A stretch of DNA of 64,000 nt from Candidatus Omnitrophota bacterium (GTDB lineage Bacteria; Omnitrophota; Gorgyraeia; Zapsychrales; Fredricksoniimonadaceae): contig JACQCF010000010.1 in NCBI GenBank assembly GCA_016201795.1, forward strand, positions 79,095 to 143,094, read 5' to 3'. A program made the position numbers and the translations under genes. Shown here one piece after another: positions 1-64,000 of this stretch (positions are counted from its first letter, which is position 1; each line of letters begins with the position of its first letter). Under the pieces are notes generated by a model. The model was not told the DNA's origin. It ran no database searches and saw nothing but the letters and a program-made list of their open reading frames with translations.

Positions 1-1
1 T

Positions 2-2977
2 GGTTTCGATACCACCAGCAATGTCGCCAACGATACGATCAGCCGGTTTAGTTTTTATTACACCGAGCGGCTTAAAACCATTAAGTTTATCAATACCCAG
101 GCTTATGATAATTTTCGTGAGGCGCTGCAAAATCTTATTACGTATCCTACTTCCTTTTATTGCCAGGCCCCGGGGAATGAAAGTTCAGCAAATTGCCAGA
201 ATACGCCGCCGTATGGCCTGAGTTTCAGTTCCTATTGTACACAAGCAAAAACAGATGCGACCATGCCAAAGCTGGGGCCTGTCTGCAATCCCAAATGCGC
301 CGGAAGATCACCTCCTCTGCCTCAAACCGAACCAACTGGATATACTTTTATTGACCCTGCACAAGCCTGGAATGACGCCAATCAGCATTGTTCAGAGCTT
401 TGCAGGACGGACTCTTCGGCACAGTGTCCTAAAAATGCGGCTAATGCCAGCCATCCTTACTATAATCTGCTTTATGACCCTTTTTTGGAGCTTGATTATA
501 AATCCGATGATCCCGCTTCATTCCGCGGCCTTTTAGGTTATGATGACGAGAGTGGAGACCCCACCACGTCTGCCCAAATCCAAAAGACTTTTAGCAAGAA
601 TAAGTCGGTGGGAGTTGTTTATCCCATGCTCTGGGACATGAATGGTTTGCCTGCGGGCAATGATCTGACAACCGCCTTTGGCATCCCTGGTTCCTCGGGT
701 GCTTTATTGACGGACAGCCTTTCCAAGGATCCGGTCAATGGCTTGCAGCTTAACTACCGGCCTGCGGATTCGGATCTTGCCACCGCCTGTACTAATGAAG
801 ATAATGTTAAATATCCTGTTGAAACCGGCATTTGGTGGAAGTCGGGAGCTGACCGCTATTGCTCTGGACCAGCTGGCTTAAGGCCTTATCCTCCGTTAGC
901 GGATGGAGCCGAACCGTATAATTATTGGCCTTATAGTTCATGTCCTTATATGTACAACAGCGCTGGCCAAAAGATCTCTTGTACTCAGAGTACGCAGAAG
1001 TCTCTTTGGGTGCAAGACCGCTTGGATACCATGGTCTATGGTTTAAATAGTTTTTTAAAATTTAACCAGTATTTGCAGAAGATTCCTGAAAAGACATTGG
1101 CCTCGTCGGTGGACACCTGGTATCCGCAAGCAGCTGCCTGGATCGCGCCGCAATGTAAAACTCCAACCGGTGGTCAAAGCTGTGCCGCTGACATCACCAA
1201 TCATCCAGGATGTAGTGCGGTCCAGTATATGATTACTAACAACAACTATGATAGCAGTTACTTAACCTGCAGCCCTAATCACGACGGATATTTGATCCAA
1301 TACATGAATGACCTTTACAATTGGAGAAACCAGCTTGACAATTGGTTGGGGGAGAGCCCTGACCCAACAAAACCCGACCCAACAAAATTTACACAATTCG
1401 GGGACTCTTCCACTGATTTATGCTCAGGCACTATCACTGATGTCATCACATGTTTAAACAGGTATCAAAATATACAGCCCTCTTTTGATACCTGCTGGCA
1501 GAATTTTCCACCAACCACCACCGATGCCGGCGGCAATACCGTTTATCCTGATTTTACCAATACCACCAGCCCGGATTATAACAAGGCTTGCGCCGATCTT
1601 CTCAACGACTATTCAACACAGCAATCATACTTTAGCGGCGTTACCTTTAACCCTGATCCTGCGCTTCCCGCAGGCTTTACGTATAATCGAGACCAGGCCA
1701 CCTATGAGGCATTTCAAAAATGGGTAGAGACGTACACTACTTTTATGGACACCCTTTCTTCCAGGGGGGATGTTTTATCAAGTTTAAAGGACGAGGTAGG
1801 TCACACCAGGGACTTATTTGATGAGGGCTACAAGGATTTTAGTAATTTCCTTGGGTCAGGGGGCCCGGCGGATGATCTGATGCAGGCCAGGCTTGATTCT
1901 CTGGACGATCTCATTAACCGCCTGCCGCCTTTTGTCATCTATGGCTGGAAGGACAAGGGCGGACGCATTGTGGATAACACCATTTCCCACCCGTGGCATT
2001 TGTTGCGGGTGGAAATGAAGTTGCCTCCCAAGAAACCGTGGGTTCATATCTATGAAGACATTTGTCTGGGAGATTTAGTCAGTAGCTTGTATGGAGACAT
2101 CGTCGATGTTTGTAATTACTATGATTTTACTGATGGGGGGACTAAGGATGATCCGCGAGAGGTCTTCTCAAGAGTCACCCGCTGGGACCAGCCGGTGGCC
2201 GGCAATATAACCAAATTTGCCAACAAAATCCCCATCTGGCGGTTTAGATACAATAACCCCAGAGCTGTGGGCGGCGGCGACCCCGCATTAATAAAATCCA
2301 AATGCGTGGGGGAGGTAGCCGAGGATCCTAACCGAGCAGCCTCACCGACATTAGATCCAAACTTTTTAGGCATCGGGTTAAGCGCAGGCACATTTAGTCT
2401 TTTAACTGGAACGCAGCCGGTGGATGACGGTAATGTTGACCCTGACACAAAGCTACCGAGTAGTACTCCTGCGATCGATCCTCTTTTAAGCGCGTCGGAA
2501 CAGAATTCTTATTACGACGCATTTATGATTGATTTTGACCCCCGAGGAAAAATTCCATCTCTTACCAGTAAAGGGTATACACTTAAAGGCGCTGCATGTG
2601 CGGCTGATCCTGATACTCATTGCGCTAACGGAGATTGGGACGTCTGCTGCCCCGCGACCTATTCAGAGTTTCAGTATCGTCCGGCGGGCTGGTGCGCCAC
2701 AACTAATAGAGTGATATGCGCCAAGAGGGCGAGAGTTAAATACATGAAAGACGTACAGGGCAAAGTCCAGGGATGTTTTGATGTGGTGGATCCTTTATTA
2801 AACCAGGGTGTGAAAGCAAGCGCCGGGGCGGGTTACGGAGTGCCAAACAAGCCCCATCATGACTGGCATGAGCAGCTTTATTTAAAAAATTCTCCCGACC
2901 CGAGTAAATTTACTCCTAAGTGTCCATCAGGATCACCTAGTGACGGGAGCACAACCTATGGTGACTGCACATTTTAA
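2..2977 (+). CDS. 5'-partial large Cys/Trp/Tyr/Asn/Pro-rich secreted protein, function unknown (adjacent to Tad-like pilus genes)
   Basis: Frame 2 is open from window position 2 with no stop until TAA 2975-2977, so the listed ATG 263 is internal and the gene continues upstream of the window. Cys-rich, acidic, Pro/Asn/Tyr-rich composition typical of extracellular proteins. No recognisable catalytic motif. Confidence 0.6.
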   Translation, partial: GFDTTSNVANDTISRFSFYYTERLKTIKFINTQAYDNFREALQNLITYPTSFYCQAPGNESSANCQNTPPYGLSFSSYCTQAKTDATMPKLGPVCNPKCAGRSPPLPQTEPTGYTFIDPAQAWNDANQHCSELCRTDSSAQCPKNAANASHPYYNLLYDPFLELDYKSDDPASFRGLLGYDDESGDPTTSAQIQKTFSKNKSVGVVYPMLWDMNGLPAGNDLTTAFGIPGSSGALLTDSLSKDPVNGLQLNYRPADSDLATACTNEDNVKYPVETGIWWKSGADRYCSGPAGLRPYPPLADGAEPYNYWPYSSCPYMYNSAGQKISCTQSTQKSLWVQDRLDTMVYGLNSFLKFNQYLQKIPEKTLASSVDTWYPQAAAWIAPQCKTPTGGQSCAADITNHPGCSAVQYMITNNNYDSSYLTCSPNHDGYLIQYMNDLYNWRNQLDNWLGESPDPTKPDPTKFTQFGDSSTDLCSGTITDVITCLNRYQNIQPSFDTCWQNFPPTTTDAGGNTVYPDFTNTTSPDYNKACADLLNDYSTQQSYFSGVTFNPDPALPAGFTYNRDQATYEAFQKWVETYTTFMDTLSSRGDVLSSLKDEVGHTRDLFDEGYKDFSNFLGSGGPADDLMQARLDSLDDLINRLPPFVIYGWKDKGGRIVDNTISHPWHLLRVEMKLPPKKPWVHIYEDICLGDLVSSLYGDIVDVCNYYDFTDGGTKDDPREVFSRVTRWDQPVAGNITKFANKIPIWRFRYNNPRAVGGGDPALIKSKCVGEVAEDPNRAASPTLDPNFLGIGLSAGTFSLLTGTQPVDDGNVDPDTKLPSSTPAIDPLLSASEQNSYYDAFMIDFDPRGKIPSLTSKGYTLKGAACAADPDTHCANGDWDVCCPATYSEFQYRPAGWCATTNRVICAKRARVKYMKDVQGKVQGCFDVVDPLLNQGVKASAGAGYGVPNKPHHDWHEQLYLKNSPDPSKFTPKCPSGSPSDGSTTYGDCTF

Positions 2978-3446
2978 ACACAGTAATTCTCGTGTCATTG
3001 CGAGGAGTGAAACGACGAAGCAATCTTTTTCTATGGACAAAGAGATTGCTTCGTCGCCTTCGGCTCCTCGCAATGACAGGCGTGGAACTGTTCGCAATGA
3101 CACAAGAGGAGCCTCTGTCATTGAATACATCGTTTTGACAATTATTGTTTTGTCATCATTGTATGTCATGTACAATACGATCAGCAGGGGCATTTTCGGC
3201 AAGCATAAGGTGGCGGGAGATGCGTTTGCCTTCGGTCGTCAGTACGATGCCAGGCGCACCACCACCTGCCGTCAGGACTTTACTTATAGCCAGAACGGCA
3301 CTCCCATCAACGGGGTTTTTTACGACGAGGACTGTTATCAGACGCGTCTGATGCGGCCTTTAGTGAATGGCGGATGTACTCAGGGGGATTTTGCCTGTGA
3401 GGATGTGATTAAAAATTCTTGTATCAGTGATTATTGTAATCAATAA
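2940..3446 (+). CDS. TadE/TadG-like (Flp-type) pseudopilin; start uncertain (ATG 2940 overlaps upstream gene; alternative ATG 3033 lies inside the palindromic element)
   Basis: Translation contains RGASVIEYIVLTIIVLSSL, matching the Flp/TadE N-terminal processing/anchor motif (G-x-x-x-x-E-Y/F followed by a hydrophobic helix). Small Cys-containing C-terminal region. Confidence 0.5.
   Translation: MTGAQPMVTAHFKHSNSRVIARSETTKQSFSMDKEIASSPSAPRNDRRGTVRNDTRGASVIEYIVLTIIVLSSLYVMYNTISRGIFGKHKVAGDAFAFGRQYDARRTTTCRQDFTYSQNGTPINGVFYDEDCYQTRLMRPLVNGGCTQGDFACEDVIKNSCISDYCNQ
2994..3077. repeat. MITE/RPE-like compound palindromic element, copy A (3' of large secreted-protein gene, overlapping 5' leader of TadE-like gene)
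   Basis: GTCATTGCGAGG...CGACGAAGCAATCT...AGATTGCTTCGTCG...CCTCGCAATGAC: 12-bp outer and 14-bp inner inverted repeats. Shares core GTCATTGCGA/GAAGCAATCT/AGATTGCTTC/TCGCAATGAC with three other copies. Confidence 0.8.
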
Positions 3447-3457
3447 AACGGGGCTTT

Positions 3458-4315
3458 ATGATTGTACTTATCTTTTTTTTGATTTTCGTCTCTGTGGGGA
3501 TTTTAGTCTACACCCTCTGGCCGGTGGTGGCGACAAAAGCTCAGGCCATCAATGAAGGGCAGGCGCAGAAGATGGCCTTAAGGTCTGATCTTTACCTGCT
3601 GGAGGATGATCTGCAGAAGACCTATACCCTGGCGCTTTTGGCTCCGCTGGTTTTTGGCGTGGGGGCCTTTATTCTTTTTCCTTCCACCCTGCGTCTGGCG
3701 GGGCTCGTGGTCGGCGTGGTGTTAGGGATTGTTTTGCCGCGGCTGTATGTGAATGCCCTTATTGCCAAAAGAAAGTTGAAGTTTAATGACCAGCTCATTG
3801 ACGCGCTCATGATCATGTCCAGCTCTTTTCGCGGGGGGCTTAGTCTGGTGCAGTCTATTGAGGCGGTCATCGATGAAATGCCCAATCCCATCAAAAGAGA
3901 GTTTGGGGTCGTGCTCGGCGAAAATAAAATGGGGGTGGTGTTCGATGAGAGTCTCAACCGGCTCGCCAAGCGCATGCCTTCGGTGGCGCTCCAGCAGATG
4001 ATCACGGCCATTTTGCTGGCCCGCGAAACCGGCGGTAATTTGCCGGTGATCTTTTCCCGGATCATCAACACCATGCGCGAACGCAAAAAAATAGAACAGA
4101 GTTTAAAGATGCTGACCGTTCAGGGGAAAATTCAGGCGGTGGTCATGACCGGCCTTCCCATTCTTTTTGTCATGGGGGTTTCGGCGTCGAATCCGAGGTT
4201 TTTTGATATTATGTTTCGTATCCCCCAGGGCCAGCAGATGCTGATGGTCTGCGCGGTTCTGTGGATGGTGGGAGCGTTTTTTATATGGCAAATCAGCAAG
4301 TTTAAGGATTTTTAA
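3458..4315 (+). CDS. TadB-like type II secretion system F-domain membrane protein
   Basis: 285-aa polytopic membrane protein, N-terminal TM then a cytoplasmic domain then C-terminal TMs. Sits adjacent to a paralogous 301-aa gene, the typical tadB/tadC pair. Start is preceded by a GGGG Shine-Dalgarno-like stretch. Confidence 0.6.
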   Translation: MIVLIFFLIFVSVGILVYTLWPVVATKAQAINEGQAQKMALRSDLYLLEDDLQKTYTLALLAPLVFGVGAFILFPSTLRLAGLVVGVVLGIVLPRLYVNALIAKRKLKFNDQLIDALMIMSSSFRGGLSLVQSIEAVIDEMPNPIKREFGVVLGENKMGVVFDESLNRLAKRMPSVALQQMITAILLARETGGNLPVIFSRIINTMRERKKIEQSLKMLTVQGKIQAVVMTGLPILFVMGVSASNPRFFDIMFRIPQGQQMLMVCAVLWMVGAFFIWQISKFKDF

Positions 4316-4335
4316 TTATGTCATTGCGAAATGGT

Positions 4336-4429
4336 GTCATTGCGAAGAAGCGAAGCGACTGAAGCAATCTTTTGAGAATCTAATAGATTGCTTCGCTCAC
4401 TGCGTTCGCTCGCAATGACACGAAATCCG
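4336..4429. repeat. MITE/RPE-like compound palindromic element, copy B (intergenic tadB-like/tadC-like)
   Basis: Same core sequence. An extra partial left arm GTCATTGCGAA sits at 4320-4330. Confidence 0.8.
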
Positions 4430-4443
4430 TTTCGGAGAATAAT

Positions 4444-5349
4444 ATGCTCATCTTACCTTTGCTTTTAGTTTTTCTCTCCGTCTTTGCGCTGATCTTAGGA
4501 TTTACGCCTTTATCCATCCAGCCGAAGTTAAAATTGGATTTACCCGTGGCCGGCGGCGAGGGTTTTTCGGCGGGGGCGCCTGCTAAAAAACGGCCTCTGG
4601 ACTTTTTGTTTGGCGGGATACGCAAAATTGCGTTTTTTAACAAACCGTTCACCAACTCCGCTTTGGGCCAGAGGATTTTCAGAGACCTGATGTTAAGCCA
4701 GGTGAGACTTTCCGTTGAGGAATTCTTTTTAATCAAGCAGGCGCTGGCCCTGGGGCTGGTGTGGGTGGCCCTGAAATTCTATCCGGATAAAAATTTTATG
4801 GCTTTTGGTATTCTTATGAGCATGGCCGGCGGCTACTTGATTCCGGAGATTTGGCTGCACGCTAAGGTCCGTAAAATCAAAGCGGCGCTTTTAAAAGATC
4901 TGCCCGACACCGTGGATCTTTTGGGGCTTTGCGTCAATGCCGGATTGGATTTTATGATGGCGCTCAAATACGTGGTGGAAAAGTCCCCCCCGACGGTCAT
5001 TACCGAAGAATTGAAGCTGATGATGCAGGAAATTAACGTGGGCAAGCTGCGGCGGGATGCCCTGCGCGATTTGAGCCGCAAATACGAAATGCCGGATTTA
5101 TCCACTTTTACGCGCACCCTCATTCAGGCCGACCGCATGGGGACCTCGGTCTCGGAAGCGCTCAATATCCTTTCCGAAGATATGCGCGAGACGCGTTTTC
5201 GCCGCGGAGAAACCATGGCGCTCAAAGCTCCGCTGAAAATGCTGGTTCCTTTGCTGTTCTGCATCTTCCCGGTGGTAGCCCTTCTGGTGGCCGGGCCGGT
5301 ATTTTTGGATTTCTTCCACAATAATCCTTTGCGTAATTTAGGCCGGTAA
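4444..5349 (+). CDS. TadC-like type II secretion system F-domain membrane protein
   Basis: 301-aa paralogue of the upstream gene with the same topology. GGAG Shine-Dalgarno 8 nt upstream of ATG 4444. Confidence 0.6.
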   Translation: MLILPLLLVFLSVFALILGFTPLSIQPKLKLDLPVAGGEGFSAGAPAKKRPLDFLFGGIRKIAFFNKPFTNSALGQRIFRDLMLSQVRLSVEEFFLIKQALALGLVWVALKFYPDKNFMAFGILMSMAGGYLIPEIWLHAKVRKIKAALLKDLPDTVDLLGLCVNAGLDFMMALKYVVEKSPPTVITEELKLMMQEINVGKLRRDALRDLSRKYEMPDLSTFTRTLIQADRMGTSVSEALNILSEDMRETRFRRGETMALKAPLKMLVPLLFCIFPVVALLVAGPVFLDFFHNNPLRNLGR

Positions 5350-5354
5350 ACTCT
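5324..5354. repeat. 31-bp direct repeat, copy 1 (3' end of tadC-like coding sequence)
   Basis: ATCCTTTGCGTAATTTAGGCCGGTAAACTCT. Identical except for one base to 6646-6676. Confidence 0.85.
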
Positions 5355-5379
5355 TTTTGCGAAACCACAAAAACAATTC

Positions 5380-5407
5380 TTGACAATTTAAAGTAGTACT
5401 TTAAAAT
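5380..5407 (+). promoter_or_regulatory. sigma70-like promoter TTGACA-16-TAAAAT for AAA+ ATPase gene; predicted leaderless or near-leaderless transcript
   Basis: TTGACA at 5380-5385, TAAAAT at 5402-5407. The ATG lies at 5415, only 7 nt downstream of the -10, with no Shine-Dalgarno. Confidence 0.5.
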
Positions 5408-5414
5408 AGCAAAT

Positions 5415-6635
5415 ATGTACACCACGCGTTTGTTAGAAAAAACTTTGAAAGAAGCCGTGCAGTCTTTTCCGGTGGTTTTTATCGGCGGCCCGCGAAGAAG
5501 CGGCAAGACCACATTATCGCAAACATTCCTGAAAGGATACCGTTATGTCCTTTTGGACGAAATGGATGTGCGTTCGTTAGCCATAGAGGATCCGCGCGGC
5601 TTTCTGGAGAAATATCCGCCCCCGGTCATTATTGATGAAATCCAAAATGCGCCGCATCTTTTATCGCATATCAAAGCCCGTATGGAGGTCAATAAGAAGC
5701 CGGGGCAGTGGATTTTGACCGGTTCTCAACAATGGGCCTTGATGAAAGGTATCAGTGAAACATTGGCCGGGCGCATCGCTATTTTACACTTGTATCCTTT
5801 TTCCATAGAGGAAATTCAAAAGACCCGACGGGTTCATTTAAATGAGGCGGGCGGGTTTGTTAAGAGTTTGATGCAGGCTAAAAAAATACCGGACAAGATG
5901 ATCCCTCTTGGGCGCTGGATTCTACAAGGCGGGTACCCAGAAGTGGTCCTTAATAAGAAAGCGTCTCGCAAACTTTGGTTTTCCAGTTATTTGCAGACTT
6001 ATGTGGATAGGGATGTCCGCGGGCTTATCAAACAATCCAATCTTCATGATTTTGAGCGGTTTGTAAAACTTTTAGCGGCACGCACGGCGCAGGAGCTTAA
6101 TTGTTCCACGCTTTCGCGCGATATCGGCGTTTCCGTTCCTACCATAAAGTCTTGGATTACGCTTTTGGAAACGAGTGGACTCATCTTTCTTTTGATGCCT
6201 TATCATAGAAATTTCGGAAAAAGGATCATCAAAGCGCCCAAGTGTTATTTTATGGATACGGGGCTGGCGGCGTATCTCGTCGGCCTACAGGATGAGGAGC
6301 ACACCCTGCAAGGGCCTATGGCGGGCGCACTCTTCGAGACGGCCTGTGTTGCTCAATTTTATAAACGGTTTACCGCCTTGGTGGACCCTTGTTCACTTTA
6401 CTACTATCGCAGTATGGATGGGTTGGAAGTGGACCTTTTGATTGAAACCGGCAAAACGATTTATCCCATTGAAATGAAATTATCCTCGACCATTGATTAT
6501 GGACGAACAGCGTCTTTGATGAAGTGGCTGGAAATTTCTAAAATCAAAGATGGCCGGGGACTGATCATTTCCGCCTCCAGGGAATTGGGGTCGGTGGGTA
6601 AAAACGTAGCAAACTGCCACTATTCGCTGATTTAA
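5415..6635 (+). CDS. AAA+ ATPase, DUF4143/COG1373 family (ATP-binding protein)
   Basis: Walker A GGPRRSGKTTL and Walker B VIIDEIQ, with a C-terminal DUF4143-like region. Consensus promoter immediately upstream. Confidence 0.8.
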   Translation: MYTTRLLEKTLKEAVQSFPVVFIGGPRRSGKTTLSQTFLKGYRYVLLDEMDVRSLAIEDPRGFLEKYPPPVIIDEIQNAPHLLSHIKARMEVNKKPGQWILTGSQQWALMKGISETLAGRIAILHLYPFSIEEIQKTRRVHLNEAGGFVKSLMQAKKIPDKMIPLGRWILQGGYPEVVLNKKASRKLWFSSYLQTYVDRDVRGLIKQSNLHDFERFVKLLAARTAQELNCSTLSRDIGVSVPTIKSWITLLETSGLIFLLMPYHRNFGKRIIKAPKCYFMDTGLAAYLVGLQDEEHTLQGPMAGALFETACVAQFYKRFTALVDPCSLYYYRSMDGLEVDLLIETGKTIYPIEMKLSSTIDYGRTASLMKWLEISKIKDGRGLIISASRELGSVGKNVANCHYSLI

Positions 6636-6645
6636 ACCCGCCGCC

Positions 6646-6676
6646 ATCCTTTGCGTAATTTGGGCCGGTAAACTCT
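6646..6676. repeat. 31-bp direct repeat, copy 2 (downstream of AAA+ ATPase gene)
   Basis: ATCCTTTGCGTAATTTGGGCCGGTAAACTCT. With copy 1 it brackets the promoter plus ATPase gene (about 1.3 kb). Confidence 0.85.
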
Positions 6677-6682
6677 AACTAA

Positions 6683-6708
6683 CCCCGAACCTCGCAGGTT
6701 CGGAAAAT
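6683..6708. repeat. 26-bp stem-loop element, copy 1 (CCCCGAACCTCGCAGGTTCGGAAAAT)
   Basis: 7-bp stem CCGAACC/GGTTCGG with a 5-nt loop. Lies immediately after the stop codon (6710-6712) of the minus-strand regulator gene, between convergent genes. Confidence 0.7.
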
Positions 6709-6709
6709 T

Positions 6710-7681
6710 TTAAACCTCACTGATCACATCAAACCCTTTAAAGCTGCCGACAATGGCCAGCCCAACAATTTGCCCCCGGCAGAGGTTTTTGCGTTTGATT
6801 TGAGCGGCTGTTTCATTGAGCGTCGCGCCGGAGCCCACCGCATCATCAATAAGCAGGATATTGTTAAAAGGCGTTTTATCTTCCACGATCAGGGTTTGTT
6901 TGGCGTTATCGATACGGTCCTGGAGTTTATTAAGTGTCTTTTGGGCAATAAGGACATCCGTCTTAGCCTTAACAATGGACAGCAGCCGCTGGCGGATATG
7001 GAGCCGCTTTTTTAGCTCATTGATCAGCTGCACTTCGCGTTTGACCGTCGGTGGGATAAAGCCCGCCGCGTCAATATCAAACTGACTGATAATGGTTTTG
7101 ATGGGATGGTCGATGATTTCCACCAGCGCCGCAATCTGTTTTTTGTTCTGGCTGGATTTAGCCAGCAGCACCAGTTGTCCCAGTCTAGTTTTGCCAAAAC
7201 GTTCTATAGCATAAAAATCCAAATAGAAAAGCCTGTCCAATGCGATCTCTTTGAACGTGGAGCGCATTTTAGGCATGCCATCGATGAGTCCCTCTTTTTG
7301 ATATTGGCCATATTGGGCCATGGTTAACGCGTATTCTTTGGCTGTTTTGGCAGCGTCTAAATTTTGCTTGGCACACCAAGCCCTAAAACCGTTGACGCCG
7401 GTTTCTTGCTGTCCTAAAGGTGAAACATAATAAAAGTTTTTTTCAATCACATCCCTCGTTTGTTCATCAAGCAGGAAGATCTGCGGCTGTTCTTTGGGAT
7501 CAGTCAGGGTGTAAAAAACTTTTGGTGGGCGGCCCAGTTTTTGAATTAAGCCTTTTTCACAAAGAACTTTAAGTTGTTTGAAAACAGCCCGGGGGCCTAT
7601 GTTCAAAAGATTATAAAGATCCTTTGGACTGGTCTGGGGGTTTTGAGCAATATATTCTAAGATTTTTTGAGATGTATTCAT
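6710..7681 (-). CDS. PurR-like regulator: N-terminal winged-HTH fused to a phosphoribosyltransferase (PRPP-binding) domain
   Basis: N-terminal HTH-like segment (ILEYIAQNPQTSPKDLYNLLNIGPRAVFKQLKVLCEKGLI). C-terminal PRTase PRPP-binding motif LLIDDAVGSGATL. Perfect palindrome at its start codon and a consensus sigma70-like promoter upstream. Confidence 0.6.
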   Translation of the reverse strand: MNTSQKILEYIAQNPQTSPKDLYNLLNIGPRAVFKQLKVLCEKGLIQKLGRPPKVFYTLTDPKEQPQIFLLDEQTRDVIEKNFYYVSPLGQQETGVNGFRAWCAKQNLDAAKTAKEYALTMAQYGQYQKEGLIDGMPKMRSTFKEIALDRLFYLDFYAIERFGKTRLGQLVLLAKSSQNKKQIAALVEIIDHPIKTIISQFDIDAAGFIPPTVKREVQLINELKKRLHIRQRLLSIVKAKTDVLIAQKTLNKLQDRIDNAKQTLIVEDKTPFNNILLIDDAVGSGATLNETAAQIKRKNLCRGQIVGLAIVGSFKGFDVISEV

Positions 7682-7711
7682 AGTTCATAGTTCATAGTGA
7701 ACTATGAACTA
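7677..7711. promoter_or_regulatory. Perfect 14-bp inverted repeat (TAGTTCATAGTTCA-TAG-TGAACTATGAACTA), candidate operator overlapping the start codon of the PurR-like gene
   Basis: 7681-7694 is the exact reverse complement of 7698-7711. Extended by TTCA at 7677-7680, giving TTCATAG x3. Spans the ATG at 7679-7681 and lies just downstream of the -10. Confidence 0.6.
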
Positions 7712-7712
7712 T

Positions 7713-7741
7713 AATATACCAAGATAAATTGAACTTGTCAA
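7713..7741 (-). promoter_or_regulatory. sigma70 consensus-like promoter (TTGACA-17-TATATT) for PurR-like gene
   Basis: On the minus strand: TTGACA (7736-7741), a 17-nt spacer, then TATATT (7713-7718). Sits directly upstream of the operator palindrome and start codon 7681. Confidence 0.6.
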
Positions 7742-7743
7742 GT

Positions 7744-7769
7744 CCCCGAACCTCGCAGGTTCGGAAAAT
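7744..7769. repeat. 26-bp stem-loop element, copy 2 (identical sequence)
   Basis: Lies immediately after the stop codon (7771-7773) of the minus-strand toxin gene, in the same position relative to the stop as copy 1. Confidence 0.7.
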
Positions 7770-7770
7770 C

Positions 7771-8028
7771 TTAAGGATTTTGTAATAAATCGTGGGTGCC
7801 GATTTTTCTTAAGAAAGCCGTATCGCCAATTTTTTGGTAGGTGATGCGGTAATTGATGTTGACGCGCAACTCCCAAACATCTTTATAACCTGTCATCTTT
7901 TTATGCTCAAGGGAAGGATGGAAGGGATTGTCTCTAAGAAGGGCTAGAGATTTTTTAGCTTGGGTTTGTACTTCACTGGGTAATTTTTGATATAGTTTGA
8001 GAAATTGTTTGGATGTTTCAATGATCAA
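7771..8028 (-). CDS. RelE/ParE-family type II toxin (mRNA interferase)
   Basis: 85-aa protein with RelE/ParE-like signature regions (SKQFLKLYQKLP...NPFHPSL...WELRVNINYRITYQ...IGTHD). TTG start overlaps the upstream antitoxin gene by 11 nt. Confidence 0.65.
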   Translation of the reverse strand: MIIETSKQFLKLYQKLPSEVQTQAKKSLALLRDNPFHPSLEHKKMTGYKDVWELRVNINYRITYQKIGDTAFLRKIGTHDLLQNP

Positions 8029-8311
8029 AATCGTAGTCCTTTTTACCGTCTAAAATATCAAATAACTCCTCAAGATTTTTAGTTTTTGTGACCCGTCCGG
8101 CTTTAATGTCTTCCTCCGCTTCTTTTTCGCCTTTTTGCCATTCTGGCGTGAAGAAATAAGCTTGATCTTTGGGAATGGAGACATGAGGTTTTAAATAAAT
8201 GCCGTTGTGAACAATTTGCACATCCAAATAATCATTTTTGTGTAAATGAAGATTCTTGACCACTTCTTTTGGAATAGCAATTTGGTAATTAGCGCCAAGT
8301 TTTCTAAGCAT
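8018..8311 (-). CDS. AbrB/MazE/SpoVT-family antitoxin (start reassigned to ATG 8311; track ORF extends to TTG 8335)
   Basis: N-terminus MLRKLGANYQIAIPKEVVKNL fits the SpoVT/AbrB swapped-hairpin fold motif. AGGAGG lies 9 nt upstream of ATG 8311. The TTG at 8335 overlaps the predicted -10 box, so it is unlikely to be the start. Confidence 0.6.
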   Translation of the reverse strand: MLRKLGANYQIAIPKEVVKNLHLHKNDYLDVQIVHNGIYLKPHVSIPKDQAYFFTPEWQKGEKEAEEDIKAGRVTKTKNLEELFDILDGKKDYDFDH

Positions 8312-8334
8312 GTTGATCATCCTCCTTTGATTCA

Positions 8335-8362
8335 ACTATATCATAAAATATGGAAATGTCAA
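8335..8362 (-). promoter_or_regulatory. Promoter for antitoxin-toxin operon (TTGACA-16-TATAGT on minus strand)
   Basis: Minus-strand TTGACA corresponds to + strand 8357-8362, and TATAGT to + strand 8335-8340. Followed by AAGGAGG and ATG 8311. Confidence 0.5.
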
Positions 8363-8545
8363 ATTCATATTTTAGTATTTTAGTATATTAACAGTATGGC
8401 GATATGCCATAAAGCGCTATGCCTCAAGCGGGATATCCAAAATTTATGATATCTGTCTATATTATAATTTCCATTATGGAAATATATGTATGTAAGTTTC
8501 CAGTCTGGAAATAAGTTGAATATTCATGATTTTCTCCAAATGAAT

Positions 8546-8660
8546 CCCCTCCCCCTGTGTGGGGAGGGTAAGGGAGGGGGCATAAAAGCGATAATCTCCG
8601 TCGATCCCCCTCCCCTAACCCCTCCCACCAAGACCCGCCGTAGGCGGGTCAAGGGAGGGG
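8546..8660. promoter_or_regulatory. GC-rich nested-palindrome island with G-quadruplex-type G-tract (+ strand) and C-tract (G4 on - strand) motifs, in an AT-rich intergenic region upstream of the giant gene
   Basis: GGGGAGGGTAAGGGAGGGGG at 8561-8580, four G-tracts with loops of 1-3 nt. Near-complementary CCCCCTCCCCTAACCCCTCCC at 8605-8625. Hairpin GACCCGCC-GTAG-GCGGGTC at 8631-8649. Outer arms CCCCTCCCCC (8546-8555) and AAGGGAGGGG (8651-8660). Confidence 0.5.
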
Positions 8661-8776
8661 AATAGTGTAGAAAAACGCACCTTTAAAAGAATTTCGAAAA
8701 AATATTCCAACAGCGACGTAACTTATTGAAAATAAACAATATAAATATTTAAAAGTATTTGAGAAAATTTGCTAAC

Positions 8777-8786
8777 TGTATATAAT
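8777..8786 (+). promoter_or_regulatory. Candidate extended -10 promoter (TGTATATAAT) for giant gene
   Basis: TGnTATAAT-like sequence 65 nt upstream of ATG 8851. No good -35. Only a weak ribosome-binding site before the ATG. Confidence 0.3.
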
Positions 8787-8850
8787 GTGTTATACTCTTC
8801 TTATACGACGAGAACTCGTTAAAATTAGAGCTTAACCAAGCTAATTCTTA

Positions 8851-11800
8851 ATGAATAAAAACGAAGAATTCAATCAAAAAACCCCCCAGGACGATGGTGG
8901 TTTTGCTTTTATTCCAGAGAATATAGATAAAAGCAAAAAATCAGATTTCCCCTCGTTGCAGCCTCCAGAAAGCATTTCCCCAGAGCAGGTTACGTCAATT
9001 AAACCGGAAATTCCTTTAGCCGACAAAAGGCCGTTTGTGAGCAATTTCAAACAATGGATCAGGACGGTCGCCATCGTGATTCTGGCGGTGTTTGTGCCGG
9101 ATCAGGTGAGCTGGGCATTTGGCTATAACCCAACGGTGCTGTATAAAAACCTGCCTATTGCCCAGGCGCCGTTGACTGGGGTAGGGGCGATCAATGATCA
9201 CCCCCAACAGGCAAGCGCCCAGGTTGCCGGTTCGGTGGAATACTTGCTCAAGCAGATCCAGGATAAAGACCGGCTGAGGGTACAATTAAATTTGGATAAT
9301 CAGCCGGTCAGTCAATGGTCAATGGTCAATGGTCAAAATATTCTACCATCCACTATTCACCCTAAACCATTAACCGTTGACACCCGCACCACGTTTGATC
9401 AAAACAACATTGCCAAAATTACCCAGTGGCTCTCTGATCCCAATCTCAATGTTCTTAACTGCGGGGTGTATGCCCTGCAGGAAGTGCTGGCCAAGAAAGG
9501 TATCAACCGCTCCCTGGAAGAAATTTCCGTGCTGACGGTCTCCACGGATTTGCTGGCCAATATCATCAAGGTGGGCGAGCCCAAACTCAAGACCACGTTG
9601 TTTGCCATCAGCAAAGTCGGCTCCGCCCTGGGGCTTAATTACCAGGCGCTTAAAGTCGAGGCCAAAGAGGAGCTCAATTTACCCGCGCCTTTTATCGCCC
9701 ATTTAAACAGCGAGCATTTTGTGACGGTCAAAAAGGTCAGCGGGCACAAAGTCTTTATCGATGATCTTGGCCATCCGCAGATTGTTGAGCGCGCCGAGTT
9801 TGAGAAAAATTTAGACGGGTTTGTGTATACAGAAATTCCGTCAAGTGTCATTGCGAGCGAACACAGTGAGCGAAGCAATCTATTAGATTCTCATCAAAAG
9901 ATTGCTTCAGTCGCTACGCTCCTTCGCAATGACACAGCCATACAATACGAAATCGTCCCCGAAGCCATGCAAGCCTTTGTCTGGGGCGACAAGTGGCGCG
10001 ACAGGTCGCAGAACCTGCCGGGGTTGTTTAACGCCGAACAGTTTGCCATTACCCAACTCACCGCAATCGTGGGAGCCTTTTGCCCGGTATGCGGCCTGGC
10101 CATGACCGTTGGTTATCAAGCTGCCAACGGCGCATCCATGGAGCAAATTGGAATGACCATTGGTATCGCCGTGGCGATGATGGCCTTATCAGCAGCGGTC
10201 GGCGCGGCTAGCAACAGCGGCGGGTCTACTACAGATGCCGGAGGGACAACTGGCACTGGAACAACAGGCACCGAGGTCACGGGAACAACAGGCACCGAGG
10301 TCACGGGAACAACAGGTACGGAAGTCACCGCTGGAACAGGCACACCAGTCGGTACAGGAGTTGGCACTGCAACATCTACAACTCCCACCACTTTCGGGGG
10401 CCGGTTTTGGGGCAATTTTACAGGCAACTTTACTAAACCGGTTTTAAGCGTCGGAAATCTTACCATGAGCTTCGTCGGCATGGCCGCCAGCAGATTGGCG
10501 GGGGACATAGCTACGATTTGCGTGCTGGAGGGAGCCTGCGATCAGACCACCGGATTTATTTTAAGCACCGCGCTTTCGATTGGGTTAACCGTTGGGGTCG
10601 CGTCTGTCGCTAATTTCGGGAAAACTGCTCCTGTGGATGCCAGCAAAGATACACTGGCTAATGGCGGCACAGAATTTGACGCTCAGTACGTTCATGATGC
10701 TGTTGCCGGCGGCGCGAGCCCAGACGATGCCACCTTTTGGGCCTGGTTTGATGGAGCATCAGAAAAGCAAGCTATGTTAATTGGGACGGAAGTCGCCAAA
10801 TTTTCAGGAAGTTTCTCAAATTTCGCAACAGCTTTTGCCAAAGGTCTTGCCAAAGGCCTTGTTTTAGGCGCGGTCAAAGGCATTGTGTCATTGGAAGTCA
10901 CTCAGGCCGTCAACAGCGCCATCTGCCCTCATCAAAATAAATGCAGTGAAAGCGATAAAATTTTGTCGCAGACCCTGGGCACGCTTCTGTCTTCCGTGGC
11001 CTCCGATGTGGCGGTTGCCACGGTGAGGTATATCGGCGATAACATTTCTAAGGGAGCAGCCGGTTTCGGCAAAATGCCGGGAACCCAACCAGGAAAAACA
11101 GATGCTTTTATTGCTGCGGAAAATAAAGTCAAAGATATCAGCAATACGCAGGAGTATGAAACTGCAATGGAAAAGGCTGGGGATGATTGGTTCCGTCAAA
11201 GATACGATAAAGCCATTAAAAATGGCGAAGATCTTAGCAAAATAGATTTTGAGGGGGGCGTTCAACAAGCGGAACAACAGTGGAAGGCTTCCACCAATCA
11301 AGACAACTTTTTTAAGGGTGAACTCGGTTACATGGCAAACAATAACGGCAGCGAAGGCGAGTGGCATCCAGCCAACTTCTTTAAATATACGGGGGTGATT
11401 TTAAAAGCCGACCTTCCCTTTATCGCCGGTCAGCTCACCGGCGGGGCCCTGCGCCTGGCCGCGGCCCAGATGGGCATTAAAGCTGACAGCCAATTCTCCC
11501 AAGGTTTTGCCGCAGCCGGTAACCTCCTGAGCAGTGCAGCTATTCAGTATGGGTTTGACAAAACTTTCAGAGAGAGGCCTTTGCTTGACTTTGATAATGG
11601 AATGAAAGGGTTCAGCTCCAGCATCATAGGAGGTATGGTCATGCTGGGCGCTACCCAGGCGGTCATGTCCATGGGATTAATAGCTTTAGAAGGCGCCATC
11701 GTGGGCAAGGCCCCGGGCAGAAATGCTTCGGCCAGACAACTGCGCGATTATGAAAACAATTTGGCCGTATTTCGAACCACGTTTTTGATCGACACCAGTT

Positions 11801-14800
11801 TCTTAAGCGCCGGAGCGCTGGCATCCTTTGATAAAAATTTCACCGGTGATGCTTCGATAGATTCGGACAAGCAAAGAAACGCGATGCTTGAGGAAGGCAA
11901 GAATGTGCCCGACGGCCAAAACACCTTTGGTAATCGTTTGAATGCGGCCTGGTCTTTGCCGGGAAGCCCTATGTCCAATATGACGGACACCCTTTTTGGC
12001 GGCCCCTACTTGAAACAATATATTAAAACCGGCAGCTTCGGCGGGCTGCATAATTTCGACGCCTATTCCGGCGGGGTGCATGATTTTAATTCCTATTCCG
12101 ACACTCTTCAGCAGCTCAACGGCTACACGCCTGATAATGTGATTGCTGCCGACAATTTATGGAAGCAGATCAAGAAAGGCAATCAAGTTTCCAATTTGCC
12201 CACTGGCTTTACCAGTGTGGGCGGCTTGCTGGTGGCAGATCGTTTCAGCGTGCCGCAAAAACTTTCCAAAGAAGAGCTGCGCATGCAATGGCTTTTGCAA
12301 ATGTCAACTTCCGGGCTTTTATATAACGGGCTCATTCCGATCAGCACCATCAACAGCGTCATGCATCAAGCCGATATTTATGCGTTCAGGCTTGTGCCCG
12401 GCAGTTTCGCGCCCAACGAGCAAGTGCGCGACACTCTTGAGATGCTGGGCTTTGAAGTGCCGCGGCTGATGCAGCGCTACGGCGATGACGGCAAACTCAA
12501 TTATTATCTGGCCACGGGAAGTGTTACGACCAGCACCGGCAAACAGCTGCGCGGTCTGGGGCTTAATGATAAGCAGTATATTGTAGAAGGCAATAAATTA
12601 ACCATGCTTGCGCCGTTGGAGGAAGTAGCAGTTTCCGACGGCAAGATTTCCTCACCTTTAGGCATCACGGCATTAGACCGCGCCGCTGGTAAAACAATTA
12701 ACGTTGTTGGCCAAGATGACCAAGGAATAGAAAGCATCAATTATTCTTCTTCCGTGGATTCTAACGGCAACCGCCATGGGCAAATTCAAGAGACCAGAAT
12801 AGGGGCCAATGGAAGACTGCAAAATTCAACCATGGGTGGAGTTGAAGATGCGCATGGAAATATGTACGTTAGGAATTTTCAACCAGAAATTCGGGTTGGT
12901 AAAACTGATCAAGCAGAAATAGATAGAATTCAAACTGCATACAAAGAAGGTAAAATCACAGAGAAGGAAGCAAGGAGACTCGTCATAAATGCAATCACCG
13001 ATCCTGTGGCTGCGCAAATGCTGGCTGAAGGCATAAAATTCCTTGGCAATTCTGCTCCTCTTAGCCCTGCCAGCATGAACGGTTCCATCATTAATACTCA
13101 AGGCAAACCCATCGCTGCTTTGTATGGCGGCAGTCGAGACGAAAACTGGAGAGATACAACTACCGGGCCGTTACCTCTGGCGTTGACTCTTGTTTTAGGC
13201 AATGGCTTTAATCAAAACAGCAACGGCCAGGTTACCAGCCCGGAAAATGTCACGACCGTTATCCATGTTTCGGGAGGCCTTGATTTCAATCAAGCCATTT
13301 CAGGTAATTACGCAGGCGCTAATTCTGCCACGGACGTAGGGTTTACCAACATTAATAGCTTTGATCCCAAGACCGGTTTAGCCAAAGCGAACGGTTCATG
13401 GACAACGTACTGGGGTGGAGGGATAGTTCCGATGGTTGCTCAAGATCAGGGAGAGGGCCAAGAGCCATCGTCAATCACACAAGCCCGCATAGCCGCTGGT
13501 GGTTCCGTGGCCTGGCGGAAATTTTTAAAAGAAGGCCAGCCCGTTGAGACTCAGGGAACATTCCAACAAGCAGTGGTTGATCTAAGCCAGGGACAACCTA
13601 ATTATGTTATCAGCCGAGAAGGCAGCGTTGGAAAGTTTGTCAATTTCCAAAATGGAAAAGCGGAAATGTTTGATACAAATGGCGGCGGCATGGTTGGTTT
13701 TAATAGTTTTAACACGCCCAAGGAAATGGCTAACCCAGGACTGGTTATCACTAACAATGGAGTGATGGACAATATGGGCGTGTTTGGTTATAGAAAAGGA
13801 GAATGGGGTAATGCGCCCAATGGCAGACAATACTCAAATGCTTTTAAATCTTGGATTGTTTCAAGTGCCGGCATACGCAGCGAGGATTATGTATCTAATG
13901 ATTCTCAAAATCCCTCCTTACAAAAAACAGAAAAAGGGTCTGAATCAGAGTTTAGCCAGTCTAAACTGACAGATCCCTTGGGTAGTCTATTAGGCTACAC
14001 TTCAGTTTTAAATACAAGAGTAAAAGCAAAAGCAGACACCGACATTATCATGAAAGCCACAAGCCCGCTTACTTTTGCTGAAGCCTTGAGTTCAACGCCT
14101 CGATGGATGGGGGTCAGCGGAACCATGACAGTTTCAGGCGGCCAAGGCACCGAGACCATTACTCCCACCATAGGAAGTTTTGCCGTTACTTCTGGAATCA
14201 GCTTGCCTTCATTCCAAATGCAATCGTTCAACCTTGATACTAAAACAGTGACCGATAAAGTCAGCATTGATGTGAAAGACCAGGATGTTTCTAAATTGCC
14301 TATTGCATTGACTCTTCCTGATGGGGTCGCCTTTCCATTTTCTATTCCGATTAGTAATGGAGGTTCAGGCGAAGCCGGCCCGATGCCTGCGGCTTTAAAC
14401 TTTTCTAATGTCAACAGTTTAGTTTCCCCAGTTTCAGATGTTCCTATTTTCGGCACGTCCATGTATTGGGTGCGTACACCTGGTCCAAGAGCGGAATATA
14501 CGGCGGATACGAAGACCAATACAGTTACAGAAGAAGAAAAGCCGGCGGATGAAATTACAGGAATCAGACAGGGCTTTTTAGGATTTCAGGGTGACCTCGT
14601 TAATGGTAGTTTGCAAGATAATCCCACTAATATAAGAGTGCTGGTGGGGAATAATTTGGAAAAAGGATTTCAGATTTCTCAGACCAGCGAGCCTGTGCTT
14701 ATGGGAGAAGGTCCTTTGCCGGCTAGAACTTTTGAAACCAGAAATGAAACAAAAGCAGTCATGCCCGGCGGAAGTTTTGATGTTATCGATGGCCGGGTGA

Positions 14801-17800
14801 GGGTCAGCGACGGCAGTAAAGTGAGGGTCAATGAGAGTATAACCGGCACACAGCTTGGCTCCGGGGTCAGCTTAAGAGATGACATTTACGCGGCAGGAGA
14901 ACCTGCCTTCCGTGGGTTGATGGTTAATAATAAGTTCAACGCTAAAGGTGAGACGGATGTGTCAGTACTGGCGCCCATAGCGAATGAATCGAATCAATAT
15001 ATGAAAATCATTCAGCCATTGTCACCGCTGGAAGTTACGCTTTTTTCCACCCCGCGAGAGATTTCAGGAGGATTATATATTCCTGAGGGGCTTGATATTG
15101 CTGTAGGCGGCCACATTGATCAGCCGGATTACGGCTTCACAGTTAATTTACAAGAATTTGAGAGATCTCCTTCTGGATTGCTGTCAGAAAGTTTTATATT
15201 GGGGCAAGGTCGTTATTTGAATGGATCCCCTGCTGATGTAAAAAGTAAAATCAGTGACAGTGTAGATAGTCAAAAAACTTCCAACGATATTCCTTCACTT
15301 GCTCATGCGGGTGTTGCTGAAATGATTCCTTATGGAGACAAAGCCATCTATACAGCAAATGATCAAGTAGCAGAAAAATTTGTAGCTAAGGTAGAGAATC
15401 ACGAAATAGCTCCGGACACAGCGGGAGGCGAAAAGGACATTGCCAAAGATCAGAAGACCGTAGAAGCTGTCGCTCAAAGCAAAAAATCATATTTAGCTTT
15501 TAACATGAATGCCGATGGGACCTTAACACACAATATCAGTGGTAATCAGGTATTGGTGTTTGATGGGATTACCAAAACAAATCCTTTAAGCAGGAACATG
15601 GACGTAGATACTCAGCTTAAAGATGATAAAGGTAACCCCGAAGGTGTTTATCACTTAGCCAGAGAAGGAGAATTGGCTCTTGGGAATGAAGCTGACCATA
15701 GATTAGTAGGGATGGTGCGTGAGGATAACGGGGGGTATCATTTCTTCGGTACAGACAACTTGGTTTATAAGATCGATAGTCAAAAAGGATGGGGATCTTT
15801 TGCTATAGATGCTGCTCAAAGCCCACAACTATTAGCTGCTATTAACGCCTCAAGAAAGAATCTAGGATTGCCACCTTTAACAGAGAAGATTGTGCGCGGC
15901 CAGATTAATGAAAATAATGCGATTTCTCTTAAATCCAATCCAAATATCAATGGAGGGTTTGACGGTAATATCGATATTTATGGTAATTATTCTCCCGCCT
16001 CCACTGAATCTCTGACCGATGTTAAAGGAAAAATAACCACTTATGATCAAAATGGAAAGAATCCCTTGGATGCATCCATAGGTGGCAAAGGATGGAATTA
16101 TGCTGTTGGTGATGGGAGATGGATTGCTGAAGGTCATCAAGATAATCGGGGACGCCTATGGGGGTATGATTTTACAAATGGTCAAATGTATGTACCAACT
16201 TCTCCGGGAGTATTAGCCAAAATTGATATGGCCCAGCTGAGGGCAGCTGATTCCGATGATGGTTCTAAAATATCTAAGCAAGTGCAAAAACAAAGAACTG
16301 AGGATTGGCTAGATAAAAACTATGGCAATAAAGCTGGCATATATGATGGCCATGGATACATTCCTATGGGTATAATTCAAGACGGCAAGAAAATGAGGCT
16401 GGCTATAGTAAGTAACTATAAAGGGCTTGAGCACATGAACGTCTGGAGTGATGTTGAGAGGGCAGGTTTAGCAACAGGATTTGTTGACTATGTAGAAGTG
16501 GAAATCAACGATAAGACCAAAGAATATTTACAACCTTATTTTTCACAAATAGAAACAGCTGCAGTTGCAAACTCGCTTCAAAACAACAGCTCCTTGCTGT
16601 ATCAGGAATTAAATAAAGCGGGTTACCGTAATATTCTTATGCCGGATGAAATTAATAGTAATACGGTTTCCGTCAAAGGGGTCAGTGAGGATGGAACAAA
16701 ATTGACTGTCACAATGTTAGGCAAAGATATGGAGATTCCTATCAATGAAGGAAATAAAGGACTTTTAACCATCGTTCCTAAGAACAATACTACAAATGTT
16801 GTTGAGAATCAAAAGATGGCAGAAAGCGCGCGCGCTGTTTTACCGAAACAAGGAAACGACTTTCAACAAAAGATGACAGCCTTAGGAGTTAATAAAGACA
16901 ATGTTCATATCGGTTTAGGTTCTGGAAAATCCATCGTCCTAATTGATCAAGGCAACGGCGTGTTTTCTTCCACCGCGGATGCTGAAGGCTCATCCATTGT
17001 AACGGCAGGGAATGTGAATGGTTTAAATGTGCGTAGAACGGCCAGAGAGATTATGGGAAGTGAATACGGTCTGCCTAAAATTAATGTCCCTGATGGAGAG
17101 GATATTTATCTTGTTGCCAATTCAAAGCGATCTAGGGAAGTTGTGAACGCATGGCAAACGGAAATGAATAAAGGTCAGAATAATTTTGTTTTTGCGGTCA
17201 TGGAAGATGGGCGCTCAATATATGTACCTGTTGACGCAATAAAGTCAGTTGGAGCAGGCCGCATATGGTGGTATGGGGAAGACAGCATTAAGCCCGTTTC
17301 TTATTGGGATGGAAAATCCTGGGTTATAGGATTGGTTAAAAAGGAATACTTACCCACCGAAAAACCTAAGTCAATTTCAAACAATCCAGGAGAAGATCCT
17401 GAAATACGAGGAAGATTGAATTCTTTCAAGGTTCGTGCTTATCGGGGTCAAGGCTTGTTTAATTTAGCCAGCAATGATGGCTGGATTTCTATGAATGGAA
17501 AATCTGCCAGCATAGACGGCAACGACCTGCAGAATCAATTCGGCTATATGATAGTGCCTGATTTTCGTGTTTCCGGTTCACAAATGCTGCACAATTCTTT
17601 GAGACCCGATTATGCAGGTTTAGTCCAACGCAATAGGGCTACTGAAATGGAAGGGGCCATCGATGCGGCCTTGGCCGCACCGATAGTTTTAGACGTTGCT
17701 TTGGGAACGCATGGAGTTTTGTCTTCCAGCATTAGAAGTACCGGACTAATGGCAAGAGCAGCCATGGAAGGTGGTCATTTATGGGGACGAAGTGAAGCTA

Positions 17801-20800
17801 TAAATTATTTTGTCGGAAGGGCCTCCTCGGCTTTTGTTCAACAAGTAGCTGACAGGTATGTTTTGAATCGTGTCGCCACATTTGCTGCCGGTAATGTGGC
17901 TTTAGGAAACACATTAAATTTTATGGCCAATGGAAAGCTTTTATCAGGCGATGAGAATCTTAAAGCCGCATTGTTTGGGGCTTTAGTTTCCCGTAATGGC
18001 CTATTTACCCTGCCAGGCAAAGGAGAGTGGGGAACTTTTGGCAAAGAATTATTATATAAAGGCCCTTTCAGTAAGGCCTGGTATAACCCTGCTAAATGGG
18101 GAGCAGCGACGGTTTATTTAGGCATTCCTAATACATTTTCTTTGGTCTCAGGAAACGGACTTCTTCCTCTTAATACTAACATAGCCTTAAGCATGGTTGC
18201 CTTAAGTGCTCCCTTATCAAAGAATTTTACTGCTGCCGGAAAGAATCTGACAGGGATCGCCGGAATACAAAATCATATATACACCCAAGCTTTATTGTGG
18301 GGTCGTGTTGAGGCTGGTGTGGATATTTCCATGAAGGCTTTACAAGGCACGTCAACGAGCTATTACGATGTAGGAGCGTCTTTTGCGACGGGATCTTTGA
18401 AAGGTATGGCTTTTGGTGGTTTAATTGGCACAGCTGCTGAATTGACTTCCTCCGCCCAAGCAGCAGAAAAATTAAACAGACTTAATGGATATGTCCAAAA
18501 TCCAGTGATACGATCTGTCGGGGGAGTGGCAGCAGTACCAACAGTATCCTTCTTATTAAAAACATTAGATGGCAAGGGAACATTTAGGGAAAACCTCAGT
18601 CAAAGTTTCTCATTGGAAAACATGGTTGCCGGAGCCATTATTGGTGGTTTTGCTTCACCTTCCGCGATGAAAATGAATGCATTGTCCCGAACTCTTTATG
18701 GAGCGGGCGTCGGCAGTGCCGCTAAAGTAGCTCATGATTATATTGAAACTAAAAGTCAGGGACGAGATTATTTTACTGGTAGAGGAGGGAAATTTGTTGC
18801 CAGTACAGTGAGTGGGGCTGCCTTAGGTGCTTTGACAGCAGGATTCGCGGGAGGCAATAAAGATATTGTGGGAACATTGAAAGGATTTAAAGAACCATCC
18901 AGGTTATTAGAAGCTTCCGCTCAAGGCGCCAGAACATGGGTCGGTGTTTCGCCGGCATTTACCGTTGGTGGAGCGTTATGGGGAGGATATTTCAATCGCC
19001 TTGAACAATGGATAGACCACGGCGATATGACTGGAACACCTTGGATGCCTGTCCAGGTTGGCCTGGACGAAAGAGATAATCCTATTCAAAAGGAGCTGTT
19101 TAGTAAGAAAGGAATGAAAGTTTTAATTGAAGGAGCTATTCAAGGACCTAAATCTGGTCTGTGGATGGGTCCCGGCTTAAGCATCATCCAGGTTAAAGGA
19201 TCAAAAGTTCCTGAATCCGGCACATTGGGCAGAGCAGTTTATCGTCTTCAGAGACCATTTACGACAGGAAATGGTGCTGAACTTACCAATGGCACTTTGA
19301 ATCGCGCTTGGAGCAATTTTGTTTATATGCCAGGCGTGGTCACGGGCATAAAGGATGTATCGAACTATTTAGCTAATGAAGGGAAATACTCTCTAACTTC
19401 TTTAGCCAATACCATTGATGGCGCAACAGCAGAACAAAGACCAGATTACAAAGTACTTAGCCCTACTGAATTATCTTATGCGGGTTGGACAGGCATGGTG
19501 ACTGTCCCTTCTTATGGTAGCAGAATGGATTATTTGGCCAAAGATTGGGGCGATGCCATGGCCAAGAATGATTATGTACAAGCCGCCAAAATAGTCGAAC
19601 AGATGAAACAAATAGATCCAAATAGCACACTGGTTCCTCAGATGCTTGCCCAGGCTAAGATGGGAAGTTTAAATCAGCTGAGGGCAAGGCAGCAGGGCTT
19701 GGACAAACCCTCCGTTGAATTGGCAGGACAAATCGGTAAGGCTCAAGGAGAAATCGATCAGCTTGTAAAACAAGGGTTGGCCTCCAACGATTCCGCAACT
19801 CGCGAAACTTTTCAGAAACTAAGCAATAATATCGAAGCTAGTCGACAAGCGGATATGGCAGATATTGTCTTACGCTCTGGATCAGAAGTAAAAGACCATG
19901 CAGAGAACCTTTATAGTCGAGCCAGAGAAATAGATCCGGATAACGCTCGAGGTTATTATTTGCGTGAAGCACGCACACGTGCGATGGAATATACACCTGC
20001 TGTAGGTGGAGAAGTTGTGACGAAGGCTGTGTTAGAACAACGTTCACAGCAGGATGCCAAGGTAGATGCTCTGTTGAACAAAGCAGATGCGTTAGCTAAG
20101 GGAGACGAAGCAGCCCAGCAGAGTATCAATGAGATTCGTCAAAACATTTCCGGCTGGCGTGAATATGAAAAATCAATGGACCATAAAGCTAAAGGGGAAA
20201 TTAGAGAAAGTTTTGCGGCTCTCGATCGTGCACATCAAGCAGATCCCGGAAACGGGTTTTATAAACACCGTTTGGCGTATGAACAGCAGCAGTTGCTGGA
20301 AGATAATTTGGGCAAAACGGAAGCAGATTTTAAAGCCATGGATGAATTATATCAGAAAGCTGCGGGGAACATTGCAGAAGCCATCACTCTTTATGAAAAA
20401 GCAGGCCGTCCTGATTTGGTTAAAGAAGCTCAAGCCCTACAGACAGGATTAAAAGTAGGGGACTTAAGCCGTCAGGCAGGACGGTTGTTTATGGAAAATA
20501 AATTTGCTGAGGCACAGGCCAAGATGGAGGAAGCGATTGGTATAAATGCTAAGGATCCGCAGCTACATTTTCAGCTAGCCAATATCCTTAAAGCCAAAGG
20601 GGCAGATGAGGCAACCGTTATTAAAGCCCTTGAGACCTCCAGTGTTTTGTATGCCGATCAGGGCAATGTCGGGATGGTGCATGCAATCATCCAGACCATT
20701 AAAACTTTACAAGGCAAAGTACTAGGAAGGGCTACTTTGGAAAAACCAGCGGCTGCCCAAAAAGTAGCTATCGAGACCACCGGTCCTCCTACTGAGCCAT

Positions 20801-23800
20801 CTAAGACGATGGAACCTGCATTGCCCGCACCTTCAATTAAACCCGCCGGCGAAGTTAACAATCAGCTTTTACTCTTTAGTGAGAATATCGGTCAAGGAAC
20901 AGGGGAGATTAAAAACCGCCCTGAAATAGAGATCTCGGAATCTGCAAGAGCACCAGCAGAGCATCCTGAGTTTGTAATGCCTTTTGTAATCAAGACCGGA
21001 AACGGTGTGGTCATGCGCGACATGACGGTCAGCGAACACAAGGCCTATGAAGAAGGGATCAAATTTCTTCAGAAAGAAAAAGATACCTCCATGTTGGCAA
21101 CAGCAGAGCCCATCTCAGAAAAACCAACTCGCACTAGCCGAGATATATTTAATAATCGACTTTTTGAAATTGTTGAAAACCCTCTTAATCGTTCCTTTGA
21201 TAATGCTCGCCTTGAGAAAATAGACATGAGAGATTCTCTAGAGATAGCTCAAACCCTTTGGAATAAATATCAGAAGGGTGAGACTCTTTCGGATGAAGGA
21301 GTGGAGGGTGCGTTTAAGCGTATGATTATAGAGGGATTGAAAGTAAATGTTGAAAAATTAGGAACCACATTTAAAGCTGATGATTATCAAAATGCCAGTG
21401 CTTTATTAGCGTTAGAATTAGTAAAACGTGCTCTCCACGGACATGAGTCAGTTCGTCAAATCTTCAATGACCCTGCCGGTATCGGTGGTAAAACAGAAAT
21501 GGCTTATGAAGTTGTAGCAGAAGTTTTACGTAGTGACAAAGATGTCCGCATTATCCATGCCACGACCGAGCAAAACGTTGAGACTGCAATTGACAATTAT
21601 GCCAAGCGCGGCCTGGCTGCTCATAGTTTTGTTGATGAAAGGGCAGATAGCGTAGAAAACGGAGTAACTGTTGTCAACACTCGTCAGTTGCTCGAATTAG
21701 CACGCCAGGGGTTGCTTAAAGGCACATTTATTATCGCTGACGAGCCGCAAGCTGGTTTTCAATCTCCATCTTTAATTATGGCTAAACAGCAAGGGTTGGT
21801 TAAGGAATATTTGGAACGTCATCCTGAGGTTCGTGTCCAATATGAACAAGAAATGGCTCATGACAGCAAGCTTTATGAAATCGCTTCACGTCAGGAGAAT
21901 GTTCAAGAGATTATCTCTAAAACACTTGAAAGCGGACAGCAGATACGCCATAGCTTCCAATTTGATACTGAGGCGACCAATCGTATTTTAAGTGAATTTG
22001 AACCAACACCTGAAGCAAAAGCTTTAAACCGCGATAGGGCGCAGCTTAAAGCGTTACTAGAAGGCATTGCCCTAGCGATTAAGGGTGATAAAGTTTATTA
22101 TATCACGGGACTTAATGAAAAAGGGCAAATGGAGTCCTATGCCACGGTTGATGCCCGTACCGAAGTGGTTATGGAGCGTACTTTGTTCGGGGATGAAGGA
22201 TCAGGGCTGTTCACCAGGGCACGTATGGTGGCTATCAAAGGAAACGCGCCATTGGATAAATATGTGGAGGCTTTTGCTGGACGTGAAAATGAAAAAGGCA
22301 GCACCTATGCAGATGCTTTGCAACAATCTCTCGGTTTCATTGGGCTTACGGCTACGGCTAAAGGTTTTGAGGGTTCTTTCCGTTCTATCAAAGCGGGTAC
22401 TATAGAAGTGCGTCCTGAGTTAGGAGTGCTTGACAGTAGGATTGCGGATACGATTCGTTTTGGAGCAGATAAGAGAGAAAGACCAGAATCCATTATTAAT
22501 AATGTTAATGATTTTCTAAACAGTCAAGAAGGACGTAATACCAATCTTACCCTTGTTTCCGAAGTTAATCGTGAAAATAGAGAAAACGCCGGGAAGATAT
22601 TTAGTGAGAGAGCCGGTGTAGAAGTACATGTTATCAATAACGGGGAAGAGTTAAAACAAATTCAAGACCTTATCACTGCAGACCCTGGCAAAAAACGCAT
22701 TGTTATTTTGCAGGTCTATGACGGTAGCAACGTTGCCAAAATGACTGATTTGGCAAAAAAACTCAATGTTCGTGCCAAGGTCATTTTGACCAACGTGGCT
22801 TCTCTTGTAGATATTATGCAAGCTTTTCAGCGTGTCGGTATTGAAGAAAAATTGGCTGAACGCCGTATTCCTGGCAGTGCGCAACAAAGCATTTCCACCA
22901 AAGATATTCGTTTGACCAGCGCCGAAAGGCAGACGTTAGAAACCTTAGTTGATAATGTTGAAGCTGCCCGTCAACTTAAAGAAACAGCGGTGGGTGAGCA
23001 AGACATCCAAGCGGCAGATACGGCCTTAAATCAAGCTCAGGCTCGTTTGCAAACAGAATTGATTCAAGTGGCCCATCACATTCAGTTTGAATTTGATGCG
23101 AATAATACGGTGATGATCGCACGAAACAACCGTCTAAATGGGGAGCTAACTAAGGCTGAACAGGAGGCCATTTATAATGATTTCAATAAAGCTGTTGCCC
23201 GTTTTGATGCGGATTATTTGGCTAAGACCGGTGCGGCATCTGTAAACCGTGCGCTTCTTACCAATAACGGGTATCAGACGTTTGCCTTTAATGAGCATAA
23301 AGAAATTCATCCAGTCAGCATGACAGCCACCAGCACAGCCGTTCAGTTAAACGGTGGCGCTCAGCTACTTCCGGGCCAAACAATCAATCTGACCAATGGA
23401 TTGATCACCAAAAATAATAACATTGTCGGTTTGTTTGCCACACATGATTGGGACGATGAGAAAACTCGGAGTTCTGAGATACTACCTGTTATTAATAATC
23501 AGATCGCATTACCGTTAAACCAGGGCCCACAAAGTTTACTTAATATCCAAGCTTTATATGGTATTGATCGGGATAAACAAATCAGTCTACAAATAAGCGC
23601 CTATAAAGTAGAAGCTACCCCCACTGCTCTAGCTACTCTTAAAGATTTAGGATTAAACCACTATGTGCCTGAGAATGGTTTTGTGACTATTCCTAAACAG
23701 GCATTTGAAAAAGCTTTTGAGATTGATAATGATCTTTATGGTCAATTTGGTTTCTCTCACGCCCAGAACATTATGATTCGCCAGGGTTTCGTGGAGGGCA

Positions 23801-26800
23801 AGGCGCGTGCTATTAATGCTACCCAAAAAATTGACATTTCTACTGAAGAGGGTCAGAAATTAACCCAAGGCCAACAGGCCCTCCAGATTGCTCAAAACAA
23901 GGCCGCAGCCGTGAATCATTTGAAGATTTTCTTACCGGTTCTTAATGGTCGTGGTGTTGATTATGAAGAAGTTGATCTTTCGAACTTGCGGCAGACGGTC
24001 GATCGTATGGCTAGCGCAGCTAAAGAGGATCAACGTTATAAACTCAATTATGACATGGTAACTCCTACAGAACAAAAAGAGCGCATTAACAAGTTGTTCT
24101 TTAATAATCTTATTCAATTGGATGAGAACGGAAAACTTGATGAGGCTCTCGATCCGGAAATTCGCCATCATGTCGAAGAAGCGTACAAAGAATTAAAAGC
24201 GAGAAATATCCCAGTAAGATCATTCATTGCTCGCTTCCAATATAATTTTCGTGATACTAGTTTTGGTGGTCACAGGGGCTCTGGTGGTAAGGAATACGAT
24301 AAAGAAGGCAATGCCATTACTGAACGCGAGGAAAAAGTTGTTCACGTGAATCCTTCTGCGGCTAACATTGCCCCCTATCTTGAAGATACAGAATTGAAGG
24401 ATGTTGATACTGCACAAGAACGCATTGCTGAGACCATCTTGCACGAAGCGTTAAGCCATGTCCGTACTGCTTCTCACTATTCTCAAGTAGAAGTGCGTCG
24501 TATTTGGGAAAAATCGCTTAAAGCCATGGAAATGATGAAACAGAGCGGTAAATCAGTGGTTCAAATTCCTTTAACCAATCGTGAAGGTGTTGAAGAGTAT
24601 GAGGCAATGCGCAATGATAAGGGAGAAATAGTGAGCGCGATGCTGATAAGCATTACTAATACGAGCAAGGAAAATATGCGATTGAAACATCTGGAATTTG
24701 GGAATTATAAGATTTATTTGTTACCCGGACAGAAATTAAATTATAAGGAAGGGAAATTGATAGATAAGGATGGCCAGGTTAAAGATTTCAACCCTAGTCA
24801 GTCAGGCCCACTTACGCTTAGTGACGTTATGGCTAATTTATCAGAAGAAGAAATAGCGGGTATTGAAGCAAAATATTGGGAAGCAGCAGGGCGTATAGGC
24901 GGTAGTAATGAAAAAATTAATCGAATAGCAGAGCTTTTACCGTTTATAAACCACAGCCAGCAAAGTATTGATGAAAAGGAATATGATGTAGCGCTCGACG
25001 CGTACAGAAAAGCTGTTGATCGTTGGCAAGATCGTCAAGATAAGAGCATGCTTTCCTCTTCGAAGGAAGATCACGCCATGGTTACCGCCGATTTATCTCG
25101 TGAAGAAATCGCCAACCGTTTGCACGAATTACTTTCCAGGCCAGCCGCTGAATTCAGGCTTCAACAGCAAGCTAACAACAGATTGTTGATCGAAGCCCAC
25201 AAGCAGATGGTCCGCGCCAATCGGGTTGAACAAGAAAAACTTGCTCAAGCCGTTGCCGATCTTCAAGCCAAAGAAAATCCAACACCAGCAAAAGATTTAA
25301 GTGACGCTTTAAAATTAGCCTTTCCTCAACCAGAAAATATTGAATCTTCTCAGCCGGGTGCGAGCGCAAATCCCGCCATACGTCCTACTTCTCCAGAAGA
25401 ACCAAGTTTGTTGCTCGCACCTGCTGAGGAGGTTGCTCCTGTTCCATCCGCTGAGGTTGAATTCCAGCAGTGGCTTGCAAATTTTGAAAAAGAGCTTGTC
25501 AACGCTGTGCCCAAGGCTTCTCAACAAAAAGCTGTTCCTGCGCCGCGTCTAAGAATTTTACCTTTCGACAGAACCGGTCAGGGGCTGCTTTTTAAGGATG
25601 TGCATAAGAGATTGAAGACCCTTGAGCAGCCGGAACCTCAACTACTTCCTGAATTTAGTATTGGACAATTGCCGTTATTTGTTCCCGTACCAACATTGGG
25701 TGGCAAGAAAATAGAAAAATTACCAGCCGAAATCGACACAAGGACTTTTGAAGAACTGGCTGCTCAAGACGATCTTTTGGCACAAAAGCTCAAGGAGCTG
25801 TATGAACAACAACATGGTCAGCGGGAATTAGCTCAACCTGCGCCGCAACCGACGACTGGTCTGACCGTCGTAAGCGCCCAACCGACTGCTCCTGCCGAAG
25901 CAGGATCGACGTTGTTCCTTACAAGGAATCTCCAAGGGGCAAATCAGGAAAAATTGACCGTCACTGACGAGAAGGACCGGCAATCGCAGTTGGCTATCAC
26001 AGCAGCCTTTAATCAATTAAACAATCCCACCGAGCCAGAGCTGACGCAGGCCTTAAGCAGCGCACTGCCTAAGATTAAAGTAGCGACAGGCACTATTTAT
26101 ACACAGCCCAACACAAAAGCGTTTTTGTGGTTTAATGAGCGCGATAACATCCATCTACTGGAATATTGGCTGGTTCAAGCAGGCGATCACAATTTTGTCT
26201 TGCCCAAGGATTTGAAAGAATGGGCCTTGGCCTTCCCGGCCCTAGAAGGCAAAGTCATGGCCGTGGAAGTTAAACTCAATGACGGCCAAGCGTGGTCTGT
26301 AAAGACTCAGCCTGTTGCGACTGAAGTAGAGCGCGGTATTTCGAATTCCGACAAGTCGATGCTTGCCGATCGGCCGTCGATATCCATGGGGCGCACTCAA
26401 CTCTCTGCCCGTGACACGGCAGTTCATTTGCTTAATTTCAGGATGGAAGTTGCCAATAAGTTAAAACTTCTGACAACGTATCCGGATTTTGATAAAAATG
26501 AGCTGGAGGTTGGCTTCATAGCAGGGCCGTCGGGGATTCCCAGCTTCGAACGCGGCGGGATGAAACGCCAGGTTTACTCGTTTGAGCAGTTCCCCCCTGA
26601 AGGCATAGGCTTCCATACGCATCCGGTCACCAACCATCCGCTTCTGGGGCGTTTGTATTTCAACAGTTTTATTCCGAGCACTCTTGATTTGACTAATACC
26701 CAAGACCGGCTGTCGAAGGAAGTTATTGTCTGGGGCCATCCGGATGTTGGCTTTTTTGCGACAGAGGTGAAGTTTGATCCGGCGACCGACAAGGATGCCA

Positions 26801-29800
26801 TCGCGCTGGTCAGCAAGTTTTCGAACGGGGGCGGAATTTCGCAGATCGAGGTGGCACAGCAGTTGTACGATAAAGGCGTCCTGAAATTTTACCGGCTGAC
26901 GGACAGCAAAGGCAATCCTTACGGCCCGCAAGCCAAACAAGGCCAGGAAATACCTGAATTCGAACCGATCACCATCAACGATGTGCGCGCGTTGTATAAC
27001 TTTGACCGCAAACGCGGACAAGCGTTCGTCATTGATCAGGAAGTTGCAGAGCTTTCGCAATTCAAGGCCCGGAAAGAACAAGAGCTGGAGCTTTTAAATA
27101 AAGGCGTCAATAATTCTAACCTTACTGCGGAAGATAGACGCGTGGCATTGCAGAATGCGATCAATCGATATGCTCGGAATATCGTTCGTTTGGCCAAGGA
27201 AAAAGAAAGCATTGATTTGACTTTGCCGAAATGGGTGATTGGTTCTCAGGCGTCCGACGGGGCGATGACCGCTGAAGAGGTGATTAATGGTGTTGCCGAC
27301 GCTGGTCGATATAAAACCACAATCCAAACACTAAGGCAAAAGTTAGGCCGAGAATTGCTATCCCCATCTCAATCTCCTTCCTTGGCAGGACAAATTAGGG
27401 AAGGTATTAATGGTGCTGTTTATGTGACCTACGCTGATCAATTAAGAACCAAAGACCAAAGATTACAATTATTGATAAACCAAACAGGATTGTTGCCATT
27501 TTATTTGTCTCCTTTGGGGGGGAATATAGCCACGCTAAACAATAACAATCCAAAAGCGATGGCTGCAAGACCCAATTTAATTAATAAGGACACATTCCTT
27601 AGAGCTTCCGCGAAAAATTTACGTCTTGATGAGGTCCAAAATTCATCCATTAGTAGCAATATAACACCGATTGCTGGAGCTGTCAAGGAAGGCGGTATGA
27701 GAGCGCTCGACGGGGCGATGACCTCACAGAATGGCGGGACGGCCACCTCCCGCCGGGATTTCTTGTTGAAGAGGTTCATTCCTGTCGTCGTTGGCGTGGC
27801 TGTTGCGCCGTCTTTATTGGCCCAGCAGACTCAGAAGATTAAATACGCCAATGACAAAAACCATGTCTTTGATTTGCGTACGGCTACAATACTCGATCCT
27901 AAGCAAGAAATTAGCGAAGACCGAATGGGGATTTTCAACAAAGGGAAAGTCGATATTGCCAAAATTTTCTTAGGCCAATGTGTTCTTGTCTTAGCGACCT
28001 TTGAGGGAGATAACCGCGTTGCCATGATGCATCTTGCTTCCGGACGTCTTCTGGATCCAAAAACCGGCAGGAGGGATATTTATGAGTCTTTTGATATAGA
28101 GGATCAAGTACGTAAATTCAAACAGAATTTGCGTGATGCAGGGATCGATTTAGATGATAAAGACCAGAGAAGGAAAGTAACCATTCATACATTCCGCATG
28201 GGCAGCTCTTCCCTTAAACCTAAGTTCTGGCCCACGCTGGATGAGACCCTGACACAGCTTCTCGGCAATTTCGTCAATCACCCGGTCATGCGCGGGTACG
28301 ATGGATTTAAGATGGACTTTAACAGAGTTGATGGGCCGTGGAAAATTAATATTACCGATGTTGCTGATCCAAAGAATGTTTACTATAACTATGAAATTGC
28401 CCCGCGCTCGGGCAAGCTGGTTAAGCAAGACAAGGCCATGACTATCAAACTCGCCGACAGAGCCGTGGTGAGTCATTTGTTGAATTTAGCCCAAACCAAA
28501 CCTATGGATTTTGCCATGGAAGCCAAGAAGGGGCCGGAAGTTCGTGAAATAGCCAAGAGATATTATCCTGTTTTAAGAGACGCCGCGATGTCCGCCAAAA
28601 TCTCCGATTTTGCGGAAAAGGAAACAATAGTAAAGGCTTACCCGGGTGAATTACTTAATCGTTTACATGCCATTACCAAACACCTGGGAAATTCTTTCCC
28701 GAACGACAACGATTGGACGGTGTTTGAATTGATGTTGACGGCGTTAAAGCGTAATTCTCTGATTCAACTGCCATTGAATAAAGTCGCGTTTGTGGGTACT
28801 GATTCCGATGTGTTGCCGAAACTATTTTCTGAGGTTTCACCGCAGTCCAACATCAAGGTCGTGCAGCCGGGTATTTTAAGGAAAGTCTGGGGAGGCCAAG
28901 AACGCTATGTTCATCTTGCCAAAGCCATCCAGCAAGTCGGTTTTGAAGATGAGAATAAGGACATTGATTTTATCTTCAGCACCGGACTATTTAACATGGA
29001 GCTGCAAGAGGCCCAAGGGGACAGGACAGATATGTCTAAACAGGTGATGAACCGTACCAGTCTGCGGCAGTTAGTCGGTCAGGGCACCGCCAATGAACGC
29101 CGCGTTGATATGTGGAAGGCCATCAATGCGCATTTGTCCAAACAGGGAATAGCTGTTATTAATGTTGGACCAATGCGTGACTATAAATTTGAAGCTTTAA
29201 TGAAAGGCGCTGGAGCGCAACCGGAGTGGTTAATAGGAGGCATGTATTTATTTAATAAACAGACAGATCGCGCCATGTTTACACAACGGCCAGAGCAGAA
29301 TGTCGGGTCTTCGACAGAAATGTCTTCCACCACTTTGGGTAAGGATTGGTCGATGGCTTTCCCATGGGTCGATTATGAATTCAAGAAGGCAAAGGATAAG
29401 GCGGAGTTTATTAAGAGCTTCTTTATGGATCGGTTTGGAACCGGTGTTGGTTTGAGCTGGGCGGACGTCAAAGCCTATTTGCAAAAAACAGAACCGGACT
29501 TTGAATCCACCGGCTACGCCGACGGATGGCAGGATCTGGTGGCCATACGTCGGGCGATACAATCGGCCATGGATAGTTTGGATGAAAACCAGTTGATAGA
29601 GCTGTTTACTGCGCCGCCATTCAAAGCACAAATCGCCACAGCGTTTGGCGGCCGGGTCCTATTGCAGAACATGCTTTTATTGTGGAGTTTTGCCCATGGC
29701 ATGAGCACCAAGCAAGACAGAAAAGCCAAAGTCGATGCCTTGCTTAAGACTATATTAGAGAAAGCCGGTGTTTCTAGTGTCGTCCCCGAAAGTATTTATC

Positions 29801-32800
29801 GGGGACCTAGTACTTCAGGAACTTCTGGACCCCCGACAAAAACATTCGGGGGTGACAAAGTTTTGCCTGTGCAATTCCCTGAGCCAGAGCTTCAACCTGC
29901 GCCTGCTATTCGGCCGGTCCCCCTACCCGTGTCATTGCGAGCGAATGAAATGAGCGAAGCAATCTCTTATCCTAATAAAAAGATTGCTTCAGTCGCTTCG
30001 CTCCTTCGCAATGACACCAATGTGGTGGTTATTAATTTCAATCGCATCATGATGAATCCTCAGGCCACGGCCAGGGGGCCAGTAACGAAAACTACAGATG
30101 CCTATAGCCCTGTCCGAGAAGCCCAGCAGATAGCCGATTCTGCTGACGAGGCCATGACGACCATAACTTTAAACAATGGCGTAACAATAGAAACACCTGT
30201 GAAGGAAGCTTCGGAAATAGAAAACCTCATGGGCACGAAAAGAGACCGTCCCGTTGTTATCATGACCACAGAATCTGCCCAGGGTAGTTACTTATTACAA
30301 AATTTTGGAATTACAAAGGGATGGGAATTCTCGCACACCTCGTTGGCTGACATTGAAGAAATTTTGGGGACGAACAATGTTACTGAAAAGATACGTCAGT
30401 TAGTAGCAGAAGAAAAAGTTCGTCGTCAGCAAGAGGATTATACGCCGCGCCAGATCCGTGTGCTCGACTGGGGGGCTGGTTCAGGCACAGCTCTGGAGGA
30501 TTTAGTTAAAGTGTTGGGCGAAGACAGGGAGTATGTTGAACTGATTGCTTATGGCAACATGGTTTATTCTAATCAATCGAACGCAGCCGATAGAACCATT
30601 TTTGATGTGAAAGAAAATTTGGGGGCTTATATTGAACCAGGCAGTATCGACCTTGTCTTTAGTCATTTAGGGCTTTTCCACGCGGGGATTCGGTACATTA
30701 ATGATGATCTCATGGCGCTGGTCCGCGCGGGAGGAACAGTTGTTTTCAATACTGATTCTCCTCAAGCCGTGAAGACGGTATTCCCTGAATCAATGGATGT
30801 AGCGGGGTTAAAAGTCAATTATGTGATTGCTGCTCTGATAAAGAACTTACGGACAAGTTCTGTGGTGGTGTTAAGGCCAGCCTCAGATGCCAGTCCGGTG
30901 ATGACGATGGAGAATGGACAGCCATTGCCGCTGGTCCAGGCACGGGAATTATTAGAACACATGAACAAATGGTTTAAACGTACACCTGTGATGGATGGTG
31001 AACGTGACCGTACCATTAGAACACGGCTTGAAGAAGCCGTCCAATCGAGCCAGCTTAATACAGCCTCTCCTGTTGCCGCATCGTATCGTCGGCTTAAGGA
31101 AGGAGAAATAGCTCAATCCATTGCCCAGTTCTTCAGTGATAAGAACATAAGCGATAAAGCTGATCAGATGAGTCTCGTTAATACTGCTATTGCTTATTTG
31201 CATGCTGGGCAGTGGCAGCCGCATGACGCGGCCATGACGGCAGCGGCGGGAGCAGGACAAGCGGCGGCAGCATCGACCGCGGATATTCTGCAACAGCGTT
31301 TGGGCATTCTCAAGCAGGTCGCCTCTTATGTACAAAAGCATTTTGCCAAACGCCAGGGCAACCCCACGGATGTTCTTTTCAATGATGTGATGTTTGTTGA
31401 TCAGCTTAAGATCGCCGAGAGGATTATCAAAGAACGAATAGCGGTGGCTCCCAATGCTGCAGGTAAATCTCTGGCTGAATTTTTGGCTGCCTTGTCTGTG
31501 GCCCTGGCTGGCCAGCACGCTACATTATTGGGCCGTAACGAAGGTGACATCAGCAAATTCTTTGACGATGTAGACCTGCCGCCTGGCTTTATCGCCACCT
31601 ACCAGCAAATGGCCCAAGAAATCAGTAGCGCCTTTGGCCAAAACATCCGCCTGGTTAACATGGATGAATTAATTGAAGAATATCAGATGGCTCTTGCCAA
31701 AGGAGATGTCCAACAGGCCAAATTACTAGAAGAACAGATTAAGCAAGCTCTTGACGATACCAGCGCCATCAAATTCTTCTCATTGACCAGCCGCGGCCAT
31801 CTGCCGCAGCGTATCAAACACGATCCTAAACTCCTGGCTGCCCTGCAGTCTTCCAAATTAAACGGCATAACGATCCTGGATGAGGCCGATGACCTCTTGT
31901 TGCTTGAGGTAACCTATATCGCTTCTGAGCCGGTGAACGTGGCCAAGAGCGACATAGCCAAAAACATGGTCAAGAAGATCAAGGAACTCTCCAAGCTTAT
32001 TAATATTGAAGGTATCAAGCCAGGCAAAGGCAAGGCTATCAAGAGAGTTGCCACCATTAAAGAATTTGAAGAGGCGCAGCAGAAGAAAGAATTGGCCGTC
32101 TGGTTTAGCGGTCAGATCGGCGTCAATGGTTTGGCCGGTACGCCGGATATGCTGGTGACCAAGGCGGTGTTTGAGCATTTGCACGATTATCCGGCTTATT
32201 TTGTGGAAAGCGTCATTCGCGGCATCATGGAACCGATCAATACAAGACTGGTCCCTGCAGAAAAAGACGGTAAACTCCAGCTGGTGTCCCGCAGCCGCAT
32301 CGGTGAACCTCAGAAGGATTTGATTTTCAGCGAATTCCCTTATCTGATCGTCCAGACCTTGAAATATAACCAGCAGAACTCCGGCCGTAAGATTGTCATT
32401 GATGATTTGCAAGTGACCAGCGCCAGCGTTTACGAAAATCCGATCCAAGAAATCCTTCAAGGCCCCATCGGCGGCGCGACCGCTACCAAGAGCACAGCCC
32501 AGCAAATCATTGAGGCCAAGACAGGTTTGCGCATTGAGCCCGACGATATTATCGGTGGCGAAAGCAATTTGATTGAACAAATGACCTGGTCTGGCCAGCG
32601 TCAAGTGGTGGTTGAACCTGTCGATTCCGTACTCAAACGCGCTTTAGAGCTAGTGCGACAAGCCAAGAGCAATCATCACGGCTCCTTGGTGTTTGCTGAT
32701 AACTATGAAACTCTTCAAGCTACGGCCAAGCTGTTGCGCCAGGAATTCGGCAACGACCAGGTGGATGTTATTGATGGAAGCGAGTCCGATATAAGCAAAT

Positions 32801-35800
32801 ATGAGAATGAGATAGGCAGCAAGCAGCGCATTGTGGTGGCCTTGCCTATCGCCGCCAAACAGCACGACTTTAAAGGCAATATTGATTTGATTATTCTTTA
32901 CGGCGAGCGCTGGACGTTGACCGATGGCACCCACGCAGTCAACCGTATCCTACGCCACGCAGGGGAAACCGGCAGTATTACTGTGTTGACTCAGAAGGAT
33001 GAGCTTAATCAACTCATCGATCAGATTAAGGAACTGACGCCAGATATTGAACGTTTATTACCGCAGAACTCCTCTTATAATGACCTTAAGCAATGGGTGA
33101 ATGATTTTAATAACAGGACCAGTGATCCGGTTGAGTTATTCAAACTGGCCATACGTTTCCATGAATTGCGGCAGCGTTCGCACGCGCATGAGCATGCGGT
33201 GGATACCGTCTTGCGTAACAGCCGTCAGACCTGGCTCTTGAATAAATTAAGGGAAATGGTTCAGTTGCCATCAGCGACGGAGGCTGACAAGCAGGCTTTG
33301 GATTATCTGCAGCAGCGCGAAGCCGTAGGGCATTACGGTTCCACCATGCAGGAGCTTAATACCACTGCCTTGACCGGACGCGATTTGGTCAAGCGCATTT
33401 CCACCATGCGCTGGGATGCGTTAGAATCCATGGCCAATGATCTTTTAGCTTACAGCGAGCCTTCCAGCGGGGCACCTGTCAGCGACGGTATTCGTCGATT
33501 AGCGCAAGAAACGCTGGATTCGATCCAACAGCGCCGTCTGAAGGAAGCCGCCGAATTTATGGTGTATCAGCCAAGCCAGGGCGACTCGGTCAAGGAATCA
33601 GGTGCTTATGAGAATCCTGATCATGAAGCGATCTTGCGCGGGGCGTTGTTCTTAGGTGATGGAATTTTGCCAAGCCGTATCAGCCGTGCCTTTAATGAAC
33701 CACAACAAAGCATAGCTTCGGCCCTTGCCAAGGGTGTCAGCCAGCAGCGTGTTTCTGAATTTAGTGAGCAGGAGATTTCCCCTGAAATGGCCGTCAAAAT
33801 GCTTCATAGCGGTCGTGGCCTGACGGTTTCGCCTACCAACGATGCTTTAACTCAAAATGGCTACTTGTTCTTAGGGATGTGGAAACATCTACAGCTCATT
33901 CAAGGACTGCATGGTCAGCAATTCCGCCGCCTGGCGGATAGGCTGGGAACGGCTTTAATTGGTACCAAAGAAGATGCGTTTAATATAGCACTGGCTTTGT
34001 GGGATTTGAATCTTAAGGATGTAGAAGAAGTCTTGCAATTGGTCAGCGTGGTCGACGGTATTAATACCATTACAGGCGCCAACATAGCGTTGTCTGATGT
34101 GGTGATTGCGCTTGGTTTAAGCCGCGGTAGTTCACAGCAGCTTATCAAGGAAGTTGCCCGCCTGGCAGGCGTGGCGCTGCCAGCTGCCCTTAACGAATAT
34201 TTAGATGCAGTGGTTGGAAAGATTCAAGAAGCCCAACGGCTCCAGAGCCGCATACAGCAACTGCAACTTTTGATGAGTAAGGGAGGATCGTTACCACAAC
34301 GGTGGAGCCTGTGGCGGCAGTTACAGGAAGTTCAAGCGCTGTTGCAGAAGAATCATGCTGAGCGCAGGGGGGCTTTGGAGAAAATTACTTACGCAAATCT
34401 GGAAGCCATGAGAGGTCAGGGTCGCGTGGTGGATGCGCTGCGCCTGTTGGGTGTTAATATTCCTGAGAATCAGGTCAATGAAGAGCAGATTAACCGCACC
34501 TTGAATTTCCTAAGAACTAAGTTGGGCGATGATATCAATAAGATGAATATCACAGATATCGTGGCCGTTATCGGGCAGCCATTAGGCGCCTTATTGTTGC
34601 TTGAGAATCCAGACAGGTCCAATCCGTTGGTCACCGCTATTATAGAGAAGGCGGAAGTCTCTGCCGAATCCATTGACGCCTATATTAAGCGTCATGAGGG
34701 GCAAGCTGATTTCAAATCCAAAGCCAGGAAATTGCAGGCATTGGTCGCTAATAACAGTAGCGTACCGTTAGCCCGCGTGGTGGAAATAATCGGTCTTAAA
34801 CAGGCAGCAGGGTTAATTCAACAAACAGATGAGGATACGCTGAAGTTAGTGCGTGAGGTTGCGGCAGCCGCTGGGGCCAGTGAAGAACAGAAGATGGAAT
34901 TCTGGACAAATCTGTTAGCCCGCCAAGATGCCCAGCCTCAGCAACTGGAAGATGCCGAATTTTGGTTGAAATATGGGTTGTCGTTAAGGAGTATTTACGA
35001 TAACCACGACCGCCTGGTGCCGTTAAAAGCTGTTTTCGTCGGCCAGCCGGTGCTTGATTCGCAAAATAAGGAAGCCTCTATTGATTCTTATTACCGTTAT
35101 TTGGCCCAGCAGGCATTTTTGAATGAGAGATTGGACGAGTTATTGGCCGCTGGCGGTTTAGATCGTATCAACCCTCAGGACATCGAAGCCTACATTAAAA
35201 CTCAAGCCTTGCAGTTGCGTCAACAGGCCAATGAAACCAACACCATACCGGCTGATGGCCGCAGTGTCAGGATTGCCGGGATTAACCAATTAGCCCTGTC
35301 GGGTACAGATACTGAGTTTATAAAGACTGTTTTACGCGTTTTCCTTAAGGCAGACAAGAATGTTAAGGCAGTGGCTTTCGTAGCCAATGATAGGCTGATT
35401 CAGGGCAAAATCTCCGGCAAACTTCAGCCTTATGGAGCACTGCCAGTTCAGTTCAGCCAGGGTTCTGGACTTTTAATCATGCGTCCGGCCGATTTCAATA
35501 ACCCTCAACTGATCACCCAATTAACCCAGCTTGCGTTTTTGGTTGAGCCTGAAAAGCCAGCTTCTACACAACTTGATGAACCTACTGTGCCGATAGCGCC
35601 CCAATCTCAAAATAATTTGTTTACTAACTTATCTACCCGAATGTTCAGCTTGGGCGCTGCCATCGGACTGTTCTTTGCCGCGGAGAGTTTAAAAGCGCAG
35701 GATAATAGCTTCCCTGAGGGCAAGAAAGCCATTGCCCAGTCTACCTCTAATAATAGGCCCAGACAGTGGCCCACAGATGAAGGCGGTCAGACTAGCCGTA

Positions 35801-38800
35801 AAAATCCTTTAGGACCGACCTCTACAGGGCCGACTTTGCCGCAGCCAGCACCTCTGAATCCAACCCCGCCAACACCTGGAGGCTCTGGTAGCAGCGGTAT
35901 TGCACCTCCGCCGATCATTGCGCCAGCACCGCCATCAGCAGCGCCTTTTATAATCAAGCCATCGTTGTCTTTGGCTAGGGCTACAGATATAGCTTTAAGT
36001 TCTGAATCAGGTCGTAAATCGACCGGCGCTGCAAGGCGCACCTATTCTCCCGGTATTACTTTATCTGTACTAGCATTCCTCATGCTAGCATACAGAGTGA
36101 TATTCAAGAGGAACAAGAGTACCATATGGGCGATTACTAATCGCCCGTACAAAGAAGTTTCCGATGCGTTTGTAAGCGAAAGCATTGCAGCGCAGACGGA
36201 TGCAGCAAATGAAGGTGAAGAAACTGTAAGTGCAATAAAACGCAGCAACAGTGGCTTAGCGCAAGCTACGCCCGCTGGAAATACGGAAAGTAGTATACGT
36301 TCTCGCGACATTAATGGGGTCCCGAGCTTGTCAAGGGATACCAGCAATGACGCGGTTATAGGCAGTATCCATAACATTGACATTGGCGCGTCTAACCAAG
36401 CCAACGGGGTCTCCAGAGTACCGGGGATCGAATCCGTGGGCAAAGGTATAAGCGGTCCCGCCTTTGGCGGGATTGGCGACGTAGGCGCTAACAATATAAG
36501 TATAAGTGTAAGTTCTGTGCCCAAGGCCCAAGGTGTGGAAAGTGTACCTGAAATAAGCCGGGGCATTAATAATAGATTTACCCAAGGTTCAACAGGTGCG
36601 TCCGCCACCGCTTTAACTGCAGCGGGGCAAGCAGATAGTCCCGTAGAACGGGATAAATCGAAGGCGCAGAAAGTATTTGTACCCACGGCTGAATTGGAGG
36701 TCGTCAAGACCAAGAATATCGGCGGTGGAATTCGTCTGTTCGCCCGTAATTTAAATTCCACAAAAACCCATGATTCAAGCGCAACCCTAAGCGCCGCTAA
36801 CGTTAGCGGTTCCCAAGCCGCTAACGTCAGCAAAATTTTCCGCATTTCGGCAGTTTTAACCCAATTTATTAACTTTGTGCAGAACAAAACAGGAGGTGCA
36901 CCATGGTCAGCAAAACGCTTCACATTCAGCATTTTGTCAGCATCCCTCGTCTCAATTCTCAAATCGCTACCGCTCGTGACCACCGCAACAAAACGCATAT
37001 CTTCCTTATTGAAGAAAGCGGGCAGGAGGTCTACAAACGCAACGGCCTCAACCAAAGCTGGGTTCGGCTTGAGCAGCAAGACCGTTATCGGCTTATTGAC
37101 CTTCTTAATCACCCCGACACTGTGGGCCGCCCCCGCTACAGCACCGACAATCTCAGCGGCCTCAACTAACTGGCTTGGATTGGCGGGAATAGGAGTTATC
37201 GTCATTGCCTTGGCTCTATTGACGATTGCCCATCTGACAACCAAGAAACATGTCCATGGTAATATCGTGGACATCGTGGACGTTGAGCTTAAAACAGTTG
37301 CTCGATCGATTATCCGATCGATTGTTCAATTTGTTGCTGAACTCATCAAGTCAAAATCAATTTTTGAGGCAATGCGCACAAGGTTCGTTAAAACTATAGT
37401 CTTCGGGGGAGTTGTCTTTACTGTGTTTGTTGCCCCCGCCTATGCGCAAGTAGTTAAGTTCAACGCTTCACCCCAAAGTATTACAATGCAAGTTACCGCC
37501 CTGCCCCGAGCAGGTTTTGTGGATGCCACCCCCGCCTTAAACATCGGCGGGGCAGGCCTGCCCCTCAACCCCGCTGGGGGCGTGTCCCCAGCGGCTGTTA
37601 TGCCGGCAACTATGACCCATGTGCCGGGGAACTATTCCATTGAAGAATTGACCGGTCAAATCAATGAAAGTCTCAAGGATTCTCATGATGTGATTACCCA
37701 GGGAAGAGAAATTATAACCAAGAAATGGGCAACGATGGACTCTACAGAGAAGACCAGATATGTAGAGTCGTTGAAAAATTCAGGCTTGCCAGAAGAAGAA
37801 AAACAGGCGGTATTAGGTGAGCTGGCAGGGCTTGAGAAAGCCTCAGCGACCAACGCCCATAATGACTTAGTTAAAACTGCGGAAGCTAAGCATGCTCAGA
37901 ATATCGAAAAGCCGAAAGAAACCACGCCGACACCGGCCAAAGTAGTTCCAGCAACAAATAATGTGGATGCTACTCCGCCCCAAGAAGATACCTATCACGG
38001 CTTAGCACCAAGCCGTGTGAAACAATTGTTAGATGAACAAAAGACCCGCGTTCAAGCACTGCTGGCTAAGTCCAAAACAGCGGTCACCAATGAGCTTGCC
38101 ATTTATCAGCTGGATGCTCTTACCCAGCTGACAAAATATGAACGCATCATCGTGCGCGCGGCCGATGAGAATGTGAGGAACTATTTCAGCGTTATGGAAT
38201 ATGGCGTTCTACCACCAAGAATCAATGGAGGTCTGAAGAATTCATCAGCGGAGTTTGTTATCTATGATACCGCCAGAGGCTCTTATGTAGTGGTTAGCGA
38301 AGAGAAGTATACCAGGGTCAACAGCGATGAGTTGGTCCAAGTGGCCCATTTGGCTGACCAGTCAGAGATTGCTGTCATCATGAAGGATAATCCCGCAGAT
38401 GTTTATAAGTACATGACTGCCGAGCAGGTGATCAAAGTCTTAGACGAGGCCCATCAACATGGCGTGCGTAACCCGGCTATATTCTTGGCTCATCCGCAAG
38501 TGCCTTCTAACAAAAATTTTGCCAGTACGACAAAAAACCTCAAATACCGCGCCTTAGAAGCACTCTACGGTGCTGTTCCGGGCAAATACCGTATTTATTG
38601 GGGTTCAGATGTACAGACCCATCAGTTTGACCACAACGGCACGTATGATATCGCCAGCCACGTGGCCCACGGCATGATCAAGAAAGATTTCGATGCTAAA
38701 GCTGAACTGAAACGCATCATGCAAGGGGCGGATAAAGATGAAGATGAAAACCTGGAAAAAGAACGGACCAAGACCCAGGATTACTTAAAAAAGACATTAG

Positions 38801-41800
38801 ACAAGAAAGAAGATGGCCGTAGGTTTATTGCCGATCAAATCGCCTTGCAGACCTTGCTACAAGATCATCAGAATGAAGTGGATAATGCCATAGTTGACTT
38901 CATCTTAAGAAAACAGGATTACACACCGCCTTCCTTCCAGGGCGCTATTGAGCAGATGCTCAAAGAGCACCGGACAGCCTTTAGGTCTAAACAAGAGGAT
39001 CCGTTCTTTGGTGTGGGGCTGCAATTTAGCAAGGGCACGCCAGCCAACTTAGCCTTGGGCCGTTTTGGTCATTTAGGTTTACCGATAGGCGGTGACCTTG
39101 GCCTTAACTTCGCTGTTCCTCATGAAGGCGGTATACTCGCGGAGATGGGTCAAACCGGCTTTGGCTTAGCGCAGAATGCAGGAAAGTTGAATCTGGCTTT
39201 GGATGCCGGAATCTTCGCCAATGACAGCTTGAAATTACTCAATACCATGAAAATGCGCAATGCTGACGGCGGTATATACTTGCGCAAAGATTCTCTTGGC
39301 GCTCGCATAGAACATACGTTAGGGTTTAATACCACCAGATTCCTCAATAATAGTAAATATGATACCGAAGAAAATGAGGAACACTTCAAGCTTCGTAATT
39401 TAACCACGCTGGGTCCTGTGGATTCCATGGAAGCAGCTCCTGTCAGACTCTTCCAGCAAATTCCTTGGTTAGGGCATACCTGGGTAGCCAACCTTTTTGG
39501 CAAGACTAATAGTGTGATGCCGTTTGAAACCACCTATCCGGCGGTGCCTGAATTTGGCAGCAAGCCAATTTCATTTAATCGCGCTTCGCTGCTTAATACC
39601 AACAGCATGAATAATTCGTATCTATTATTTGAGACCGAACGCGGCAGCATCGCCCCGTCCTTAACTTATGACAGCAACAAACGTCCTTTGCGCAGCGAAG
39701 AAATGCAATCCTATTATGTCTATGACTTAGCCGCTGGTAAGAAGTATTTGGTTGAACGCAGCCCGATGTTCTATACCTCCAAGCTTGGCGCTGAAGCGGA
39801 TATCAAGGCCTTTACTGAAGATCCTAAACATCCAGAGAATAGATTGTTATGGCAAGATATCGGCGAACGCCATATTCAAAACTCTATTGTGAACGGCTCC
39901 CTGGAAGAAGAGATAGCCCTGAAGCTCAGTGCCAACGACGGCGAGTATGGCCCGATTTTGGGTGCCAGCCGCAACCCGATTAATTTTGAAATCATTGAAT
40001 TGAACAACAGCATCATACCGTTTACCACCAAGCAGCGTATTGCTGATCCTCGTAATCCAGACCGTACTGTGCTAGTGGATGTGGTGAGCGTTCCTAATGA
40101 CCAGTTCCTTGGCTCCATGGGCAGCTCCACCAACCGCGAGTTCTTGCCGATTTATGAGAGTTCACCAGCCGGAAGCGCCCAGTTCTTGGGACTTCATCAT
40201 AAGTATCCTGATGGCACAACACCCGTGATCTGGACATCGCAAGAATTTGGATCTGTCGCTTCCATTGAAAATATGACTAATGCGCCAGCGGTAACACAAG
40301 CGTTGACCAACCGCGTGTGGGTGTCTTTACTCAGAGAAAGCCGCTCAACCAATAATGTTGTTCTCTACAACCATCGCGATTTGAACATTGCCAAACATAA
40401 GGATGAAGTAGAATTTGCTCTGAGCAGCCTCAAGCCGGAAGTTCGCAAAGACATCAACATGGTCTTGGCTGATTACAGCGCCCAGTTAAAAGACAGCGTT
40501 ATCATTCGCAACTATAAGGGTAAATTCAACATTCTCTTATTAAGCCAGAACTTCCTCAGAGATATGGCCGAGAGCATGAAGAATGAACAACCAGCTCAGA
40601 TTAAAGATATTAAAGAAGGCAGTGTGTCTGAAGATATCTTAAAGAGAGCGGCCATGGCCAGAATTGAGATGAGAAACACTGTGATCATAGACGGTAACCG
40701 TATTGGTATTGTGCCGCCTATGCCTAAAGACAAACCGCTCTTGGCTCGCAGCAGCCCTGAGTATCGCGTGAGCTATGTTTCTGATAAACAGGAAGCCCAG
40801 AAGATTATGATTGCCGTCAAACCGGTGAGCAAAGAACCGTTTATTCGTACCTTCAAAGTCAATGGTCGTGAGTTTGGTAAATTCGAACTTAAAGCTTACC
40901 CAGGTGATCCGGCTGTGCCGCTGGTTTACTTTGATTCCAATCGTCCGGCGGATCAGTGGGAACAAATCACCGTCGGCGCTAATTATGAAGATCCGTTGGC
41001 TAAAGTCAACCAAGCCAAGGGCTGGGGCGCGCTGATCAATGCCAAGACCGGCGAACAAACGATCGCCACCAACAATCCAGCTGTTACCCAGGTCATGGCC
41101 ATGGTGGATCAGAAGGCCAAAGAGTTACAACAGAAGAACGTCACCGAAGACAAACTGGTGATTGGATTATTGCGTACCGTGGGTGAGGCCATCAACACCT
41201 ACCATATCACTGACACCAATGTGATCAATCAGGTTAAAACGAATCTAATCAAAAGGTTTAGCCATAAAACAGATCAGGTCAGCAAGGCCGAAGTAGATTA
41301 CATCAAAGATTTAGCCAATGCCGAAGGTACTCAAGCTAAGCTGGATGCTTTAAAGAGTCAGTTAGAGGGCATTGACAATCAACAGAACAAAGCCATACAT
41401 GAAACGTTCTCAGCCATTATGGATCTTGGCGTGGAAATGGGTGATCAGCATCACATTGTAAATCGTGTTAAAGAAATTTCCATGATGGTCACCACCAACG
41501 CGCCGGATGTCTTCACTAATAGCATGAACCAGGTGGTCACCAATTATTTTGATGTAGGCGCACGGGCTTACTACAATCAGTTTAGAAACGATGCGCATAA
41601 GGATTTGAAAGCAGCAGCCAATAGGGTCCTCAATGATTTCGCCAATAGCGCCGCGCATCAGAGTTTTATCAGTCCTTTGGATATGAATACATTGAATAAT
41701 TCCATATCCAGCAATTTAGTGACCATTGCCCAGTACCGCAACTGGCGCACTGTATTCCCAGCCACCAACACCACCGCTCAAATCATCGGTGTGGTGCCGG

Positions 41801-44800
41801 ACGACTTAAGTGGAGCTCGTGATCAAATTTCCACCAATCAATTCAATTTGAACATTGTCCTTGCCAACCAGAGAGCATGGAATGACAGCAACCATACGGA
41901 TACGAACGCGGTGGCGAACTTATTCCAAGAACTGGGTGGACCTAAGGGCATTGAAGCTGGACTCTATTATCACTTAACCGATGACGGCAAACATGATCAA
42001 AATCCTAACTTCCCTGTTATGGGCTATCAATACCGCTTATTGGTCAACAAAGAAGCCTTAAATACCTTGCTTAAACAATATGCCTACTTAGGTGAGAGCG
42101 ATGAATTCATACAAAATCTTAAGGAACTTAACAGTATTAATGAAGCGGAAATTGCCCTAGAGCCGACTGTGTTAAGTGATTTATACAGCGACGAATTAGC
42201 CTGGCAAATGCTCCACAATCACCCTGTGGTTTCTGAATTGCCTGATGAGGTCTTTGCCCGTAAGATTCCGCTGCTGCAAAGCGAATTAAGCATTGCTCAA
42301 CGCAAAGCAGGCATTTTACAGAGAATATTTGCCTCCAACGAGAGATTTACCAACTTGACCAACCAGGTGCCAGTGCATCCGACAGACGATACAATCACCC
42401 CAGAACAGCGTGCCCATGGAGTCATGAGCGTTGAGGATGTGCGCAAAGCCGTGGCTGTTGACAGGGTCAAGATTCAAGTGAAGGTCGCTTACTTCCAGCA
42501 GGTCATTTCTAATATGAAAAAGCAAGGCCGCTTGAGCGCCAAAGACGAAGCTCTGCTTAATCAGTTGATTAACATTGTGCAGACAGAGGAAAACAGGAAT
42601 TTGGATGCGGTGCTCGCCGATGTTGACAAAGATGAGACCTATGTCAGATCTCATGGCACCAGCGAAGACATTAACCAGGTCTTCCAGCGCAAGGCGGATT
42701 TATTGGATCAATTGACCAAGACCATGATTAAGGAAAGAGATATCTTGGTTATCTTAAATGTGGATTTACCTGAAGCCTTCCGTACACCAAAAGATTTAAA
42801 AGATCAGCAAAAGGTTGTTAAGGCCTTCCGCCAGGCCGTGGATTCTTTCTTAAATAGACAGGGCATTGCCAGTCCTAAGCGCGGTTTATTATCAGGCATG
42901 GACAACTTCCAACAAGGACAGTACAGCCGCATTGATTATGACAAGAAGAAAGCTGACCTCGAAGCTGAATTAAAAACCAACTTGCAGACATTGAAATTAA
43001 GCGCTACCAACTTACAGGCAACCGTCAGAAGCAAATACGAAGCCTTAGAGAAAGTGGAAGCGGCCATTGGCACTTATGTTTCCGATAAGGACCAGAAAGC
43101 TCGCCTTCATCAAGAGTTTGCCAAATACCGCAGCGAATCCAAAGAGCCAACCTTCCTTTATATTGGCAACGGCACTATGTTGACTCCTGATGGCAGAGAG
43201 AATGTGTTTGTCAATCCAAGCAGTTCCATGAGACAGCAAGTGGATGTGATGTTCAAACGCTTAGCTACTAGCGGAAACGTGGTAGGTAATTACCTGTTTG
43301 ATATCAATAGAATATTTGGCTTAGAAAACATCAGCCTGCACTTAGGCACCATTGAAACCGAAGGCGGATTGAGCGATCGCGTGTTTGTCATCAGAGGCCA
43401 TACTTCCTTCAAGAAAGCTCAGGCCGTTAATGATTGGGCTTTAGGTCATATCAGCCAGTATCAATTTGACGAAGTTTTAAGCGGCACGGATGCTCCGGGC
43501 TTTAACGATCAGCGTGATTATGTGATTGTCATGGATTCTTTTGCCAAGAAAGGTGAGATTGCCGGCAAGCCGTATCAGGCGTCCATCATGGGTGTTGGTA
43601 TGACCGAGGTCAATCATGAAGGACGTAACTCAGAACACTCCTCAAGCTATCTGGGTGCCTTAAGAGGCAACTTCAATGTGAATTTGTCAACCAACACAAC
43701 CCTTAAAGTCGAAGCAGGCGTGGTGCATGCCGAAGATACCCAGTTGTGGAGATTCCAGTTTACCGATATCTTTTCAGGCCAGGTGCTGCAAGATTTCAGA
43801 GTACCGTCTAAGGTCAACAGCGACTTTGCCTATGGCCGTCAGGGCATTGAACATAAAGTCTTAAACGGCAAGCTGACCTTGAAACTTTACATGAATGAAG
43901 AAATTGACAGCAACAGCTTAACCGGCACCAAGACATATGTGTCCCCATCCGTTGGCGCTGGCTTTAAGGTGCTTAAGTTCCAGGTGGATACAGAAGCAGC
44001 CATAAACCGTGCTGCTTTAAATGTCAGCCGCAGCTTCACTAATGGCAGCACCTGGGGTTACCATGCAGCAGTGATGGATGGTAAGTATAGTTTAGGCGGT
44101 GCGTATAGCTTTAAAGCAGGCAAAAACGATATCACCACCCGCACTCAAACAGACCCAACCGGCCAGAGCTTAGGGTTAAGCGTCAGCCGCAGACTCAGTG
44201 ATCATTTTGGTATGGAGGTGGGGGGCAACGGCAAGCAAGGCGGGTTTGGTGGAACGATAATGGGCAAACTATTCGTCGGCAAGAACAAGAATAAGAAAGA
44301 CATTGCGCCGATTGGCGAGAAAGAGCTGTTACGTCCTGAAGCCGCCTTTACCCAAAGCTATGAAGCTTTGTCCAAGGTCTGGAGAGAAGTTCCTCTGGAT
44401 AGCCGCGATTTGAAAGTGTTGCCCGTGCATGTTTACAAAAAGATCATGGAACTCTCTGCCGGCAACAGCATGCCGGAAGATGCCCGGTTTTTAAAAATTT
44501 ATATTACCGCCGATGGCGACATATTTATCCCGGCGCTGCGCTGGTACGAACACGCCCAGGAATTGCTGGATCAACCCACGGCTATTCTCTTAGATGGTCA
44601 GGGCACCATGGCTGTTGACAGGGCTAGAATTGATGAAGCCATTGACCCACGCAACCTCTGGGTACAGCCGTTTAAGTATGTTGAAGAACAAGACTTGGCT
44701 GCGGACCATATCTTTACCAAGGACGGCGAGAACTATTACACCACCATCAACGGCCATCCGTTCTGGCTGGGTAACAGAGAAACCATGGTGATCCTCTCAA

Positions 44801-47800
44801 AGAATATCTCCAAAGTGTTGCCTGGCGTGACCAGCAAGTTACCGGCGGTGCTTAATCCAAATGTACAGATGATTCAGGAAAGTCTTGGGGTAGGCCGCAT
44901 CCAGATAGATTCATTGACCAATGTGCCGGCAGCTCTTAAAGACACTGTAGATATCAGCCGTGGTGTTGCAATGTTAACCCAAGAACAGCTCAACAGCATT
45001 GCGCATGATGCCGATGGGGTATATAGCCTTCAGGACATCCTTTCTGATAAGCTCAAACGCGACGTGGTTTATGACAAAAACCATCATGAAATCGGCACGA
45101 TGATTTTAGGTATTGAGGGCAAGATTCTATTGGATCGTTTGATGAAAACAGAATGGCAGGTCCTTGAAGAAAATGATGAAGGCAAGGTCACGAAAGCTTA
45201 TTTGCGTACGTTTGAGCAAATTCTCGCCTTACGCGATGATCTTTTAAATAATAAGCATATCAAGAGCGTCAGCCGTTTGATGAGACCAGGCAAGCATGAA
45301 CTCAAACAAGTCATTTGGCTGGTGCCGATGACTATTGATATCCCTCGATTAGACGACAGTGGTGTCAGCGAGGAATATGAGATCATGCCGCAGGCCGACA
45401 TTTTTGCGAATCTCTTTAGACGTATTTTTGAACCCATTGAAAAATTCGCTATGCTACGAGGCTATGTACCTACAGCCCGGGATTTGGGCGTTAAGCTTGG
45501 TGATTATCCGATAGCCAGATTGTATGAGACCAAAGCGCTCGTCAACGGCCAAAAACAAAGCTTGGTGCGGAAGGATGACTTAAGACCTGATGGCACGGTG
45601 TACCGTAGCGGCAAGTTTACCTACGTCGAGGATAACAAGGTTAAAGATGAAAGAACTCATGCTAAAACAATTAAGCTTATCAGTAGCACGATTATGTTTG
45701 AAAACGGCATCAAGGCCATCAATAGTTATAGTGATGATACATTAACCATTGTTGACAAGAAATTCCTTTCAGGCGTACCTGACATGCCATCTCAGAGCCG
45801 TTGGGTTACTGCGCGTGATGAACGTATTCTGGAGAAAAAGCTGGATGAGAAAGAAACGCGTACGCAAAAAGGCTTAAGGGAACATATATGCAACCTTATT
45901 CAACCGGTACAGCTGGCAGACACTAATATAGTAAATCAGGTTAATGACGCCATCCGTGATGCCCAATCTGATGCGTTTTTATTTAACATAGCGACGGCAT
46001 ACCAGACACAAGTATTTGACCACCGTAATCAACAGTCATTGTCTCAAAGGGTGGAGTACTATGATGCCATGGGCCATCTGGTTGTCCAAACAGAGGGTGA
46101 CTGGACGGTTATTAACAGTTACCAAAAAGATCAGATCAAGTCCACGTACGAGTTCTTTAAAAATGAATTTGTTTGGGAGAAGAAATTAAACACATCCGGC
46201 AATAAAAGTTTTTCCAGTGTCGTTGATGCATTATTGAGCAAGGCAAACGATGAAGCGATTAAAGAGTTTAACGAAAAATCAGGATACGTCTACAATAAAA
46301 AATCCGGTGTTGTCGCTCAAGAAGACACGAGCGGCGCACGGGTCAAGGATACGACTCAACTGAGATTATATGATGTTACTAATGCACTGGGTGGCCAGTA
46401 TAGAGAATATCAAAGAATAGGCGATACCTTAGGAAGGGCCTTTGTCAGAGAAGTTGATATGCTTAAACCAGGTACGAATGCTGCAGAGGGTACTCATACA
46501 ACATTCTTTAGTTTCAATAATAATGTTGTCACACGTTCCTACACAGTGAATAAGGCTGGTGAACGATTGGAAAATGAAGCCCTTCGCACCACAAAAGAGG
46601 GTAGCGCGGAAAATGATGCCAAGAACTATCTATATAACTATACAAACTTCAGAGGTGTTGAAGGCATCAGAGCTAAATTTTTATCTGACCCGACAGGCGT
46701 GCCGGTCTGGGATCAAATAGCTAACAAGAGAACATACAATAAATTTGGGAAGAGTATTTATAGATTGAGAAACGAACGCATTGAATATGACATTATGCCG
46801 GATGGTTCAAGAAAAGCAGAATTCCTTCCGATATTCGCCCACACAGATTATGCCTTCTTTAAGATTAACTTAGGTCAATACTTTGGGGAGTTTGCTTCTA
46901 AACGTCAGCCAATGAGTGTCAAGACCTTTGATGCCGCGGCTAATCATGTTGACAGGATAGAGTTCCTTGTCAAAGGACGGGACGGTGGGGAGAAATTCAG
47001 AGTATTCTTGAATGATCATTTAGGTGTCATTAATGAAAAAGAAATACAGGCGATTTACAATAAAGACACAACAGGCCCGACTGTATTAACGGCCGCTAAG
47101 AATTGGCAACCCGTTATCCTTAACCTTTCTAACTTTAAAAATAATCTGTTGAATGCCAATAGAGAACTTGACCTGAAACAACTGGCTCAAATTGGCGTAT
47201 CTTATGGTAACGACGAAGGCAATAAAGAAGGCGCTGAAATCTATATAACAGAATTGCAGTTTGTTAAGAAAGATGGTTCTAAGATCCCGGTCGGTTTAAT
47301 TGCCGGTGTCATTAACGCGACAGGCAATGTCCCAACCTTTAAGTTTAGAAAGCCGATGGGAGCCAATCCAAATTCTGATACCGACTTCTTTACCAATGAA
47401 GTTTACTTCACCGAATCAATGCCTTGGTATATCCGCTCAGGGATAACAGTTACGGTTAATAAGAAGGATCCATTAGATGACCGAGAAATTGGTACGCCTC
47501 AACCTGGCAATGTCGTTGGCATCAGCGATACCGAATTATCACCGGATAACCTGTTGGTTTCCCGCGACTTCTCCATCTTACCCGGTTCAACGGGATTCAA
47601 GGTCGTAAGGCCGCAAGGACAGGTTTATTTCAATGGATACTTTGAATCACAAGACAAATATAACGGCGGCGAACGTTTCAATGACTTAAACGTCTGGCTC
47701 GATTTCGTTATCGCTGATGATAAGGGCATGCCGCGATTCTCGATCAATAGCAAAACAGACGAGCTGCAATCTGTTTATCGTTATAAGGTCACGACCGATC

Positions 47801-50800
47801 ACGATCTTCTGATCGCCAAATATGACATTAAGCAACAGGCCATGGTTGTCAAGAAATACGGCAAGAGCCAAGATGGTATCGTCCGCTGGGAAATGAAAGG
47901 ATTCTTTGACCATACTCTTCCGATGAGCAGTCGCAAGCTTGTGGACAGTTTTGGTACCTATGTCTACGACGCAGTGGGTAAGAATTATGATGATGATCAC
48001 ATCCTCTTCCCATGGACTTGGGAACGGTCCAATGAAAGGCACGGCCGATTCTACAGAATGTTATTCGGGTCAGCCGATGCGCCAAAGGAAGATGTTCAAA
48101 AAATGATCACGGATGATGATCCAGATTTCGTTAAATGGGCTGCGGCTATCGAGCAAGCCAAAACGCAAATTGACTCCATGCCAAAATTAAGAATATCATC
48201 GGTTCAGAATGGCTCAGCCCCGGATGAATATACATACGGACCGGACAGGGCTATTTATTCGTATAGTAATACATTTTTCTGGTGGGCATTAGGTGCCTTT
48301 GTAGCATTCCTTATTTCGACATTAGTATTAGTTTATAAACAATTGCGTCTTCGTAGAAACAAGATACAAGGATTAAATGCTGAAAGTAAAAATCCAGCTC
48401 TTCCAGCAGTGCGCTATACAGAAGCTCAAGTGAAGGCAGCGGTCCGCAGTATATACGAAGATGTTCAGGCGCTTGATTTAGGGCACCTTACTGATCCTGA
48501 CTTTGTCGATACAATTGTTAATCAAATGAAAGCCCACAAGCAGATCAAGACACCGGCCGGTTCTCCTGATGAGTTGGAAGCTATTGATGTTGATAAAGCG
48601 GTAATTTTGGTCAAAGATCCCAAGGCAGCATCAGGCGTCCGTGAAGTTAAATTTAAGCTCTTTGTCTGGCAAGTCATATTTGGGAAAAATCAGCTTAAGG
48701 AACTTGCTTCCAATTCAGCCTTTATGGCTCGATTGGTGAAAGACGCGGAAGATATCTTTGAAAATCGGGTGGATGTGGTCAAATCGAATGATGAGGAACC
48801 GCAAAAGGTGAAACGCAACAAAGAAGTTATGCTGGTGGTCAAGGCCTATAATTCTCTTTGGAGATTAGTCCTCGGTCACCAATTCTCATTAATCCACATG
48901 AACTTATTAAAACGACGGTTTTCCATCAAGGTCGAAGACGTCAACTTCTTATATGAACACTTTGATGAGCTTGTTCTCGGTAAAGATCCACAAAACGAGT
49001 ATATGGATCCTGAAGAAGCCAAGCGCCTTAATCCAAACAGAATTCTTGAAACGGTTGATTATCTTAAATCCAACCAACAAGCATTAGAGCGGTTTACTCA
49101 CAATATTTTAAAAGCTATTCAGAAAAAGAGAAATCAACTGTACCCCGGGCCTGTCAAGAAGACGATTTTAATGGCTCTTATTCCTCTTAAGTTAATTTGG
49201 GATTTAGGGAAAGGCATTTGGAATAAAAATTACAAAAACGCCACCGGCGCATCATTCTGGCTGACGATCATCAGCGGATTAGGCGTTTATGCCGCTCTGA
49301 CAGCCAAGATTTGGATTGCCGAAGTATTACCGCATTTTGTCTATATTGCGCGCGTTTTAGCTTCCGGCGCCGGATTCGACGCTACCTTCGCCTTTTCACC
49401 ATTGGTCGTTGGACTAAAAATACTTATCTTGCTGTCGGCCGGATTGGTGATCATGTGGGTTGTCGGTTCGTTCGTTGCCTGGGTGTCAGGCCGTATCGAT
49501 AGGGCCTTCCCGATCAAAACAATGAACGACATCGTGACGGAAATGCCCGGCGCATTAGATAAGCTGTTAAAAGATAATCTAGAACGACAAAAAGATGTTA
49601 TTGACGATTGGAACGCGATGATTGAAGATGCCCGGCGCGAGTATAGAATTTCTTCAGAGTTAGCTGTAGGATTAAGCTTCCCAGGTAAAGATAGTAGAGT
49701 AACATTTGAACATATCTTTGGAAACATTACGGTTAAAGATTTACAAGCAATCGAAAAGGCCCTCAGGCGCGAAATCAAGAGCTTTGCCAATAATCTCTTG
49801 CGTAAAACCAAAATGCCTGAAATCGCACCAATCTATGAACATTTAAAGAGCTTGTGGGTACGCTTGGTCTGGAGAGGCGACTCATTCTTCACCTCTTGGT
49901 CAGAATTAATTACGAAGAAAAATTGGAACGGATTATCGCTTATCGGGCAGGTCAGAAAAGGGTATAACATCGCATGGCAAATTTTTGTCAACGAGATGGC
50001 AATAAATCCAAAGTTCAATGCTTTAGTTAAAAAAGAGGTGAAGTGCTTAGCCAATGAAGACATTGAAGATGTTATGGAAAGAATCAAAAAGATCTCGTAT
50101 GACGATTATCAATATATCGTCTCAGAAATTGAACTATTCGCTAATGAAAGATTGCAAACTGTTTGGAAGACCATGCGCAATACTCTTCGTATCCGACGGG
50201 CTTATCGCAGACAGTTAGTCAAAGCCATCCAAGAAAAGCAAGAGTATGTTGAACATAAATTAGGAAAGATGTTTGCTCGCATGACACCTGATGTATTAGG
50301 GGCTTATGTTCAATATAAGGATGCGCTAGAGACCGAGTTAAAGCCGACCGCCCAATCAGCTGAGCAGTTCCGGTCAGGCTTGACAGCGGAGCAATTGGCC
50401 TTTGAGCGAGAAAACGCGGATATCATTAAGGCCTTGGATAGCTTAGTGAATGAGAAGTTCCAGCCGATCCTAGCCGTTGCCGCGAGCAAGAGCAAGGTGC
50501 AAGGCTCTGAAGATAGTCAAAATGCTCTGGAATATGCCAAACGCTTAAAGTGGGATGCAGTATTTGTTCAAGAGAATTCCTTGGCCGAAGAAGGCGTGGG
50601 AAGCTATAAAGGGTTCTTCTTGGGGCAATTGCTTTATCATGCCAAGGGAGAAGTGGTCCTCTTTATAGACGCTGATACGGAAATCACTTACTCCAATGCC
50701 AGGAAGATGCTTAATGCTCTCACAGAGTTTAATGATGAGAAGCTGGGTATCTTAAACTTCAAACAATATATTTACAACAGAGATTATAACTTGGCCACCT

Positions 50801-53800
50801 GGCTGGGTGGTACGGCTATGCGTGCCCTTTGGAGCCCGACCTTTAGAACACGTAATTTGGTTGGTAATCCGACGTTCCTCGGGCACGGTGCTATGATCCG
50901 AACTGATTATCTCAGAGAATTCTTCGGGGCCCAGCCGGATTATGTTGCTGAGGATATCATGATCGCTTTACTCTTTAGAAAATATGGAGTTGATGTCCGT
51001 TATGCGGATTACCTGGAAATGGGTGAAGGTATTGAGCAGTCTCTCGCGGACTATATGTCCCCAACCACCAAGAAATGGGCGCAGGGTACAAAAGAAGTTA
51101 CCAAAGGGCAAGGATTCAAACAATTAATATGGACCAAAGAAGTTCCGTTGAACGAACGAATCGACATTTGGTTACATGGTGTCGGGTTCTACACGATCCT
51201 CCACATGTTAGTTCCTGTAACTATTGTCCTCTATTTTGTTAATAATATGATTGGAATTAATCCATTTGCAATTATGGCGTATTTCATCGCTTTTGTCGGT
51301 ATGGCGGCCTCCATGGGGATCAATGCATATCTTTTGGTCGATAGGCTGGAAGGCGGCGAAGACGACGGCGGCATTAAAAACGCGTTCAAGAGTTTCGGCC
51401 TGTTCTTAGCTAAGGGCGCCCTCTTCTTCTGGACGCTTTTGATCGGAAACCAGATCATGGGCGTCATCATCGGTTGGATGGAGAGAGCCGAGTATATCAC
51501 CAGTAAGAAAGGCCCTGGTTTAACCCAAGAGAACCCGCGCCAGATGTACAACAGAACAAGGGGCGCAACGATTATGGCAGTTGGATTAGGATTGTTCATC
51601 GCCTTGTATACGTTAGCGGCAAACTTCATTATATCGCTTCCGATAGTTGCTTATGACCAGGAGTTCCCGTATCAGGTTATTGCTTCCATTCTCTATATTA
51701 TCGTTCAGATCAGCTGGGTCGCTTCGATCTCCTTATTTAATCCGGGACGAACGTTGCTTGGAAAAGCCAAAGATATCCTCTATCATATCGGGTATGCCTT
51801 AGAAGATATTGTCAACTTCTTGATTCGTGATCCGTTTATGAGACGTGTAGTGTACAGATATGTTTATCCGCTTTATCGGCTTATCGCAAATGGCTTTGAC
51901 AGCGACAGAACGGTTGTTGATATAGCCAACCGTCTATTAGGTCAAAAGAATGTTGAGTTGGATGAAGCAAATCTGAAGGCAATCTTCGGAGAAGATAAGG
52001 TCAATAGAGTCGCCGGTGTGTTTAAAGCAGGTCAGTTTGGCCAACAAGGAAGCCGTGCCATGACACGCAGCGGCAGGGAGAGGGAAAGAGAATTGGTATC
52101 TAAGATTATCTATGAAGATATGATGCGCATGGGACGGGATTTAGTTAAGGTCTTCTACGAAAAGAATAAAGTTGCACCAAATGACGATGAAATTGAAGAA
52201 TTTGCACAACGCTGGATTTATGAAGGCGGTAAATTTAACAGGGCGGTACGTAAACTCAATGATTATTTATCTATCCGGGTACCGAAACGGGAATTCTCTA
52301 CAACATTCGACCGTTTAGTTGATCACTTGTCATCAACGCAATCATTCTTGTTGGCTATGCAGGCCTACCGCCGCGTTATCGGCAGCGAAGAGAAGTTTAA
52401 GGACGATTACACCAAATTTTTATCTAACGGAAATAAAGCCTATGATCGGACACAAATTTCACAGAACAGCACAACAAAGCTGAGGGTATTAGCCGGTACC
52501 CTGGGTGTTGGGTTTGCAGTTATAGGCTTTGCGGTCGGATTAACGGTTATCGCTTATGCCCTCTTAGGCGTGTCTTTAGTTATACTCATCGGCAGTGCGT
52601 ATCTTCATATCATGGGCATCAGCACGATGGGTGAATTTATGCAAATGGTTAAAGGTCAAGCTGTACTCCACGGCTCCATTACAATAGACGCTGATGTTGA
52701 AAAAACTTTAGAGAATATCTGGGCTGATCCTTTCAAATCACTCAACCAGTTGGCTAATGAATTAACCATTGAATACCTAATGAATGAAGAACCGCGCGAT
52801 GCGGGTGAGTTAAGTTATGACCAATTCAAGCGACGTATCATTCAGGTTGTTACCGGGAACGAGTTAGACTTTGGCAACCCTGAAATCGCCAAGGCGGCAA
52901 AGACGGAAGCCAAAGAATTTATCATCCGCGTTTTAAGAGAATCGGATCAGGTCAAGCTTCCGGATGATGTCGGCGCCGAGGTCTTTATTAAGGAATTTTA
53001 TAATCGATACATTTTATCCCAAGCCGAAGTCAGCCTTGTTTATTCAACAGATAACAACGGTGAAGGCGTTCTGGATATGAAACTCATTGAAGAGATGCTG
53101 GTGATCAATCCTAACTTAAAAGTTTACCTTGTACCTAAAAGCCGGCCGGTCAGAAATGACTTTTCTTATATGGACGCCAATCGGGTTATGGCTATGACGT
53201 TAGAATTGGCCCGAAGACGAGGCGATGTTAATAAATATGACATCTTCAAGAAATTAAGAAGATTTAAAGGAAATTCAGAAGAAGGACGATTCCATATCTT
53301 TGAGCATGGCCCGATGGTTCAAGGTCTTGATCCGACCGGCATCAGTAAAGAGTTCTCATTCTTATTAAGAGAAGGACGAACGATTGAAGAAAGTCAACGT
53401 CGTGGTAATAAACTTGTCGATAAACGAGAAGTGGTTATGTTCAACAAAGGTCAGGCCAATGCCGAAATTAAGGGATGGCAGGCACCAGCCTATCTCGGGT
53501 TCATGGTCAAGGGCCGTGTTGCCGAAAAAGCTCACGGTGTCAGTAGGGACCGTCAACCGCAGGCTTCGATATTTGTCGGATTACGAGCCGGTATTCCGCA
53601 TTATATAGATTGGGCGATAGCGCACCGGGCGGATTTTGATCCTTATGCAGAGAAGTTCTTAAGCTCAGCCAGGCAGACAACCAAAGATTACATCAATGCG
53701 ATTATGGGTGCGAAGTTCAGAAAGATGTTGGGAGATAAGTTTGGTTGGGATGTTGACTTTGGTAAAAATAAATATAAACCATTAACAAATGAAATATTGT

Positions 53801-56800
53801 TTGCCCATCTTTTTAAAGGACGCTGGACAGATTTGCAGAAAAGAAAAGGCGATAATGAGTTTGTCGATTTCTTTATTAGCAAAATAGAAGAGATTTATTC
53901 CGATACGACGCTTGATGATGCGCAAAGAAGAGCCGCGGTAGAAAAGTTATTTAAAGAGTTAAAAGCTGAAGTGAAAAAGGCTCTCGAGGGTATGAAAAAA
54001 GGTATTGAAGAGAAAGCTCCCGGCATCGTTGCGAAGGCCTTTGATGAAATTTTAGCGGGTATCGATGCCGAATTTAATGAAGCTATAGAGGAGGCTAAAA
54101 AAGCCCACATGTTTGAGGTGGCACGTAGAGATGATGCTATTAAGCAGGCCATTTTGGCTGCCAGAGCAGAGCTTGAGAAAGAGGTGGAGCAGTTGGTTGC
54201 AGGGGTTAATGCGAAGCAGAACAAAATCGATGCAGTCATTGGAGATTTCTCTACTGTCAGTAGCCGCCTTGGCGCTGTCCAGCAACGGGTTAAGCTGGTG
54301 ATCGATGATATACAAAAACGGATTCAACAATATTATCGTCAAGGGGCTGAGATGCAAGGCGACAATTATAAAGGTTTTGGCAATTATGTTCCGCCGACGG
54401 AGGAACACCATAAGCGCGACTTATATGCCACTTATGAACAGTTACGCGAGGACAGCGAAGCCATTGTCGCTCAATTGAGACAGCTGAGAGAATTTTATGA
54501 GTCCAGAGGATACCAAGGGGATGAATCGGTAAAGTTCCTGGATAAAACGATTACCGCGATATTGAAGTTATTCTATAACTCAAGAAACGCCCTTAAAGAC
54601 TTAGCCGATGACAAAGCGTTACTGGCCGGATCAAGCGGCAGCGCCAGGCGCGATGCCATGGAGATGGAAGACAAGTTAAAAGTCCTTATGCATGCCTTAG
54701 TGGATAATGCCTTTAAACAAGTTCTCGAACACAAAGATGACAATATCTTCGGCGCCTTTAGATACCGGGCTGGTCAAATCTTGGCAGCAATTTATGAACA
54801 AGAACCGGGCGTTAATCAAAGCAGTGCCTTAAAGAGACGATACCAAAATATCCTCAATCAATTAACCTTCTGGTTTAGAAATATTGAACAAAGATATATC
54901 CACAATCACGCTCTTGGACTTATCAGCGCTGCTGATCAGACAGAACTTAAAGCTGCGCTCAATGAAGAAATAACAGCGCTCGAAGAATTATTGCTCGGTG
55001 TCAGGTCTGCCAAACATCAGGAAGTCAGCAGTCCTACTGCCGATGCCGGAGAAAACAAAGCGGTCATGCTGGCCAGTCGAATTGGAGCCATCAGAAGCAA
55101 GTTGCGTGATGCTCTGTGGGCCACGCTTACGGTCAAGGTTGAGCAACCGTTGGAAAAAGCCCTTATTGACGGGGAGATGACGATGGCTCAAAAGAAAAAA
55201 GTTTCCTTTGTTGAGCATATTGTTCCGCCGGTTACACCGATTCCGCAGGTCGACAGAGAGGACAAGACAGCAACAATCTTTAGTGAAAAACGAAATGAGC
55301 GATTTGTTGTTAGCTGGGGCTGGGCCAAACTGACAGGAGTCATCCTGTTTATCAGCGGCTTTATTATGGCATTTAATTCAGTGATCATTCGCGTGGTTGT
55401 CGGTGGTATAGGGCAGTTTGTCTTAAGAGAAAAAGGCATTGCCAACGACATTCTTGGGCAGATCACGCTGCCGGGTATCCGAGAATCAGCAGTCATGGGA
55501 ATGATCGCTATGGTTGCCGGTATTATGCTGATGGTTGTGGCCGGACGATTACGGTTCTATGCGGAGTTGGCGGTGCATGCTCCGGAGCACACCAATGACG
55601 ACAATCGTAAATTGCTGTTTAAGGGATCTATTGATACCAGCCGTGATCCGTCGGATAAAGTTTTGGTCAGAAGTAGCCGGGGCATTGTCCATCAAAGGGG
55701 TGGACGTATTTATGTCAATAAAACCGTATTATTAAAGAATTTCGGATTGCCGGCCCGTGTTTGGATGTTGGTATCAGCGATGACACAAACAATACATTAT
55801 AGAATTCCGCTATTAGTTTATATTCCGATTTTTGGTTCAATTCTAAGAGACACGGTTACAGCCCTGGTCGGAATTGCGCCGGTGGTCCTTGCCGCGATTG
55901 CCGCCTATGTGTTGGGCATGAATTGGTTAGAGATCCTTGGAGTAGCAGGTATAGGGGCTGTCGGCATGGCTTCCGTTGCAGGTATCTATTCTGCTTATGT
56001 TGGGATGACACATAAAGAAATAAATCTCCGTGAGTTTGACTTAGCATTTAAGAAGGCCTCCGGAGCAGACCAAGGTGCAGAGTGGAAGCTCACATCGAAA
56101 GAAACGGAAGAAGAGAAGATAAAGAGGATTAAGAGAAAAGAAGACAAGATTAATGATTTTGTTCAAGAATTCGTTGAAAATTATCTTAAGACCGAACGAG
56201 AGATTAAGATACTGCTGCTTGGCCTCAACGAAGATAGTGTTAAGCCGTTAAGAGAGTTTATTAATAATTACATGAAGAAAATTGGTAAAAATAATATTCA
56301 AATTGAGGTTTTAATAGACGCTGATGCGGAAAACTTAAAGGCATCCGCAAACGGATATAAGGCGGATGTTATTCTCGCCGTGGGTAACAAATTTGCCGAG
56401 AAAACTGGTTGGACAAAACCGACGTATGTCGCCTTTAACATTAACAAGGAAAATGCCGTTAAGCACGGGGTCGGCCTTAAGAAAGATAAGACCACCGGCG
56501 CAATCACCAGCTCAATTAACGGAAATGAAATATATCCGGCCTTTATCGCCCTGAAGCCGGGCGTAGAGCATATTGCCTATAATAATGAAACTGGCGAAAA
56601 TATACAAATTCAGTATACCTCCGAATATATAGAAGCGTTACTCAGCACGCAATATTATGCCTTAAGAAAATATGTTTATAAGGGTGAAGAAGAGAGATTG
56701 CTGAAAGATATCAAGAAAGATATGGATACGAGTACGAAAGGCTTAGGGTTACCTTTTGCTTATATTGTCCTGGGTGCGGTTCCGATTTTTGAAAAAGAAT

Positions 56801-59800
56801 CAGTCATCGGTGAATATCTGCCCAACTTCCAGCTGCAGAGTGTTGCCGGAAATCAGGAATTAGAAGAGTATATTAGTAAGATTGACGGCGCCGGTGCCGG
56901 CGGCGGCGGCGGGTTCACCTTTGTCACCTTAGTGGGACATAAGGAAGCGGCCAAAGGCAAGGGTATTGTTGCCGCCTATTCACCGACTTCCGATAACGGC
57001 GGGTCTACCGGGGAATTACGTATCGTGTTTATGCCGTTTAGAGGAACGACCGTGGCTATGGGTGATGGTATTCAAGTTACGCAGATGAACTTAGACATGA
57101 CGAAACATAAAATTTTGGAGATGCGTGTCGCTTCGGTAGGAACCAATGTTTTTGACGAAAAGTTCGGCGGAAGAGAAACAATGACCGCCACTGTGTTAAC
57201 CAAGATTATTGAGGAGATTAACAACCCGACAACGGATGACGGTACCAATCTTCTGGATACCCCGCTGCCGGTATACTTCTTGGCTAATCAATTAGCGCTC
57301 TCTAAGGTCTTTGATAAAAAGTTTCTTTTGGCCAAGACAGAAGAAGGCCGCCGCAGATATCCCAACCTTAATTTAAGAGGCGCGTCCATCCGAAACCTCG
57401 TTTGGATGGCCATGGCTGAACGGTACAATATCTATCCTGATGTTAGAGACCCTGTTGAAGCCGGGAAGAAAAAGGTCGAAAAGATGGAAGATCCGGAATA
57501 TGAGCAGTATAAGAAAGATTTGGCAGAGCGATTTAAGGCCTTCCAATGGATGCTTGAGAAGGCGACCACCACTCAATTTAAGGATCATGAAGGAAAGTAT
57601 ACCGGACAGGTTCACCAGGCCAATCCAACGATCAGCGGTTCCGAGATTGCCGTAACCTTTAAAGCACCGGTGACCGAAGATGAGATCAAGGTCATCGAAG
57701 CAAAGCTGCATGACTTCCGTAAATTCCTTTCAGAGGATCGACGTACGATTTATGGGCAGAGATTTATTGATAAACTTGAGCCGCCATATACAGCTTATCA
57801 AAGAGAACGTGATGTCGAAACAAATAATAGAGTTGTTGATTTTGAGGCTATGGGATCCTTCGTTCCTATTCATGAATCAGAGAGGGCCGCTGATGAAACC
57901 GAACGAACTATGAATCCTAAGAAATACAGAGGCCAAGAGATAGAATACAGACCGATGGCTCAACCAGGATGGTATCTGAAGATCAACACCGAGATCTTTG
58001 TCAATCAGGAATATATCGATACGCTTAAGGGAGCTAAGGTTAATACATTCGGTGCCGGTAGTTTGTTCAGCAGTCAGCTGCCTCAGTTAATTACCCGAGG
58101 AGCCGTTGATGCCTTGCTTCTGACAAAAGCGATCAATATCTTTGTCTTTAACAACGTTGCCATCGAAGAAACAATGAACATGAAGGCCATTGATATCATT
58201 AAATTTGTCGAAAAGCTGGCCTCACGGCATGTCTCTGATGACGTAGCCAAGATCATCGCCCAAAGACGCGGCTTGCAGGAGGGTGAATATTCCAGAGGAC
58301 AAGACGGCGAAAATAAAGGCGTATATTTCACGAAAGACAGCGATTACCTCATCCGCTTCGGCGATCTCTTTGACGGATATATTATTAACAAAGATGAGAC
58401 GCTGAAGAAAATTGAAGCGGAAATGAACAAGTTTAAAGATGAGAAAGTTGATGTGGCTCTGACAGTTTCAGAAGCGAAAAGAGCAGAGCTAATCGCTCAA
58501 ATACAACGGTATATTGTGATACAGCGAACTAAACTCGGTGAAGTTAATGCAAAGCTTGCGGCTTTACCAACCACAGATTTGACAGAGGAGCAACAGCAGC
58601 AAAAATCGCTGCTTACAGGGTATAAGGAATTCTATGAAGCTGACTTAAAGAAGGCTGAAAAATACATTGGGCAAATTACAGCGGAAGTTGTCAATGAAAG
58701 TCAATATAAACATGGGATATTAACGGTGTATGACGGCAGTGATGTTTCCTATGACGCCGAATTCAATAAGCTTGATATTGGTAAACGATATTTTGATGAA
58801 CAGGGCAATGACATTACCTGGATGTACAACTATGACAATCCGACCTATGGTTTCTACGGCGGTGGCCCCATGTGGATTGACGAAGAAGGAAACCGCTATA
58901 TAGAAAAAGGTTCGGATAACTTCTTCCGTATCATCGCTGACGCAGAACATTTTGAATACGTTGTCCCGAGCGAGAAGATCAGAAAAGAGTTGATCCATTA
59001 CAATAAGTATGTCCACTTCCTGTATACTCATCCGCTATTTGCTCGAAAAATCGGCGTTGATTTGACTGACCTTAAAGGCGACCTCGGACGGTTATCCTGG
59101 TATATCCATGACGGCCGTCTGGTGGGTGCACGGACCGAGGCCGGGCGATTTAGAGATGCCTTTGTCTTGAGTGATAAGGATAGGGAATATTTGGCCAAAC
59201 GTAATATCAAACATCCATATGAAGAAAATGTCCTCTCCTGGGTGCAAAAGCCTCTCAAAGCCGCCGGCCCGATTGTGGAGTTTGAAGATTTTGTGGCTTT
59301 GGATTCAGGACGCGTTAGCGCAATTATGACTGAGATCAAAAAATTACATGAAAGCATAAGAAAGCAATTCATCTTGTATTCCGGTCCGTCAGCGGTTGGA
59401 AAGAGCCCGCTTTGGAGACAGATGCAAAGGATGTATCCAGACACCTTCAGCCGAATCATCCTGTACCATTCAAGAGCTATGCGGCCGGGAGAAGGTGAAG
59501 GGGTTGATTATTACTTCCGGACAACTGAAGAGATTGAGCGTCTCGCTAAAGAGCAAGAAGATTTTGTGACCATGGATGTTTATGGGCAGATTCAGGGCAT
59601 TAACTTAAAAGACGTGAATGCGGCAGTTCAAAGCGGAAAGATAGCGATCGCTGAAGTCTCGGTTGATTGGGCGGATCATTTAAGAAAACTTTATCCGGAA
59701 ATCATCTATAGCATATTTGTTGCGCCGCTTAGCGATGTAGAAATAAAAGCCCGTGCCCAAGCCAGCGGAAAATCAGCGGATGAAGTTATCTACGAAGAGA

Positions 59801-62800
59801 TGCTTAATCGGCAGAATGAACGACACGCCGAGATGCCGACGGCAGAGGCCAAAAGAAAAGATCGGGCAAGAGCAGCGGTTGAAGAGATGGCCCGCAGAGG
59901 GGAATATGATGCCGTGGTTGTTAACGCTGACCTCAGAGATTTAAGCAGCTATGCTTCCCGCTGGGAAGGCTTGGAAGGACAGGCCTTGGTTGCAGAATTT
60001 ATGGCCTTGGTGAAGAAAGCCACCGCCTCCTTCCGTACCCGTCCCGGCAAAGAAGAACCGACCGATGAAGCCGTTCGTGAAACGATCGCCCAAATCGGTG
60101 GATTAGAACAAATGGCGGTTGTTGAGGATAAAGCCATTGAAAATGCGGTGAAAACATTAGAAAGACTTGGGCAACATGATGCGGCAAGATTATTAGAAAG
60201 AGCAGCCGAAATCGAAGAAGCCCATCAGGAAGCGCTCAGGTTTGAACATTTGGCCGTGGCTAACAGAGCCTTGAGGAACGCGGAACGTTTGGCCTTACAG
60301 GCTCGGGATGAAGCAGGGGCTCAACAGGCCTTAAAAGAATACGCAACGGCAATCACATTTTATCAGAAAGTCGATTCCGATGAGGCCAGGCAGAACCTGA
60401 AAGTCGCTCAAGCCAAAGAAAAGAGATTACGTAAGTCTCTCAAAGACTTCAAAGAATATTTTGATGTTATATCGGAGTCTGGTGAAAAGACGACAGAGAC
60501 TGTTTCCCGTTTTGAGGCGCATCAAAGAGGGATACGGCACGGCGGCATCAGTTTGATGGTTTTTGACCATGCTGGCCGTTTCCTGGGACAAATAAGGGCA
60601 GCGGACAAAGATGTCTTCCCATCGAAGCTTTCCAATGCCGCTGCCGGACACATCAAGGCCGGGCATGGACCCTATGAAACTTTATTGGCCGAAGGTCCGG
60701 AGGAAATCAGCATCGGCAGTAAGTCATTGGCATTGAATGAATCAAACGTCCACCAAATCGGCAAAGACTATGCCTATGATGGTTATCTGGAAATGTTTGA
60801 GTTTACTTATTTAAATGCCGCAGAAAAACAGGCGCTGGTTCAAGTGATGCAGGCGCGTTTGGGCAATCAGCAAGGCACAAAGACCCAACACATTCTGTAT
60901 GACATTAATGATGAATTATCGGTGATTTACCTGTTCACCTTCAATGCCACCCAACACCAGGCCTTAAATGAATTGGCGCAGGCCATCAGCCAGCAGACCG
61001 GGACTGGCCACGGCAATTATACCTATAATCGGGAGAAGAAATCTTTGTATGTTTACGCGCTCAACAGTCAGGAAGAAGATTTAGTGAATGAGATTATGTC
61101 GCAGATGAGAGGTGGTACACAGTTGCAGGAAACGGGTGAGGGCAAGGGCGAGGTGGCGGGATTGCGGTGGGTGGACTTTGATCATTTGGTTGAAGAATTC
61201 CATGCCCGTCCGCAGCAGTACACCGACGTGTTTGTTCCGTTGTTGACGGATGCACAAATCGTTGCACAGATCAAACAGGCGCAGCAAGCCGGAAACCGCA
61301 GGGTTTATGTGTTGGCCGATGTGGATAAAACATTATTACCTAAAGGTCAAACCTTACATGAACCTCAACAGGCCGCCATGCGTGATACGTTGGTGGGTGT
61401 TGTGGACGTGGTCACAAAAGCAGGTATCATTTCCGGAAATTCCCGTGCCGCTCAAAACAAACGCATCGTTGCTGGCATTACCGCAAAGGCCCGTCCCGAT
61501 ATTGACATGTATGTTAACGGTGGTGGCACATTGATGCAGTTGGCCGGCAACGACCAGTGGCAGAGCCGCAATATAGGCGGTGATTTGAAACAAGAACATT
61601 TGAATGCCGTGGTTGAAATTTTAACGGATCTGGCGGTGAATAAGAAGTTCCTGATGGATGAAGAAGAATTGGCAGCTTGGCGAGCGTATTTCAGTACCCG
61701 TCCGTCCGAGGGACCATTTAGCAACTCATTACCGGAAGGCTTCGGCCGTCGCCGCAATAAGGACTTTCATTTCGCGTTTGATTTCAGCTGGATCAACGGG
61801 AACAGCAATTTCAAGGTAGGTATTTTTGATGCCGAAGTTCTCGAAAACTCTCCGACGGACAGGAATTTACCGGTCACGGCTCCGTATGTCGAGACCCGTG
61901 ATGGAGTTTCATTCACAATTAAACCGTTATTAGGCTGGCAGGAATTGTTGCCTGACCGGGGCGAAGCGGCAGATATCCGTATTCGCTTGATTGAACATAT
62001 TGAACGCGAACTTGGCCGCCGTGGATTGGCCGGCGTTTATGAATTACGTCCGGGTGGCTCTTTGAGTATTGACGTGGTGCAGAAGGGCATTGATAAAGGT
62101 GTTGCGCTGTTGGATTTTGTCCGCCGTCATAACGTACGCCGGGTGAAAGTGTTCTCCGTCAGCGCCAATCCCCAGCGGCATGCTGCTTCCGTGCAGGGGA
62201 AGGTCACCTGGATTGGAGTTGGAGAACAAGCCACGCAGGCATTTTTACGCAAAGCCCTGGATGAAGGGACCCTGGCCAAGGAAGAGGAAGGGACATTGTG
62301 GTATATCGCCGACGAATTGAGCGAAAACGGTAATGACGTCCCGGCCGTGCTCGCCGCCGAAGCAGCCGGTCTGCTGGTTGTTCCGCAACCGGCGATTACC
62401 TCTAATCGCACGGCGGCCGAACGCAGAATCGCAGAGGGTGGGGTCAAGATTCGTCATTATGCTCCGCATACTTTGGAAAATTACGCGCAGCAACTGCAAT
62501 CAGGGTTCGAGGCCATTGGCGTGAATGCCCGGTTTGAAGTGGCGCAAAAAGGTGAAACGGCTCAAGCCTTCGCGGCACGGATCCAAGGACAAGTCGCGGA
62601 TGTGTCGATTGTGCAATTCCATGGCGCGGAAAAAGAAAAGCCGGTTGTTGCTCTGGATTATCCCGGCGAAGTTGTTGTGTTGATCCACCGTCCGGAAGAA
62701 GTTCTTTTAAGATACGGCTCGGCCAAGGTCCAGGAAATGTTAGCCAAGGCTAAGGCCATCATTCTCTTAGGCCGGGCGATGCGCAAAGAATATCAGCAAT

Positions 62801-64000: not shown

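Follow-up and report, generated by a model that had tools for sequence, protein, structure and literature searches.

The bacterial cellulose synthase BcsA is laid out as TM helices, a GT domain, an interface helix, two TM helices, a second interface helix, a gating loop and two further TM helices. CBM30 modules have been described as binding beta-1,4-glucans. The eukaryotic glucan synthase FKS1 (GT48) has 17 TM helices and an N-terminal accessory domain (PMC12715860). In the searchable text of the reports on giant proteins of Omnitrophota, the domains named include GT5 (glycogen or starch synthase), GT1, hydrolases, methyltransferases and the like (West-Roberts et al. 2023, 10.1101/2023.11.21.568195; 2026 preprint 10.64898/2026.06.07.730766); the searchable text and supplement make no mention of a membrane-integrated GT2/GT48 synthase or of a cellulose or glucan synthase.

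The window, a 64,000-nucleotide stretch of Omnitrophota DNA, was subjected to an ORF scan, in which + strand frame 0 runs without a stop from 8845 to 63999 (18,385 codons; earliest ATG at 8851). A synthase had been predicted to lie deep inside a giant protein, and both the motifs and the hydrophobic clusters described below do fall within this uninterrupted ORF. Like the Omnitrophota giant proteins of those two reports, the product is encoded by a single ORF far longer than 7,000 aa, carries a Peptidase_C39 domain near its N-terminus (aa 242–327, E 7e-11) and has many TM helices. Further likenesses are a weak helicase C-terminal match in the giant protein and type II secretion F-like genes adjoining the giant gene. 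The ORF and the features in and around the synthase module are:

8851..63999, + strand: giant ORF hosting the synthase module, at least 18,385 aa, continuing past the window end
46729..47988, + strand: conserved ectodomain block (aa 12629–13048), from blastp collinearity with relatives
~46834–47139, + strand: CBM30-like beta-sandwich inside the ectodomain block, from a profile match to CBM30 structures
48274..48330, + strand: single TM anchor (aa 13144–13162; Kyte-Doolittle mean 2.2, no charged residues, hydrophobic moment 0.07)
48331..49248, + strand: cytoplasmic linker (aa 13163–13468), conserved with relative P0001
49249..49476, + strand: N-terminal TM hairpin (aa 13469–13487 and 13526–13544), from hydropathy, conserved in relatives
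49477..50595, + strand: FKS-like N-terminal half of the cytoplasmic domain, from profile alignment to FKS1
50596..51144, + strand: GT-A catalytic core, from the PF13632 match and conserved residues
51187..51306, + strand: TM5-like and TM6-like helices (aa 14115–14133 and 14136–14154; uncharged, Kyte-Doolittle means 1.7–1.8, hydrophobic moments 0.10–0.13)
51373..51558, + strand: interface helix (aa 14177–14211), then gating-loop-like segment (aa 14212–14238), from the model and profile alignment
51592..51720, + strand: TM7-like and TM8-like helices (aa 14250–14268 and 14274–14292), from hydropathy
52477..52590, + strand: separate hydrophobic stretch of ~40–45 aa (aa 14545–14582), from hydropathy and direct reading of the sequence
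55330..55989, + strand: separate cluster of 4–5 TM helices (aa 15496–15715), from hydropathy

The conserved synthase unit encompasses aa 13466–14306 (nt 49240–51762), homology to P0001 and P0003 stopping at aa 14300–14306. It consists, in order, of two TM helices, a cytoplasmic domain of ~570 aa, a TM pair, an interface helix, a gating loop and a second TM pair. An unbroken blastp alignment joins residues 13156–14300 of the giant protein to residues 349–1466 of P0001, and the succession from ectodomain through TM anchor and linker to TM hairpin, GT domain and four TM helices recurs collinearly in P0001, P0003, P0005 and P0006; no family match was found for the linker. We regard residues ~13466–14306 as a complete membrane-integrated polysaccharide synthase of the cellulose-synthase/FKS fold that would act processively (probability roughly 0.8).

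Hydrophobic segments were found at all places where the original prediction had set its six clusters: nt 48274–48330, 49249–49305, 49420–49476, 51187–51720 (four TM helices and one interface helix), ~52477–52590, 55330–55542 and 55789–55989. They comprise uncharged 19-mers with Kyte-Doolittle means of 1.3–2.6, favourable Wimley-White octanol energies and low helical hydrophobic moments (0.07–0.32). Because the low moments are combined with zero charge, the segments are membrane-spanning rather than amphipathic, and the amphipathic alternative raised with the prediction falls away. Thirteen uncharged 19-mers with a Kyte-Doolittle mean of 1.6 or more occur in aa 13100–15750, against a mean of 0.77 and a maximum of 4 when the same residues were shuffled 500 times; the hydrophobic clusters here far exceed chance. 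As for the claim that the clusters flank the GT region, those at 49.24–49.5 and 51.17–51.8 kb indeed form part of the synthase, whereas those at 48.27, 52.5 and 55.3–56.0 kb are separate anchors, so that the unit conserved in relatives includes just two of the six. The stretch at nt 52477–52590 could be one TM helix or a two-TM hairpin; blastp against the relatives gave no homology for it and no match for the cluster at 55330–55989, both of which lie outside the unit. TM segments were oriented by their flanking charges only; these fit a cytoplasmic GT domain, and the gating loop is K/R-rich, as expected of a cytoplasmic loop.

The proposed HMM check came out positive: the GT2-clan family PF13632 (Glyco_trans_2_3) matches at 52–58 bits (E 1e-13 to 1e-15), well above its gathering score of 27. 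PF13506 (Glyco_transf_21) reaches 23–24 bits (gathering score 21.7), PF00535 scores below its threshold on the module, and the Pfam search found no PilZ domain. The predicted DxD (VLFIDADT) and ED (AEDIMIAL) motifs are located at aa 13938 (nt 50656) and aa 14035 (nt 50947). At the predicted QxxRW-like motif KKWAQG (aa 14076, nt 51070) the actual motif is TTKKW, which retains the W and a basic residue; no member of the clade has the Q. The core residues are K13922 (nt 50608), D13942-A-D13944 (nt 50668–50676), E14036-D14037 (nt 50950–50955) and K14077-W14078 (nt 51073–51078), and the D of WRGDSF is tentatively assigned as the first UDP-binding acidic residue. In 18 divergent sequences with 16–29% identity to the window, K463, D483, E577 and D578 (module numbering) never vary, and in the close clade GSxK, D(A/G)D(T/S)E, (S/A)ED, GEG.E and T..KW are likewise retained.

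Giant proteins carry many divergent domains, a PDB search with the window's own single sequence gave no match, and identity to relatives is low (16–38%), all of which would suit a catalytically dead relic serving only as a membrane anchor or scaffold in the giant protein. Yet 18–28 highly divergent homologues all carry the catalytic K, D and ED, and additional motifs persist in the close clade; selection on catalysis is therefore indicated, and we consider a relic extremely unlikely.

An AlphaFold2 model of the synthase module was built from an 18-sequence alignment (pLDDT 74.5, pTM 0.78; module residues 354–458 modelled at low confidence). The hairpin forms two long helices (module residues 2–46 and 52–92), the TM5/TM6-like helices lie at 643–709, helix 718–752 is followed by coil 753–771 (interface helix and gating loop), and the TM7/TM8-like helices occupy 780–804 and 815–838. 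In a Foldseek search of the PDB (E <= 1e-3), all 48 matches were glycosyltransferases of the same fold, nearly all of them membrane-integrated processive synthases. The top match was Fks2 (9wzs; E 1e-11, TMq 0.58, ~1,000 aligned columns), with Fks1 (9wzu and 9wzv) at TMq 0.57–0.58; BcsA formed the second-best group (9b8v; E 4e-9, TMq 0.33, ~400 columns), followed by CesA, hyaluronan synthase, Chs1 and Cgs. The structural comparison with BcsA proposed earlier thus returned a processive-synthase fold with BcsA among the matches, but the nearest solved relative is FKS1/FKS2 (GT48) instead. The sole match of another kind was the archaeal membrane mannosyltransferase PcManGT (6yv7), a single-sugar enzyme at rank 40–42.

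These matches bear on whether the module could be a non-processive GT2 that adds just one sugar to its acceptor (a lipid, a lipid carrier or the giant protein itself), with TM helices that merely anchor it. Such an enzyme would be in keeping with the absent Q of QxxRW and with the above-cut-off score of Glyco_transf_21, the ceramide glucosyltransferase family; however, the PDB match to ceramide glucosyltransferase is insignificant (E 0.3), and the significant fold matches are, with the mannosyltransferase as the one exception, TM-channel processive synthases. Moreover, the module has an interface helix, a gating-loop motif shared with FKS1 and six TM helices that are conserved as a unit with the GT domain. 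We find single-sugar transfer very unlikely; the membrane-embedded GT2-type processive synthase originally predicted is supported by the HMM, the TM helices and the fold matches.

The likeness to FKS is also seen in sequence profiles. The N-terminal half of the cytoplasmic domain contains the IKSFANNLL motif (nt 49774), the first GT-A strand LWVRLV (nt 49852–49869) and RLQTVWKT..RRAY (nt 50149–50229), followed by a long helical insert that is partly of low confidence. A profile of the seven closest sequences against the PDB found FKS1 first (whole-sequence E ~1e-9), via the FKS-specific N-terminal half, and BcsA at E 4e-5, via the GT core only. Positions 61–349 of the close-clade profile A2 align to FKS1 residues 564–1006 (32 bits, bias 0.0), with the consensus 'eakerlKfwanayL' aligned to FKS1 SEAERRISFFAQSL and 'RlQtvwkT..g....rAY' to FKS1 LRSQTLYRTISGFMNYSRA. 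The profile consensus 'gkaefitskKgaglshvsf', matched by EYITSKKG (nt 51490) in the window's gating-loop-like segment, aligns to GSC2 'GGARYISTGRGFATSRIPF'. In the alignment to GSC2/FKS1, K13922 corresponds to the GDGK lysine, D13942 to the DAN aspartate and E14036-D14037 to the NEDI glutamate-aspartate; FKS1 residue numbers K1082 and E1221-D1222 (PMC12715860) were mapped onto the module by motif.

Module and FKS share a cytoplasmic GT-A domain between TM helices, its first strand parted from the core by the long insert, and TM helices immediately under the active site. Ahead of the core they share (S)EA.RRI.F(F/W)A..L and R.QT..RT..G...Y.RA, and in the core the K of GxGK, the ED catalytic pair, Y..(C/M)G.G, TTK and the gating-loop (Y)I(S/T)(T/S)x(K/R)G, the last only partly canonical in the module. 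In contrast to FKS1, the module has six TM helices rather than 17 and lacks the N-terminal accessory domain; it has a metal-binding DxD (DAD) where FKS has a metal-independent DAN, and KW where FKS has KI, and it is bacterial and part of a protein that exceeds 18,000 aa. Regulation of the Rho1 type, as in FKS, is not expected.

An ordinary BcsA-type GT2 cellulose (beta-1,4-glucan) synthase with no special relation to GT48 has several observations in its favour. Only GT2-clan Pfam families match the window's own sequence, which does not reach PF02364 (Glucan_synthase) even at E <= 1, and the module shares with BcsA membership of Glyco_trans_2_3, the DxD, the ED and the W of QxxRW on the interface helix. 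For the close-clade GT core alone the score is higher with BcsA (25 bits) than with FKS1 (10.6 bits), in a rough NJ tree of the core the clade sits beside classic GT2 sequences, the order after the GT domain (TM, TM, interface helix, gating loop, TM, TM) matches the BcsA layout, and beta-1,4-glucan binding by CBM30 modules points the same way. Given the missing PF02364 match and a core nearer BcsA, the case for a relationship to FKS depends on three things: the N-terminal half, the fold of the whole module and the wider relatives. All three argue against an ordinary BcsA: the whole module aligns far better to Fks1/2 than to BcsA; the large FKS-type N-terminal half, with its signature motifs, is missing from BcsA; and 17 of 28 wider relatives match PF02364 (best E 5e-50). 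The first GT-A strand lies ~250 residues ahead of the core, like that of FKS1 (PMC12715860). A broader profile against the PDB gave E 1e-46 for GSC2/FKS1 and E 1e-24 for BcsA, and an exhaustive search with the window's own sequence reached a eukaryotic GT48 protein of Cyanophora (E 3.5e-6). The module also differs from BcsA in other ways: it lacks the PilZ c-di-GMP domain, it has two TM helices ahead of the GT domain where BcsA has four, and its Q of QxxRW is replaced. We consider an ordinary BcsA-type enzyme unlikely.

The TM segment at nt 48274–48330 anchors the upstream ectodomain and is not part of the synthase unit. It is predicted to be oriented N-out, C-in, with five K/R in the following 15 residues and one before. 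By blastp, the ectodomain block is collinear with P0001, P0003, P0005 and P0006, 5' of their synthase modules. A five-sequence ectodomain profile matches the C. thermocellum CBM30 structures 1wmx and 2c24 (E 3e-7); three of the five members match Pfam CBM30, the window's own sequence being sub-threshold (21 bits vs 27). An extracytoplasmic carbohydrate-binding domain on a single TM anchor beside a synthase suggests a functional parallel to BcsA/BcsB, although here it is fused upstream in one polypeptide and is CBM30-like, not BcsB-like.

Two relatives, the closest that are placed in named genome assemblies, are giant-protein fragments on Omnitrophota MAG contigs; NCBI names for related fragments are 'NUDIX domain-containing protein' and '(d)CMP kinase'. 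P0005 is flanked by a UDP-sugar pyrophosphorylase family gene (UDPGP) and a glucan phosphorylase, and a GH16/KRE6-like gene lies near P0009, a PF02364-positive bacterial relative.

We hypothesize that the donor bound by the cytoplasmic GT-A domain is a UDP-sugar (most likely UDP-glucose), which would be handled via K13922 and the D13942-x-D13944 metal site; D14037 in the ED pair would be the catalytic base, and K14077 and W14078 on the interface helix would hold the acceptor end of the chain. The gating loop EYITSKKG would close over the active site, and the chain would be pushed out through a six-helix TM channel, to which the segments ahead of the GT domain contribute two helices and those behind it four. 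The CBM30-like ectodomain, which has a separate anchor in the same polypeptide, is predicted to face outward and would probably receive the exported glycan, a role that by analogy probably compares with that of BcsB for BcsA. We infer that the product is a beta-glucan.

The cytoplasmic domain is split as in the eukaryotic FKS/callose synthases (GT48), the helical insert parting the first GT-A strand from the core, and in the catalytic core the GT2 features DAD (in place of DAN) and KW persist. This makes the module a minimal six-TM bacterial intermediate between GT2 and GT48, closer in its resemblance to the fungal and plant beta-1,3-glucan synthases than to bacterial cellulose synthase. A bacterial gene of more than 55,000 bases encloses an intact membrane-embedded sugar-polymer synthase, and although this enzyme class is already known, a glucan-synthase-like module is unusual for a bacterium.

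The giant protein, translated from the plus-strand open reading frame that runs from nt 8851 to the end of the window, almost certainly contains a GT2-clan GT-A domain flanked by true transmembrane (TM) helices. Within the module (aa 13466–14306, nt 49240–51762), the GT2 assignment of the original prediction was borne out by the Pfam model Glyco_trans_2_3 (PF13632), which scored 51.8–58 bits (gathering score 27; E 1e-13 to 1e-15), while Glycos_transf_2 stayed below its own cut-off. Glyco_transf_21 was just above cut-off. The Pfam model of the ceramide glucosyltransferase-like group just exceeded threshold, but membership in that group was rejected, as the PDB match had an E of 0.3 and the module is laid out like a channel-forming synthase. 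The Pfam scan found no second glycosyltransferase domain across the 18,385 residues.

The three GT2 motifs noticed initially are all present: VLFIDADT at aa 13938 (nt 50656), AEDIMIAL at aa 14035 (nt 50947) and KKWAQG at aa 14076 (nt 51070). The DxD motif is D13942-A-D13944 in VLFIDADTE; its first aspartate is invariant in the 18-sequence alignment, and DxD(T/S)E is kept by the close clade, that is, the window and its six closest relatives. The ED pair, E14036-D14037, is invariant in the 7- and 18-sequence alignments, and in the 28-sequence alignment the aspartate is invariant and the glutamate is found in at least 90%. The resemblance of the third motif to QxxRW is partial: the sequence reads T-T-K-K-W, in which the close clade retains W14078 and a basic residue, and none of its members has the glutamine. 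The close clade also keeps GSxK, D(A/G)D(T/S)E, GEG.E and T..KW. In the loop following the interface helix, EYITSKKG partially matches FxVTxK, the canonical gating-loop motif, and the profile consensus that it matches aligns to RYISTGRG of GSC2. Across 18 sequences with only 16–29% identity to the window, four residues never vary: K13922, D13942, E14036 and D14037. In GSC2/FKS1 they align to the GDGK lysine, the first aspartate of DAN and the glutamate-aspartate of NEDI; the lysine and the acidic pair are K1082 and E1221-D1222 in FKS1 numbering (PMC12715860). Judged from the alignments, this pattern of conservation argues for selection on catalysis.

The six hydrophobic clusters reported between 48 and 56 kb were all found in place. 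Thirteen uncharged 19-residue windows with a Kyte-Doolittle mean of at least 1.6 occur in aa 13100–15750, compared with a mean of 0.77 and a maximum of 4 in 500 residue shuffles. The Wimley-White octanol energies of the clusters favour insertion, and because their helical hydrophobic moments are low (0.07–0.32), the segments are membrane-spanning and not amphipathic. Thus, neither silent GT2 HMMs nor amphipathic helices, the two outcomes that weigh against a membrane-embedded synthase, were observed.

Only the clusters at 49.24–49.5 and 51.17–51.8 kb belong to the synthase; the others lie outside the conserved unit. A single machine made of all six was rejected, as homology to relatives is limited to aa 12629–13048 and 13156–14306, and sequence comparison found no counterparts of the 52.5 kb and 55.3–56.0 kb clusters among the closest relatives. 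Homology of the module itself spans aa 13466 to ~14306; the closest homologue, P0001, is 36% identical to the window over the best-matching stretch, followed by P0003 and P0005. The GT domain is preceded by two TM helices and followed by four, together with the interface helix, and the relatives keep this arrangement as a unit.

Elements of the synthase unit (plus strand)
aa 13469–13487 and 13526–13544: first TM pair
~570 residues: cytoplasmic domain
aa 14115–14154: second TM pair
aa 14177–14211: long hydrophobic interface helix
between the interface helix and the final TM pair: K/R-rich (gating) loop
aa 14250–14292: final TM pair

A cytoplasmic location of the GT domain would fit the flanking charges, with three K/R after the TM helix ending at 13544, the K/R-rich gating loop, three K/R after the last TM helix, and zero K/R in the short loops predicted to be outside. 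We consider it probable that the module is a processive, channel-forming synthase, with both processivity and export predicted from the architecture.

The structural comparison pointed to a more specific affinity. An AlphaFold2 model of the full unit based on the 18-sequence alignment had a pLDDT of 74.5 and a pTM of 0.78, with a helical insert (module residues 354–458) as its sole long low-confidence part; the single-sequence model was useless (pLDDT 40.6). In a Foldseek search of the PDB, all 48 matches at E ≤1e-3 were glycosyltransferases of the module's fold, and nearly all were membrane-integrated processive synthases. Ranks 1–5 were occupied by Fks1/Fks2 (E 1e-11 to 9e-10, TMq 0.50–0.58), the best with ~1,000 aligned columns. 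BcsA, the model suggested in the original prediction, was indeed among the fold matches and came second after Fks (E 4e-9, ~400 columns), yet with a TMq of 0.33 against 0.57–0.58 for Fks1/Fks2. CesA, hyaluronan synthases, chitin synthase and cyclic glucan synthase followed. The only other kind, at ranks 40–42, was PcManGT (6yv7), an archaeal membrane mannosyltransferase and single-sugar GT2.

In a profile search with the 7-sequence alignment as query, FKS1 was the first PDB match (whole-sequence E ~1e-9), and the best-scoring stretch (32 bits, bias 0.0) aligned the N-terminal half of the cytoplasmic domain to FKS1 residues 564–1006. Here, the consensus segments eakerlKfwanayL and RlQtvwkT..g....rAY align to the FKS/callose-synthase signatures SEAERRISFFAQSL and LRSQTLYRTISGFMNYSRA, respectively. 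The modelled GT-A fold has its first strand, LWVRLV (aa 13670–13675; module residues 211–216), ~250 residues before the core, which starts at residue 478. The same split arrangement is found in FKS1, where the UDP-binding residues Y849 and E851 within the GT domain (713–1281; PMC12715860) are ~250 residues ahead of DAN, the position of the latter being read off the alignment. The 28-sequence profile matched GSC2/FKS1 at E 1e-46 and BcsA at E 1e-24, values that are biased since this alignment includes GT48-like relatives; the Pfam model Glucan_synthase (PF02364) was matched by 17 of the 28 wider relatives (best E 5e-50). We put the probability of a specific relationship between the module and FKS/GT48 at about three in four.

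An exhaustive HMMER search against 1.84 billion representatives yielded 111 proteins at E ≤1e-3, 32 of them at E ≤1e-10, and the best homologues were mostly pieces of very large proteins (2,240–7,809 aa) with the match deep within. In that same set of 1.84 billion proteins, the window sequence matched a eukaryotic GT48 from Cyanophora paradoxa at E 3.5e-6. The word-indexed homologue search gave zero matches with the single sequence or the 7-sequence alignment, and only two small fragments with the short core alignment; one small related fragment carries the name 'glycosyltransferase family 2 protein'. Single-sequence phmmer found nothing in the PDB, and NCBIfam contained no matching glycosyltransferase family, giving only weak damage-control phosphatase matches for the neighbouring domain. 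Scans of species-representative genome contigs gave zero matches with the single protein and only two related loci with the short core alignment, both on contigs of Omnitrophota metagenome-assembled genomes (MAGs), where NCBI names the two fragments 'NUDIX domain-containing protein' and '(d)CMP kinase'; metagenome contigs scanned with this alignment, or by exact DNA, gave zero matches. Of the window's DNA, the collections searched held a single 1-kb Logan contig, from SRR12113409, with the T2SSF gene upstream of the giant gene. The closest relatives of the module that can be placed in named genomes are in Omnitrophota MAGs.

The module differs from GT48 enzymes proper. The window's own sequence has no match to PF02364 even at E ≤1, and three of the seven close-clade members match it weakly (best E 2e-4). 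Over the GT core, the close-clade profile scores 25 bits with BcsA versus 10.6 bits with FKS1. The metal motif is D-A-D, as opposed to the metal-independent D-A-N of FKS1 (PMC12715860); DAN or DxN is confined to sister clades (e.g. P0010, P0014, P0015 and P0058). The module has K-W where FKS has K-I and GT2 enzymes have R-W. FKS1 contains ~17 TM helices plus an accessory domain at its N-terminus, whereas the module has six TM helices, and no match to the accessory domain was found. In a neighbor-joining tree of the core, a rough distance tree without support values that serves as illustration only, the window's clade falls between classic GT2 and the clades with DSDH, DAN and DxNQD, the last of which includes the eukaryotic sequence.

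The module also departs from BcsA proper, which has a PilZ domain at its C-terminus as c-di-GMP receptor and a BcsB partner. No PilZ match was found in aa 12501–17000 at E ≤0.1, so a c-di-GMP-regulated, PilZ-containing BcsA was rejected, and the window has no BcsB-like gene; instead, a CBM30-like ectodomain is fused upstream. The module is most fairly described as a minimal bacterial GT2-GT48 intermediate, with a GT2-like catalytic core in an FKS-type split cytoplasmic domain. A bolder and, in our estimate, unlikely proposal is that the bacterial modules (the DAD/KW clade of the window and the DSDH and PF02364-matching DAN clades, with only six TM helices and an FKS-type split domain) are a prokaryotic sister or ancestral lineage of eukaryotic GT48, with the DAD/KW clade as a GT2-GT48 transitional state and the synthase hard-wired into a giant surface-assembly polypeptide beside its own carbohydrate-binding ectodomain.

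The regions on both sides of the synthase unit contain further domains.

Domains and segments flanking the synthase unit (plus strand)
46729–47988 (aa 12629–13048): ectodomain block with a CBM30-like core at ~46834–47139, collinear in P0001, P0003, P0005 and P0006
48274–48330 (aa 13144–13162): single TM anchor after the ectodomain, with five K/R C-terminal to it
52681–53196 (aa 14613–14784): ARMT1-like damage-control phosphatase domain (PF01937, E 1.8e-12), downstream of the synthase by ~300 aa
58000–58284: weak CofD-like match, 27 bits, below threshold
59371–59820 (aa 16843–16992): guanylate-kinase-like domain, E 2.5e-15

A profile of five ectodomain sequences matched the Clostridium thermocellum CBM30 structures 1wmx and 2c24 at E 3e-7. 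With the Pfam CBM30 model, three of the five members match and the window sequence is sub-threshold (21 bits versus a cut-off of 27). Given the TM anchor with its C-terminal K/R, the carbohydrate-binding domain is predicted to face outward, anchored beside the channel, and a conserved linker, predicted to be cytoplasmic, joins the anchor to the synthase. By analogy, the ectodomain may be the functional counterpart of BcsB beside BcsA; that it handles the product is a rather doubtful suggestion. Downstream of the synthase, the hydrophobic stretch at ~52.48–52.59 kb comprises 40–45 residues and may form one TM helix or two; the sidedness of all parts beyond it, the ARMT1-like domain included, depends on which applies to 52477–52590. 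The guanylate-kinase-like domain also follows the module in the homologue P0004. An HxxEH motif, HAPEH (aa 15578–15582, window 55576–55590), is located in the loop between the TM pairs of the 55.3–56.0 kb cluster and may be either an inverted zinc-binding motif or a chance occurrence. In P0004 and P0005, an HELGH motif lies downstream of the synthase module.

The gene that carries the module lies in a plus-strand frame that stays open from nt 8845 through the window's final base: 18,385 codons, zero stops and a first ATG at 8851, a length beyond chance. There are 26 strongly hydrophobic 19-mers across the giant protein.

Giant gene and its surroundings
2–2977: unannotated open reading frame preceding the type II secretion F (T2SSF) genes, running from the window start for at least 991 open codons (first ATG at 263, 904 aa)
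3458–4315 and 4444–5349: two adjacent T2SSF (TadB/TadC-like) genes upstream of the giant gene, E 8e-15 and 9e-17
5415–6635: AAA_14/DUF4143 ATPase gene, between the T2SSF pair and the giant gene
6710–7681, minus (opposite) strand: HTH and phosphoribosyltransferase-like gene, likewise between the T2SSF pair and the giant gene
9568–9825, plus strand (aa 242–327): Peptidase_C39 domain near the N-terminus of the giant protein, E 7e-11
32644–32958 (aa 7934–8038): weak Helicase_C match, E 0.002, below threshold

An AT-rich gap of ~1.1 kb (7682–8850) lies just before the giant open reading frame. Omnitrophota giant proteins are already known for glycosyltransferase domains and many TM helices. A published description of Omnitrophota giant genes, with a C39 start and adjacent T2SSF-like genes (10.1101/2023.11.21.568195), fits the window: the giant open reading frame, the N-terminal C39 domain, the many TM helices and the T2SS-like neighbours are all found here. 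As for the SecA-like DEAD helicase reported for these proteins, the sub-threshold Helicase_C match may be a divergent version of it. The Peptidase_C39 domain might cleave the giant polyprotein into pieces.

The gene neighbourhoods of the relatives bear on the product. P0005, a complete protein of 7,809 aa, is flanked by a glucan phosphorylase gene and a UDP-sugar pyrophosphorylase family gene (2802–5897 and 35634–37946 of its locus, L006), and a GH16/KRE6-like gene (1–590 of locus L004) is located near the PF02364-positive bacterial relative P0009. This GH16 family and GT48 are reported to co-occur in stramenopile laminarin metabolism (PMC7965971). Circumstantially, these neighbourhoods favour a glucan product; a beta-glucan made from UDP-glucose is a tentative assignment, for which we put the chances slightly below even.

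The mechanism is not new, since processive membrane-integrated synthases with this fold are well known. Neither the searchable text of two giant-gene papers and one supplement nor the literature searched mentioned a channel-forming GT2/GT48-type synthase in giant proteins, or FKS-like synthases from bacteria that retain DxD. PMC12715860 and PMC7965971 treat GT48 as eukaryotic and leave bacterial members undiscussed. Precomputed Pfam labels include PF02364 matches on bacterial contigs, which makes the wider bacterial family visible at the database level. Public annotation overlooks the module, and related fragments are named for small soluble domains.

As a six-TM bacterial relative that keeps the GT2 DxD and tryptophan, the module represents an evolutionary intermediate and offers a far smaller system in which to study how FKS-type synthases, the targets of echinocandin antifungals, work. 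The carriers of the DAD/KW clade are probably Omnitrophota. The function of Omnitrophota-type giant proteins is debated and has so far been linked mainly to degradation and to soluble GT1/GT5 domains; the module adds a concrete, testable activity. An inner-membrane exopolysaccharide synthase beside a carbohydrate-binding ectodomain would point to the building of surface glycans (attachment, sheath or matrix) and not merely to the digestion of prey walls. If the bolder proposal above is true, one gene would be a self-contained factory for synthesizing and holding glucan.

What the first reader, a model, noticed from the sequence alone, without database searches (positions are those of the whole stretch)
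59380..62400. Guanylate-kinase-like and HAD-IIB phosphatase-like modules near the window end of the giant ORF
GPSAVGKS followed by S-RAMR-PGEGEGVDYYF matches the guanylate kinase fold signature. About 1.5 kb later, DVDKTLL, SIDV..KG.DKG and ADELSENGND match HAD-IIB motifs I, III and IV, as in sucrose-phosphate or mannosyl-phosphoglycerate phosphatases. The region after it (62.6-63.4 kb) may be a glycosyltransferase-like partner. This is small-molecule nucleotide/sugar-phosphate metabolism embedded in a giant membrane protein, which is unexpected.
Basis: partly seen in the sequence, partly recalled or inferred. Interest (0 to 1): 0.55.

Follow-up and report, generated by a model that had tools for sequence, protein, structure and literature searches.

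The report
Enzyme-module string in giant bacterial protein
The flagged stretch really encodes a run of enzyme-like domains (kinase-like, Nudix-like, a rearranged HAD phosphatase-like domain and a glycosyltransferase-fold domain) inside a membrane protein of at least 18,385 residues. Proteins of this kind are already described in Omnitrophota bacteria, so it is a new example of a known oddity with some unusual details.

Summary
All the quoted motifs lie in one stop-free frame (8845-63999, 18,385 codons, open at the window end).

- **Kinase-like module:** it hits Pfam Guanylate_kin (1e-16). It keeps the P-loop and the phosphate-clamp residues. It has lost the guanine-contact residues and scores below the guanylate-kinase equivalog cutoff.
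- **HAD-like module:** it has no direct HMM hit. Its relatives hit Hydrolase_3, and its AlphaFold model matches HAD-IIB structures (phosphomannomutases, trehalose-6-P phosphatase; 9e-11).
- **Motif IV:** it is missing from its usual place and sits after two later structural elements. A 64%-identical metagenomic relative has the same order with a canonical GDEF...GND signature, so the rearrangement is conserved.
- **Downstream region:** it folds as a GT-B glycosyltransferase (BshA, PimA; 2e-9). It belongs to a Pfam-less family found in Omnitrophota, Verrucomicrobiales and Planctomycetia assemblies.
- **Missed module:** a Nudix-like module lies between the kinase-like and HAD-like modules.

The whole protein has an N-terminal C39 peptidase domain, many predicted membrane helices, and sparse sugar and nucleotide enzyme domains. 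This matches the published Omnitrophota giant "multi-enzyme" proteins, so enzymes embedded in such a protein are not unexpected.

Verdict: a new member of a known kind. Interest is moderate, mainly for the permuted HAD, the orphan GT-B family and a recurring junction element.

The parts
8851..63999 (+). Giant open reading frame, at least 18,385 codons. The stop-free frame begins at 8845, the first ATG is at 8851, and the frame is still open at the window end. All modules below are parts of it.
   Evidence: Six-frame stop scan. Chance of a stop-free frame of this length is about 1e-464. In-frame Pfam hits occur along its length.
9568..9825 (+). Peptidase C39-like domain near the N-terminus (aa 242-327), followed by predicted membrane helices at aa 405-589.
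   Evidence: Pfam PF03412, E=7e-11. Hydropathy scan.
50656..51291 (+). GT2 glycosyltransferase domain (Glyco_trans_2_3) that runs into a cluster of predicted membrane helices (aa 14113-14296).
   Evidence: Pfam PF13632, E=5e-14. Hydropathy scan.
52681..53196 (+). ARMT1-like damage-control (sugar-phosphate) phosphatase domain.
   Evidence: Pfam PF01937, E=8e-13. NCBIfam NF041594, E=3e-8, below its cutoff.
58000..58284 (+). CofD/YvcK-like segment. YvcK is a UDP-sugar-binding protein. The match is partial.
   Evidence: Pfam PF01933, E=1e-6, 28.5 bits against a gathering score of 30. TIGR01826 (YvcK-related), E=4e-9, below its cutoff.
59365..60009 (+). Guanylate-kinase-fold P-loop module (aa 16841-17055). 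P-loop GPSAVGKS is at 59383-59406. The phosphate clamp is R16877, R16880, E16883 and Y16889. A 22-residue Arg/Lys-rich insertion in the LID region is at 59803-59871.
   Evidence: Pfam PF00625, E=1.1e-16. PDB guanylate kinases, 6e-17. Residue mapping. Closest relatives are P0151 (59% identity) and P0107 (58%).
60037..60210 (+). First, partial copy of a repeated junction element (TRPGKEEPT...LLERAAE). A helical linker follows, to about nt 60426.
   Evidence: Self-BLAST: aa 17056-17122 against aa 18260-18326, 43% identity, E=5e-11. This is the only internal repeat found in the protein.
60427..61284 (+). Nudix-fold module of the YfcD/IDI-like type (aa 17195-17480), with an insertion of about 100 residues. 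The Nudix box is at 60646-60714 and is partly degenerate: the first Glu is His, the Arg is Ala, and the E-x2-EE glutamates are kept.
   Evidence: NCBIfam IPP isomerase 1.3e-9 and YfcD 1.6e-6, both below cutoff. Pfam NUDIX 19.8 bits against 21.1. PDB 2fkb (YfcD) 4.6e-5. Relatives up to 47% identity. Alignment.
61294..62394 (+). HAD-IIB-fold module (aa 17484-17850).
- Motif I DVDKT, 61318-61332 (D17492, D17494).
- Motif II IISGNS, 61426-61443.
- YVNGGGT, 61510-61530.
- Large C2-type cap, about 61531-62064.
- Motif III lysine in IDKG, 62065-62100 (K17751).
- Strand VKVFSVSANP, 62143-62172.
- WIGVGEQATQAFL helix, 62209-62247.
- Transposed motif IV, LWYIADELSENGNDVP, 62296-62343.
   Evidence: Nine relatives at E 1e-15 to 1e-9, several hitting Pfam Hydrolase_3. 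BLASTP to P0070, 7e-23, with a 28-residue gap where P0070 carries motif IV. AlphaFold model pLDDT 76.8. Foldseek top hits are HAD-IIB, 9e-11. Relative in L006 is 64% identical over 365 residues with the same order.
62446..63630 (+). GT-B-fold (GT4-like) module (aa 17868-18262) of a Pfam-less family. Invariant family motifs are HRPEE (62686-62700), IPHGFF (62827-62844), FDFNVQIYHE (63256-63285) and KYEYGRASH (63322-63351).
   Evidence: More than 60 representative relatives, including stand-alone proteins of about 450 aa with no Pfam hit. 16 invariant columns, all kept in the window. AlphaFold pLDDT 85.4. Foldseek: BshA, PimA, MshA, GlgM, TreT, 2e-9 to 1e-7.
63637..63999 (+). Second, fuller copy of the junction element (RTRPDQAEPT ... 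APP ... HPE ... VIHEAVEA), cut off by the window end.
   Evidence: 40-47% identical to about 10 representative proteins over this segment, with conserved RxRPGK, APP, HPE and HEAxEA. In P0107 and P0062 it directly precedes a guanylate-kinase-like module.

Best explanation
**What the region is.** Nucleotides 59.3-64.0 kb encode the last visible part of a membrane protein of at least 18,385 residues. The protein is of the Omnitrophota-type 'multi-enzyme' giant class. After the last predicted membrane helix (aa 15715) the chain is a string of separate globular modules joined by helical linkers:
1. a CofD/YvcK-like segment;
2. a guanylate-kinase-fold P-loop module;
3. a Nudix-fold module;
4. a HAD-IIB-fold phosphatase or phosphomutase module with a large cap;
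5. a GT-B-fold glycosyltransferase-like module;
6. a junction element, after which the window ends.

**What is shown.** The folds and family relationships of the modules are shown. So is the retention of the P-loop and phosphate clamp in the kinase-like module. HAD motifs I to III are in register, and motif IV is transposed but conserved. The GT-B module keeps every invariant residue of its family.

**What is inferred.** The modules are active and sit on the cytoplasmic face, because they need ATP and nucleotide-sugars. They act on nucleotide-sugars and sugar-phosphates next to the membrane-embedded GT2 module of the same chain.
- The HAD-IIB and GT-B pair would work like known synthase/phosphatase pairs: the glycosyltransferase transfers a sugar to a phosphorylated acceptor and the HAD removes the phosphate. 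Alternatively the HAD acts like a phosphomannomutase and supplies sugar-1-phosphate.
- The kinase-like and Nudix-like modules would handle the nucleotide by-products or precursors.
- The kinase-like module probably does not use GMP, because its base-recognition residues are replaced in a pattern conserved across its subfamily.
For: **Single giant frame with membrane helices.** About 21 predicted helices, the last at aa 15697-15715.

**Class features.** N-terminal C39 domain, GT2, ARMT1-like, CofD/YvcK-like, matching published descriptions.

**Kinase-like module.** Pfam 1e-16. P-loop, R38, R41, E44, Y50, R131 and the R146 equivalent are kept.

**HAD module.**
- Fold match to HAD-IIB at 9e-11, and relatives hit Hydrolase_3.
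- D13, D15, T17, S54 and the cap residues are invariant or nearly so.
- The L006 relative is 64% identical, has the same strand order, and carries LWYFGDEFYKNGNDVP. That equals the family motif IV consensus YFGDEF...GNDxP.

**GT-B module.** Fold match at 2e-9, and 16 invariant family positions are all present in the window.

**Sugar and nucleotide theme in relatives.**
- The GT-B module sits next to hexokinase plus aldose epimerase (L002), an inositol-monophosphatase-family phosphatase (L003), phosphofructokinase (L005) and a mannose-6-P isomerase-like cupin (P0001).
- The closest kinase-like relative, P0107, is followed by a nucleoside phosphorylase domain and a GT4 domain.
- L006 combines four kinase-like, one HAD and two NUDIX modules.
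- L010 has CofD next to the HAD.

**Taxonomy.** The best genomic matches of the GT-B module are Candidatus Omnitrophota assemblies (34% and 33% identity), then Verrucomicrobiales and Planctomycetia.
Against: - No activity, substrate or membrane topology was tested. The side of the membrane is inferred only.
- The window's HAD and GT-B modules have no significant direct HMM or PDB-sequence hit. The GT-B profile does not align significantly with a true GT4 domain (hhalign probability 10%).
- The canonical EX7E motif of GT4 is absent.
- Guanine-contact residues and one LID arginine of the kinase-like module are lost. Related kinase-like copies in L006 and P0107 have lost the P-loop serine, R41 or the whole P-loop.
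- The Nudix box lacks its first Glu and its Arg.
- Whether the transposed motif IV strand reaches the active site could not be checked, because no model coordinates were available. The model is weak over the acidic motif IV residues (pLDDT about 63 for residues 341-350 and 48 for 351-360).
- A profile of the canonical motif IV segment finds this site as its best match in the protein, but only at E about 0.04.
- Module order is not conserved between relatives, which argues against a strict assembly line.
- The organism is not identified directly.
Confidence: 0.55

Rival explanations
1. The modules are catalytically dead. They are former enzymes kept as rigid spacers or ligand-binding and protein-binding units of a giant envelope or adhesion protein, much as MAGUK guanylate-kinase domains became phosphopeptide binders.
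For: - The kinase-like module has lost its guanine-site residues and one LID arginine.
- Paralogous kinase-like copies in relatives lack the P-loop or R41.
- The Nudix box is partly degenerate in the window and its close relatives, whereas the stand-alone YfcD-like relatives in the alignment keep it.
- HAD motif IV is missing from its canonical position.
- There is no EX7E motif in the GT-B module.
Against: - The window's kinase-like copy keeps a perfect GxxxxGKS P-loop and the phosphate clamp.
- The HAD nucleophile, acid/base Asp, motif II Ser, motif III Lys and the acidic motif IV residues are all kept between two sequences that are only 64% identical.
- All 16 invariant positions of the GT-B family, which includes stand-alone proteins, are kept.
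- The substitutions at the kinase NMP site are themselves conserved across the subfamily. This suggests a changed pocket, not decay.
Confidence: 0.25
2. The giant ORF is a polyprotein. The chain is cut at the recurring junction elements, perhaps by its own N-terminal C39 peptidase, and releases free enzymes of ordinary size.
For: - A conserved junction element of about 140 residues recurs between modules in the window and in about 10 unrelated fragments.
- Both window copies carry a Gly-Gly, the kind of site C39 peptidases cut (the specificity is from general knowledge).
- Stand-alone homologues exist for the GT-B module (about 450 aa) and the Nudix module (about 180 aa), and there is a 350-aa kinase-like protein.
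- Cleavage by C39 or S8 domains was proposed in bioRxiv 10.1101/2023.11.21.568195.
Against: - The Gly-Gly is not conserved in most relatives' junction elements; for example, P0062 has Arg-Glu there.
- The flanking residues do not fit the double-glycine leader spacing (my reading).
- Only two junction copies are seen in 18,385 residues, so most modules are not flanked by one.
- There is no experimental evidence.
Confidence: 0.12
3. These are ordinary housekeeping enzymes fused into the chain: a true guanylate kinase and a sucrose-phosphate or mannosyl-phosphoglycerate phosphatase.
For: Pfam Guanylate_kin hit and PDB guanylate-kinase hits. HAD-IIB fold.
Against: - TIGR03263 scores 88 bits against a cutoff of 160, and the other guanylate-kinase equivalogs are also far below cutoff.
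- The guanine-binding residues S34, E69, S80 and D100 are all replaced.
- There is no S6PP or Hydrolase_3 hit.
- The top structural matches are phosphomannomutase-type, trehalose-6-P phosphatase-type and IMP-nucleotidase-type proteins.
- Only 3 proteins reach E<=1e-10 in the 5.8-billion-protein collection for the kinase-like module, and none reach E<=1e-3 for the HAD plus GT-B region.
Confidence: 0.05
4. The arrangement is an artefact: an assembly chimera, or several genes joined by sequencing errors that removed stop codons.
For: The exact sequence of this region was not found in the protein or genome collections searched.
Against: - 55 kb without a stop in one frame cannot arise from a few errors.
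- The rearranged HAD module is reproduced in an independent 91.8-kb metagenomic contig, inside another frame that is open over the whole 9,952-nt locus fetched.
- The kinase-like module is reproduced at 58-59% identity in two other datasets.
- An upstream gene of the window is found exactly in an independent read-set assembly.
- Giant ORFs of this type are documented.
Confidence: 0.02

Closest known systems
Omnitrophota giant proteins: 'Archaeovorins' (West-Roberts et al., bioRxiv 10.1101/2023.11.21.568195) and the 'multi-enzyme metabolic cluster' class (bioRxiv 10.64898/2026.06.07.730766)
   Same: - A single ORF of tens of kilobases.
- A C39 peptidase domain near the N-terminus.
- Many membrane helices.
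- Long stretches with no annotation, and little internal repetition.
- Scattered glycosyltransferase, NUDIX, HAD, kinase and sugar-phosphate enzyme domains.
- TadB/TadC-type genes nearby in the genome.
   Different: - No SecA-like domain was detected here, only a weak Helicase_C hit.
- Guanylate-kinase-fold modules and Hydrolase_3-type HADs are not mentioned in the main text of either paper. The one supplementary file held as text for the 2026 preprint has no such term, and none is held for the 2023 paper.
- The organism of the window is inferred, not shown.
HAD-IIB (C2-cap) enzymes: eukaryotic-type phosphomannomutases and atypical alpha-phosphoglucomutase (4bnd, 2fue), trehalose-6-phosphate phosphatase (1u02, 5dxl), Plasmodium IMP-nucleotidase (6rme), Cof-type phosphatases (4dwo)
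   Same: A Rossmann-like core with DxDxT, a Ser in motif II and a Lys in motif III. The cap is inserted between the third core strand and motif III. Foldseek probability 1.00, target-normalised TM-score up to 0.65.
   Different: - Sequence identity is 9-17%.
- The cap is about 180 residues, roughly twice the usual size.
- The motif IV strand is moved behind the next strand-helix unit.
- There is no direct Hydrolase_3, S6PP or PMM HMM hit.
Two-step glycoside-phosphate synthase/phosphatase systems: sucrose-phosphate synthase with its SPP-like domain, and trehalose-6-P synthase/phosphatase fusions (from general knowledge)
   Same: A GT-B glycosyltransferase-fold domain fused to a HAD-IIB domain on one chain. 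In a relative (L003) the same GT-B module is followed by a different phosphatase family, IMPase.
   Different: The order is HAD then GT, the reverse of SPS and TPS-TPP fusions. The GT-B module is not GT4 or GT20 by sequence. No substrate is known. This is an analogy, not a membership claim.
Guanylate kinase (Gmk/Guk1) and MAGUK guanylate-kinase-like domains
   Same: Same fold and Pfam family. The P-loop is as in the enzymes, and the R38/R41/Y50 phosphate clamp is as in both.
   Different: The guanine-contact residues are replaced, unlike the enzymes. The P-loop is intact, unlike MAGUK domains (general knowledge). There is a 22-residue insertion in the LID region.
GT4-type retaining glycosyltransferases: BshA (5d00), PimA (4n9w), MshA (3c4q), GlgM (6tvp), TreT (2x6q)
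   Same: Two-Rossmann-domain GT-B fold. Query-normalised TM-score 0.44-0.56.
   Different: No Glycos_transf_1 HMM hit. No EX7E motif. The family has its own invariant motifs (HRPEE, DFNVQxYxE, PKVEYSGTLH). The profile comparison with a GT4 domain is not significant.

Membership tests
Guanylate kinase (enzyme, EC 2.7.4.8) | Match to Pfam PF00625 above the gathering score | tested here: met
   61.6 bits against 25.2, E=1.1e-16.
Guanylate kinase (enzyme, EC 2.7.4.8) | Score above the NCBIfam equivalog cutoff (TIGR03263, NF011325, NF011324) | tested here: not met
   88.1 against 160.45; 86.1 against 263; 62.3 against 318.
Guanylate kinase (enzyme, EC 2.7.4.8) | P-loop GxxxxGK[ST] | tested here: met
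   GPSAVGKS, aa 16847-16854.
Guanylate kinase (enzyme, EC 2.7.4.8) | GMP phosphate-binding residues (yeast R38, R41, E44, Y50) | tested here: met
   R16877, R16880, E16883, Y16889. The HMMER alignments to PDB guanylate kinases agree.
Guanylate kinase (enzyme, EC 2.7.4.8) | Guanine-recognition residues (yeast S34, E69, S80, D100) and Y78 | tested here: not met
   They are L, V, I, S and Q. The last four (E69, Y78, S80, D100) show the same or a closely similar substitution (S80 to I or L) in subfamily members P0107 and P0151; the S34 position could not be compared there.
Guanylate kinase (enzyme, EC 2.7.4.8) | LID arginines (yeast R131, R135, R146) | tested here: inconclusive
   R131 is kept. 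R135 is Ser. R146 aligns to an Arg (in DRAR) only in the multi-sequence alignment, across a 22-residue insertion.
HAD superfamily, subfamily IIB | Motif I DxDx[TV] at the end of the first core strand | tested here: met
   D17492-V-D17494-K-T17496. Nearly invariant in the family alignment.
HAD superfamily, subfamily IIB | Motif II Ser/Thr and motif III Lys | tested here: met
   IISGNS, with S17533 invariant. K17751 in IDKG aligns with the Lys of P0070, which lies in its Hydrolase_3 match to profile positions 165-232.
HAD superfamily, subfamily IIB | Motif IV acidic residues (GDxxxD-type) on the strand that follows the motif III helix | tested here: inconclusive
   The canonical segment is absent: there is a 28-residue gap against P0070. 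An ADEL..GND segment lies after the next strand and helix. It is conserved as FGDEF..GND in the 64%-identical L006 relative. Its profile score is weak (E about 0.04) and its position in three dimensions could not be inspected.
HAD superfamily, subfamily IIB | C2-type cap, and overall fold matching solved IIB structures | tested here: met
   The top 50 Foldseek hits are all HAD-IIB-type proteins, E down to 9e-11. The model has pLDDT 76.8.
HAD superfamily, subfamily IIB | Direct hit to Pfam Hydrolase_3 (PF08282), S6PP (PF05116) or PMM (PF03332) | tested here: not met
   Only PMM at E=0.21. Relatives P0066, P0070, P0081, P0083, P0091 and L012 do hit Hydrolase_3.
GT4 / Glycos_transf_1 glycosyltransferases | GT-B two-domain fold | tested here: met
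   Foldseek hits to BshA, PimA, MshA, GlgM and TreT, 2e-9 to 1e-7. The model has pLDDT 85.4.
GT4 / Glycos_transf_1 glycosyltransferases | Sequence membership (PF00534 or PF13692 hit) and the EX7E motif | tested here: not met
   No Pfam hit for the window or for eight stand-alone relatives. The family has K-x-E-x5-H instead. hhalign against a GT4 domain gives probability 10%.
Nudix hydrolases | Nudix box GX5EX7REUXEEXGU, and Pfam PF00293 above the gathering score | tested here: inconclusive
   19.8 bits against 21.1. In the box, the first Glu is His and the Arg is Ala, while the three later Glu residues are kept. YfcD (2fkb) 4.6e-5. The catalytic Cys of IPP isomerase is Ala.
Omnitrophota giant multi-enzyme / Archaeovorin-type proteins | Single ORF above 10,000 aa with an N-terminal C39 peptidase domain and multiple membrane helices | tested here: met
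   At least 18,385 aa. C39 at aa 242-327. About 21 hydropathy peaks (a crude method).
Omnitrophota giant multi-enzyme / Archaeovorin-type proteins | Many different enzyme domains (glycosyltransferase, NUDIX, HAD, phosphatase, kinase) with no dominating repeat | tested here: met
   Self-comparison finds only one short repeat.
Omnitrophota giant multi-enzyme / Archaeovorin-type proteins | SecA-like DEAD/helicase domains | tested here: not met
   Only Helicase_C at E=0.002, below the gathering score. No SecA family was found in Pfam, or in NCBIfam on that segment.
Omnitrophota giant multi-enzyme / Archaeovorin-type proteins | Encoded in an Omnitrophota genome | tested here: inconclusive
   No marker gene or tRNA is in the window. 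The best genomic relatives of the GT-B module are Omnitrophota assemblies at 33-34% identity, followed by Verrucomicrobiales and Planctomycetia. TadB/C-type genes lie upstream.

The most novel reading that the evidence does not exclude
The permuted HAD-IIB module and the orphan GT-B family (HRPEE / PKVEYSGTLH motifs) form a previously undescribed synthase/phosphatase or mutase/transferase pair. It would make a phosphorylated glycoside or a surface glycan at the membrane. The guanylate-kinase-fold subfamily with a rebuilt base pocket would phosphorylate a non-guanine substrate. The recurring RxRPGK...HEAxEA junction element would be a dedicated docking or cleavage unit that lets such modules be shuffled between giant proteins.
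Probability: 0.15. Interest if true: 0.7.

Novelty: new member of a known kind. Interest (0 to 1): 0.4.

Why it matters
Giant Omnitrophota-type proteins are among the longest known, and their function is largely unknown. Most of their length has no annotation.

This case shows that a Pfam-dark stretch resolves into ordinary enzyme folds once remote relatives and structure prediction are used. It also shows that the modules are drawn from a shared, shuffled pool with a common theme of sugar-phosphate and nucleotide chemistry.

It yields four concrete objects that can be cloned and tested on their own:
- a HAD-IIB with a conserved strand permutation;
- a widespread glycosyltransferase-fold family without a Pfam model;
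- a guanylate-kinase-fold subfamily with an altered substrate pocket;
- a recurring junction element.

It does not change the general picture already published for these proteins.

Tried and rejected
**Direct searches that gave nothing significant**
- Pfam and NCBIfam on the HAD-like and GT-like segments: nothing significant.
- phmmer of both segments against PDB sequences: nothing.
- A family profile of the HAD against PDB sequences: only non-significant phosphomannomutase hits, E=0.076.

**Collection searches**
- Word-indexed search of 5.8 billion proteins with the HAD plus GT region: no hit.
- The same search with the kinase-like module: only 3 hits at E<=1e-10.
- Single-sequence scans of genome contigs and metagenome contigs: no relatives. 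Alignment-based scans were needed.

**Ideas that did not hold up**
- True guanylate kinase: rejected on the equivalog cutoffs and the guanine-site residues.
- IPP isomerase for the Nudix-like module: rejected, because the catalytic Cys is Ala.
- GT4 membership of the GT-B module: rejected by sequence.
- Gly-Gly in the junction element as a conserved C39 cleavage site: not supported, since it is absent in most relatives.
- A profile of the canonical motif IV segment scores the transposed site best in the whole protein, but only weakly (E about 0.04). That alone would not have established motif IV; the L006 relative did.

**Checks with no result**
- Three long antisense ORFs inside the giant gene have no family hits.
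- There are no tRNAs in the window.
- The sample and contig accessions were not found in the literature library.

**Not possible with these tools**
- Model coordinates could not be inspected.

Full report
**1. Observation.**
No complete ORF covers 59-64 kb in the mechanical list, because the gene runs off the window. A six-frame scan shows one stop-free frame from 8845 to 63999. It has 18,385 codons and its first ATG is at 8851. From base composition, the chance of this is about 1e-464.

**2. Kinase-like module (aa 16841-17055, nt 59365-60009).**
- Pfam Guanylate_kin matches at E=1.1e-16, 61.6 bits against a gathering score of 25.2. Solved guanylate kinases match at E down to 6e-17.
- The NCBIfam guanylate-kinase equivalogs are far below their cutoffs, for example TIGR03263 at 88 against 160.
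The result is consistent with the HMMER alignments to PDB entries.
  - Kept: the P-loop (GPSAVGKS) and the GMP-phosphate clamp (R38, R41, E44, Y50 in yeast numbering).
  - Replaced: the guanine contacts, S34L, E69V, Y78Q, S80I and D100S.
- The two close relatives found, P0107 (58% identity) and P0151 (59%), carry the same or closely similar substitutions at E69, Y78, S80 and D100, and share a 22-residue Arg/Lys-rich insertion in the LID. In that alignment the R146 equivalent is retained and R135 is lost.
- The module is therefore a guanylate-kinase-fold P-loop protein with a rebuilt base pocket, not a guanylate kinase.
- Related copies in other giant ORFs range from intact to lacking the P-loop.

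**3.
- Scores: NCBIfam IPP isomerase and YfcD models match at 1e-9 and 2e-6, below cutoff. Pfam NUDIX scores 19.8 bits against 21.1. The YfcD structure 2fkb matches at 4.6e-5.
- Relatives: up to 47% identical, sharing an insertion of about 100 residues.
- Residues: the Nudix box keeps three glutamates but has lost its first Glu and its Arg. The catalytic Cys of IPP isomerase is Ala.

**4. HAD-like module (aa 17484-17850, nt 61294-62394).**
- There is no direct HMM or PDB-sequence hit.
- An exhaustive HMMER search of 1.84 billion representatives found nine relatives for this segment at E 1e-15 to 1e-9. Several of them, and a metagenomic relative, hit Pfam Hydrolase_3.
- In the family alignment, motif I (DxDxT), IISGNS, YVNGG and a cap motif (VExRDG...K) are invariant or nearly so.
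- An AlphaFold model built on that alignment has pLDDT 76.8 and pTM 0.74. Its best PDB matches are all HAD-IIB: atypical alpha-phosphoglucomutase 4bnd (9e-11), phosphomannomutases, Plasmodium IMP-nucleotidase, trehalose-6-P phosphatases and Cof-type phosphatases.

*An unexpected detail: motif IV is transposed.*
- BLASTP against the closest full-length relative, P0070, is collinear at 7e-23. However, the window lacks the 28 residues that carry motif IV in P0070 (VVYFGNEF...GNDVP). P0070's Hydrolase_3 match covers exactly that part.
- In the window, the motif III helix runs straight into the next strand (VKVFSVSANP) and the WIGxGxxATxxFL helix. Only then comes LWYIADELSENGNDVP.
- A profile of the canonical segment finds this as its best site in the whole protein, but weakly, at E about 0.04.
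- The decisive evidence came from an alignment-based metagenome scan. Locus L006, from a 91.8-kb contig, is a single open frame over the 9,952 nt fetched. It encodes a HAD module 64% identical over 365 residues, with the same order and with LWYFGDEFYKNGNDVP. That is the family's motif IV consensus.
- The permutation is therefore real and conserved.
- Whether the moved strand re-enters the sheet beside motif I could not be checked, because no coordinates were available. AlphaFold predicts it as a strand, with pLDDT falling from about 81 (residues 331-340) to about 63 (residues 341-350).

**5. GT-like module (aa 17868-18262, nt 62446-63630).**
- More than 60 representative relatives exist. They include stand-alone proteins of about 450 aa with no Pfam hit.
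- The alignment has 16 invariant positions, including HRPEE, DFNVQxYxE and PKVEYSGTLH, and all are kept in the window.
- The AlphaFold model (pLDDT 85.4, pTM 0.82) matches GT-B retaining glycosyltransferases: BshA 1.9e-9, then PimA, MshA, GlgM and TreT.
- Sequence-level membership in GT4 is not supported. There is no Pfam hit and no EX7E motif, and hhalign gives probability 10%.
- In genomes, the family is found in two Candidatus Omnitrophota assemblies (34% and 33% identity), one Verrucomicrobiales assembly and one Planctomycetia assembly, mostly inside long ORFs.

**6. Linkers.**
- The only internal repeat in the protein is a 65-residue element after the kinase-like module and after the GT-B module, at 43% identity, E=5e-11.
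- The second copy continues into a conserved element (RxRPGK ... APP ... HPE ... HEAxEA). About ten other fragments carry it at 40-47% identity.
- In those fragments it precedes P-loop kinase-type modules: guanylate-kinase-like in P0107 and P0062, CoaE in P0102, and NDK-like in P0095.
- The window ends inside it.

**7. Context.**
- Along the giant frame lie a C39 peptidase domain at aa 242-327, about 21 hydropathy peaks (the last at aa 15697-15715), a GT2 domain running into a helix cluster, an ARMT1-like phosphatase and a CofD/YvcK-like segment.
- The flagged modules all lie after the last predicted helix.
- Upstream genes are two TadB/TadC-type T2SSF genes, an AAA_14/DUF4143 ATPase and an HTH-phosphoribosyltransferase gene. 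One T2SSF protein is found exactly in a Logan assembly of SRR12113409.
- These features match published accounts of Omnitrophota giant ORFs:
  - C39 near the N-terminus, many membrane helices, and glycosyltransferase, NUDIX, HAD_2 and sugar-phosphate enzymes (bioRxiv 10.1101/2023.11.21.568195);
  - a 'multi-enzyme metabolic cluster' class with sugar-metabolism and kinase/phosphotransferase clusters (bioRxiv 10.64898/2026.06.07.730766);
  - giant ORFs and Tad genes common in the phylum (PMC10066038).
- A SecA-like domain was not found, and the organism is inferred only.

**8. Mechanism.**
Shown: the folds, the family relationships and the residue conservation described above. What follows is inferred.
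- The modules are cytoplasmic, because they need ATP and nucleotide-sugars.
- They act on sugar-phosphates and nucleotide-sugars beside the membrane GT2 module.
- Relatives support the theme:
  - the GT-B module is fused to hexokinase and aldose epimerase, an IMPase-family phosphatase, phosphofructokinase or a mannose-6-P isomerase-like cupin;
  - the closest kinase-like relative is followed by a nucleoside phosphorylase and a GT4 domain;
  - L006 combines four kinase-like, one HAD and two NUDIX modules;
  - L010 has CofD beside the HAD.
- A GT-B domain next to a phosphatase, HAD here and IMPase in L003, recalls synthase/phosphatase pairs such as sucrose-phosphate or trehalose-phosphate systems (general knowledge). 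A phosphomannomutase-like role for the HAD is equally possible, given its top structural matches.
- Module order differs between relatives, so a strict assembly line is unlikely.

Rivals:
- pseudo-enzyme scaffolds (some degenerate motifs, but strong conservation of catalytic residues);
- a polyprotein cut at the junction elements (a recurring element and stand-alone homologues, but no conserved cleavage site);
- housekeeping enzymes (rejected);
- an artefact (rejected).

**9. Verdict.**
The claim of surprise is out of date.
- The finding is a new member of a known kind.
- The permuted HAD-IIB, the orphan GT-B family, the altered kinase pocket and the junction element are modestly new details worth testing.

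Noticed in passing
window 60427-61284 (+): A Nudix-fold, YfcD/IDI-like module lies between the two flagged modules. It has an insertion of about 100 residues, shared with relatives up to 47% identical. Its Nudix box has lost its first Glu and its Arg, while the stand-alone YfcD-like relatives in the alignment keep them.
   Followed up: partly
window 60037-60210 and 63637-63999 (+): The only internal repeat of the 18,385-residue protein is a junction element (RxRPGK ... LLER ... APP ... HPE ... HEAxEA). About ten other large-protein fragments carry it at 40-47% identity. In them it precedes P-loop kinase-type modules (guanylate-kinase-like, CoaE, NDK-like). It has no Pfam family. Both window copies contain Gly-Gly, but most relatives do not.
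   Followed up: partly
L006 1-9951 (contig Ga0182027_10000245, 91.8 kb): The whole fetched locus is one open frame. It holds four tandem guanylate-kinase-fold modules (one without a P-loop, one with R41 lost), the 64%-identical permuted HAD, a weak 2H-phosphodiesterase hit and two NUDIX domains. These are the same module types as in the window, in a different order.
   Followed up: partly
relatives P0073, P0074, P0081, P0091, P0098: In these fragments the HAD parts appear in the order motif III, motif IV, strand, WIG helix, then a linker, then motif I, motif II, cap. No second half follows. They are either circularly permuted HAD domains or tandem units with a broken second copy. This was not resolved.
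   Followed up: partly
window 50656-53196 and 58000-58284 (+): A GT2 domain (Glyco_trans_2_3) runs into a cluster of predicted membrane helices, as in processive polysaccharide synthases. An ARMT1-like sugar-phosphate phosphatase follows it, and a partial CofD/YvcK-like (UDP-sugar-binding type) segment lies further on.
   Followed up: partly
window 32644-32958 (+): A weak Helicase_C match (E=0.002, below the gathering score) is the only possible trace of the SecA-like helicase domains reported in Omnitrophota giant proteins. No SecA model matched.
   Followed up: partly
window 36042-37274 (-), 31858-32604 (-), 26461-27081 (-): Long antisense ORFs of 410, 248 and 206 aa lie inside the giant gene. 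None has a significant Pfam hit. They are probably by-products of the sense-strand composition, but this was not examined further.
   Followed up: partly
window 263-7681: Upstream genes are a 904-aa ORF with no Pfam hit, two TadB/TadC-type T2SSF genes (3458-5349), an AAA_14/DUF4143 ATPase (5415-6635) and, on the minus strand, an HTH plus phosphoribosyltransferase-like gene (6710-7681). The second T2SSF protein is found exactly in a Logan assembly of SRR12113409.
   Followed up: partly
window 1-64000: GC skew is positive across almost the whole giant gene, and the cumulative skew rises steadily from about 2 kb to 64 kb. This fits one long gene on one strand. There are no tRNA genes in the window.
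   Followed up: no
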